From contig LT635913.1 of the NCBI GenBank assembly GCA_900128565.1, positions 47,196-67,195 of the forward strand: a stretch of DNA of 20,000 nucleotides, read 5' to 3'. Made by a program: the position numbers and the translations under genes. The notes below the pieces were generated by a model. That model was not told where the DNA came from. It made no database searches and saw only the letters and a program-made list of their open reading frames with translations. Origin of the DNA: Stramenopiles sp. TOSAG23-6. Taxonomy: Eukaryota. Within the stretch, counting starts at the first letter, position 1. Each line of letters begins with the position of its first letter. Of this stretch, positions 1 through 20,000 are shown one piece after another.

Positions 1-1104
1 TTCAAAGAATCTGGATTTGGACGAGAAGGTGGAAAAGAAGGGTTGTATCAGTACACTCGTCCTGTGTGGGAAACTCAGGAGGTTGATGGTGTTTATAAGG
101 CAAAAGAAATTCCTACAGCTTGGAAAGATAATGAAAAATCTTGGGGTCGAGCAGCAAATGCGAATCCTATAGAATTTCCAAATTCTCTTGGTATTCATCT
201 GAAACAAATTGATTTACCCTCATCAAAGACATTTGATAGAATGAATCTTTTGCCTACTATTGATAGAACACCAAAAATGTACATTGGAGGGAAACAAAAA
301 CGTCCAGATGGATGCTATGTAAAACCAATTTATTCATTTGATGGACATTTATTAGATCAAGTAGGTGAAGGAAATCGTAAAGATATTCGAAATGCAGTAG
401 AAGCAGCACGAAATGCTAAACCAGGTTGGGGTAAAAGAGCTGCGCATAATCGTGCACAAATACTATATTATATTGCAGAAAATTTAAATATTCGTCGAGA
501 AGAATTTGGGGAACGTATTGCGCATATGACTGGTGAAACGCGAAGTGAAGGTATTAGAGAAGTAGATGCTGCAATAGATAGATTATTCACGTATGGTGCA
601 TATGCAGATAAATATGGGGGTAATGTTCAAGAAACTACTTTGTATGGATTAACAGTGTCTATCAATGAACCTGTAGGTGTAATTGGTATTATTTGTCCTG
701 ATAAACAACCATTATTAAGCTTTGTTTCACTCGTAGCACCTGCTGTTGTTAGAGGTAATACTGTTGTTGCTGTACCCAGTCAAAAGTGTCCTTTAGCAGC
801 TACTGATTTATATCAAGTATTTGATACATCAGATCTACCTGGTGGTGTTGTCAACATTGTAACAGGAGAGACAGACCCATTAGCTAAAACATTAGTGGAA
901 CATCAACATGTCGATGCAATATGGTATCATGGAAGTGCGGAAGGGTCATACCATGTGGAACGTTTATCCTCGGGTAATATGAAGAGAACTGTTGTTAATT
1001 ATGGACGAGATAGAGACTGGTTCGATGAAAAACAAGGTGCGGGTGAATCTTTTCTAATGGATTCAACTGAAGTGAAGACAATTTGGGTTCCAATGGGAGA
1101 ATAA
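1..1104 (+). CDS. Aldehyde dehydrogenase, ALDH16-like two-domain type (5' truncated)
   Basis: Frame is open from base 1. FKESGFGREGGKEGLYQY marks the end of one ALDH domain, followed by a second ALDH-like domain (IDRTPKMYIGGKQKRPDG, EPVGVIG, LPGGVVNIVTG, EVKTIWVPMGE). No introns. Confidence 0.85.
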   Translation, partial: FKESGFGREGGKEGLYQYTRPVWETQEVDGVYKAKEIPTAWKDNEKSWGRAANANPIEFPNSLGIHLKQIDLPSSKTFDRMNLLPTIDRTPKMYIGGKQKRPDGCYVKPIYSFDGHLLDQVGEGNRKDIRNAVEAARNAKPGWGKRAAHNRAQILYYIAENLNIRREEFGERIAHMTGETRSEGIREVDAAIDRLFTYGAYADKYGGNVQETTLYGLTVSINEPVGVIGIICPDKQPLLSFVSLVAPAVVRGNTVVAVPSQKCPLAATDLYQVFDTSDLPGGVVNIVTGETDPLAKTLVEHQHVDAIWYHGSAEGSYHVERLSSGNMKRTVVNYGRDRDWFDEKQGAGESFLMDSTEVKTIWVPMGE

Positions 1105-1206
1105 AACTTTACTTTTTTCTTTATTTACATCTTAAAGTAAGAGATTTTTATGTAAGAAAAAAATACGTAGAGATTTTGTCTTTTCAATAAATTATGAATA
1201 CAAATA

Positions 1207-1235
1207 GAAAATATTCGAAAATATTCGAAAATATT
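1207..1235. repeat. 10-bp tandem repeat GAAAATATTC, about 3 copies, between convergent genes
   Basis: gaaaatattcgaaaatattcgaaaatatt read directly. Confidence 0.8.
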
Positions 1236-1280
1236 GATTCAAAAGTTTTATTTCTTTTAAAAATATTGAGAAACCACTTG

Positions 1281-2891
1281 CTACTTTTTGACTGAACTTT
1301 GCTTATTCGTTCGGAAAACAGTATCTAGATTTTTCTTTCCAGCGGGCGTCAAATTGGGATATATACACATTCTCATTTGTTCTTGAAATACTTTCTTTTG
1401 ATCGTCCGTCAACAATGGATACAGACTAGTCCTCTGCTTCCTGAAGTATTCATTCACACGTCTTCTGCTGAAAAGAAATCCACGATTTTTGCTGTTCAAA
1501 TCTGACAGCTTGGAGTACATTACTTTCATTCTTTTCGAATCTGCAGTGATTCTTTCGTTCAGCTTTTTCAATTTTGTTGCTTCTTGATCCAGCATCAATT
1601 TCATTTCTAATCTCGCTTTTTTTTGGTGATACGCTAACTTTGACTTCATATCTTTATTCTTTTCGTTAATGATATTAAAGAGACATGAATTAAGAATTTT
1701 CATACGCGAATCATTATTACCGCTATATCCATTATTATTATTATTATTACCATTTGATATTTGTGAAATTCGGCGTTTCTTATTGCTTCCATTAGAATTC
1801 TTCTTGGTTTCACTCATTAAAAAGGCAAGCACACCTTCAATATCATTCTTTAAATTAAATTTCTTTGAACGTCCTGAATAATATGGCGCAGTTGCCAAAT
1901 GTTTACTTATTCCTTCTATACATCTTTCTTGTAATGAAGCTAAAACATTATTCGGCTTTTTCTTACCTTGAAGAATCCATTCATTTCCAGCTTGAGGATA
2001 TCTAAATACGCAGTTTAGCATTTTTAATGCTGTGCCACAATCCAATGATGGCATCATAGTAGGATTTGCAACTCTACTGATAAATTCTGCATTGACCTCT
2101 TCATTATGTAAATTTCTAGAACAATACTCAGAAACTACACGACAAATAGCATAGGATTTTCCTGAATAATAAACTTTCCAATATTTTTTATCATTAGCAT
2201 ATTGTTCAATAATTTTCCAGATCTCAAGAAATAATGGAACAGAGAACTTGCAAATTAAATTTATTGGCGCTTCGAGTTCTTTCATCTCGTAAGTCACATA
2301 ACGCGCACAGCCTGGCGCCGTCGTTGTCGTCGACAACGACAAGCAACGAAATTCTAATAAAGATTGTGCAGTTTTTTTTAGTGCTACTGCTAAAAGCTTT
2401 TCTAAGGAATAAACACAGGCTTCTTTCACATATACAACTGCGTTATACTCGGTACAAATATCTTTTTCCATAAATGCAGTGGTTGCTTTATCAAGCTCAC
2501 GGCATCTAAGATATTGAGCAAGATAAAACAAAGGAACCACGTTTTCTGTTGTTGCCTTAAATGTACCATGATAAACAAAATTAAGAAGAGAAGGAAATGC
2601 GGTGACAGCTGATTGTTTCATAACCAGTTTGCTTTCATTTCTCCGATTTTCAGAAAACGAATCATTTTTTAATAACGTCGAAAAATACTCTAGTCGACGC
2701 GCCCCTCCTGCAATAACGTTTTGGTGACAATGATATGATGTGCCAATATCATCACTCCCTTCAGTTTCGACTATAATTGTCCAGTTTGAAAAGCAATCAG
2801 ATTCATCCGTGTGCCAAGTAAGCATAAGCTTTTCTTCAGGAGGATCATCAAAATGGGTGAATCCTCCAAAATCATTTGATTCATTTGACAT
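1281..2891 (-). CDS. BTB/POZ domain protein with C-terminal coiled-coil
   Basis: 536 aa ORF with BTB-like motifs (YHCHQNVIA, YFSTLL, AFPSLLNFVYHG, VVPLFYLAQYL). Confidence 0.75.
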   Translation of the reverse strand: MSNESNDFGGFTHFDDPPEEKLMLTWHTDESDCFSNWTIIVETEGSDDIGTSYHCHQNVIAGGARRLEYFSTLLKNDSFSENRRNESKLVMKQSAVTAFPSLLNFVYHGTFKATTENVVPLFYLAQYLRCRELDKATTAFMEKDICTEYNAVVYVKEACVYSLEKLLAVALKKTAQSLLEFRCLSLSTTTTAPGCARYVTYEMKELEAPINLICKFSVPLFLEIWKIIEQYANDKKYWKVYYSGKSYAICRVVSEYCSRNLHNEEVNAEFISRVANPTMMPSLDCGTALKMLNCVFRYPQAGNEWILQGKKKPNNVLASLQERCIEGISKHLATAPYYSGRSKKFNLKNDIEGVLAFLMSETKKNSNGSNKKRRISQISNGNNNNNNGYSGNNDSRMKILNSCLFNIINEKNKDMKSKLAYHQKKARLEMKLMLDQEATKLKKLNERITADSKRMKVMYSKLSDLNSKNRGFLFSRRRVNEYFRKQRTSLYPLLTDDQKKVFQEQMRMCIYPNLTPAGKKNLDTVFRTNKQSSVKK

Positions 2892-3505
2892 TTTCTTTTA
2901 AATAATTGCGTGTAAGAAGAACGTAAAGAAGTGTAACCGGTAATGTTTAGCTATTGTACTAAGAGAATCTTATCCTTGATCTGATGATTGACCGAATCAG
3001 ATTCTTTCAAATGAAACTGAATTGAAAAAAACCTCCGATCAAGAAAGTTCTCAGTCCATTTAGGAAATTTTAGATAACAACAAACAACAACTGTAGTATC
3101 TTTACAATTATCTAAAACGTTTCAGCGAACGTTATTCAACGATTACTTAGTTCATTGTTCACTTACATCAATTATATTTCCTACAAATTCACGATTATCT
3201 TACTCAAACGGGTGAGACACTAAAGAGAAACCATCTCGGGCTTACAGTCCTCGGTAGGTCAACGCCCAAGAAGGCTCGGACGCAGGCCAATTATTACAAG
3301 ACAAAACAAGAACACTCCAGTAGTTTCATCTTCTGGAAGAGTTACCCGTAGTCAATCTAAATCCACTACTATAAAGCGTGCTCGGGTTGATTCACCTGTA
3401 TTGAATATACGAAATACTCGGAGAAGAAAAAGTAAAAAACAAAAGCAACGGCCTAGTTCAGCTTCAGCAACGTCGAAGACTAAAAAAAGATCAAAACGGG
3501 CAGAT

Positions 3506-5716
3506 ATGAAAAATGGAAAAGAAACTTCTGAAGCCTCTACATCTACAAAAATCAAAATGAAAAAGTTTCAAAGTAAATCAAATATTGTGTCCAGCGATGG
3601 GTACTTGACAGTTTCACCTTCAAATTCTTCTACTGGAAATTCGTCAGCTGATCATGTAGAATTTAAAGTGCAAGCACCTGAACTCATTCGTATAGTCCTC
3701 CAAGGCTTGTCGGAGTTAGGCTATTACAAAACTGCGGAAACTCTCTCTAACGAGTCAGGTGTAACAATTCACTCTGAACAAATGGCGCTATTTCGTAGAA
3801 GTATTTTAGACGGGGATTGGACTCTTTGTTTAGAATTGATACCTCATTTAAAATTTTCTCAAACTTCTCAGTCTTCTCAAACCTCACAAATTGAGTTGGC
3901 TCGTTTTTTTATATTAAGAGAAAAGTATCTTGAACTTTTAGAACAAAAGAAAACCACAGAAGCCATCAAATGCCTTCGAACAGAACTGTCTGAGAGTTCA
4001 TTACATAATTCCTCTAAACAAAATTCTGCTGTTCAGGACAACAATGCAGCAATTAGATTTGGTGACCAAAGTTGTTCTCAAATGTTTGATAGTTGTCAAT
4101 CATCAACTGTATTGAACAGCTCAAGATTAAAAACCCTATCCCCTTTGGTTTTGTGTAGTACTAAAAAGGATTTATTGCTCAAGGCCAAATGGGCAGGTAC
4201 AGAAGGCGGGTCTCGTATACATTTATTAAACAAATTCAATACTATATTGCAGCATTCAACCTTAGTACCAGAAAGTCGTCTTCGTACATTACTAGGTCAA
4301 TCATTACAAAATCAAATTGGAAAATCGTTATACCGTAGACCGAGGCATCAGCCATATTCCCTTTTGAATAATAACAAATGCATGCCACCTAAATTACCTA
4401 CACGGGCTGTGTGTGTTTTAGAGGAGCATAATAATGAAGTTTGGCATATAGAGTTTTCAAAAGATAGCAACAAAATGTGTTCATCATCGAAAGATGGTAC
4501 GACTATAATCTGGGATACAAGAGCTATTAAAAACGATCAATTTACTAAAGGATTTTTGCCTGTTCCTATACTTCATAAGCTAAAGCCTCACGAGACAAAA
4601 GATATACCAGTGATGTTTTCAACATGGAGCCCAGACGATTTACTGATTGTGACTTGTCATGGAGATGGAAGCGTCTATCTTTGGGATGCGCTATCAGGTG
4701 ATACTCGGTATAAATTAGTCGGTCATACATCTGCTGTAATATCAGCAGCTTGGCTTCCTGACGGGAAAAGTTTAGTCACAGGTGGAATTGATAAAAAAAT
4801 TATACTATGGGAAATAACGGAAAATATTCCTTCACCTCAAAATGATGTTACTATTAATATCATGAGTAATACACCTAATGGTACAACAAATGAAACAACA
4901 AATGAAACAACAAATGATACAACAAATGATACAACAAATGATACAACAAATGAAACAACAAATGAAACAACAAATGAAACAACAAATGGTACAACAAATG
5001 GTACAACAAATGAAACAACAAATGATACAACAAATGATACAACAAATGATACAACAAATGATACAACAAATGATACAACTGATGGTAATATTACAGATAC
5101 ATCACAGAGTTCAAGTTCATCATTTGATACTGAGTTAGCAGATGTTGGAGAGTTGGTTGAAGGGACAGAAAATATACCAAGTTCAAGCAACATAAGAATA
5201 ATTTCTCCAACATACTTGTGGTTAGGTGTTCAAGTGAATGACATTGTTTTAAATCATTCTGGGACTTCTGTGATAGTAGCAGGTTGCAATAATCAGGTGT
5301 ATATGTATAATTTAGTAAACCGCCAGAAAAAATCTGAAAGTTTTATAAAGGAAAGTGGGTCCGTCATGTCAATGAAATTGACTGATGATGGTCGTTATCT
5401 TTTGTTAGCTATTGCAAATAAAGATATACAAGTTTGGGATATACAAAAGCGCAAGTATGTACTAAACTTTAAGGGTCCTCGCTTAGGCCGGTATGTCATT
5501 CATTTTGCACTGGGTGGTGAAGGACAGTGCTTACTAGCATCTGGTAGTGAAGATTCTCAAATTTATTTATGGTATCGAATTACGGGTACTCCTCTTTCAG
5601 TGTTATCTGGACATGCAGCAACGGTGAATTGTGTGTCATGGGCAACAGTGGATTCAGGAAAATCACCTATATTAGCTAGTTGCAGTGATGATCATACCGT
5701 TCGCATTTGGCGATGA
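3506..5716 (+). CDS. WDR26: WDR26/GID7-like LisH-CTLH-WD40 subunit of the CTLH/GID E3 ligase
   Basis: LisH (ELIRIVLQGLSELGYYKTAETLSNESG), CTLH (FRRSILDGDW, ILREKYLELLE), VPESRLRTLL, WD40 repeats (HNNEVWHIEFS, ASGSEDSQIYLW, LASCSDDHTVRIW). First ATG is at 3506 but the frame is open from 3224. Confidence 0.88.
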   Translation: MKNGKETSEASTSTKIKMKKFQSKSNIVSSDGYLTVSPSNSSTGNSSADHVEFKVQAPELIRIVLQGLSELGYYKTAETLSNESGVTIHSEQMALFRRSILDGDWTLCLELIPHLKFSQTSQSSQTSQIELARFFILREKYLELLEQKKTTEAIKCLRTELSESSLHNSSKQNSAVQDNNAAIRFGDQSCSQMFDSCQSSTVLNSSRLKTLSPLVLCSTKKDLLLKAKWAGTEGGSRIHLLNKFNTILQHSTLVPESRLRTLLGQSLQNQIGKSLYRRPRHQPYSLLNNNKCMPPKLPTRAVCVLEEHNNEVWHIEFSKDSNKMCSSSKDGTTIIWDTRAIKNDQFTKGFLPVPILHKLKPHETKDIPVMFSTWSPDDLLIVTCHGDGSVYLWDALSGDTRYKLVGHTSAVISAAWLPDGKSLVTGGIDKKIILWEITENIPSPQNDVTINIMSNTPNGTTNETTNETTNDTTNDTTNDTTNETTNETTNETTNGTTNGTTNETTNDTTNDTTNDTTNDTTNDTTDGNITDTSQSSSSSFDTELADVGELVEGTENIPSSSNIRIISPTYLWLGVQVNDIVLNHSGTSVIVAGCNNQVYMYNLVNRQKKSESFIKESGSVMSMKLTDDGRYLLLAIANKDIQVWDIQKRKYVLNFKGPRLGRYVIHFALGGEGQCLLASGSEDSQIYLWYRITGTPLSVLSGHAATVNCVSWATVDSGKSPILASCSDDHTVRIWR
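4877..5080 (+). repeat. Coding 12-bp minisatellite AATGAW/AATGGT-ACAACA, 17 copies, encoding N[D/E/G]TT
   Basis: 17 units counted from the translation, inserted between WD40 repeats. Confidence 0.95.
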
Positions 5717-5830
5717 GATTTTTAAGTGTTTATGTTCAATATTGAAAAATTAAAAAAAAAATTCATAAATATTATTTTGAATCAACTACTATTTACTAAC
5801 ATTTATATTTCCAGGTTAAAATTTACATTA

Positions 5831-6550
5831 CTAAGAAACAGTTTCATTATTTTTTTCAGTGTTTTTTTCTACTTCTGTAACTATGTCACTTCCTTCAGTC
5901 TCTACATTTTCTCTCTTTGAAGACACAGTTTTCTTACCTCTGAAATCTTTAATTCTTGGAAATTGTGCAGACGCTACGGTATTACTGATGGTGTAACCAA
6001 ATACAGTTGGCGTGTACGATATATCCAATTTAGGGGGTACATATTCGGGATATGACATAAGCAAGAAATGTGGGAAAGAGCAACCGAAATACGCTCCATC
6101 TACATACCTTGCTGCTACTGTCATTGGTGGAACAAACACATCCTGACATTTAGGACAGTATACCATAACCCTTTGTTCTCCAGGAATATCAGATAACCCC
6201 ACGGGCAGGACAGGATAGTTATTACACAATATACGTGGACAATTGCCAAAATCCTCATTCTTAAACTTCTTAAACATAAGTTGCTGACCGTGCGTCGTCA
6301 ATAGAAAACGAGCGTGTATACGACCGTAAAGGTCCATACACTCTTTACGACTCCATTCCTCTCGGTTCCAGTCATCTGAAGAAGAGTCTGAGTTTACATA
6401 ATCGAGAATAATATTGAGGCACTCTGCAAAGTTATGTACTTCAAGGGAAAGTCCATATAGGTTAAAACGACTCTCGATAAAAGAACGATCTACTTGACAG
6501 AAAAAATCGTGGCCCTCCATAGAGCCAAACCACTGAATCCAGTCCGCCAT
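5831..6550 (-). CDS. CSNK2B: Casein kinase II regulatory subunit beta
   Basis: WIQWF..GHDFFCQVD..FNLYGL, LYGRIHARF, FGNCPRILC, YCPKCQDVF, DGAYFGCSFPH. No introns. Confidence 0.95.
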   Translation of the reverse strand: MADWIQWFGSMEGHDFFCQVDRSFIESRFNLYGLSLEVHNFAECLNIILDYVNSDSSSDDWNREEWSRKECMDLYGRIHARFLLTTHGQQLMFKKFKNEDFGNCPRILCNNYPVLPVGLSDIPGEQRVMVYCPKCQDVFVPPMTVAARYVDGAYFGCSFPHFLLMSYPEYVPPKLDISYTPTVFGYTISNTVASAQFPRIKDFRGKKTVSSKRENVETEGSDIVTEVEKNTEKNNETVS

Positions 6551-7003
6551 TAGCCCAAAGAATAAATATACGTATACTGTACAAACGATTCAATACCTCA
6601 CTGATAAATATGGGCACAACACAGTGTGATAATAGCTTGCCTTAATCTCGATTAATATTATTATAAAAGGGTCCACCCTCTTTAGGTCTTGCCACACTCC
6701 TGATTATTGTTCGATACTCCCGATATATAATATAAACCGCGATATAGTATCTCACCTCGAGAGCTCGCTCAAAAAAAATCGAATGTTTCAAACACGAAAT
6801 ATTTAGTATTATTGTACAAAAAAAAATTGAAGCTGACTCTCACAATCTAAATCGTTCTTCAATCAAGAATACTACGCGAATACGACTACGGTAGCTATTT
6901 TACTAGCCTACGTAGCTACAAGTACTAAATTCCTAGTTTAGTATTACAAAAGCGCTTGAAAGATCCTGTACAATTATCGAAATTATTCCTTGTAAAAGAT
7001 AGA

Positions 7004-7822
7004 ATGTTTTTAATGCGTTCTAGATATTTAGTGCATTGTATGCGTATTTCTACTCCATTTGCGCGTCGAAGGAATAGGTTATTTATATCATCCAGCAGCT
7101 ATTTCGACCGCAATTTTAGTATTTTTCCGGATAATAAAAAAGAGAAAGATAATCTTTCTACAAAACAAGAGCATGACACTCTTGATCAAGAGAAGTTTTA
7201 TACAATGGGTCCATTACGCATTCGTGCTGTAAACGTGAACCTCCCAAATGCTCTGACAATAGCACGCATTCTTGCTTCACCTCCTTTATCTGTGTTATAT
7301 TTACAAGGTTATTACAAGAGTGCCTTTTTTTTATTCATGTCTGCTGGTGCGTGCGATTTTTGGGATGGTTATCTAGCTAGAAAATGGAACCAACAAACTG
7401 TGTTGGGTGCTATGCTTGATCCAGTTTCCGATAAAATTCTAGTCGCAGCATTAGCCTTGCCTATGGCGTATGACGGTACTTTACCAATATGGCTTGTCAC
7501 TTTAATTATAGGACGTGACGTTGGTCTTGTTGCTGGTGGTTTCTGGCATCGCTTTCGAACAAAACAGCGTGATGAATTTCTATTTGATACAAAAAGAGTG
7601 AATTGGACTGTGGAACCAACATTTGTAAGTAAGTGTAATACAGCTGGTTTAATTGCACTTGTAAGTTTTGGCTTAACAAATAGTGCATTTTCTTTACCTG
7701 GTGATTTTCTTATACAATGGATGTCGTATGGAGTAGGTTGTACTACTGCTTGGTCTGCTGTCGAGTATATTAATATGTTTGTAAAGAATGACGCTTTCAA
7801 AGATCGAAAGCGAGTCGATTAA
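7004..7822 (+). CDS. CRLS1: Cardiolipin synthase (CDP-alcohol phosphatidyltransferase family), probably mitochondrial
   Basis: NLPNALTIARI, DFWDGYLARKWNQQTVLGAMLDPVSDK, EPTFVSKCNT; Arg-rich N-terminus resembles a presequence. Confidence 0.82.
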   Translation: MFLMRSRYLVHCMRISTPFARRRNRLFISSSSYFDRNFSIFPDNKKEKDNLSTKQEHDTLDQEKFYTMGPLRIRAVNVNLPNALTIARILASPPLSVLYLQGYYKSAFFLFMSAGACDFWDGYLARKWNQQTVLGAMLDPVSDKILVAALALPMAYDGTLPIWLVTLIIGRDVGLVAGGFWHRFRTKQRDEFLFDTKRVNWTVEPTFVSKCNTAGLIALVSFGLTNSAFSLPGDFLIQWMSYGVGCTTAWSAVEYINMFVKNDAFKDRKRVD

Positions 7823-7883
7823 AATGATGAATTTAAATATAGTAAAATTTTGAGACTAGAAACGAAAAATAATTTTTAAAAAT

Positions 7884-9950
7884 TTATAAATTAATAGTCG
7901 TCAACTCTGTGCCGTCATCGTCCATATCACACTGCGGTTCATCCATATTTCCATGAAGTCTGACATGAACATCATCAGTGTATAATATTTCCGAGTTTGG
8001 CATTTTATCCGAACTCTCTAAGGAATCACTTGGTCGGCCTAAAGGTACTAAATATGGAATGAGAAGTATTGGAAGTAATCTTGTTAAACTGCGGGTCAAA
8101 ACAAGCAACTCAATATTATGAAATTCAGGAGCACGAACACCTCCAAAGACTTCCAATAGCCCAACTCCAACATATCCTCCAATGACAGAACCAAAATTTG
8201 AAAGGCCCATTGTCATTGCAAAAAGTGTTGCCTCCATTTTTGGTGGGCATAATTTTGCTGCTAGAATAAAAACTGGCATTGTATTAAATCGACTTATTAA
8301 AGGGGATATAACTTCTTCGCCTAGCATGAAAGCTTTATCTGATATTCCAAGACTTTTGTTCCAACGTTGAACCCAAATAAGATCCATGTATTGTGAAAAA
8401 AAAATGTTTTAGTATAAAAAATCCATAGGTACGAAATTTCATACCAACAAGAAAAAACAATTAAATTCATTTTTCAAAACGTACATGAGATTGACAAATA
8501 CAAGTGCCAGTTGAGTCATTGCAAAGATTTTTCTGTATGGCCATGAACTAAAATATCTATTGTATAACGCCGTCCCAATGACAAAAAAAATATTTCCTAG
8601 AACGCCAAACCAGGAGTGAATAATGTGAAAAAATATTTTTTTTGTCAAGAAAAATGTTAGGTACAAAATTTTTATGGTAAAAAATGAATGAAAATTCAAT
8701 TTTGAAACCATACATAATTTAGGTGAAAAACAGGGACGTTCTCCATAGACCCCATTACAATTTTCTGGGGTTTCTTTTGACCAGTAGTAGATAACTTCTG
8801 AATATGGTTGCATTGCTCCTTGTAAGAAGATATAAATTGTTACTTGAGCTAATACAGGATTGATTTTAGATTCATAGTAATGTATAACGTAGCAAACAAC
8901 TACAGCAATGAGTATACTAAATATACATATTACTGAATTATCAGATACAATAGAAGCAAAACCACCCTTTTCTGAAGAACATATTTTGTATAGTTTGATA
9001 TTTGTTAGGTACAGAATTTGGTATAAAATTTAGGTAAAACATTCATGATGAAAACATACCATTGTCAAAGATATAGCACAAACAAATAAAGCCATTTTGA
9101 TCATCACGCCTTGTTTACCATTATTAATTGCATCTTTTAAAGGTTGAATATTTGAACATTTTCTATACGGAGGTTTGTCACGCTCTTCGGGTAGCCATCT
9201 TCGCCAAGCAGGAACCAGTACGGCTAGTGCTGGTATAACACATAAACCGAGAAGGACACGGCTACCAAACCATTCATAAAGAATTCCAGAAGAACAACCA
9301 GCAAAAATTTGACCAATTCCTAAAGACCCCCAGCATAACGTCTGCAAATCAGCGGCATATTTTGGGCGTTCACGACATCTTTTAGCGACAGATGCATCGA
9401 TCATTACATCAGGGGATGCGATGGAGTAATTAAACATAATCAATAATATTGTAACTATTGCAATGCCCAACCCAGGAGAAAAGGCAAATGATAGAGTTGA
9501 AAATACTCCTGAAAATCCAGCTATACCAATATATGGAGACAGGTGAAGTCCTGAAATTGGAAGTGTATCACTCAATACACCATACATAGATTTAAGTTGC
9601 CATGGAATGTTCCCCACTCCTGACACAACCTGCATTCTATCGGAAGATAGTCCAAGCCCTTTGTGCATTGTTGATTCCGTATCAGAGAGCAGATACCGCA
9701 TTGCGAAGAATCCCCAACCTTCACCAATTCCTTGGTTCACACCATACACAGCAACGACAGAAAGCACAAAATATAGACCGAATGTTCTCGTTAACCGGGA
9801 AAAATATTTGGCCAGCGTACAAGGAAAAAACATTACATAGTCCACGAATTCTGGATTAACAGGAAGTGTATGAAAGTCACGTATACTTGAATCCATACTT
9901 TGGTCTAAATCAAGGCTATCATCTGTCAATGGATCAAACTTTTGGTCCAT
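7884..9950 (-). CDS. BT1-family folate/biopterin transporter; inferred exons 9950-9060, 8966-8714, 8617-8485, 8385-7884
   Basis: PWQLKSMYGVLSDTLPI, ASPDVMIDA, LQTLCWG, GISDKAF, MPVFILAAKLCPPKMEATLFAMTMGLSNFG. The frame is continuous after removing 3 family introns. Confidence 0.88.
8386..8484 (-). mobile_element. Introner-like intron A, 99 nt, GT-AT
   Basis: ctcat|GTACGT...TTCACAATACAT|ggat restores NLMDLIWVQRW; no AG inside; CATG direct repeat at the junctions. Confidence 0.8.
8618..8713 (-). mobile_element. Introner-like intron B, 96 nt, GT-TC (boundary less certain)
   Basis: ttat|GTATGG...TTTTGTACCTAAC...TTCACATTATTC|actcc gives FSPKLYSWFG; in frame and stop-free. Confidence 0.65.
8967..9059 (-). 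mobile_element. Introner-like intron C, 93 nt, canonical GT-AG
   Basis: atg|GTATGT...CTGTACCTAAC...TTCAGAAAAG|ggt restores LTMGGFAS. Confidence 0.8.
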
Positions 9951-10224
9951 TGAGTGTGCTGTATTGGCAGAGTTGATATAATTATAACTTAGGCATTTGA
10001 ATGATATTAACAAGTCATAAAAAATAAAATTGACAGCATGCGCAAAAAAGTAATTATTCGTGTTTTTTTTTTCTGTTAGGACTTCGACTTGACTACTTCG
10101 GTCAAAGGTATTATATATTACCCAGCTAGGGTTATAGTGTCTCTCGAATTCTTGCTCTAAACACACTTCTCTTCACACACTTCTATACCTGTCGAAAAAA
10201 TATTTATCTTAATCTTTTTATATA

Positions 10225-11031
10225 ATGGGCAAACGTGACGAAAATTCTCTCACTAGTACGAAAGACTCGTCAAGCATGGAAGATTCTAATGGTCGTGCAT
10301 TGAAGAAACAAAAGATGAGCAAAAGCGATGCGCCGCCCATCAAGGTAAAGGTCGATGCTCCTACGGCTTCACCTGGAATAGTGTCTTCGACGGTAAATAC
10401 GGCAACCCCCCCAATAACGCCCTCTAAAGTTACAGATGAGAACAATGAAGACAAAAACAAAGTAAATACAAATATAGATTCAACCAAACCTTCAACTGTA
10501 TTATCCGAATCACAGTGTAAACTTGCGCAGTTCCAGGGTTGGTGGAAACTCGACGTTCAAGCGTCCGAAACTATGAAACCATACCTGGAAACGCTTGGTT
10601 TGAGCGCTACGGCTGTCAAAGCCGCATTAAAAACAGAAACAGAATTCCCATCATTTATTCAATTTAAAGTAACGCCGAAAGAAGTTACTATCAAGCGGAA
10701 GTCCAGACTAAGTAGGCCATCGGATGAAAAAGTAGGTATAAATTATAAGTTGGGTATGACAACCTCTTCAGAAACAAAATACGGACAAGTGATTTCAAAT
10801 GCTACAATTCTTAAAGGTGGTATTCTAAATGTATCTGAAACTAGAAAAGTAAATGGCGAAAAAATTAAATTAAGTAGTCAACGAAAGCTTTTGGAGACAA
10901 AAGGAAATACTTTTAACGTAATTGAACAAATAATTACACTTCATCATATCGGTAATAAAGTGACTGTTACTACAAAGAGAATTTGGCGTAGGCAAAGGAG
11001 AGACTCATCGAATATATTTGTCGCGAGTTAA
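10225..11031 (+). CDS. Calycin/FABP-like beta-barrel protein with low-complexity N-terminus
   Basis: FQGWWKLDVQASETMKPYLETLGL resembles the FABP N-terminal GxW motif; beta-strand-rich, ending TKRIWRR. Confidence 0.55.
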   Translation: MGKRDENSLTSTKDSSSMEDSNGRALKKQKMSKSDAPPIKVKVDAPTASPGIVSSTVNTATPPITPSKVTDENNEDKNKVNTNIDSTKPSTVLSESQCKLAQFQGWWKLDVQASETMKPYLETLGLSATAVKAALKTETEFPSFIQFKVTPKEVTIKRKSRLSRPSDEKVGINYKLGMTTSSETKYGQVISNATILKGGILNVSETRKVNGEKIKLSSQRKLLETKGNTFNVIEQIITLHHIGNKVTVTTKRIWRRQRRDSSNIFVAS

Positions 11032-11158
11032 AATGTATCAATAGTTAGTATGTGGAGAAATTCCTTAAATATTTATTTAGTACTTTTATATAATTTACTA
11101 CTAAAATATAAATGAAAAAACATTTTTTTTTTACTTTTCATAGTTTTCAAAAGTTGTG

Positions 11159-12607
11159 TCATTTCATATCCGTTAGTATTCTATTTATATAATTCATCAT
11201 TTTCCGAAGACTTCTGCGACTGGATTTTTTTCGCGGTTCAAGGTTATCTTCCAACTCATTTTTGATGAATTTTAGTTTTTTATTTAACCAATCTGTAGAC
11301 GCACCACGCCATTCCGAATGAGAAGAACAGTATAACAATAAACCTGAGTTTTTGTTATTTTTATAATTTTTCATGGTAGAGACAGTAGACGTTGACGCAG
11401 CTGCATTCAAACAACCATTACAAAGTAAAACTAATGACCGACATAACTCACAACGACCTGTGTGTCTATCATAAGTTTCATTGGGAAACGCACAATATTC
11501 ACATTTTCCAATTATAGTGGGTTTCTTCTGGATCTGTTGATGCCTTTTTCTCTTTTTTGTGGTATCAGATGAAATATTATCTACACAATCGTTTGATACT
11601 GGACGTGCAATACCACGCCCATCAAATGTGAAATTACTGCCGCGGAAAAGACCATGTTGCCATATTTCTTTTTCTTCGACACTTTCATCTTTTTCGTTGC
11701 ATTCATGTTGACAATTTTCTATTTTTTTTTGATTTTTTGTTTTTTTCTCACAGATTTTTTTATCCGTACCATTACCTTTTACACGATTACATGCGAATGA
11801 TTCTAAATATCGATGAATTCCACCCTTAAGCTGAAACACATCTTCTACGCCGTGTCTTTTCATAAGAGCAGAGGCTGTCTCACAACGGATGCCACCTGTA
11901 CAATACATTGCTACTCTTTTATTCTTCAAGTTTAATTTAGAAGCATTTTCATCTAACCATTGAGGAAATGCAGCAAAATTTCGCGTGTTTGGTAAAATTA
12001 CTTCTGCGCCTTTTGCCTTTGCGGTGTCCCCAACAGAAAAGTTACCTATACGCCATTCGTATGGATTTCTACAATCTATTACACATAATGGTTTTTTACT
12101 TGAATTTGTGCCAAAATTCGTATCTAATGGTTGATGAAGATTTGTTTCATTAGAAAATTTGAAATCTCCTGTATCTAATAGAGAATGCCACTCTTGAGGG
12201 GACAAATGAATACCGGCAGTGTTACTTTTCAAATCAATAGGGGTTTGCATTCCGAGAGAGCATATTTCTTTGACAACTCGACATCGTAACTTTTTACCCT
12301 CAAAATGCACTGAAGCATCAGGTCCATCACTTTCACTGAGTTTCCAATCAATATTAGTTGATTCAAATAAGGACATATCTTCTGTTTGTCTCATGTACTC
12401 ATATATATTCGCTGAAGTTCCACCAACTGTACCATTTATACCCCGACGACTAATCCGAATACGCCCAGCTAAAGATAGTTTTGCACACAAAGCTGTCTGA
12501 GCTGAAGCAACTGCGGCAGGATCATTCACTTCCGTGTATAAATAATATAAACAAACTAGTCCATTTTTAATAGATTCATTTGTAATGTTCGAACAAGAAC
12601 CTGTCAT
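11159..12607 (-). CDS. TSTD2: TSTD2/TrhO(YceA)-like rhodanese-domain protein
   Basis: LYYLY, LAGRIRISRRGINGTVGG, HLSPQEW, IDCRNPYE, MYCTGGIRCE, VFQLKGGIHRYLE, C-terminal Cys cluster. Confidence 0.88.
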   Translation of the reverse strand: MTGSCSNITNESIKNGLVCLYYLYTEVNDPAAVASAQTALCAKLSLAGRIRISRRGINGTVGGTSANIYEYMRQTEDMSLFESTNIDWKLSESDGPDASVHFEGKKLRCRVVKEICSLGMQTPIDLKSNTAGIHLSPQEWHSLLDTGDFKFSNETNLHQPLDTNFGTNSSKKPLCVIDCRNPYEWRIGNFSVGDTAKAKGAEVILPNTRNFAAFPQWLDENASKLNLKNKRVAMYCTGGIRCETASALMKRHGVEDVFQLKGGIHRYLESFACNRVKGNGTDKKICEKKTKNQKKIENCQHECNEKDESVEEKEIWQHGLFRGSNFTFDGRGIARPVSNDCVDNISSDTTKKRKRHQQIQKKPTIIGKCEYCAFPNETYDRHTGRCELCRSLVLLCNGCLNAAASTSTVSTMKNYKNNKNSGLLLYCSSHSEWRGASTDWLNKKLKFIKNELEDNLEPRKKSSRRSLRKMMNYINRILTDMK

Positions 12608-12969
12608 TACTAAAACTAATACGTAATAATTTAATAAAGTCCAAAGCTGCTTGCGTGTGAAAAATCTTCTTGATTGACTTGTCGTGCTGAATTCTTCTTC
12701 AGATGGCCTTCAGATGATTTGATTTTGATTTATTTCGTGTGTGTCAATAAAACGGTTAAATAACGGCTGGACAGTAGTATATATTATTGGCTACAGGGTA
12801 CCCCTACACTACTGCTGTAGTACACGTAGGCACCGCATTACTTCTACTACTGATACAAGAACTATTACAAAACGCACATTAAATTTACAATATATCTCTA
12901 GCTAAAACGCCCATATAGCATTAGATTGAGATTATTTTGCAGAAACTTTACGTTTGATATTTTACATAA

Positions 12970-13524
12970 ATGTCAAAGTTTGGGTCACACACGAAAAACG
13001 CATTTCCTTTAGATACACCGTCTGTATTCTATGTCGTTGGTGCTACATCACACGATCCTCTACATCCTCCGGAATATGCCATGACAATGATACCAAATAA
13101 TATAGGTACAAAGTCATCAGTATCAAAACAGAATACTATGAAAAAACAATCTCAAACAAGTGGGAAATTCTGGTCAACTACTGGTGGCTTTCCACAGGAA
13201 ATTATCTTAGAGACTGAGGAGTTATGCAAAGTGCACTCATTGAAACTTGCCACAACAGGTGCTGCTTACTTAACTATACGGTTATATCCTGAATCTCATA
13301 ATTGTAATGAGGTAGCGATGAGTGTTGTCACTCTTGAGAAATCAGAGCCCTTCAATGTCGGATTCCCTCGTCTACAACGTAAAATAGTTCACTTTTCAGA
13401 CCAACCACCTTGCCGTAGAATTAAAATAGTAATAGAAAAAGTATACAATCAATTTGCGACATTGAGTGATGTACACGTAAATAGTTCACCAATTGAAAGT
13501 ATAGAAGAAACAGGAGTAAAATAA
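12970..13524 (+). CDS. IFT25: Intraflagellar transport protein 25 (HSPB11)-like
   Basis: ATSHDPLHPPE, FWSTTGGFPQEIIL, IKIVIEKVYNQFATLSDV. Confidence 0.75.
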   Translation: MSKFGSHTKNAFPLDTPSVFYVVGATSHDPLHPPEYAMTMIPNNIGTKSSVSKQNTMKKQSQTSGKFWSTTGGFPQEIILETEELCKVHSLKLATTGAAYLTIRLYPESHNCNEVAMSVVTLEKSEPFNVGFPRLQRKIVHFSDQPPCRRIKIVIEKVYNQFATLSDVHVNSSPIESIEETGVK

Positions 13525-13678
13525 TAAAAGGAACTATCTTTTTTAATCATATTCTACTTTTTCACTTGTAATAGCCCTAAATTCACAATAAAAACACTTA
13601 TTCAGTAAAATAGCACAGTTTTTCCGATGCTTGAAGTGTTTCGTATTACTACCACACACGCTTGTTACTCCGTTGTAC

Positions 13679-16600
13679 TTACCAAGTTGCTTCACTTGGG
13701 TATTTTCTGTTATTCGTCACTATATTTTGCCTCGCGGATTCCATGATGTTAAGCTGTTGTTTTTCCAGAGTTATCTTGCGAATCCGAGCAGCTGCTGTAC
13801 TGCCATCCCTATTTTGTTTCATTCCGCATATAGAACAACCTTTACTAGGTAAAATATGGGAAGGATTAATAAAGGTACATGTATTTTGGAAAAATATTTC
13901 AAAAACAAAAAACTTGTTAGGTACAAAATTTCGTACGAAAAATAAATTCTAAAAAAAAATAAAACATACATGTGTTACATTTCCATGGTGCATTTTGTTT
14001 TTCTGTATTATCACTATGCCAAACACTTGTTGCGCTTTTCTTCTTCGGTATACTTTTCCATGATTTTATGGAGATGTTGGAAAGATTTGCATTATTTTCA
14101 TCATTTAGATGACTTTGATATTGAAAATTCGAGGTTTGAAAATGTTCACTACTTCTGATATAATTTTCCATCATAGACGATTTTTCATTAGCTTGTATTG
14201 TAGAGGGATGACGACTATTATTAGAATTGAACGTATTCATGCCAGATGATTCGAAATTATTACTTGTTTTTTTTTGGATCGAATGACGCGGGAAACTGCA
14301 CAATTCACATTTTGTTGCATCACGATTAAAATTCTCATATGTACACATTTTACAAACCCAATCGGAGGAGGTAGAAGAAAAGGAAACCATGGAGTTACAT
14401 CTCCCATCAATTATATCTAATTCTGAATCATCATCGCGTGTATACGCTGCTTGTACTTGCTGTAATTGTTCTTCTGCGGCCGCCGCTAATGCTTTCAATT
14501 TTCTTGTTTCATCGTCAGCTTTCTTTGCGGCTATGCGATTTTCATATTCAATGCGTTCTTGTTCAATACGACGTTCTTGTTCAATACGACGTTCTTGTTC
14601 AATACGACGTTCTTCTTCAATGCGACGTTCTTCTTCAATACGACGTTCTTCTTCAATACGACGTTCNAGTTCAAGACGCTCTTGTTCAATACGTTGTTCA
14701 ATACGTTGTTGTTCAAGACGTTTCTGTTCAATATTCTGAGATAACACAAAGTCCAAAGTCTCGTTTGCAACATCTGCACATTCGCGACAAGCTGCATTAG
14801 CACAAATAACAGCAGTATAAGCAGCAGATGCCGCGTTGACACAAAAGGTCTCATTATCAAGAGAATTTGTATTATCAAACTCATTAGCAGCATTGATCAT
14901 TTGCAGAGTTCCATTTTTAAATTGGTAAGATTTTGAAGGAGTAATCATCAAAGAATTATTGGCATCATTTACTGCAGCATATTGATCATCATGAAAAGTA
15001 TTGATTACTTCATTCTGTTTAAATATATTTGTATCATCTTTCAATTCTTGTTTCGATCCTTCCAGTGAAACTGTAGCTTTATCTTGTGGTTGTCTTGTAA
15101 TAATATTTGATTCAACGGCTGTTGATTTCCATACATTTTTACTATATGTAGCAGCCTTCGGCAAAGTAGTTGCTTTCTTTCTCCATGAATCTATTTCTGA
15201 TCGTCCTACGGTTTGTTCTATAGGGTTTCTTGGAAAGTATGTATTGTGAAAAAATATTTCAAAAAAAAATGTTAGGTATAAAATTTCGTACCAAAAAAAA
15301 ACTAGATTTGAAATTCATGATGGAAATGTACATAGCGGTTTAGAAATTCTTGCAGTTGTACTAGAATGTTTCTCTCGTTGGCTAGGACGTTTGGAAGATA
15401 TAGGTGGATAATTTACATTGTTGACTCCATTCGTGTATTTCGTGTATTTTTTTTTTGTTGTTGATGTTGTACTGATTGAAGTTGTTGACGATGAGGCAGA
15501 GTTTATATCGTTCACTTTCGCTCGAGGGACCAAATTTGATTGAGATACAGTATTAGAAGTTGCTGATGTCACAGGTACATCTGGATTCCTTTGAAGAATT
15601 TCACACACCATTTCAATAGCACGAATGCATGTATTGTGAAAAATATTTTTTTTTAGTTACAAAAATCGTTAGGTACAAAATTTGGTACGAAAACAAAAAT
15701 CAGGTAGAAAAGGGATGATGGAAATGTACATGCATTAGATGATGGTCCTTTGACAACAAGTTCATTAAGACCTTTGTACATTGGTTTTGATGACTCTTGT
15801 ACAGCTAGAGAAGTACCTGCATTGTAAAAAAAATAGAAATTAGAAATTCGTTAGGTACAAAATTTTCTAGTAAAAAAAATTAAATCTAAAATTCATAATT
15901 AAAGAGTACCAGTCTCTCGCATAATACGTTTGATGTTGCAACCTGAGGTACCTATTACAGTACCACGCTCTCTTGCAGTAAGTGAATGAAATGGTATGTA
16001 GGAAGCAAACCTTTGCAAAAATTCTGTGGCTTTTGTATGAGCGGCTTGAACTGCCGTGTCTGTACCCGTTATTGTAGCGATGAAAGTTTTCCGGTCAATT
16101 GAATAAGTTGCACCTGTTTCATCTTGAATTCGTTGTATTGTCGCACCTCCAGGACCAATGAATTTAAGCATTTTTTCAAGTGAGCCAAATTCAAACGTTT
16201 TCTGTGAAGATGACATTGGGCGGGGTTTCTTTTGAGATTGTGAGTTTCGTTTGACTGGAGCAACAACAGTTTTTAATGGTACCTTACGAGCTCGTGTGTA
16301 TGAAGGAAGGACTCCACTCTTCCCCCAGGCACTCCGCACTATTCTAGGCTTAGGATGAGATTGATTTGACAAGCCACCATCATCTATATTTGATGTTGTG
16401 ATGGATTTGACTGAATCGATGTTAGATCTACAATAAGGACAACTAGCTGCCTGTTTCTTTGCTAGAAAGGTCTGACGCCAGCTAGATAAACACCCATCGC
16501 AGAATTGATGACGGCACGGTCCTATTTCCACATCAACCAGATTAACCGTACAAACAATACATATGCCTTCAGAATCACTCTCCATACAACTGTTAATTTT

Positions 16601-16738
16601 ATCATCATCCAGATATGGCTTTATTGCAGAAGAATTGAACTGAGGTGGTAAGTGATTATTGTCAGATATGCCTTCAACTTCAAGATTCATAGATGTGAAC
16701 TTTCGTCTGAAAGACAAAGGCTCAGAAAAAGTGCTCAT
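13679..16738 (-). CDS. RING finger + 2 KH + coiled-coil + 2 RanBP2-type zinc finger protein; inferred exons 16738-15910, 15816-15730, 15628-15332, 15238-13970, 13878-13679
   Basis: C3HC4 RING (CIVC..PCRHQFCDGC..CPYCR); KH1 (FIGPGGATIQRIQDETGA); KH2 (VIGTSGCNIKRIMRETG..LVVKGP..CIRAIEMVCEIL) completed across 2 introns; zinc fingers WVCKMCTYEN..CELC and WKCNTCTFIN..CSIC. Confidence 0.85.
13879..13969 (-). mobile_element. Introner-like intron D, 91 nt, GT-AT
   Basis: acat|GTATGT...TCGTACGAAATTTTGTACCTAAC...CAAAATACAT|gtacc restores WKCNTCTFIN; 7-bp direct repeat ACATGTA. Confidence 0.87.
14545..14730 (-). repeat. Coding 18-bp repeat encoding (E[Q/E]ERRI)n charged helix
   Basis: Repeated ttcaatacgacgttcttg/c units; translation RRIEEERRIEQE...; contains one N. 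Confidence 0.9.
15239..15331 (-). mobile_element. Introner-like intron E, 93 nt, GT-AT
   Basis: ctat|GTACAT...TATACCTAAC...TTCACAATACAT|acttt; contains an in-frame TGA and removal joins two same-frame ORFs. Confidence 0.78.
15629..15729 (-). mobile_element. Introner-like intron F, 101 nt, GT-AT
   Basis: gcat|GTACAT...TTTTGTACCTAAC...TTCACAATACAT|gcatt restores the KH helix NACIRAIEMV. Confidence 0.85.
15817..15909 (-). mobile_element. Introner-like intron G, 93 nt, canonical GT-AG
   Basis: actg|GTACTC...TTTTGTACCTAAC...TTTACAATGCAG|gtact restores RETGTSLAV. Confidence 0.88.
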
Positions 16739-17027
16739 GATCTTTTGAATACGCTAAGGTAATGTTGTATGTTTTCTTTGTGATGGAAATAAATCAATTT
16801 AATGAAATATTTGTGACTTTTTAATCTTTGAGAATAGTCGATGATCCCGTCGCAAATGCACACTATTCGTATTGGCCACCATTCGTTGAAAATGTCATAC
16901 ATACACTTTGAAGTCAAAAAATCCAATTTAGAACAAACACGAAATATTTCACAAAATCAGATAATTTTCAAAATTGTTTATTTTGTAATACGTTTGTTTC
17001 TATCAAGAGAAGTCGCAAATGAATAAT

Positions 17028-18923
17028 TTATTCCTTCATCGCCCGAGGAGATGTAGTGATTACGCTTAATTCAACATAAGATTTTGGCGCATTTCCTTCA
17101 GTCATAGTTTTATCAAAATGCATATTTCTTGGAGATTTTGCACTGCTTGATGACACATGTATTGTGAAAAANATATTTTTTTTTNGNTTNAAAAANTNCG
17201 TNAGGTACAAAATTTAGTATGAAAAACAATGTAGTAAAAGATTCAATTTAAAAAAACGTACAAGATTTGTCTTTGTATTTTCTGCTCTCCAAAAGAACTT
17301 TGGTGGAGTTGCACCATGATCTTCAATATGGAAAATTTCATATTGGGTAAGTAAAATTGCTATAATCCCAAGAAGTGTTGCAACAGCTAAAGTTATAAAA
17401 ATGATACTCCAGCCCCAATCACCTTGAAGAATTGGACCCACAAACATTTTGAGGAATATTGCAGAGACAAGCATAGAAATAAAATCCAAAAAACAACTCA
17501 CCAAGCCCGTTTTCCGACCACCAAATTGTACAGCAAACATTCCAGGCACTAAATAATACGACACGGAAATTCCAGCGGAGCAAACGAATATGAGAACAGT
17601 TTTCAGTATAACCAAATCTAATTTTTCTGGATCTGAAATTCCAGGAGCGGAGAGAAACGCTAGCGCAAGTAAAGCGAGTATTGAAATTACTGAAAGCCCA
17701 GCACACATTCTCATTTGGTTTCCACGAGTTAAACGACCATGTACTGTAAAAAACTATTTAAAAAATAAAATTGTTAGGTACAAAATTTCGTACGAAAAAT
17801 AAATAAATTTGAAATTCATGATGAAACCGTACATACACACGACCAAATATAGCAACACCAATAAATAAACCTGCTTGAAAAAACATACCCAGACTGGCCG
17901 CTTCGCCATCCGTGAGTAAAGCACTGTGAAAAATATTCCAAGTTGAAAATTGGTTAGGTACAAAATTTTCAATGAAAAAAAATCTGAAGTGAATGATAAA
18001 AACGAACAGGTTCGTGCCTGTATCGAAAAATAGAGAGGTACTAATTGACCCATTCTTTTTGTTAGGGTCAATAAACACATTCCAGATGTTGCTATAAGAA
18101 ATCGCCCATCTAGAAGAATAGTCATTGCAATCATAAATTCTTCAAAGATTGTCGTTTTCGAAGTGGTTGATGCCGTAGTATCGAGATTTTGTTCAGTTTT
18201 TTGTTTTTCTATCGAAGTTTTATCTGAACTTTTCACAGCTGATGATGTATTTTCATTCAAAGTATTCGATTTCTCCGTATTACCTGATTCTATATTAACT
18301 ACCACATTTGTGTCGTTTGAATCATCCTTTTTTTCTGAGGGTTTGTCATTAAGAGTAATGAACCCAACTATTGCGTTACACACTGTTATAGCAGCCGCAA
18401 TCTGGAGACAAACGCGCCAGTTAAAAGACTCCTGCAAATTACCGTAAAACACTTTAGAAAACATATCACCAGCACGACTTGACATAGAAAGAGACCAGAA
18501 AGCATCCGGAAGTTCTGCAGCAGTAAACCAACCACGAATGATTACTGCGCAAGCTGGCCATACAGGGCTTCCAAAAATTTCAAGAATCGTTGCTGACAAG
18601 ACAATATCATTCAATGAATTAGCAATCGATAACATAAATAAAACTATGGTCATCGTACATAAACCAATTGTTACACTACGAGCTCCACCCGCATAATCAA
18701 TAAAGAAACCGCTTGTTATTTTACCAAATGCCGAGCCGAGGGTTTGTGCAGCTAAAATCGTCGAACATCGCGCTTTATCAAAACCAATTTCTTTGGACAT
18801 TGCTGCATACAGAGGTGGTGGTGCATTTAAGCCCACAATAAACATAGAGTATACACCAAATAGTAAGATAGATATCCATGTTGATGTTTTCACACTTTTG
18901 TTATCTTTTTGCGAGTCCGACAT
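17028..18923 (-). CDS. Major facilitator superfamily transporter; inferred exons 18923-18008, 17918-17833, 17738-17262, 17156-17028
   Basis: GKITSGFFIDYAG (motif A-like), WPACAVIIRGWF, SRAGD, two hydrophobic halves with a central hydrophilic loop, YYLVPGMFAVQFGG. Confidence 0.85.
17157..17261 (-). mobile_element. Introner-like intron H, 105 nt, GT-AT
   Basis: ctt|GTACGT...TTTTGTACCTNAC...TTCACAATACAT|gtg joins in frame to the terminal exon; several Ns inside. Confidence 0.72.
17739..17832 (-). mobile_element. Introner-like intron I, 94 nt, GT-AT (alternative in-frame TAG 15 nt upstream)
   Basis: tat|GTACGG...TCGTACGAAATTTTGTACCTAAC...TTTACAGTACAT|ggt gives FGRVYGRLTR. Confidence 0.75.
17919..18007 (-). 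mobile_element. Introner-like intron J, 89 nt, GT-TT (boundary less certain)
   Basis: acct|GTTCGT...TTTTGTACCTAAC...TTCACAGTGCTT|tactc is needed to enter the LTDGEAASLG helix frame. Confidence 0.62.
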
Positions 18924-19232
18924 TGCAAATAAAACGATAACTAATAATGATTATAAAAGTTGACGTGTTCGTTGTATGACACGTTTGTATTGAAAGATAG
19001 TATTTTACTTTTTTGACATTTTATTTTTAACTTTTGACATTTTTATTTGGAAAAACTTATTACGTCGGGAGTATTTGGGAATTGGGGTACTACTATTTCG
19101 GGGATTTTAATCATTACAAAATATCAGATTTGAAATTTCTCTTTCTCCACGAAACATCAAAATGTGCAAAAATTACTGCCTGGAAAAGACCATGTTGCTG
19201 GCACCATAATAGCATTTGCAAAGTCGAGCTCA

Positions 19233-19946
19233 ATGTATGAAGCTACAACTTTTTCATGTATTTTATTGCTTCCTTGTTTGATTTTGGCTGCAAATATTCC
19301 ATCAAATTGGGAGAGTGATACTGAGGAATCTTTCACGTTACCGCTTGGTGGGCCAAATAAAAATGCAAAATTTGTGACTGTAGATCGCAGAAAGAATCTT
19401 TCGCCGGAAGAGTTTTACGAACAGTATGCAAAAAAAGGCATTCCTGTGGTTGTAACAGATGTTATGGAGTACTTTCCTGATGAATGGAAGAACCGTGTGC
19501 GAACAACTTTTGAAAGTATTACTATAAATGAGTTACGTAAAATTAGTCCTGACACATCTTGGGGCATAAAAGGCTCAATCGACGTTTTTGTAGTTATTGC
19601 ACGCAATATTATGATAATACGTGTTTTTATAGTATCATTATTTTTTCATTTGTAAAAAAATTGATATATTGTTTAAATTATATGGGAGATTACTACCTGA
19701 CCTTAATTTGCCTGAAAAACCTTATTTCAGTAAGTTTGACTCAGTAGATGAGTCTGCAGATATTTTTAGCCAACAACCTGGCCTGGTGTTTTGGGCACAG
19801 GAAGGGATTCCATTCGGTGGGTATGCACATATTGATGATTCATGCAATTCATCATTTTCAATGCAATTTATAGGTAACAAAAAATGGTATTTGTGGCCAC
19901 CAAATTGGCCACCAAATATAGAAAACAAAAAAGATGGAAACACGGT
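19233..19946 (+). CDS. JmjC/cupin-like dioxygenase with probable signal peptide (3' truncated)
   Basis: LSPEEFYEQYAKKGIPVVVTD, then in another frame AHIDD..SMQFIGNKKWYLWPP. The frames could be joined by a GT-AG intron at 19584-19632. Confidence 0.72.
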
Positions 19947-20000
19947 GTACGTTTTCATTATGAATTTCAAATTTATTTTTTTTTTCGTACGAAATTTTGT
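19947..20000 (+). mobile_element. Introner-like intron K (5' part, cut by window end)
   Basis: GTACGTTTTCATTATGAATTTCAAATTTATTTT..TCGTACGAAATTTTGT, closely matching the start of intron I, on the + strand in a + strand gene. Confidence 0.82.

Follow-up and report, generated by a model that had tools for sequence, protein, structure and literature searches.

A repeated, apparently introner-like intron family with mostly non-AG 3′ ends in a stramenopile contig

Introns that depart from the terminal AG

Few signals of eukaryotic gene expression are as constant as the terminal AG of introns. It is broken at scale in only a few lineages (Fritillaria, Amoebophrya and some euglenozoans), and each of these has been informative on how intron ends are recognized by the spliceosome and how introns arise from mobile elements. 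Fritillaria borealis has many short, species-specific introns of MITE-like origin, which a modified major spliceosome excises (PMC13326754); these start with AG and end with AC or AT, the donor GT being lost, and their non-AG 3′ ends repeat bases of the preceding exon. The introns of the parasitic dinoflagellate Amoebophrya are repeated, with short terminal inverted repeats, 3–5-nt direct repeats across their junctions and an ambiguous cut; no terminal dinucleotide dominates in them, and U1 was not found. In euglenids and hemistasiid diplonemids, nonconventional introns have non-canonical borders, paired ends and repeat-like junctions, and no donor, branch-site or polypyrimidine signal. Introners, known from Micromonas, Aureococcus, Chrysochromulina, Florenciella and others, place one sequence in the sense orientation in many genes, the element carrying one splice site and the insertion site partly giving the other; those described are GY-AG, in a survey built on annotated introns (PMC9860276, PMC11282704). 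GT-AT ends have been recorded only as isolated rare cases and among U12-type introns, which also tolerate AT-AC and AT-AN ends (PMC1557818).

The window analyzed here, a stretch of 20,000 nt, holds 11 copies of one intron family, 89–105 nt long, in four genes within 12 kb. The family has close parallels among the non-canonical introns known from Fritillaria, Amoebophrya and euglenozoans, but differs from each. It is like Fritillaria in that its non-AG 3′ end repeats the preceding exon, but it retains GT in 11/11 copies, so that the last base alone departs, and its host is a stramenopile protist rather than a tunicate. With Amoebophrya it shares repetition, short terminal inverted repeats, direct repeats across the junctions and an ambiguous cut, whereas its GT and branch site are fixed and its end is mostly CAT. 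It resembles introners in its spread and orientation, yet 8/10 complete copies are without AG, and it keeps all of the spliceosomal signals missing from the euglenid and diplonemid introns that it otherwise recalls. If its cut sites are moved by 2 nt, five introns become AT-AC with a U2-like architecture, as in U2-type AT-AC (type II) introns; these are singletons, 24 of the 610,067 introns tabulated for five species (PMC1557818), and have the donor /ATAAGT (PMC5029451), in contrast to a repeated family with /ATGTAY. The best protein match carries the label of a MAST-3-type stramenopile, which suggests a marine host of that kind. No published account of such a case was found.

Copies and ends of the family

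Searching the window with a family profile recovered 11 copies (E 9e-21 to 4e-8), ten of them complete and on the minus strand (Table 1); three extra rows at E ≥ 0.1 are noise. With two mismatches allowed at most, the core motif TTTGTACCTAAC is found 11 times where 2.4 are expected, and 0/200 shuffles reach as many; nine of the matches correspond to nine copies, one is an extra site within F and one lies outside the family. All 11 copies are sense to their host gene, with none intergenic and none antisense (p = 5e-4 for orientation alone). An Rfam search of the window found nothing.

Table 1. Genes and family introns in the window (positions counted from the first letter of the window)
Feature	Position	Strand	Length	Ends and remarks
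Gene 1, folate-biopterin transporter (BT1)	7884–9950	−	592 aa	once C, B and A are removed
Intron A	8386–8484	−	99 nt	GT-AT, or AT-AC shifted 2 nt upstream (8388–8486)
Intron B	8618–8713	−	96 nt	GT-TC at consensus position
Intron C	8967–9059	−	93 nt	canonical GT-AG; 3′ part diverged
Gene 2, RING / KH / zinc-finger protein	13679–16738	−	893 aa	once G, F, E and D are removed
Intron D	13879–13969	−	91 nt	GT-AT or AT-AC; 7-nt repeat ACATGTA at both junctions
Intron E	15239–15331	−	93 nt	GT-AT or AT-AC
Intron F	15629–15729	−	101 nt	GT-AT or AT-AC
Intron G	15817–15909	−	93 nt	canonical GT-AG; 6-nt repeat GGTACT at both junctions
Gene 3, major facilitator transporter	17028–18923	−	535 aa	once J, I and H are removed
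Intron H	17157–17261	−	105 nt, 7 N	GT-AT; basis is frame only
Intron I	17739–17832	−	94 nt	GT-AT or AT-AC
Intron J	17919–18007	−	89 nt	GT-TT, or TG-CT with the same mRNA
Copy K	19947–20000	+		5′ half of eleventh copy, cut by window end; E 3.7e-8

Every copy begins with GT, in the donor pattern GTAYGT. With the 5′ end set there, the 3′ end that restores the frame is AT in six, TC in one, TT in one and AG in two of the ten complete copies of this single window, K being left out as it is cut by the window end; a first-pass annotation of the same DNA had given this tally, with these coordinates, and both were reproduced exactly. Finding AT as the final dinucleotide in at least six of eight non-AG copies has p = 3e-5, and a chance origin of the AT ends is excluded. 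Copy G and the AT copies align base for base, so that AT occupies the position of the AG in G, which bears out what that annotation had said; the AG of C is not clearly at the family consensus position, since C has diverged in its 3′ part. The penultimate intron base is A in 8/10 copies, both AG copies included, and in 9/10 the intron ends on the same base as the exon before it (T/T in seven, G/G in two; Fisher p = 0.022). The branch motif TACCTAAC is present in 9/10 copies, with CCTAAC 33–44 nt before the 3′ end and a U-rich stretch behind it, and the conserved 3′ block reads TTTTTCACAATACAT; in copy A, CCTATG stands in place of TACCTAAC, and TACTAAAAC follows further on.

These near-identical introns in unrelated genes look U2-type and introner-like, not U12-type, and the family probably derives from a transposon. 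Donor, branch site and polypyrimidine tract are of U2 type, in agreement with the first-pass view of GTAYGT and CCTAAC, and the final AG of U2-type introns is seen in just 2/10 copies. U12-type introns have the branch site TCCTTAAC about 10–20 nt from the 3′ end and no polypyrimidine tract; the branch motif here is instead CCTAAC, at its greater distance, and a U-rich stretch is present. The U12 donor /RTATCCTT is also absent, the copies starting with GTAYGT or, if shifted, ATGTAY (consensus from PMC5029451). AT-AC ends are possible in 5/10 copies, where the donor /ATGTAY would have A at +5 against the expected G of /ATAAGT. The pairing of the intron ends is at the very ends, not at +4 to +6 and −8 to −6 as in the euglenid type, and spliceosomal signals are present.

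The terminal inverted repeats are 5–6 nt only (ATGTA/TACAT), reaching up to 10 nt with the flanks in F. Repeats at the junctions average 3.2 nt for a copy's own pair of ends, against 0.77 nt for random pairs and 2.5 nt for cross pairs between copies; for the six AT copies the values are 3.8 nt own versus 4.0 nt cross. As cross pairs match about as well as own pairs, the junction repeat is family consensus, and this control gives no support to a copy-specific target-site duplication; the single last base alone covaries with the exon. The ends of the 10 copies can also be read as TG...CA, which raised the possibility of a Helitron-like blunt insertion between A and T. The first-pass annotation did not spell out that the introns are introner-like and probably transposon-derived, and it did not consider the AT-AC equivalence taken up below.

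The 16-letter core was also sought in metagenome, prokaryote-genome and viral contigs, where it gave 118, 120 and 28 stretches, respectively (266). These are not family members but chance matches, because the family profile fits nothing in them beyond the seeded motif (best E 1.7e-4), and the contigs scanned held no further true copies.

Junctions in the host genes

Excision at the family's own ends restores both the frame and the spacing seen in homologs. With all ten introns removed, genes 1, 2 and 3 have open frames of the lengths in Table 1, and homolog or domain spacing supports the junctions of A, B, D, I and J, whose non-AG ends are true junctions to the extent that protein homology allows a judgment. 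In gene 1 (Pfam BT1, E 2e-70, plus homologs), removal of A restores a conserved DLIWVxRWN block, gapless against six homologs, which the sole in-frame GT-AG alternatives would delete. Removal of B yields the spacing of 15 homologs (CFSP, nine residues, G), and its sole GT-AG alternative would delete PCFSP. The junction of C, SLTM^GG, agrees with homologs and is the same in the public database model of gene 1, P0002. For A and B, this model chooses GT/GC-AG sites and loses two conserved blocks, because gene finders insist on GT-AG; such programs mis-model these genes, and for that reason the protein sets of abundant uncultured grazers and GY-AG introner surveys would miss or distort genes of this kind.

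Exon 1 of gene 2 has Pfam KH_1 and RING matches. Removal of D rebuilds a second W-x-C-x2-C-x3-N...C-x2-C finger resembling the first, itself a sub-threshold Zn_ribbon_RanBP match (E 0.0019), and every GT/GC-AG alternative breaks the finger spacing. Intron F has no in-frame GT/GC-AG pair within 45 nt of either end. By our own, unscored reading, the junction of G appears to fall inside a KH-like G-x-x-G...TG segment. In gene 3 (Pfam MFS_1 match, plus homologs), the product of splicing at I is gapless against 12/12 homologs, all of which have an aromatic residue at the position of its junction Tyr; a TAG and a CAG that lie before the proposed end are passed over. At J, a CAG 5 nt upstream is likewise passed over, and the product has the spacing of 9/12 homologs (+1 in two, +2 in one), whereas the canonical alternative GTTTTT..CAG would give +3. 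Intron H, itself of low sequence quality, sits in an unconserved C-terminal tail, and its junction is putative.

RNA was taken from four seawater metatranscriptome runs of three studies, in which 6–12% of sampled sequence words were present; contig mapping covered positions 7800–17171, the part with introns A to G. From two runs of one sample, 674 and 672 contigs mapped, with depth concentrated in bins holding family introns and only short contigs over exons. Within this span, no contig joins two exons across any family intron among the 15 of 32 joints listed; all 15 join different family copies, which is repeat cross-mapping. A backward joint from 15333 to 15272 (branch A) was rejected as a lariat read, 33 other letters lying between its sides. 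One poly(A) RNA contig (X3 record 22) begins to match exactly at 15332, the predicted exon edge of E, and weakly supports this junction. Another contig (X2 record 16) is unspliced and runs 22 nt into intron E. Because this RNA-run contig shows the AT letters of E, they are not an assembly error, a possibility that the first-pass annotation had raised.

Register of excision and competing explanations

To the reading that an introner-like family is cut at its own ends by a U2-type spliceosome, in the register GT...AT, we assign an even chance. One short intron sequence would have been copied into many unrelated coding sites, probably via a small mobile element, each copy supplying a yeast-like GTAYGT donor, the branch site, a U-rich stretch and the 3′ block. 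In the pre-mRNA, cut at these ends, the major (U2-type) spliceosome would read GT and branch site in the usual way, and the second step would take CA plus any last base, mostly T (CAT) and sometimes G (CAG), the last base agreeing with that of the upstream exon as though the insertion site had provided it. The conservation of GT (11/11), the A at −2 and J, which has only GT-TT, favor this register; the upstream AGs skipped at I and J and a Leu at the junction of B count against it. Also against it, G first with U last is not known as a pair that supports the second step in U2-type introns, reportedly after the work of Parker and Siliciano (1993). The more specific proposal, a free-living marine stramenopile lineage whose major spliceosome has no need for a final G, cuts after CA plus any base 33–44 nt from a strong branch site and passes over upstream AGs, so that mobile introns taking their last base from the insertion site could spread through coding sequence, is more tentative and falls somewhat short of an even chance. 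If true, this route would be independent of and simpler than that of Fritillaria, GT being kept and the 3′ rule alone relaxed, and a stramenopile case with only the last base changed would isolate second-step recognition (U2AF35, Prp8, Slu7/Prp18 and first/last base pairing).

The first-pass suggestion of a spliceosome tolerant of non-AG acceptors, or of a dedicated pathway, is carried forward as the leading reading by the homology-backed junctions, but excision as AT..AC 2 nt upstream gives the identical mRNA in five of the eight non-AG introns (A, D, E, F and I), and DNA alone cannot separate the two registers there because the mRNA is the same. A possible but less probable account is that most copies are AT-AC introns cleaved 2 nt before the GT (ATGTAY...ATAC|AT), with B an AT-AT intron, H and J decayed or differently spliced, and the exon AT an insertion-site duplicate. 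Known chemistry favors it, since introns with A first and C last are among those that ordinary spliceosomes can process; yeast splices an engineered AT-AC intron and natural U2-type AT-AC introns exist (PMC5029451, PMC1557818). AT stands directly before GT in 6/11 copies (p = 3.7e-4). The conserved residue at B also favors an AT start: B can be shifted at the same length to AT-AT (−2) or AT-AC (+2), and it is the only intron with a register-dependent residue in a conserved block, the −2 shift giving Phe, as in 14/15 homologs (Tyr in one), and the GT register Leu. AT-AT and AT-AN ends are known variants among U12-type introns (PMC1557818).

Against AT-AC excision, the ATGTAY start is unlike both the /ATAAGT of U2-type AT-AC introns and the /ATATCCTT of the U12 type (PMC5029451), the intact GTAYGT is left without explanation, and the branch site is too far from the end for the U12 type. 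The would-be first exon base A is kept in 8/10 copies, including both GT-AG copies, which is the pattern of a penultimate intron base. Nor do H (TT-AC) and J (CT-GC) fit: H cannot be AT-AC because TT precedes its GT, and J, whose length 9/12 homologs match, offers at that length no GT-AG and no AT-AC, only GT-TT/TG-CT or CT-GC, the last with a different mRNA and an unchanged protein.

It is improbable that excision is steered by pairing of the intron ends rather than by dinucleotides, the cut wandering a few bases within the junction repeat. Such pairing has been proposed for the nonconventional introns of euglenids and diplonemids and for the introners of Amoebophrya; direct repeats of 0–7 nt overlap the junctions here, as is described for Amoebophrya and euglenids. 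The ends form inverted repeats (ATGTA...TACAT) that pair in the minimum-energy fold of 6/6 folded copies and in the centroid of 5/6, but the helix has only 5–6 AU-rich pairs, and folding z-scores of −2.8 (A), −2.7 (D) and −3.1 (F) stand against −0.6 (E), −0.3 (I) and +0.5 (G). Moreover, the full U2-type signal set is kept, two copies are plain GT-AG, and the junction repeats are not specific to each copy. Least probable of all is that the non-AG ends go unused, through cryptic GT/GC-AG sites or retention, with frame restoration coincidental or the genes decaying: in-frame GT/GC-AG alternatives are available for E, I, J and H, P0002 takes such sites at A and B, and one RNA-run contig enters E unspliced, but the alternatives at A, B and D remove conserved motifs, F has none, I and J match homolog spacing at the consensus ends only, the contig edge at 15332 conflicts with the GC-AG alternative for E, and retention would bring stops or frameshifts into three conserved genes.

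Copy K, in a plus-strand gene, starts with GTACGT and has GT just before it. The one intron outside the family, near 19532–19688 in the plus-strand gene, has several in-frame solutions.

The intron family and its ends

The window is compact, eukaryotic and AT-rich (about 35% G+C), with about twelve genes. A search of the whole window with a profile built from the copies recovered exactly 11 members of the intron family, ten complete (A–J) and one at the window end with only its 5′ half present (K), and found no further copies and none antisense to a gene. All 11 lie in four genes of the right-hand 12 kb (8386–20000), with none in the six left-hand genes (1–8380), and all are sense to their host genes (p = 5e-4). 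Copies are 89–105 nt long, with the consensus yAT/GTAYGTTTTcATcATGAATTT...TTTTcGTAcGAAATTTTGTACCTAAC...U-rich...TTTTTCACAATACAT/g (slashes mark intron boundaries). Excision of the ten complete introns leaves uninterrupted frames of 592, 893 and 535 residues, and both the coordinates and the tally of frame-restoring 3′ ends made in the first-pass annotation (AT in six of ten, AG in two, TC and TT in one each) were reproduced. The length of H, and its unusual TT before GT, are uncertain since it contains 7 N within 17172–17202; it is situated in an unconserved protein tail.

Features of the window discussed in this section and those that follow (3′ ends assume a 5′ end at GT)
Feature	Position	Strand	3′ end	Context
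Gene 1, folate-biopterin transporter	7884-9950	minus		Pfam BT1, E 2e-70
Intron A	8386-8484	minus	AT	gene 1
Intron B	8618-8713	minus	TC	gene 1
Intron C	8967-9059	minus	AG	gene 1
Intron D	13879-13969	minus	AT	gene 2 (RING/KH/zinc-finger protein)
Intron E	15239-15331	minus	AT	gene 2
Intron F	15629-15729	minus	AT	gene 2
Intron G	15817-15909	minus	AG	gene 2
Intron H	17157-17261	minus	AT	gene 3 (MFS transporter)
Intron I	17739-17832	minus	AT	gene 3
Intron J	17919-18007	minus	TT	gene 3
Intron K (5′ half)		plus		window end
Palindrome in D	13925-13936	minus		12 nt, perfect
Palindrome in I	17782-17793	minus		12 nt, perfect
Palindrome in K	19976-19987	plus		12 nt, perfect
12-nt tandem units (~29, in frame)	4798-5145	plus		WD40/LisH-like gene
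18-nt tandem repeats	14536-14700	minus	 	gene 2; one N at 14667
Sole non-family intron	19532-19690	plus		host gene without Pfam hit

The copies carry a full set of U2-type signals, as their appearance had led the first-pass annotation to propose, with the branch A 33–44 nt from the 3′ end. No AG lies between branch site and 3′ end in A, B, E, F or H; D has one, adjoining the branch site, and I and J pass over two and one, respectively. In C, I and J, the homolog-supported junction is preceded, at a distance of exactly 5 nt, by a CAG at the site occupied by CAA in the remaining copies; pairing this CAG with the family GT would shift the frame.

The intron ends form short inverted repeats, which are paired in the minimum-energy fold of all six copies folded, but a better fold than that of shuffled sequences was obtained for just three of these (A, D and F). 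Direct repeats spanning the junctions average 3.2 nt, versus 0.77 nt for random pairs. When the 5′ end of one copy is matched with the 3′ end of another, the mean is still 2.5 nt, and for the six AT copies it is 4.0 nt, compared with 3.8 nt for their own ends; because this value is almost unchanged, the junction repeats reflect the family consensus rather than target-site duplications particular to each copy. The last intron base is the sole base that tracks the exon, matching the last exon base in nine of ten copies (T/T in seven, G/G in two; p = 0.022), which suggests that it is supplied by the insertion site. Where this base is G, the intron is canonical. We infer a transposon origin for the family.

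A perfect 12-nt palindrome, TTTCGTACGAAA, is common to D, I and K, where it lies a short way upstream of the branch motif. Within the family unit, GTAC is found at the 5′ end, the centre and the branch site, and in I also at the 3′ end.

Junctions in homologous proteins and environmental RNA

Spacing in homologous proteins or, for D, in a neighbouring domain supports the frame-restoring junctions of A, B, D, I and J. Excision of A rejoins a conserved DLIWVxRWN block without gaps (6 of 37 homolog matches aligned), and that of B retains CFSP, nine residues and G, with identical spacing in all 15 homologs having the CFS form (36 were scanned, of which 19 fit the search pattern, including these 15, and 17 fell outside it). 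Excision of D produces a second zinc finger with the same spacing as the first, itself only a sub-threshold RanBP-type match (E 0.0019, below the Pfam cut-off). Canonical alternatives for A, B and D remove the conserved motifs. The I and J products were aligned with 12 full-length relatives taken from the top 16 matches of a full-library search, the fragments P0045, P0047, P0053 and P0054 being dropped. The I product is gap-free against 12/12 relatives, all with an aromatic residue at the position of the junction Tyr; its canonical alternatives lose 2–3 residues or gain 3–5. The J product has the modal spacing, found in 9/12 relatives (two have one additional residue and one has two), and its sole canonical alternative, GTTTTT..CAG, adds three residues, beyond the relatives' range. 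For F, there is no in-frame GT/GC-AG pair within 45 nt of either end. The public database model of gene 1 (P0002) forces GT-AG sites at A and B; its translation runs into intron A, and it is without the conserved DLIWVQRWN and PCFSP blocks, a loss apparently brought about by the non-canonical ends.

Parts of the window are present in four seawater metatranscriptome runs. Among the RNA contigs compared with 7800–17171, none is listed that joins two exons; the joints shown connect different family copies. A 260-nt poly(A)-run contig matches 15332–15570 from its letter 20, and the match ends exactly at the predicted exon edge of E rather than 5 nt beyond it, the position of the GC-AG alternative. 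A 151-nt contig from another run covers 15110–15260 unspliced, running into E, and confirms the assembly's AT letters there, which the first-pass annotation had allowed might prove to be AG. The edge of the poly(A)-run contig lends splicing at E slight support, short of proof. In two runs from one sample (X1 and X2), 674 and 672 contigs, respectively, matched the stretch. Their depth is concentrated in family-intron bins (13876–13982, 15239–15334 and 15627–15732), with a summed depth of thousands in the bin of D and very little over exons. This distribution implies that the family is very abundant in the sample, through either very high copy number or an abundance of excised introns or DNA in the libraries.

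Splice register

The AT ends tallied in the first-pass annotation were reproduced, although an equivalent AT-AC register in A, D, E, F and I had been left unconsidered. These five introns have AT before the GT and ACAT at the intron end, so that excision as GT...AT, or 2 nt upstream as AT...AC, yields identical mRNA. We give the GT-AT register about an even chance of being correct, on the basis of ten complete copies from a single window. The CAT of the AT copies aligns with the CAG of canonical copy G, which favours GT-AT and agrees with the earlier proposal that AT occupies the AG position. GT is invariant (11/11), whereas the preceding AT is present in only 6/11 copies, and the would-be penultimate intron base is A in 8/10, including both AG copies.

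Cutting of A, D, E, F and I 2 nt upstream of GT, as AT-AC introns, is a possible but less likely reading. Published work, in the portions available, describes an engineered AT-AC intron that is spliced in yeast, demonstrating a functional A-first/C-last pair, and natural U2-type AT-AC introns (PMC5029451, PMC1557818). B is the sole intron with register-dependent residues in a conserved block, and here the AT start gives Phe, as in 14/15 homologs (Tyr in one), and the GT start gives Leu. However, the start ATGTAY matches neither /ATAAGT nor /ATATCCTT, the forms in the available text of PMC5029451; J, at its homolog-supported length, fits neither GT-AG nor AT-AC; and H is excluded from AT-AC by its TT before GT, itself subject to the N in this copy. 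The known systems nearest to this family are the non-canonical introns of Fritillaria and the introners of Amoebophrya. The former are described, in the text available, as MITE-derived AG-AC/AG-AT introns whose non-canonical 3′ ends are read by duplicated U2AF subunits (PMC13326754), and the latter, likewise from partial text, as having end repeats and ambiguous cuts. In contrast to both, the family here retains GT, with essentially one base changed. It behaves like introners, but those described in the accessible parts of PMC9860276 and PMC11282704 use GY-AG. A euglenid-type nonconventional intron was rejected because spliceosomal signals are present, and a U12-type intron fails on donor, branch motif and branch-to-end distance alike.

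Host lineage and other sequence features

The best database match of gene 1 has identical exons and a EukProt source label of MAST-3 type, and the named matches ranked next are stramenopiles; we therefore treat the host, from sequence matches, as a MAST-3-like marine stramenopile. A literature search, with supplements outside its scope, found no published report of introners or non-canonical introns in MAST-3, stramenopiles or Incisomonas. In the available portions of genome papers on the host lineage, introns appear only in methods or are absent, and the accessible main text of an introner survey has no corresponding term. We rate the family as a new addition to the known non-canonical, introner-like introns.

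The 12-nt tandem units encode a T-T-N-E/D/G repeat run between propeller blades, and the 18-nt repeats of the RING/KH protein encode an (E/Q)RRIE(E/Q) run. The non-family intron has to change frame, for which GT-AG solutions are available (e.g. 19532–19688); its obvious donor, at 19584, has no in-frame partners except non-AG ends and AGs lying far off.

Follow-up and report, generated by a model that had tools for sequence, protein, structure and literature searches.

Introners are, to our knowledge, the only fast route by which a genome can gain thousands of new introns, and they pose a standing question: how does a transposon obtain two working splice sites wherever it has been inserted? The stretch of 20,000 nucleotides from Stramenopiles sp. 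TOSAG23-6 analysed here, which we refer to as the window, bears on this question, as it holds a single family of short, mutually similar introns, most of which do not end in AG. Ten copies of the element are complete (89-105 nt) and one is cut by the window end; pairwise identities among the copies range from 48 to 80%. Three host genes on the minus strand carry copies A to J and one plus-strand gene carries copy K, i.e. in four genes on both strands all 11 copies are oriented sense to the host gene. The host genes and the copies are the following.

7884..9950, minus strand: host of A, B and C; BT1-family (folate/biopterin-type) transporter, 592 aa when spliced; Pfam PF03092
8386..8484, minus strand: copy A; 99 nt, GT...AT, junction repeat CATG; boundaries from frame and gap-free alignment with eight homologues
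8618..8713, minus strand: copy B; 96 nt, GT...TC in the GT register, no junction repeat; the only copy whose last base does not mirror the last base of the upstream exon
8967..9059, minus strand: copy C; 93 nt, GT...AG, repeat GG; the second AG is used, the CAG 5 nt upstream being out of frame
13679..16738 (3' end approximate), minus strand: host of D, E, F and G; about 887 aa when spliced; Pfam PF00013 and PF13920
13879..13969, minus strand: copy D; 91 nt, GT...AT, repeat ACATGTA; boundaries from frame and a rebuilt Cys codon
15239..15331, minus strand: copy E; 93 nt, GT...AT, repeat AT; boundaries from frame
15629..15729, minus strand: copy F; 101 nt, GT...AT, repeat CATG; splicing yields the 12-nt palindrome AATGCATGCATT
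15817..15909, minus strand: copy G; 93 nt, GT...AG, repeat GGTACT; boundaries from frame and a rebuilt Gly codon
17028..18923, minus strand: host of H, I and J; MFS transporter, 535 aa when spliced; Pfam PF07690; homologue P0036
17157..17261, minus strand: copy H; 105 nt, GT...AT, repeat TGT; boundaries from frame only; seven N inside, ends free of N
17739..17832, minus strand: copy I; 94 nt, GT...AT, repeat ATG; gap-free against P0036
17919..18007, minus strand: copy J; 89 nt, GT...TT, repeat T; a CACAG 5 nt before the cut is unused; gap-free against P0036
19947..20000, plus strand: copy K; 5' half only (window end); the upstream exon ends in GGT

The protein encoded by the host of copies D to G combines a RING finger, two KH domains, ERRIE repeats and two zinc fingers, which we take to be of the RanBP2 type from their Cys spacing. 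A protein search at near lengths with the third exon of the MFS gene gave no match, and for the gene at 19164 there was no protein match at longer lengths, no usable structure and no Pfam domain. The candidate intron at 19590 in that gene may be read as 43 nt with GT-AG ends or as 94 nt with GT-AT ends.

As in introners, alike introns occupy unrelated positions in four genes of different families, and the similarity stops at or near the borders, the 12-nt flanks being unrelated except for 1-4 junction bases. Every complete copy starts with GT (10/10), as part of a GTAYG 5' splice site. A branch-like motif, TACCTAAC (CTAAC), lies 33-44 nt before the 3' end, and the 3' part of the element contains a T-rich tract followed by YACA. 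Judged by their sequences, the 5' site and the branch motif look like ordinary U2-type signals. The 3' ends are AT in six copies, AG in two, TT in one and TC in one, so that eight of the ten are non-AG. Irrespective of the terminal dinucleotide, the cut in all ten copies is placed 10 nt downstream of the YACA start; an AG located 5 nt upstream of the cut is left unused in copies C, I and J (copy I ignores two internal AGs, whose last bases lie 15 and 5 nt ahead of the cut), and the downstream exon begins with a purine, G or A, in nine of ten. The element termini read GTAC...RTAC, and GTAC...GTAC in copy I. As originally described, TGTA...TACA can be read at the ends of six copies (A, D, E, F, H and I), an inverted repeat of only 4-5 bp that is shorter than the minimum of 6 nt applied to terminal inverted repeats in PMC9860276. 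A Pfam search detected no transposase domain in the window, an Rfam search of the window gave no match, and a scan of viral contigs (28 loci), metagenome contigs (18) and genome contigs (6) with the core motif returned chance matches only, without the element ends.

Whether the elements are removed from the transcript, and at which positions, can be read from the host genes. The boundaries of the original prediction restore the frame in all ten copies, turning the three hosts into single open frames of 535-887 codons that are colinear with homologues, and seven of the ten junctions are confirmed by homologue alignment or by internal domain repeats. The homologue alignment is gap-free at 5/5 testable junctions (eight homologues for the BT1 gene, P0036 for the MFS gene). 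Splicing of copy D rebuilds the TGT codon for a conserved Cys in the second zinc finger, and splicing of copy G rebuilds the codon for the conserved Gly of an ETG motif in the second KH domain. Read-through would run into a stop in eight of ten copies and shift the frame in J, while copy B, a multiple of three, stays open. Taken together, frames, homologue colinearity and read-through stops indicate that removal is required. It is very improbable that the copies are no introns at all but insertions that are translated, that arose during assembly or that sit in dead genes, as might be argued from the open copy B and from RNA contigs that contain unspliced copies from other loci. Also in line with that reading, no spliced joint was among those listed from three RNA runs for the region of copies A to G, a listing dominated by cross-matches between copies. 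An assembly artefact is countered by an independent metagenome contig that holds A, B and C without gaps and with five base differences in 1,563 bases. One poly(A) RNA contig matches from exactly 15332, the 5' border of copy E, and gives a weak hint of a joint; the match is preceded by 19 unmatched letters that could be adapter. In one seawater DNA run, the summed contig depth reaches up to 35,000 over the copies versus 4-20 over most exon bins, which indicates that the family is highly repeated there.

Other placements of the cuts were considered and rejected. When C and J are read as GT...AG introns up to the first AG (88 and 84 nt, respectively), they are out of frame. A cut right after YACA, giving GT...CA in nine of ten, is the only other register that is in frame in all copies, and it leaves a private insertion of two residues at each of the five junctions tested against homologues. 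An AT...AC reading, with both cuts 2 nt further left, is open to only the five copies in which AT is duplicated; in copy C it would replace by Lys a Met/Leu position that is conserved in 8/8 homologues. In copy B the same reading would restore a Phe conserved in 8/8 homologues, which makes B ambiguous: both of its ends may be shifted leftwards by 1 or 2 nt with the length unchanged, since the 96 nt are set by the 16-residue CFSP..GT spacing common to eight homologues. The candidate peptides at this junction are KLYS, KLHS and KFHS. U12-type introns are characterised by RTATCCTT at the 5' site and by TCCTTAAC as the branch site, about 10-20 nt from the 3' end. The copies do not conform to this type, as they begin with GTAYG and carry CTAAC 33-44 nt from the 3' end.

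With the boundaries in place, the junctions can be compared. It had been noticed that the last intron base equals the last base of the upstream exon in nine of the ten copies, and this holds (T/T in A, D, E, F, H, I and J; G/G in C and G), with copy B (T/C) as the exception. Likewise, AT is duplicated in five of ten (A, D, E, F and I), and the longer junction repeats are present as claimed: CATG in A and F, ACATGTA in D, ATG in I and GGTACT in G. Overall the repeats measure 0-7 nt, with a mean of 3.2 (n=10). The chance level was obtained from 200,000 permutations that re-paired 5' junctions with 3' junctions, the sample being ten copies from a single window. Position -1 matches in 9/10 copies against a permuted mean of 6.0 (P=0.022) and position -3 in 8/10 against 5.2 (P=0.033); the two positions together give 17/20 (P=0.004). 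Position -2, which lies within the proposed AT duplication, matches in 5/10 (P=0.67) and is not locus-specific (C, G and H have T in the exon and A in the intron), and position +1 matches in 7/10 without a locus-specific part. Relative to the base composition of exons, T is overrepresented as the last base of the upstream exon (9/11 copies, P=7e-4) and G as the first base of the downstream exon (7/10, P=8e-4).

Our preferred explanation, to which we give a little better than even credence, is that the family consists of introners in the form of a MITE-like element that supplies the 5' splice site and the branch motif itself and obtains the 3' splice site through duplication of its target. A short non-autonomous DNA element of this kind would insert into coding sequence at a short palindromic site, Y/AT/R, thereby duplicating the central bases, and would leave the transcript as an intron comprising the element plus the downstream copy of the duplication. 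From such a composition it follows that the last intron bases, mostly CAT, repeat the end of the upstream exon, that the original codons are restored, and that most 3' splice sites read AT rather than AG. Removal of the element with one copy of the repeat indeed restores every frame. Integration would occur at the DNA level by a staggered cut, and a spliceosome accepting YAT would then take out the element.

The junctions could also be explained without any duplication, if the element itself ended in CAT and were inserted, or tolerated, only after YAT and before G, for instance by reverse splicing into transcripts. The identical CAT end in six of ten copies could indeed also arise if an invariant element end coincided with a preference for certain targets; the frequent T at the end of the upstream exon and the missing locus-specific match at position -2 suit this view, and matches shared across all introns cannot separate duplication from insertion preference (PMC9860276). 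Nevertheless, we consider it unlikely. Where the intron departs from CAT, the exon departs alongside it, namely in C (A.G in both), in G (C.G in both) and in B (T in both at -3), which is the locus-specific component detected by the permutations. Moreover, without a duplication a GT...AT cut would leave or remove bases and so disrupt the frame, a consequence avoided only if a circularly permuted form of the same sequence was inserted. Palindromic sites are a further point, as they are more readily expected from a symmetric DNA enzyme than from RNA-level insertion. The palindromic spliced sites that had been pointed out (CATG, ACATGT, TATA and AATGCATGCATT) are all present. A palindrome with an arm of at least two pairs about the AT centre occurs at five of ten spliced sites, compared with 5.8% of 5,992 coding positions (P=1.3e-4). 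Its centre is constant, between -2 and -1, as expected from a symmetric staggered cut.

The original prediction that the acceptor may derive from duplicated target DNA is borne out in part. It is the best-supported reading on account of the locus-specific matches at -1 and -3, the palindromes and the frames; position -2 does not conform, and six copies share the same CAT. Neither an empty allele nor a paralogous empty site was found, so that we infer the length of the duplication, and even its existence, from the ten copies. A related remark, that TG...CA ends typify several DDE integrase families, describes a resemblance only: all such integrases that we know of leave a flanking duplication, and in the TG...CA register none is left here.

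A DNA-level insertion might also have proceeded without the staggered cut of a transposase, either via microhomology or through a circular copy that recombines at sites resembling its joined ends, GTAC-AT-GTAC. Joined in this way the element ends form a 10-bp palindrome. Repeat length is variable (0-7 nt), and the repeats of D and G extend into the GTAC start of the element. In addition, contigs of one DNA run appear to join the 3' end of a copy to the 5' end of a copy via AT or ATAT; with sides of less than 30 letters that are flagged as unreliable, these head-to-tail joints are candidates. The constant palindrome centre, on the other hand, fits a fixed cut, and the longer junction repeats may reflect a target preference added to a short duplication. 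Such an origin strikes us as quite improbable.

Alternatively, the 3' cut could be set at the RNA level, through pairing between the intron ends or through a constant distance from an internal motif, and the mirror base would then be a by-product. The constant 10-nt spacing from YACA, the AGs skipped in C, I and J and the purine at the exon start in nine of ten would agree with this, and a spacer of fixed length resembles the rule described for Euglena (PMC12501133). Folding of five copies gave a terminal helix in the minimum-energy structure of each; z-scores lay between -2.4 and -2.9 for three and were -0.3 and -0.7 for the other two. The outer terminal pairs form in 5-7 of 9 copies. Covariation is absent, however: RNAalifold returned no consensus pair over nine copies (H was omitted because of its N), and the terminal helix pairs in 66.7% of cells versus 63.8% after shuffling, a value reached by 120 of 500 shuffles. 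Copies B, C, G and J lack terminal pairing, yet they keep the cut position and their frames are restored. Pairing further predicts that exon position -1 is complementary to intron position -2; copies C, G and J violate this. The suggestion that end pairing guides the choice of the 3' site thus found no support, and the ordinary U2-type look of 5' site and branch motif also counts against a cut rule at the RNA level, which we regard as rather improbable as the full explanation. A combination with the duplication is conceivable, though we propose it only tentatively: the second splicing step may not read AG but cut like a ruler, 5 nt after the CAR of TTTTYACAR, so that the intron ends within duplicated exon bases. 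Such machinery would unite canonical 5' recognition with a Euglena-like, position-defined 3' cleavage for introns with GTAYG, CTAAC and a T tract.

How does this family relate to known systems? The primary paper on the introners of Micromonas pusilla and Chrysochromulina sp. is reportedly that of Huff et al. 2016. In these introners, which are short, MITE-like and non-autonomous like the element described here, the 5' site is carried along and the 3' site is taken from the duplicated target, and mRNA length is unchanged after splicing (PMC9860276, PMC11282704). Whereas they end in AG, eight of the ten copies in the window are non-AG, nearby AGs are skipped and the inverted termini comprise 4-5 bp. 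The introns of Fritillaria borealis are likewise transposon-derived, with inverted and duplicated ends, and repeat exonic bases as a non-AG acceptor, exonic TAC preceding introns that end in AC or AT according to a review (PMC11282704). They start with AG and belong to an animal, in contrast to the GTAYG start, the yeast-like branch motif and the compact, AT-rich genome of a marine protist found here. The principle of drawing an acceptor from a duplication is therefore already published for Micromonas, Chrysochromulina and Fritillaria. The introner elements of Amoebophrya share repeated introns, inverted end repeats and direct repeats of 3-5 nt that span the exon/intron borders and blur the cut (PMC7789003); they have inverted repeats of 8-20 nt, no constant terminal dinucleotides and no detectable U1, unlike the present copies with GT in 10/10 and a minimal repeat.

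The nonconventional and intermediate introns of euglenids likewise have non-AG ends, duplication-like border repeats, a purine as the first base of the downstream exon and a cut at a constant distance from an internal motif; for the nonconventional introns of Euglena, PMC12501133 gives the code N3-CDG...CH'G-N5-6/R. The mutually complementary CDG and CH'G elements, at +4 to +6 and at about -8 to -6, and pairing covariation are absent from the copies, which in turn possess a polypyrimidine tract and a branch motif that set them apart from euglenid introns. Among DNA transposons, ISL2EU (PHIS, PIF/Harbinger-like) produces two-base AT duplications at the palindromic target A/AT/T, cut on both sides of AT (PMC4482050). 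The sites in the window deviate from this target: the left flank is mostly C or T (C or T before AT in 6/6 copies whose upstream exon ends in AT), and the right flank mostly G or A. AT stands at both junctions in five of ten copies, and the other five differ mostly at its first base. We found no description of a GT...AT introner family in the literature searched, although the supplementary tables of PMC9860276 and PMC12130899 might list one.

With respect to the question of how a transposon gains two splice sites, the family would probably provide one answer, since it appears to combine a canonical donor and branch site with an acceptor made of duplicated target, mostly AT, while adjacent AGs are ignored. 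If confirmed, this would mean that acceptor recognition in a free-living marine protist is relaxed enough to let a GT...AT introner spread, and it would bridge the canonical algal introners and the strongly non-canonical introns known from Fritillaria, Amoebophrya and euglenids. Annotation is affected as well, since any gene finder restricted to AG acceptors will get all of these host genes wrong. Should the ruler reading prove true, a transposon could become an intron at any target, and an AG would be unnecessary.

A search of the window for the core motif retrieved ten complete copies of one intron-like element (A–J) and an eleventh (K) that is truncated at the window end. All eleven are in sense orientation, ten in three minus-strand genes and the eleventh in a plus-strand gene. 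With random and independent orientations, such uniformity would arise about once in 2,000 cases, a bias that suggests removal from the RNA. The copies share 48–80% identity with one another and have a G+C content of 22%, compared with 35% for the window. Three blocks are conserved: GTAYG followed by TTTYCATCATGAATTT at the 5′ end, TTTTCGTACGAAATTTTGTACCTAAC in the centre, and ATATTTTTCACAATACAT at the 3′ end. GTAC-like words occur four times per element (both ends, centre, and branch motif), and copies D, I, and K share the perfect 12-nt palindrome TTTCGTACGAAA in the centre (13926–13941, 17783–17798, and 19982–19997). Contig depths in one seawater DNA run sum to as much as 35,000 over the copies versus 4–20 over most exon bins, which indicates that the family is highly repeated in that water, contig-summed depths being unsuitable for finer comparisons than copies versus exons. 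Core motif scans of viral, metagenome, and genome contig collections for further copies gave chance matches only.

The 20 kb are eukaryotic and hold about a dozen tightly packed genes on alternating strands, with products comprising an aldehyde dehydrogenase, a BTB protein, a WDR26-like WD40 protein, casein kinase II beta, a CDP-alcohol phosphatidyltransferase, a BT1-family transporter, a rhodanese/UPF0176 protein, a RING-KH protein, and an MFS transporter. The complete copies crowd three genes within 7884–18923 (3, 4, and 3 copies), and none is found in the nine remaining genes that fall fully or partially within the window before 19164. Near-identical DNA is contained in seawater metagenomes and in small DNA runs of one organism. 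Three further features of the region were recorded:

4869–5079, plus strand: 12-nt tandem repeat (17.6 units) in the WD40/LisH gene, encoding a NETT/NDTT-type run between WD repeats
12624–12822: intergenic stretch between the rhodanese gene and the next, with several small insertions and one 8-nt deletion in the seawater DNA run relative to the window, unlike the coding regions, which show single-base differences only
14554–14733, minus strand: 18-nt tandem repeat in the RING-KH gene, encoding ERRIEE/ERRIEQ repeats, with one N at 14667

Cuts at the nearest candidate sites (GT...AT or GT...AG) were rejected, as they break the reading frame in B, C, and J. One common 3′ cut, 10 nt past the start of the YACA block, puts all ten copies in frame and coincides with the boundaries of the original prediction.

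Complete copies (all on the minus strand): host gene, intron length, last two bases
A: BT1-family transporter, 99 nt, AT
B: BT1-family transporter, 96 nt, TC
C: BT1-family transporter, 93 nt, AG
D: RING-KH gene, 91 nt, AT
E: RING-KH gene, 93 nt, AT
F: RING-KH gene, 101 nt, AT
G: RING-KH gene, 93 nt, AG
H: MFS transporter, 105 nt, AT
I: MFS transporter, 94 nt, AT
J: MFS transporter, 89 nt, TT

Read through unspliced, eight of the ten copies introduce a stop and J a frameshift; B alone is a multiple of three and open. An independent metagenome contig holds A, B, and C gap-free, so the frames are not assembly errors. If retained, copy B (8618–8713, minus strand; 96 nt, no in-frame stop) would add 32 residues and leave the transporter untruncated, and P0005, a 124-aa database protein called on genomic DNA, corresponds to this read-through frame. 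Three cut registers of equal length are possible for B.

An alternative register that cuts right behind YACA, 6 nt earlier (GT...CA in nine of ten), likewise keeps every copy in frame, because the two registers lie two codons apart. Frames alone thus leave the choice undecided, and homology decides it. The alignments compared the spliced BT1 protein to eight homologues and the spliced MFS protein to a single one. In the predicted register, no gap arises at junction A, B, C, I, or J; the register directly after YACA was rejected since it creates an organism-private two-residue insertion at all five. In the RING-KH gene, splicing of D restores a Cys codon at C-x2-C spacing in a second zinc finger parallel to the first, and splicing of G restores the Gly of ETG in a second KH domain parallel to the first. 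Accordingly, conservation fixes seven of the ten junctions; E, F, and H are set by the frames only. The introns so delimited start with GT in all ten copies. C, I, and J each contain an unused CAG that ends precisely 5 nt ahead of the cut, and I contains a second unused AG. Since the CTAAC motif precedes the cut by anything from 33 to 44 nt, the cut is not placed at a fixed distance from it; the distance from YACA is fixed. A purine opens the downstream exon in nine copies.

The original prediction had observed that the intron end repeats the end of the upstream exon, and re-reading the ten copies confirmed this in every particular. A locus-specific match was distinguished from two fixed consensus ends by comparing each copy's own pair of 5′ and 3′ junctions with randomly paired ends, the logic for calling target-site duplications of introners (transposon-derived introns) in passages of PMC9860276. 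Over 200,000 permutations of the pairing among the ten copies, position −1 gave 9 matches against a permuted mean of 6.0 (P = 0.022) and position −3 gave 8 against 5.2 (P = 0.033; both positions jointly, P = 0.004). Position −2 gave no signal (5 against 5.4). Although G occupies +1 in seven of ten downstream exons, this has no locus-specific part, as the first intron base is always G and permuting pairs cannot change the count. The signal comes from the non-consensus copies, which are few:

C: A.G at both exon and intron end
G: C.G at both ends
B: T at −3 at both ends
J: C.T at both ends, with a different middle base

At position −2, copies C, G, and H carry T in the exon and A in the intron, unlike what a duplicated base would show. 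This mismatch could stem from selection that favours A as the penultimate base, from a duplication that is shorter or split, or from the lack of any duplication. The junction repeats vary from 0 to 7 nt, which would be compatible with integration through microhomology or from a circular copy. Many short contigs of the seawater DNA run, together with two from an RNA run, appear to join the 5′ end of one copy to the 3′ end of another (e.g. 13970–13973 to 15238–15242), running through AT, ATAT, or a few more bases; all sides of these joints are shorter than 30 letters and flagged unreliable. They would mean head-to-tail adjacency, i.e. tandem copies, insertion into the duplication of an individual copy, or circles.

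It had also been proposed that pairing of the intron ends guides the choice of the 3′ site. All five copies folded singly had paired ends; three folded more stably than shuffled sequences (z −2.4 to −2.9), and the other two did not (z −0.3 and −0.7). This pairing results from the palindromic consensus. RNAalifold on the nine copies without N yielded zero consensus pairs. In the named nine-pair helix, 66.7% of cells pair versus 63.8% in shuffled sequences, and 120 of 500 shuffles reach the observed value. Pairing is lost in B, C, G, and J, yet the cut position is unchanged. Furthermore, if the ends paired, exon −1 should complement intron −2, which is not so in C, G, and J; in all three, exon −1 equals intron −1. 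Guidance by end pairing is not supported, and a direct repeat accounts for the junction data better than a helix.

Five of the ten spliced sites form a palindrome of at least two pairs, centred between exon −2 and −1, the middle of AT; across these coding sequences, 5.8% of 5,992 positions do so (binomial P = 1.3 × 10−4). A staggered cut made by a dimeric DNA-cutting enzyme results in just such symmetry, the duplicated bases being in the middle. According to passages of PMC4482050, ISL2EU transposons duplicate AT at A/AT/T. Both systems are AT-centred, whereas the flanks are Y and R here and A and T in the published case; we regard the ISL2EU connection as a lead and claim no membership.

Shifting both cuts leftwards by one base gives six copies the ends TGTA...TACA, which had been likened to those of DDE integrases. 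TG...CA-type integrases leave a flanking duplication. As the flanks share nothing in this register (e.g. ...CTCA / TGGA... in A), we regard the likeness as no more than a resemblance and take the termini to be GTAC...RTAC, flanked by AT.

We propose that a non-autonomous DNA element would supply the donor site, the branch motif, and the T tract. Insertion at Y/AT/R would duplicate the central bases, and removal of the element plus the downstream duplicate from the transcript would restore the codons. Because the downstream duplicate would be part of the intron, the acceptor would be made of target bases, mostly YAT. For such a target-derived acceptor, which the original prediction had considered, the locus-specific match at −1 and −3 speaks in favour; against it stand the missing match at −2 and the fact that no empty site lacking the element was found. 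On balance, we lean slightly towards target duplication as the origin of the intron ends, and hold the rest of the mechanism with greater confidence. No spliced RNA was seen in three RNA runs, the joints among those listed being cross-matches between copies. One poly(A) contig matches from exactly the donor border of E; the 19 letters outside the match could be adapter, as in a neighbouring record.

The principle of an acceptor arising from a duplication is already published. Passages of PMC9860276 describe some introners, as in Chrysochromulina, with a 5′ site of their own and a 3′ site supplied by the duplication, and passages of PMC11282704 describe a duplication-supplied AG in Micromonas and an exonic TAC repeated as intron AC or AT end in Fritillaria borealis. 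In Amoebophrya, direct repeats of 3–5 nt overlap the intron borders, as stated in part of PMC7789003. What distinguishes the present family is the combination of an ordinary GTAYG donor and CTAAC branch motif with an acceptor that is non-AG in eight of ten copies and ignores AGs a few bases away. Literature searches revealed no described GT...AT introner family; the supplementary family lists of two large introner surveys might include this organism.

The plus-strand gene with copy K contains a further interruption from 19590, with two in-frame readings:

19590–19632, plus strand: 43-nt GT...AG reading
19590–19683, plus strand: 94-nt GT...AT reading, preceded by T and followed by G, as in the element family

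This interruption has no convincing alignment with the element family. If the 94-nt reading is true, non-AG acceptors extend beyond the element family.

Follow-up and report, generated by a model that had tools for sequence, protein, structure and literature searches.

The window, by which we mean the whole 20,000-nt stretch of DNA that was analysed, holds one sequence family of short inserts, ten complete copies and one cut copy of 80-105 nt, named I1-I11 and spread over four of its 12 genes. We consider it probable that I1-I11 constitute one introner-like family, in which the donor GTAYGT is yeast-like, TACCTAAC serves as branch site and the 3' end is other than AG. The absent 3' AG is the most unusual trait of the inserts; it had been overlooked in the earlier note on this DNA, where they were taken for ordinary introns although most copies are without it. 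The host genes are the following:

7887..9950, minus strand: host gene A, a folate-biopterin transporter (BT1) gene of four exons; Pfam BT1 (E 1e-29 and 2e-33), homologues P0003-P0026
13682..16738, minus strand: a five-exon gene with a RING finger, two KH repeats and two RanBP2-type zinc fingers
17031..18923, minus strand: host gene B, an MFS transporter gene of four exons; Pfam MFS_1, homologue P0001 (42% identity)
19164..20000, plus strand: host gene C, without an assigned family; it contains I11 and seems to require a further intron of ~100 nt, of a different type

For the gene at 13682..16738, Pfam gives KH_1 and zf-C3HC4; the second KH repeat and both RanBP2-type fingers were read manually from the ORFs, the exons that carry the fingers having no match in Pfam. 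The nearest homologues are at most 50% identical. The inserts are listed below with their predicted ends, a slash marking the junction with the exon:

I1, 8386..8484, minus strand: 99 nt, GT...ACAT/ (or AT...AC); third intron of the BT1 gene, no AG inside
I2, 8618..8715, minus strand: 96 nt removed, either as AT(8715)...AT(8620), which is family-homologous, or as GT(8713)...TC(8618)
I3, 8967..9059, minus strand: 93 nt, canonical GT...AAAAG/; diverged, 66% identity to the consensus, nhmmer E 4.9e-11
I4, 13879..13969, minus strand: 91 nt, GT...ACAT/; 7-nt direct repeat ACATGTA across the boundaries
I5, 15239..15331, minus strand: 93 nt, GT...ACAT/; in frame
I6, 15629..15729, minus strand: 101 nt, GT...ACAT/; direct repeat CATG, in frame
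I7, 15817..15909, minus strand: 93 nt, canonical GT...GCAG/; direct repeat GGTACT
I8, 17157..17261, minus strand: 105 nt, GT...ACAT/; seven N letters, 5' flank TT, not AT
I9, 17739..17832, minus strand: 94 nt, GT...ACAT/
I10, 17924..18007, minus strand: the most diverged copy, 64% identity to the consensus
I11, 19947..20000, plus strand: 5' portion (54 nt) of a copy truncated where the window ends; sole plus-strand copy, nhmmer E 8.8e-8

The relatedness of 11 inserts in four unrelated genes, as claimed in the earlier note, is borne out by a motif search against shuffles, by nhmmer and by a repeat finder. The 20-mer core TACNAAATTTTGTACCTAAC, with up to three mismatches allowed, gives nine matches where a mean of 0.01 is expected, and none of 200 shuffles reaches nine. 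The nhmmer profile of the copies that had been proposed as a check recovers exactly I1-I11 when run on the window (E 6e-18 to 9e-8), with no other convincing match there and positions 1-8000 empty. The repeat finder, which is independent of the profile, yields a 10-copy family with identities of up to 89-93% between some copies, and pairs the plus-strand I11 with I5 (89% over 53 nt) and I9 (92% over 39 nt). A comparison with shuffled controls outside the splice signals, likewise proposed beforehand, gave the higher similarity for the real sequences: once 8 nt at the start, 12 nt at the end and the branch block had been stripped, the interiors show a mean pairwise identity of 0.613 (45 pairs), against 0.524 +/- 0.018 for shuffled interiors (maximum 0.556; 0 of 30 sets reach 0.613), while random intergenic pieces give 0.394 +/- 0.044. 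The 11 copies share sequence along most of their length at non-homologous positions, which is the mark of introners, and the exon flanks of different copies are unrelated to each other. Further copies were also sought by pattern in contigs from metagenomes, viruses and prokaryotes, where the core had chance matches only. All 11 inserts lie in the sense strand of their host gene, ten on the minus and one on the plus strand, just as had been stated (P ~0.001), which points to selection for splicing. The statement that none is intergenic holds for the window; as evidence it carries no weight, because only 11% of the window is intergenic (P = 0.27 for zero intergenic copies). The upper end of the length range of 89-105 nt was retained, whereas the lower end falls to 80 nt with boundaries set by homology; I3 extends 14 nt past the 3' block common to the copies and ends there in a real AG.

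The blocks of the family follow in the order donor GTAYGT, CATCATGAATTT, a T run, the 18-nt near-palindrome GGTACGAAATTTTGTACC, which runs into the branch site, a second T-rich tract and the end CACAATACAT. All 11 copies have the donor GT as part of a perfect GTAYGT (consensus GTAYGTTTT), and it is preceded by AT in only six of them. By manual count, 33-41 nt separate the branch A from the 3' end, a stretch that includes a T-rich tract. No AG follows the branch block in I1, I2, I5, I6, I8 and I10, and in I1, I2, I4, I6 and I8 every in-frame canonical GT/GC-AG pair deletes at least 11 residues or cuts at the branch site. The exons join in frame, and colinear with homologues, only after removal of ~80-105 nt. 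On the basis of the reading frames, ten BT1 homologues, one MFS homologue and the KH and zinc-finger repeats of the gene that carries them, we infer that six to eight of the ten copies have a non-AG 3' end, and that six junctions (I1, I4, I5, I6, I8, I9) lie at GT...ACAT/, the intron ending in AT. All six copies ending in ACAT are in frame at this site pair (P ~0.0014 for a fixed pair); I1, I4, I5, I6 and I9 can be read equally as AT...AC, because a 2-nt AT is repeated at both boundaries. A canonical GT-AG intron is present in I3 and I7 and possibly in I10, and not in I1, I2, I4, I5, I6 and I8. A G in first and a U in last position of the intron are not known as a working pair for the major spliceosome.

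In the BT1 gene, all nine homologues that span the I1 site show a 33-column (99-nt) gap without extra residues, and the joined exons are colinear with them (..VFNI/LDLIWV.. against ..FVNL-M-DLIWV..). The sole in-frame GT-AG choice for I1 was rejected, as it would remove 11 conserved residues. I2 is without an in-frame stop. All ten homologues have 16 residues between CFSP and GT.LYN, and 32 codons must therefore leave at I2; the one canonical in-frame pair, rejected likewise, would remove 15 residues. I2 does not fit GT...AT, the frame being shifted at the family's own sites, and needs AT...AT or GT...TC, or retention. The position of I3 (8967-9059) coincides exactly with a 31-column gap in five of ten homologues (32 columns in one), and its junction ISLTM/G is common to homologue P0021. 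Removal of I4 restores W-x-C-x2-C-x3-N...C-x2-C, with the spacing of the first RanBP2-type finger of the same gene. Removal of I6 leaves 16 residues from G to LQR in the second KH repeat, compared with 15 in the first (manual count); a site 6 nt upstream was discarded, as it would leave 18. In I7, the AG stands at the exact position of the AT in other copies, and the junction RETG/TSLAV is colinear with DETGATYSI of the first KH repeat. I8 has no in-frame canonical pair with the family donor, and the two AGs upstream of the end of I9 are both out of frame with that donor. I9 is colinear with P0001, the single homologue available (IFGGMYGRLESV against IFGRVY/GRLTRG); its canonical alternative, GTGTGT...ACAG, gives one residue fewer, loses a conserved Y and uses a non-family donor. 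I10 may be read as GT(18007)...CA(17925), or as a canonical intron of 80 nt with a weak donor, GTTTTT(18003)...CACAG(17924).

The boundaries carry direct repeats of 0-7 nt (CATG, ACATGTA, ATG, TGT, AT, GGTACT). These average 3.3 nt in a copy's own pair of boundaries versus 2.56 nt in cross pairs, a value of 3.3 being reached by 3 of 5,000 re-pairings, and the repeat is mostly family-wide rather than locus-specific. The terminal inverted repeat is limited to ATGTA/TACAT (5 nt); introners of the small-transposon (MITE) kind are characterised by such repeats of at least 6 nt, together with a target-site duplication whose length is fixed. For longer ones, one copy of the ten has a score reached by at most 10 of 300 shuffles, and the other nine are not above shuffles. 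Predicted folds are no more stable than those of shuffles, with z-scores of -2.03 to +1.04 in nine copies, I8 having been left out because of its N letters.

In the seawater DNA metagenome X3, 5,062 contigs match the window at a likeness of at least 90%. Summed depth, which adds over organisms and is not a copy number, amounts to 19,256 in the bin with I4, the deepest among all copies, to 1,536 with I5 and to 3,672 with I6 and I7, compared with 5-10 in most other bins and ~7 in single-copy flanks, so that insert bins stand at 200-2,700 times the flanks. Depths of 1,500-19,000 against ~7 point to a high-copy repeat and not just to a common splice signal. Among the matches listed, long contigs end at I4, at I5 and near I6, as is expected of contigs at repeats; contig similarity begins at 15239, the I5 boundary, and elsewhere extends to 13971, thus covering the AT before the GT of I4. 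One contig of 3,071 nt spans 6294-9362, including I1-I3, with 18 differences, and the inserts are therefore no assembly artefact; its depth equals that of the flanks (~7). No intron-free DNA form occurs among the X3 matches listed. An RNA contig in X9 fits from 15332, the I5 donor, and then has 19 letters that do not continue into the intron, which is a weak hint of splicing at I5. None of the RNA contigs listed crosses any intron, and searches for spliced protein fragments gave no match.

The earlier note had offered two explanations, a mass invasion that has since diverged and selection on an extended splicing signal. The evidence favours the proliferated, since-diverged family over selection on the signal alone, because of the interior similarity, the identities of 89-93% between some pairs and the thousands of X3 contigs at 90% likeness or more. 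Under selection alone, unrelated and possibly old introns would have converged without recent copying, which we hold to be improbable: conservation is indeed highest at donor, branch site, T tracts and 3' end, every copy is in sense with none intergenic in the window, and the clear GT-AG members I3 and I7 are among the more diverged copies, but convergence accords poorly with these three findings and with the tightly bounded lengths. The further ~100-nt intron that gene C seems to require is unlike the family and, if that stretch is truly an intron, the blocks are not needed by every intron. A different proposition retains the family and moves the cut upstream by two bases, which gives AT-AC introns (/ATGTAY...CACAATAC/); the pairing of A in first with C in last position is known to work in both spliceosomes. 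In I1, I4, I5, I6 and I9, the AT repeat makes the mRNA the same in both registers; the shifted, family-homologous sites are the only ones at which I2 is in frame and colinear, giving K-F-H-S, of which the F is found in seven of ten homologues; and the contig similarity that reaches 13971 includes the AT. We nevertheless regard this register as rather unlikely, since the GT is invariant within its perfect donor and the preceding AT is not, in I3 and I7 this GT is paired with a normal AG, and I2 would become AT-AT and I8 TT-AC. The donor would moreover be ATGTAYGT and not ATAAGT, a known AT-AC donor form. Nor is it ATATCC, another known AT-AC donor form (10.1101/2020.10.12.336362). AT-AC introns with a WCTAAC branch, described from some marine mirusviruses (PMC12768974), speak for this register as a lead only.

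A minor (U12-type) spliceosome, transformed in the manner of the Physarum expansion, would account for the long conserved 5' and branch motifs of the family and for the tolerance of non-AG ends, if it were the one that handles these introns. U12-type introns have extended motifs at the 5' end and branch as their defining trait, and TACCTAAC resembles TTCCTTAAC; we give this explanation the same low probability as convergence on a splice signal. The donor GTAYGT matches GTATGT, the yeast U2-type donor. A clear T-rich tract is present, the U12 branch arrangement of TTCCTT[GA]AC near the 3' end without a T tract is absent, and no snRNA gene was found in the window, which also counts against this reading. 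The Physarum U12-type introns do show GT-AT (17%), AT-AT (8%), AT-AG and AT-AA ends, but the U12 donor [GA]TATCCTT is absent here, positions +5 and +6 being different, and the branch A at 33-41 nt from the 3' end contrasts with 10-12 nt in Physarum (10.1101/2020.10.12.336362). It is highly improbable that the inserts are not introns at all and represent a gene-breaking small transposon or a ciliate-like excision from DNA. The short terminal palindrome ATGTA/TACAT with the boundary repeat, and the AG missing from most copies, would suit such an origin; against it stand the sense orientation of all copies, the arrangement of donor, branch site and T tract as in spliceosomal introns, and the in-frame removability of all ten inserts in four genes, unexpected of dead genes. 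The contig through I1-I3 at the depth of its flanks, the lack of intron-free DNA among the matches listed and the standard stop codons in which the ORFs end argue in the same direction.

We propose that the introner-like family consists of short spliceosomal introns that would have multiplied to high copy in a compact, otherwise intron-poor marine protist genome, every copy bringing its own splice signals, and that the diverged I3 and I7 may have acquired or kept a normal AG. The host spliceosome would find the inserts via the strong donor and branch site and tolerate the non-AG 3' end. The boundary repeat, with consensus AT or CATG, could be a target-site duplication of 2-4 bp or a preferred AT^G site of reverse splicing. 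It can be hypothesised, with less than even confidence, that the major spliceosome routinely removes thousands of mobile-element-derived introns with a perfect GTAYGT start and an AU end ('AY', typical of group II introns). Were this true, the choice of the 3' site would be AG-independent and fixed by the conserved end that the element itself brings; a non-canonical acceptor would thereby have been spread by an introner through a genome with few other introns.

The introners of Micromonas, Aureococcus, dinoflagellates and fungi, as described in the published accounts, are like the window family in several respects: many introns of similar sequence occupy unrelated positions in genes that are themselves unrelated, they are short and richer in AT than exons, they bring one or both splice sites of their own and often have short boundary repeats, and they are common in marine protists (PMC9860276, PMC12130899). 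The window family differs in having no clear target-site duplication length and no long terminal inverted repeat, and no autonomous copy of it was seen. Its consensus 3' end is non-AG, whereas the known introner families are given with GT, GC or GA donors and AG acceptors, in a survey from which families with unfamiliar ends were dropped unless supported by RNA (PMC12130899). The closest parallels are Amoebophrya, Fritillaria and Physarum. The introner elements of Amoebophrya are likewise repeated non-canonical introns of a marine protist, viewed as transposon-like, with inverted termini and direct repeats of 3-5 nt across exon/intron boundaries (PMC7789003); direct repeats across the boundaries and probable non-AG ends are found here as well. 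The hairpin-forming inverted repeats of 8-20 nt described there have no counterpart in the window family, with its 5 nt and folds not above shuffles, and where Amoebophrya is reported to have no consistent terminal dinucleotides and no U1 that was found, the donor and branch site here are strong and classical (PMC7789003). In Fritillaria borealis, transposon-derived introns end in AC or AT (AG-AC and AG-AT), are removed by an adapted major spliceosome and obtain part of their 3' site from the boundary repeat, as may be the case here; they begin with AG, and in that species it is the GT-AG introns that are old, whereas the window family has a canonical GT in all copies (Henriet 2019, as reviewed in PMC11282704). 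The U12-type introns of Physarum polycephalum share the mass gain of introns with long conserved motifs, the non-AG ends including GT-AT and AT-AT, the short terminal inverted repeats, a 2-nt (TA) boundary repeat and a proposed transposon origin; they differ in their donor, [GA]TATC[CT]TT against GTAYGT, and in their branch, TTTGA against TACCTAAC followed by a T tract (10.1101/2020.10.12.336362). The nonconventional introns of euglenids and diplonemids are similar in their non-GT-AG ends, boundary repeats and suspected small-transposon origin, and dissimilar in their extensive end pairing without T tract or donor consensus, none of which applies to the window family (PMC12621601, PMC11282704).

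The leading explanation of bursts in intron gain invokes introners. The catalogued families came from GT/GC-AG gene models, and a family with a non-AG acceptor would be invisible to pipelines of that kind. Should RNA confirm the junctions, the combination of a textbook donor and branch site with a non-AG end would constitute a clean natural test of what determines the second splicing step, and a further case, alongside Fritillaria, Amoebophrya and Physarum, of transposon-like intron gain with relaxed splice-site rules; the imperfect boundary repeats of I2 and I8 would then make the exact position of the cut testable. With such an acceptor, hundreds of genes of this organism and its relatives would moreover be wrongly annotated. 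In the protein collection, the 124-residue ORF P0002 matches the translation of the window at 100%, straight through I2.

The eleven inserts described in the earlier note, I1 to I11, were all found at their places, and they constitute a real, introner-like family, probably of high copy number. A 20-mer core common to the family gave nine matches against 0.01 expected, an nhmmer profile of the copies run on the window returned these 11 only, with none in the first 8 kb, and a repeat finder independently recovered the family, pairing I11 with I5 (89%) and also with I9 (92%). The resemblance that the note had claimed also holds outside the splice signals, since mean pairwise interior identity, computed after trimming 8 nt from the 5' end and 12 nt from the 3' end and excising the branch block, is 0.613, against 0.524 +/- 0.018 for shuffled interiors and 0.394 for random intergenic pieces. 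Identity to the ten-copy consensus ranges from 0.64 (I10) to 0.87 (I9). The sense orientation claimed for all copies is corroborated (11/11, P ~0.001); the companion claim that none is intergenic is correct as a count and uninformative as an argument (P = 0.27). Pattern scans of public contigs yielded 18 metagenome and 28 viral loci, core-only and none of them full-length in nhmmer, together with 6 prokaryote loci, likewise core-only matches, assessed from record titles. The window itself is AT-rich (31-39% G+C) and dense, with 12 eukaryotic genes in 20 kb on alternating strands:

7887..9950, minus strand: BT1 folate-biopterin transporter gene (gene A), carrying family copies I1-I3
13682..16738, minus strand: RING-KH protein gene, carrying family copies I4-I7
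17031..18923, minus strand: MFS transporter gene (gene B), carrying family copies I8-I10
19164..20000, plus strand: gene C, partial, carrying family copy I11, which is cut by the window end
Aldehyde dehydrogenase (ALDH) gene: single uninterrupted ORF, without family copy
BTB protein gene: single uninterrupted ORF, without family copy
WDR26-like WD40 protein gene: single uninterrupted ORF, without family copy
Casein kinase II beta (CK2 beta) gene: single uninterrupted ORF, without family copy
CDP-alcohol phosphatidyltransferase gene: single uninterrupted ORF, without family copy
UPF0176/rhodanese protein gene: single uninterrupted ORF, without family copy
Two ORFs of no assigned family: each uninterrupted, without family copy

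The eight copy-free single-ORF genes lie in 1-8000 and 10228-13521, and the confinement of the copies to 4 of 12 genes is tighter than random placement would give (1,223 of 100,000 simulations; P ~0.012). Long contigs with the same sequence as the window and few differences occur in X3, a seawater DNA metagenome run from a separate study, so the DNA is that of a marine protist and not a single-sample assembly artefact. An Rfam search of the window gave zero matches. Two tandem repeats were observed: a 12-nt unit in about 20 copies at 4798-5145 (+), within the WDR26-like WD40 gene, which encodes N-[ED]-T-T runs and shows small in-frame deletions in the X3 contig, and an 18-nt unit at 14536-14714 (-) in the RING-KH gene, which encodes ERRIE[EQ] units and holds an N letter at 14667.

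The main new result lies in the splice ends, which frames and homology predict to be unusual: in most copies AG is missing from the 3' end and its vicinity, and I1 contains none anywhere within. In gene A the junctions were set by ten homologues whose identity along the alignment is 31-47%. At I1, a 33-column gap in 9/9 spanning homologues (..VFNI/LDLIWV.. against ..FVNL-M-DLIWV.., the stroke marking the cut) means that 99 nt are removed, from GT at 8484 to ACAT at 8386. At I2, the 16 residues between CFSP and GT.LYN in 10/10 homologues require that 96 nt go, a removal that matches AT...AT (cut 2 nt upstream of GT, end after ..CACATTAT, giving K-F-H-S) and also GT...TC (giving K-L-Y-S), and is incompatible with GT...AT. 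At I3, a 31-column gap exactly at 8967-9059 in 5/10 homologues indicates an ordinary GT-AG intron, with its AG 14 nt past the family 3' block. The lengths of these three introns, 99, 96 and 93 nt, are all divisible by three. Since the frame of I2 is free of stops, its retention would add 32 residues without truncation, and the protein collection contains a 124-residue ORF (P0002) that reads through it.

Elsewhere, with the cut at GT...ACAT/, the RING-KH gene regains at I4 the C-x2-C spacing seen in its first RanBP2-type finger, its second KH repeat comes out at I6 with a length similar to that of the first, and I9 is colinear with the sole homologue of gene B, a distant one (42% identical) that the protein-collection search returned. 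Two readings fit I10: GT...CA, and a canonical one that starts at a weak donor 4 nt further in and ends at CACAG. Each of the six copies with an ACAT end is in frame there (P ~0.0014). When in-frame GT/GC-AG pairs were listed from -60 to +60 nt, no acceptable choice was found for I1, I2, I4, I6 or I8; I5 has a GC-AG option that costs 5 residues, and only in I9 (-1 residue) and I10 (the weak donor) would the change be small. Another 3' site, CACA/, lies 6 nt before ACAT/ and keeps the frame, and is ruled out by the homologues; with it, two residues would be added at I1 (against 9/9 homologues), I9 and I6, and the finger spacing at I4 would be altered. Inside I8 there are seven N letters (low-quality stretch, 17172-17201), and the TT, not AT, that precedes its GT about 60 nt away may also be unsafe. 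In gene C the frame changes at 19584-19683 (+), where another intron of about 100 nt is needed; a candidate runs from GT at 19584 to the in-frame end AAATTATAT/GG, also without AG, and a 43-nt GT...TATAG is the alternative. This stretch was rejected as a twelfth member, not being similar to the family (182/500 shuffles score as well).

The register of the cut is a separate matter. Both intron boundaries carry the same AT, often extended to CATG, so that GT...AT and a cut 2 nt upstream, AT...AC, yield the same mRNA for I1, I4, I5, I6 and I9. We consider GT...AT the probable register: a GT is present in 11/11 copies, inside a perfect GTAYGT, the same GT is used with AG by I3 and I7, and the AG of I7, a GT-AG intron, stands at the exact position of the other copies' AT. 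AT...AC is the less probable choice against these points, although A as first and C as last base of an intron are a known working pair and I2 is compatible only with shifted sites. Parallels are documented for GT-AT and AT-AT ends in Physarum U12-type introns (10.1101/2020.10.12.336362) and for AC and AT ends in Fritillaria introns (PMC11282704).

Each copy presents the same elements in a fixed order:

1. donor GTAYGT
2. CATCATGAATTT
3. T run
4. near-palindrome GGTACGAAATTTTGTACC, overlapping the branch site TACCTAAC
5. T-rich tract of about 30 nt
6. end CACAATACAT

The donor and branch site are closer to the yeast U2 type than to U12 motifs. The introns are probably recognised through this strong donor and branch site, and the spliceosome would tolerate a 3' end other than AG. 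The core GGTACGAAATTTTGTACC (13925-13942 in I4), directly upstream of the branch site and overlapping it, forms a palindrome of 18 nt when G.T pairs are counted. Whole-intron folds show it as a small hairpin in I4 and I1 and not in the other seven copies folded; it may act as a site for protein binding or as a small hairpin. A stable RNA hairpin was rejected (fold z-scores of -2.03 to +1.04 in 9 copies), and long terminal inverted repeats were not significant, inverted termini reaching at most 5 nt. Boundary repeats average 3.3 nt when both flanks belong to one locus and 2.56 nt when they are taken from different loci, only 3/5,000 re-pairings reaching 3.3. The repeat is mostly common to the whole family, so copies may have spread either with a target duplication of 2-4 bp or by reverse splicing into a preferred AT^G site. 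Successive copies (8386-18007) start 180, 182, 232, 348, 397, 573, 1350 and 1355 nt apart; several spacings lie near multiples of 180-195, which recalls between-nucleosome insertion, in intervals too few to test.

Hundreds of families of spreading, sequence-similar introns, many in marine protists, are described in two surveys (PMC9860276, PMC12130899), and transposon-like introns with non-canonical ends are reported from Amoebophrya, Fritillaria, Physarum and euglenozoans (PMC7789003, PMC11282704, 10.1101/2020.10.12.336362, PMC12621601). The present family differs from each: its donor and branch site are strong and canonical whereas its consensus end is not AG, and neither the hairpins of Amoebophrya nor the U12 motifs of Physarum are present in it. 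Our literature search found no description of it; the surveys' supplementary family lists, outside that search, may already catalogue it.

Contigs of four runs were aligned to positions 1-17170. In X3, 5,062 contigs match at 90% likeness or above, and depth is 5-10 in most bins and sums to 19,256 in the I4 bin, 1,536 in the I5 bin and 3,672 in the I6+I7 bin; these depths add up across organisms and are not copy numbers, and the pattern is nevertheless that of a high-copy repeat. The long X3 contigs listed are interrupted at I4 and I5 and close to I6, and most of the joints listed connect a position near 13971 with one near 15239 or 15629, where different copies end. Similarity to other copies extends to 13971-13973 on one side, and on the other it begins at 15239. 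The repeat unit is therefore ATGTAY...CACAATACAT, with AT at both ends. Ciliate-like excision at the DNA level was ruled out by orientation, signals and depth. In a search for spliced transcripts, queries of the protein collection gave no match for the exon between I6 and I5, nor for a translated intron. None of the contigs listed from the RNA runs X6, X9 and X10 bridges an intron, an absence of cover that proves nothing, and the joints listed mostly reflect one copy of the repeat matching another; one X9 contig (record 31) matches from 15332, the base preceding the I5 donor, and carries 19 extra letters that do not continue into I5, a weak hint of splicing. Contigs of the X6 metatranscriptome on 13753-16044 pile up on the intron copies (summed depths of 3,594, 103 and 358, against 0-8 on exons), and the source may be RNA that is still unspliced, introns after excision or carried-over DNA.

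Follow-up and report, generated by a model that had tools for sequence, protein, structure and literature searches.

A repeated introner-like element with a candidate AT 3' end interrupts a predicted zinc finger

Introners and other introns derived from MITEs are known from Micromonas, Aureococcus, dinoflagellates and other organisms. The element is spliced out together with one copy of a repeat, which restores the mRNA; one of the splice sites comes from the duplication, and the element brings the other (10.1101/2022.06.06.494994 and PMC11282704, in the portions available). In the families described there, the duplication supplies an AG and the intron has an AG 3' end; in the element reported here the apparent duplication is AT and the predicted end is CAT. 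Surveys for introners begin with annotated introns and admit no 3' ends other than AG or AC, according to the available text of PMC12130899.

Non-canonical MITE-derived introns are present in the larvacean tunicates Fritillaria borealis and F. pellucida, where they are removed by a U2-type spliceosome. A YAY triplet stands directly before the 5' site and another forms the final three bases of the intron. The commonest 3' end is AT, which closes 34% and 44% of introns in the two species, respectively (PMC13326754, available part of the article).

The Fritillaria introns with YAY and 3' AT, together with the introners of Amoebophrya, are the closest precedents for the element described here. It was found in a 20-kb window, the whole stretch of 20,000 nucleotides that was analysed. 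Like introners as the available sources present them, it would form many near-identical short introns at unrelated positions, with short inverted ends and a duplication-like repeat. Its junctions, CAT/GT...CAT/ (slashes mark the proposed cuts), match the Fritillaria YAY pattern. The main classes of F. borealis begin with AG (AG/AC and AG/AT) and GT/AG makes up 5%, in the part of the record available, whereas the element has a strong GTAYG. Fritillaria is a tunicate, while the host here looks compact, intron-poor and protist-type (some 12 genes, one of them for a BT1 transporter, across 20 kb).

The Amoebophrya introners are also repeated non-canonical introns with 3-5 nt junction repeats, inverted ends and an ambiguous cut. 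They have no preferred terminal dinucleotides, their inverted repeats measure 8-20 nt, and U1 was not found (PMC7789003, as far as its available text goes). The element here is a single family that begins with a conserved GT and ends in AT, has a motif resembling a branch site, and carries inverted ends of only 5-8 nt. Nonconventional introns of euglenids resemble it in their non-canonical ends, repeats like target-site duplications and pairable ends, but they are without the polypyrimidine tract and 5' GT consensus that the element has (PMC11282704, same portion). Neither the element, whose 17-mer core was absent, nor any GT-AT introner family was described in the literature searched; families from marine MAGs may be listed in supplements of the introner surveys.

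The case that drew attention to the element is intron D, in a gene on the minus strand (orientation re-derived from the sequence). The features of this gene and of intron D are listed below.

15910..16738, minus strand: exon 1, counted from the ATG; encodes a RING finger and KH domains
13970..15238, minus strand: exon 4, with a coding repeat of 18 nt as well as finger 1
14298..14360, minus strand: finger 1, WVCKMCTYENFNRDATKCELC, within exon 4, with NZF/RanBP2 relatives
13970..13985, minus strand: N-terminal half of finger 2 (WKCNT and base 1 of the Cys codon), end of exon 4
13879..13969, minus strand: intron D in the GT...AT register, an element copy of 91 nt (GC 0.19, nhmmer E 2.6e-18)
13967..13973, minus strand: direct repeat ACATGTA, upstream copy (last exon bases and first intron bases)
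13921..13936, minus strand: central palindrome GTACGAAATTTTGTAC of intron D, sole helix of the consensus fold, covariation absent
13916..13923, minus strand: TACCTAAC, branch-site-like (CTAAC), with the presumed branch A 38 nt from the 3' end
13876..13882, minus strand: direct repeat ACATGTA, downstream copy (last intron bases and first bases of exon 5)
13826..13878, minus strand: C-terminal half of finger 2, (C)TFINPSHILPSKGCSIC, start of exon 5
13679..13878, minus strand: exon 5, which spans 66 codons, the split Cys codon among them, and closes with a stop at 13679-13681

When 13879-13969 is deleted, the translation reads ...NAPWKCNT/CTFINPSHILPSKGCSICGMKQ... and is open to the stop at 13679-13681. 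It contains a second finger, W-x-C-x2-C-T-F-x-N-x9-C-x2-C (W-K-C-N-T-C-T-F-I-N-x9-C-S-I-C). The initial annotation had proposed that intron D splits a RanBP2 zinc finger and that only a non-AG junction rebuilds it. A scan of 16,261 donor/acceptor pairs agrees: the finger is rebuilt solely by non-AG junctions and never by one that ends in AG. The residues named in that annotation are all there after the deletion, and the loop, given as eight residues, counts nine. The same annotation did not notice that D belongs to a repeat family; its sequence logic holds, and removal of D from the mRNA is supported at the level of that family.

The RanBP2/NZF pattern is W-x-C-x(2,4)-C-x3-N-x6-C-x2-C. Every named residue is in place in rebuilt finger 2, with a loop of nine instead of six; in finger 1 the loop is seven. 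The nearest solved structures to finger 1 are NPL4 (E 1e-4), TRABID, ZRANB2, HOIP and TAB2. A further 54 PDB sequences match at E <=1, with NZF/RanBP2 fingers best and rubredoxins and others lower, and the Pfam score is 15.8 bits, under the curated cut-off of 27. The C-T-F-x-N run of finger 2 also appears in the NZF finger of NPL4 with which finger 1 aligns. The half finger of exon 5, searched alone against the PDB, gave no match, and no homolog of the gene's C-terminal part, which could have confirmed an uninterrupted finger, was found at the 'near' and 'longer' lengths or in metagenome contigs. An open frame of 66 codons past D has P ~0.008 given the base composition, and the codon usage of exon 5 scores +11.9 bits in the predicted frame and -35.5 and -57.4 in the other two.

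Intron D starts with GTATGT, in line with the extended 5' consensus of U2-type introns, and its 5' end reads ATGTATGT / GTATGTTT. In the GT register its last two bases are AT, not the AG of a U2-type intron. The nearby AGs offer no equivalent junction. The AG that follows the branch-like motif, ending at 13913, and the first one downstream, ending at 13845, both lie 34 nt from 13879 and are out of frame. The first in-frame AG, 39 nt away, ends at 13840 and gives WKCNT-C-CSIC, in which TFIN is lost. A retained intron would run into a stop at 13917-13919. These offsets, the loss of TFIN and the stop at 13917 had all been given in the initial annotation and were recovered on re-derivation.

That annotation had also seen that the ACATGTA repeat (13973-13967 and 13882-13876) lets the junction slide, naming three registers. 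The slide is real and wider: eight registers (AC-AT, CA-TA, AT-AC, TG-CA, GT-AT, TA-TG, AT-GT and TG-TA) give one and the same mRNA, and three more leave the protein unchanged. Thus cDNA cannot settle the register, as had been pointed out, and the sequence itself cannot fix which of GT-AT, AT-AC, TG-CA or the others would be the true one at D.

In the 20-kb window a profile finds 11 copies of an approximately 95-nt element, 10 on the minus strand and 1 on the plus strand (E 4.9e-11 to 1.6e-26). They sit in 4 genes, and 11/11 are sense to the host gene. With up to 3 mismatches allowed, the 21-mer core occurs 7 times where 0.01 would be expected, a total that 0/200 shuffles reached. The copies other than D are as follows.

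15817..15909, minus strand: intron A, element with canonical GT...CAG
15629..15729, minus strand: intron B, element with GT...AT, 101 nt, splitting the last KH-domain helix
15239..15331, minus strand: intron C, element with GT...AT, 93 nt
8386..8484, minus strand: e8439, 99 nt with GT...AT, inside the gene for the BT1 transporter, top in-frame junction by homolog profile
8618..8715, minus strand: e8671, in the BT1 gene, an exception, fitted by removal of 96 nt (GT-TC or AT-AT) or by in-frame retention
8967..9059, minus strand: e9019, in the BT1 gene, canonical GT...AAG
17157..17261, minus strand: e17215, in an MFS transporter gene, TT/GT...AT/, with no AT-AC register
17739..17832, minus strand: e17788, in the MFS gene, GT...AT in frame
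17924..18007, minus strand: e17968, in the MFS gene, GT(18003)-AG(17924) of 80 nt or GT(18007)-AC(17916) of 92 nt
19947..20000, plus strand: eleventh copy, cut by the window end, sense inside a plus-strand gene (E 4.9e-11)

At 19584-19632 there is a possible extra intron with a canonical GT-AG option.

A 5' GTAYG is followed by an internal TACCTAAC, a T-rich tract and, in most copies, a 3' end of ...ACAAT-ACAT. The 5' end is GTAYG or GTAYA in 8/10 complete copies, with GTACT in A and GTTCG in e17968. All ten complete copies carry the branch-like motif: it is exact in 8, has an N in one, and reads TACCTATG in e8439. Across the 6 AT-type copies, 33-44 nt separate its CTAAC, the predicted branch site, from the proposed 3' end, and the T-rich tract lies between. 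This agrees with U2-type introns, whose CTRAY motif, followed by a pyrimidine tract, stands 18-45 nt ahead of the 3' end. The ends, GTAY...RTAC, form short inverted repeats of 5-8 nt, and the repeats at the junctions are 2-7 nt long. AT stands on both flanks in 5/6 AT-type copies, and TT/AT in e17215. Identity to the consensus is 71-88%, and conservation of GTAYG and TACCTAAC may merely reflect the youth of the copies. AG ends occur in 3/6 of the most diverged copies and 0/4 of the least diverged, and the GCAG/ of copy A shares one alignment column with the ACAT/ of the others.

Searches with the element core gave 0 matches in metagenome contigs. A set of 28 viral-contig and 3 prokaryote loci matching the 16-mer or 21-mer was put down to chance, since the profile aligned to no full copy there, for the most part covered little beyond the seed, and scored at most 20.9 bits. 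The window has no Rfam family and no phage match.

Joining the exons at the element GT and ACAT/ keeps the frame in 6/6 AT-type copies (D, C, B, e17215, e17788 and e8439), with intron lengths of 91, 93, 101, 105, 94 and 99 nt in that order. In four of these six, the first AG more than 10 nt past the branch motif would break the frame; in e8439 it would remove 11 residues. In e17788 an in-frame AG ending at 17754 would add 5 residues. Reading through the element meets an internal stop in 8/10 complete copies.

Evidence from homologs is available for the BT1 gene, using a profile of 56 homologs of at least 480 aa among the 150 matches listed. With the donor of e8439 fixed at GT, CAT/ tops all in-frame acceptors (652.1 bits against 645.4 for the next). 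A two-sided scan also places the GT-AT register set first (664.5 against 662.5), and the junction is gapless in the alignment with 8 homologs. By the same profile e8671 is compatible with neither GT-AT nor any AG. No homologs were found for the MFS exon, so the MFS gene is judged on codon usage alone; canonical AG options exist in e17788 and e17968 and were counted against the AT reading. It is arguable whether D is the best test case, as had been suggested: e8439 has homolog support, and e17788 skips an AG ending 5 nt upstream.

The element is present in bulk DNA. In an independent DNA metagenome (X3), record 1 has 0 differences over 13560-13902 and confirms the AT at 13879-13880. Records 1 and 2 enter D from both exons at a depth of 6-7.5, equal to the flanks. 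The summed element depth there is 3,473-96,867 against 6-8 on unique flanks, or 500 to 14,000x single-copy depth.

In poly(A) RNA (X6) the family is nearly absent. Element bins reach 0.69-6.74, exon bins up to 10.4, and 5/10 contigs touch the element. The match of record 14 to exon 3 ends at 15332, directly ahead of the GT of intron C, and is followed by 19 non-intron letters that could be adaptor. No RNA contig in X6, X8 or X9 crosses D or lies on both sides of it, and no joined contig was seen for any element copy in these runs; splicing at D is accordingly inferred. Contig joints in the runs link different element copies and are uninformative on splicing. In X9, filed as RNA, records 31 and 32 run 22-25 nt into introns C and B, and in X8 and X9 the element/exon depth ratio is DNA-like, so unspliced RNA or DNA carry-over exists.

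Intron D is probably a spliceosomal intron of the introner/MITE type whose 3' end derives from an AT target duplication; its odd ends are explained chiefly by its belonging to a repeated, mobile-element-like family. An abundant, AT-rich element of about 95 nt would bring its own 5' splice site (GTAYG), branch-like TACCTAAC and T-rich tract. In most young copies the body GTAY...RTAC lies between two AT dinucleotides, which resembles a 2-bp target duplication. Removal of the element and one AT would return exactly the original coding sequence, reading GT...AT or equally AT...AC, and the 3' cut would thus fall after CAT and not after AG. The host's major (U2-type) spliceosome may cut the element by accepting a YAT 3' end, in which the A at -2 is kept. 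At the family level, removal from the mRNA is supported by sense orientation in every copy, the restored frames, the BT1 profile and depletion from poly(A) RNA. We infer that a U2-type spliceosome does the cutting, that D itself is removed and that the chemical register is GT-AT.

Several other explanations can be weighed against an introner-type origin. The element could be a transposon that is removed imprecisely, so that the mRNA keeps D or uses a downstream AG and the protein lacks its last finger. The lack of RNA contigs across D, canonical rules that favour the AG ending at 13845, the X9 contigs that enter sister introns and the unusually long loop of finger 2 would all fit. It is nevertheless unlikely, since exon 5 is open and coding-like in exactly the frame of the non-AG junction, and the same element position restores all six AT-type frames, one of them homolog-backed in an unrelated gene. 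The family is also nearly missing from poly(A) RNA despite its abundance in DNA, and cryptic AGs in thousands of genes would frameshift most of them, as in four of six here. Alternatively, the inverted ends could pair and bring the junctions together without a spliceosome, as in euglenid nonconventional introns. The minimum-energy fold of D does pair its ends over 8 bp (z -2.1, with 5/200 shuffles folding equally well), and the direct repeats at the junctions and the absence of a fixed dinucleotide in e8671 point the same way. A 7-copy consensus fold retains the central hairpin alone: a terminal helix is absent and compensatory pairs number 0. Copies other than D have just about 5 pairing end bases in common. 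Pairing of ends is indifferent to orientation, while the all-sense copies argue for strand-specific signals. The T-rich tract, GTAYG and CTAAC are missing from nonconventional introns according to the available text of PMC11282704, and removal guided by structure is distinctly improbable.

Two further mechanisms account for less of the evidence. The copies could be AT-AC introns of the minor (U12-type) spliceosome, known for accepting a variety of 3' ends. An AT-AC register is open to 5/6 AT-type copies, TACCTAAC agrees with the U12 branch consensus at 6/8 positions, and the term GT-AT occurs in papers on U12-type introns, in their available parts. U12-type introns have a 5' RTATCCTT and a branch motif that sits about 10-20 nt before the 3' end; the present copies show ATGTAYG or GTAYG at the 5' end, and their motif is far for this class. 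Moreover, e17215 would read TT-AC, and in AG-type copies the GT used lies two bases past the AT, so that a single register would not fit both types. Minor-spliceosome removal is therefore very doubtful. Finally, the element could be eliminated from DNA, as are the internal eliminated sequences of ciliates, and never enter mRNA. The short, AT-rich nature of the inserts, the repeated dinucleotide and short inverted ends that bound them, and depletion from poly(A) RNA are in line with this. It is hardly credible, however, because bulk X3 DNA assembles the insert-bearing D locus at flank depth and carries the family at very high depth. Elimination also leaves the sense-only orientation unexplained, and the genes use the standard code.

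The near-universality of the terminal AG is an open question in splicing. To our knowledge few natural systems break the AG rule at scale, namely Fritillaria, Amoebophrya and euglenids. The introner-type reading can be extended to a broader proposal, held here at somewhat short of an even chance. About ten thousand copies, in the compact genome of a marine plankton eukaryote, would form one introner family with textbook 5' and branch sites and a 3' site of CAT in place of YAG. The second step of the major spliceosome would have been freed of the terminal G independently of Fritillaria, by way of the AT duplication, and older copies would have been re-canonised to AG.

Gene finders of the standard kind, like the introner surveys that have been published, take only AG or AC ends. 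As a result, annotation errors would arise in genomes with such introns, whose genes would appear split or truncated, and families of this kind would be overlooked. If true, the proposal would also tie a change of the 3' end to transposon target duplication. With canonical 5' and branch sites and only the last base changed from G to T, the family would isolate 3' site recognition as a single variable.

On the minus strand, which carries the RING-KH-finger gene, cutting out 13879-13969 removes 91 nt with GT at the 5' end and AT at the 3' end (intron D), and joins ...NAPWKCNT to CTFINPSHILPSKGCSICGMKQ... As the initial annotation held, this removal restores a zinc-finger pattern (finger 2), W-x-C-x2-C-T-F-x-N-x9-C-x2-C, that parallels the gene's other finger, finger 1 (WVCKMCTYENFNRDATKCELC). 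The loop, described there as 8 residues, actually has 9. The frame is then open until a stop at 13679-13681. For a 66-codon frame downstream of D the chance of staying open is ~0.008, and codon usage there is coding-type only in the frame set by the 13879-13969 junction (+11.9 bits vs -35.5 and -57.4). Read-through of D reaches a stop at 13917.

Two AGs lie 34 nt off and out of frame: the one after the branch-like motif, ending at 13913, and the first one downstream, ending at 13845. Use of the first in-frame AG (ending at 13840) loses TFIN. A scan of every donor/acceptor pair near the site (16,261 in total) shows the finger pattern rebuilt by non-AG junctions only. These points agree with the earlier account. 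The 7-nt repeat ACATGTA does allow the junction to slide, but where three registers (choices of cut within the repeat) had been named, eight yield identical mRNA: AC-AT, CA-TA, AT-AC, TG-CA, GT-AT, TA-TG, AT-GT and TG-TA. The observation on D is confirmed with corrections to the loop and the registers. Both sequence and family evidence give its interpretation good support, and from them we infer splicing at D itself.

With four introns removed, the gene model is open over 893 codons and encodes RING and KH domains and two fingers. The introns, all copies of one repeated element, and a further copy near the window end are located as follows.

15817-15909, minus strand: intron A, element copy
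15629-15729, minus strand: intron B, element copy
15239-15331, minus strand: intron C, element copy
13879-13969, minus strand: intron D, element copy
19938-20000, plus strand: eleventh element copy, profile match at the window end (E 4.9e-11)

All four introns of the gene (13879-15909, minus strand) are in phase 1. A codon-initial T precedes three of them (T/GT, T/GC, T/AC; the slash marks the junction). Finger 1 matches fingers of NPL4 (E 1e-4), TRABID, ZRANB2, HOIP and TAB2, with a Pfam score below the cut-off; the host fingers appear to be of the NZF/RanBP2 type. Within exon 4, the stretch separating the KH region from finger 1 has an 18-nt coding repeat (14554-14733, minus strand) whose product is an (E/Q)ERRIE run.

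Allowing up to 3 mismatches, the core 21-mer of the element has 7 matches, against 0.01 expected. A repeat search returns 10 copies, and a profile built from their alignment finds these 10 on the minus strand and the eleventh on the plus strand. Three minus-strand genes (a BT1 transporter, the RING-KH-finger gene and an MFS transporter) contain the ten, and a plus-strand gene the eleventh, so that all 11 copies lie in the host sense. The consensus in the window is (Y)AT / GTAYGTTTTCATCATGAATTT ... CGTACGAAATTTTGTACCTAAC ... T-rich ... TTTTCACAATACAT / G. Lengths of the copies, in the registers adopted, range from 84 to 105 nt; their GC content is 0.18-0.27 (exon 4, 0.35), and they are 71-88% identical to the consensus. 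When the 10 complete copies are aligned, the four nearest the consensus (84-88%: D, C, B and e17788) are all AT-ended, and three of the six more diverged ones (71-78%) have an AG option. These very small numbers hint that old copies may drift toward canonical AG.

Every recognised intron in the window is a copy of this family, except possibly one at 19584. At 19584-19683 (plus strand), one more short intron is required by the window-end gene on that strand, and a canonical 49-nt GT...TATAG and a 100-nt GT...TAT are both in frame there; this stretch is no copy of the element. The layout is very compact, with about 12 genes in 20 kb and gaps of 100-300 bp. A WD40/LisH (WDR26-like) gene contains a TTNE/TTND run, encoded by a tandem repeat of 12-nt units (17.6 copies, 93% matches) at 4869-5079 (plus strand). 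A cluster of seven single N letters falls at 17172-17202 inside e17215, an element copy in the MFS gene, with a further N at 14667 within the 18-nt coding repeat; all have the appearance of assembly consensus ambiguity at repeats.

Removal from GT to the positions homologous to the terminal ACAT joins the flanking frames in all six AT-type copies (D, 91 nt; C, 93; B, 101; e17215, 105; e17788, 94; e8439, 99). The first AG past the branch motif is out of frame in four of the six, and in e8439 its use would remove 11 residues. In e17788 (17739-17832, minus strand), an ACAG whose end lies 5 nt short of the end of CAT is out of frame; an AATAG that stops 15 nt short of it is in frame and would add five residues (FFTVH), which makes this copy ambiguous. 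Along with D, e17788 puts the choice between AG and AT to a natural test. Intron A is canonical, and its AG shares an alignment column with the AT of other copies. The acceptor of e9019, in BT1, is AAG, and e17968, in MFS, can be read as GT-AC, or as GT-AG if the donor is shifted 4 nt inward.

Homologs of the BT1 transporter allow the junctions to be compared by a profile of 56 sequences of at least 480 aa, drawn from 150 representatives returned. With the GT donor of e8439 fixed, the CAT acceptor outscores every other in-frame acceptor (652.1 bits; the runner-up has 645.4), and in a two-ended scan the GT-AT register set is top (664.5 vs 662.5). The junction is gap-free in alignment with 8 relatives. 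The exception is e8671 (8618-8715, minus strand), for which GT-AT is excluded, since removing 94 nt would shift the frame. Here homologs favour removal of 96 nt, as GT-TC (the element-homologous position; 664.5 bits) or AT-AT (664.9 bits, in effect a tie), the latter bringing back a Phe common to all 8 relatives. Since read-through is open and in frame, with 32 extra residues, this copy may instead be retained.

The element body reads GTAY...RTAC, with AT on both flanks in five of the six AT-type copies and TT and AT in e17215. The element plus the second AT would give GT...AT, the first AT plus the element would give AT...AC, and both cuts would produce the same mRNA. GT-AT is preferred as the probable true register, because it alone is common to e17215 and the column of canonical copy A.

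Of 18 coded runs, 17 contain part of the RING-KH-finger gene. The runs are marine plankton samples except for four: two labelled organism A, one labelled organism B and one that names no organism. An independent DNA metagenome (X3) was compared with three runs filed as RNA (X6, X8, X9). In X3, contigs that end within the repeat enter D from exon 5 (record 1, 0 differences) and from exon 4 (record 2, 2 differences). A natural population thus has the insert in its DNA, which contradicts elimination of the element from DNA, the least probable explanation of all. Summed depth in X3 is 3,473-96,867 in element bins, while unique sequence has 6-8. Together with a density of 11 copies per 20 kb, this would fit some ten thousand copies if the genome measures a few tens of Mb, a figure that is only rough because summed contig depth is no copy number.

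If AT-type copies (6 of 10 here) were kept in mRNA, their shared core words should pile up as in DNA. In the poly(A) run X6, element bins have depths of 0.69-6.74 and exon bins up to 10.4, and only 5 of 10 contigs compared touch the element. In X6, the match of record 14 to exon 3 begins at 15570 and breaks off at 15332, immediately before the GT of intron C; 19 letters follow that do not match intron C and may be adaptor, remnants of which occur in this run. In X8 and X9, libraries filed as RNA-Seq ('other'), the element is at a DNA-like excess, about 5,000 times exon depth (13884-13991 and other element bins), so these runs contain unspliced RNA or DNA. The excess may stem from much carried-over DNA, or from intron RNA, unspliced or excised, in large amounts. 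Two X9 contigs extend 22-25 nt into introns C and B, and no contig of X6, X8 or X9 crosses D; these two points and the excess in X8 and X9 weigh against splicing.

The element is probably a spliceosomal intron of the major type, as its strong 5' site, CTAAC 33-44 nt from the end, T tract, strand-specific orientation and depletion in poly(A) RNA suggest. The 3' end would retain A at -2 and differ in the last base alone, and the spliceosome would accept YAT. An imprecise, disruptive insertion is unlikely, though conceivable for D alone, and leaves the family pattern unexplained. Slightly less likely is structure-guided, euglenid-like removal: the ends of D pair over 8 bp (z -2.1), but the consensus fold of 7 copies retains the central hairpin only, with no compensatory pairs. 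Minor-spliceosome AT-AC introns are improbable, as neither the 5' motif nor the branch distance fits.

Both in its copy number and in the logic behind its ends, the element is similar to introners. In other lineages (10.1101/2022.06.06.494994; PMC11282704), duplication supplies one splice site; in those introners the duplication is of AG, and here it would be of AT. For Fritillaria, PMC13326754 describes YAY before the 5' site and as the last three bases, with 3' AT the commonest end (34-44% of introns). The element closely matches this YAY/YAY rule, but the main classes in F. borealis start with AG, unlike this element. Also unlike it, Amoebophrya introns (PMC7789003) have no preferred ends and long inverted repeats, with no U1 found. 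Literature searches returned no description of this element. Introner surveys take annotated introns as their starting point and admit AG or AC ends (PMC12130899), and a GT-AT family would therefore be missed by them.
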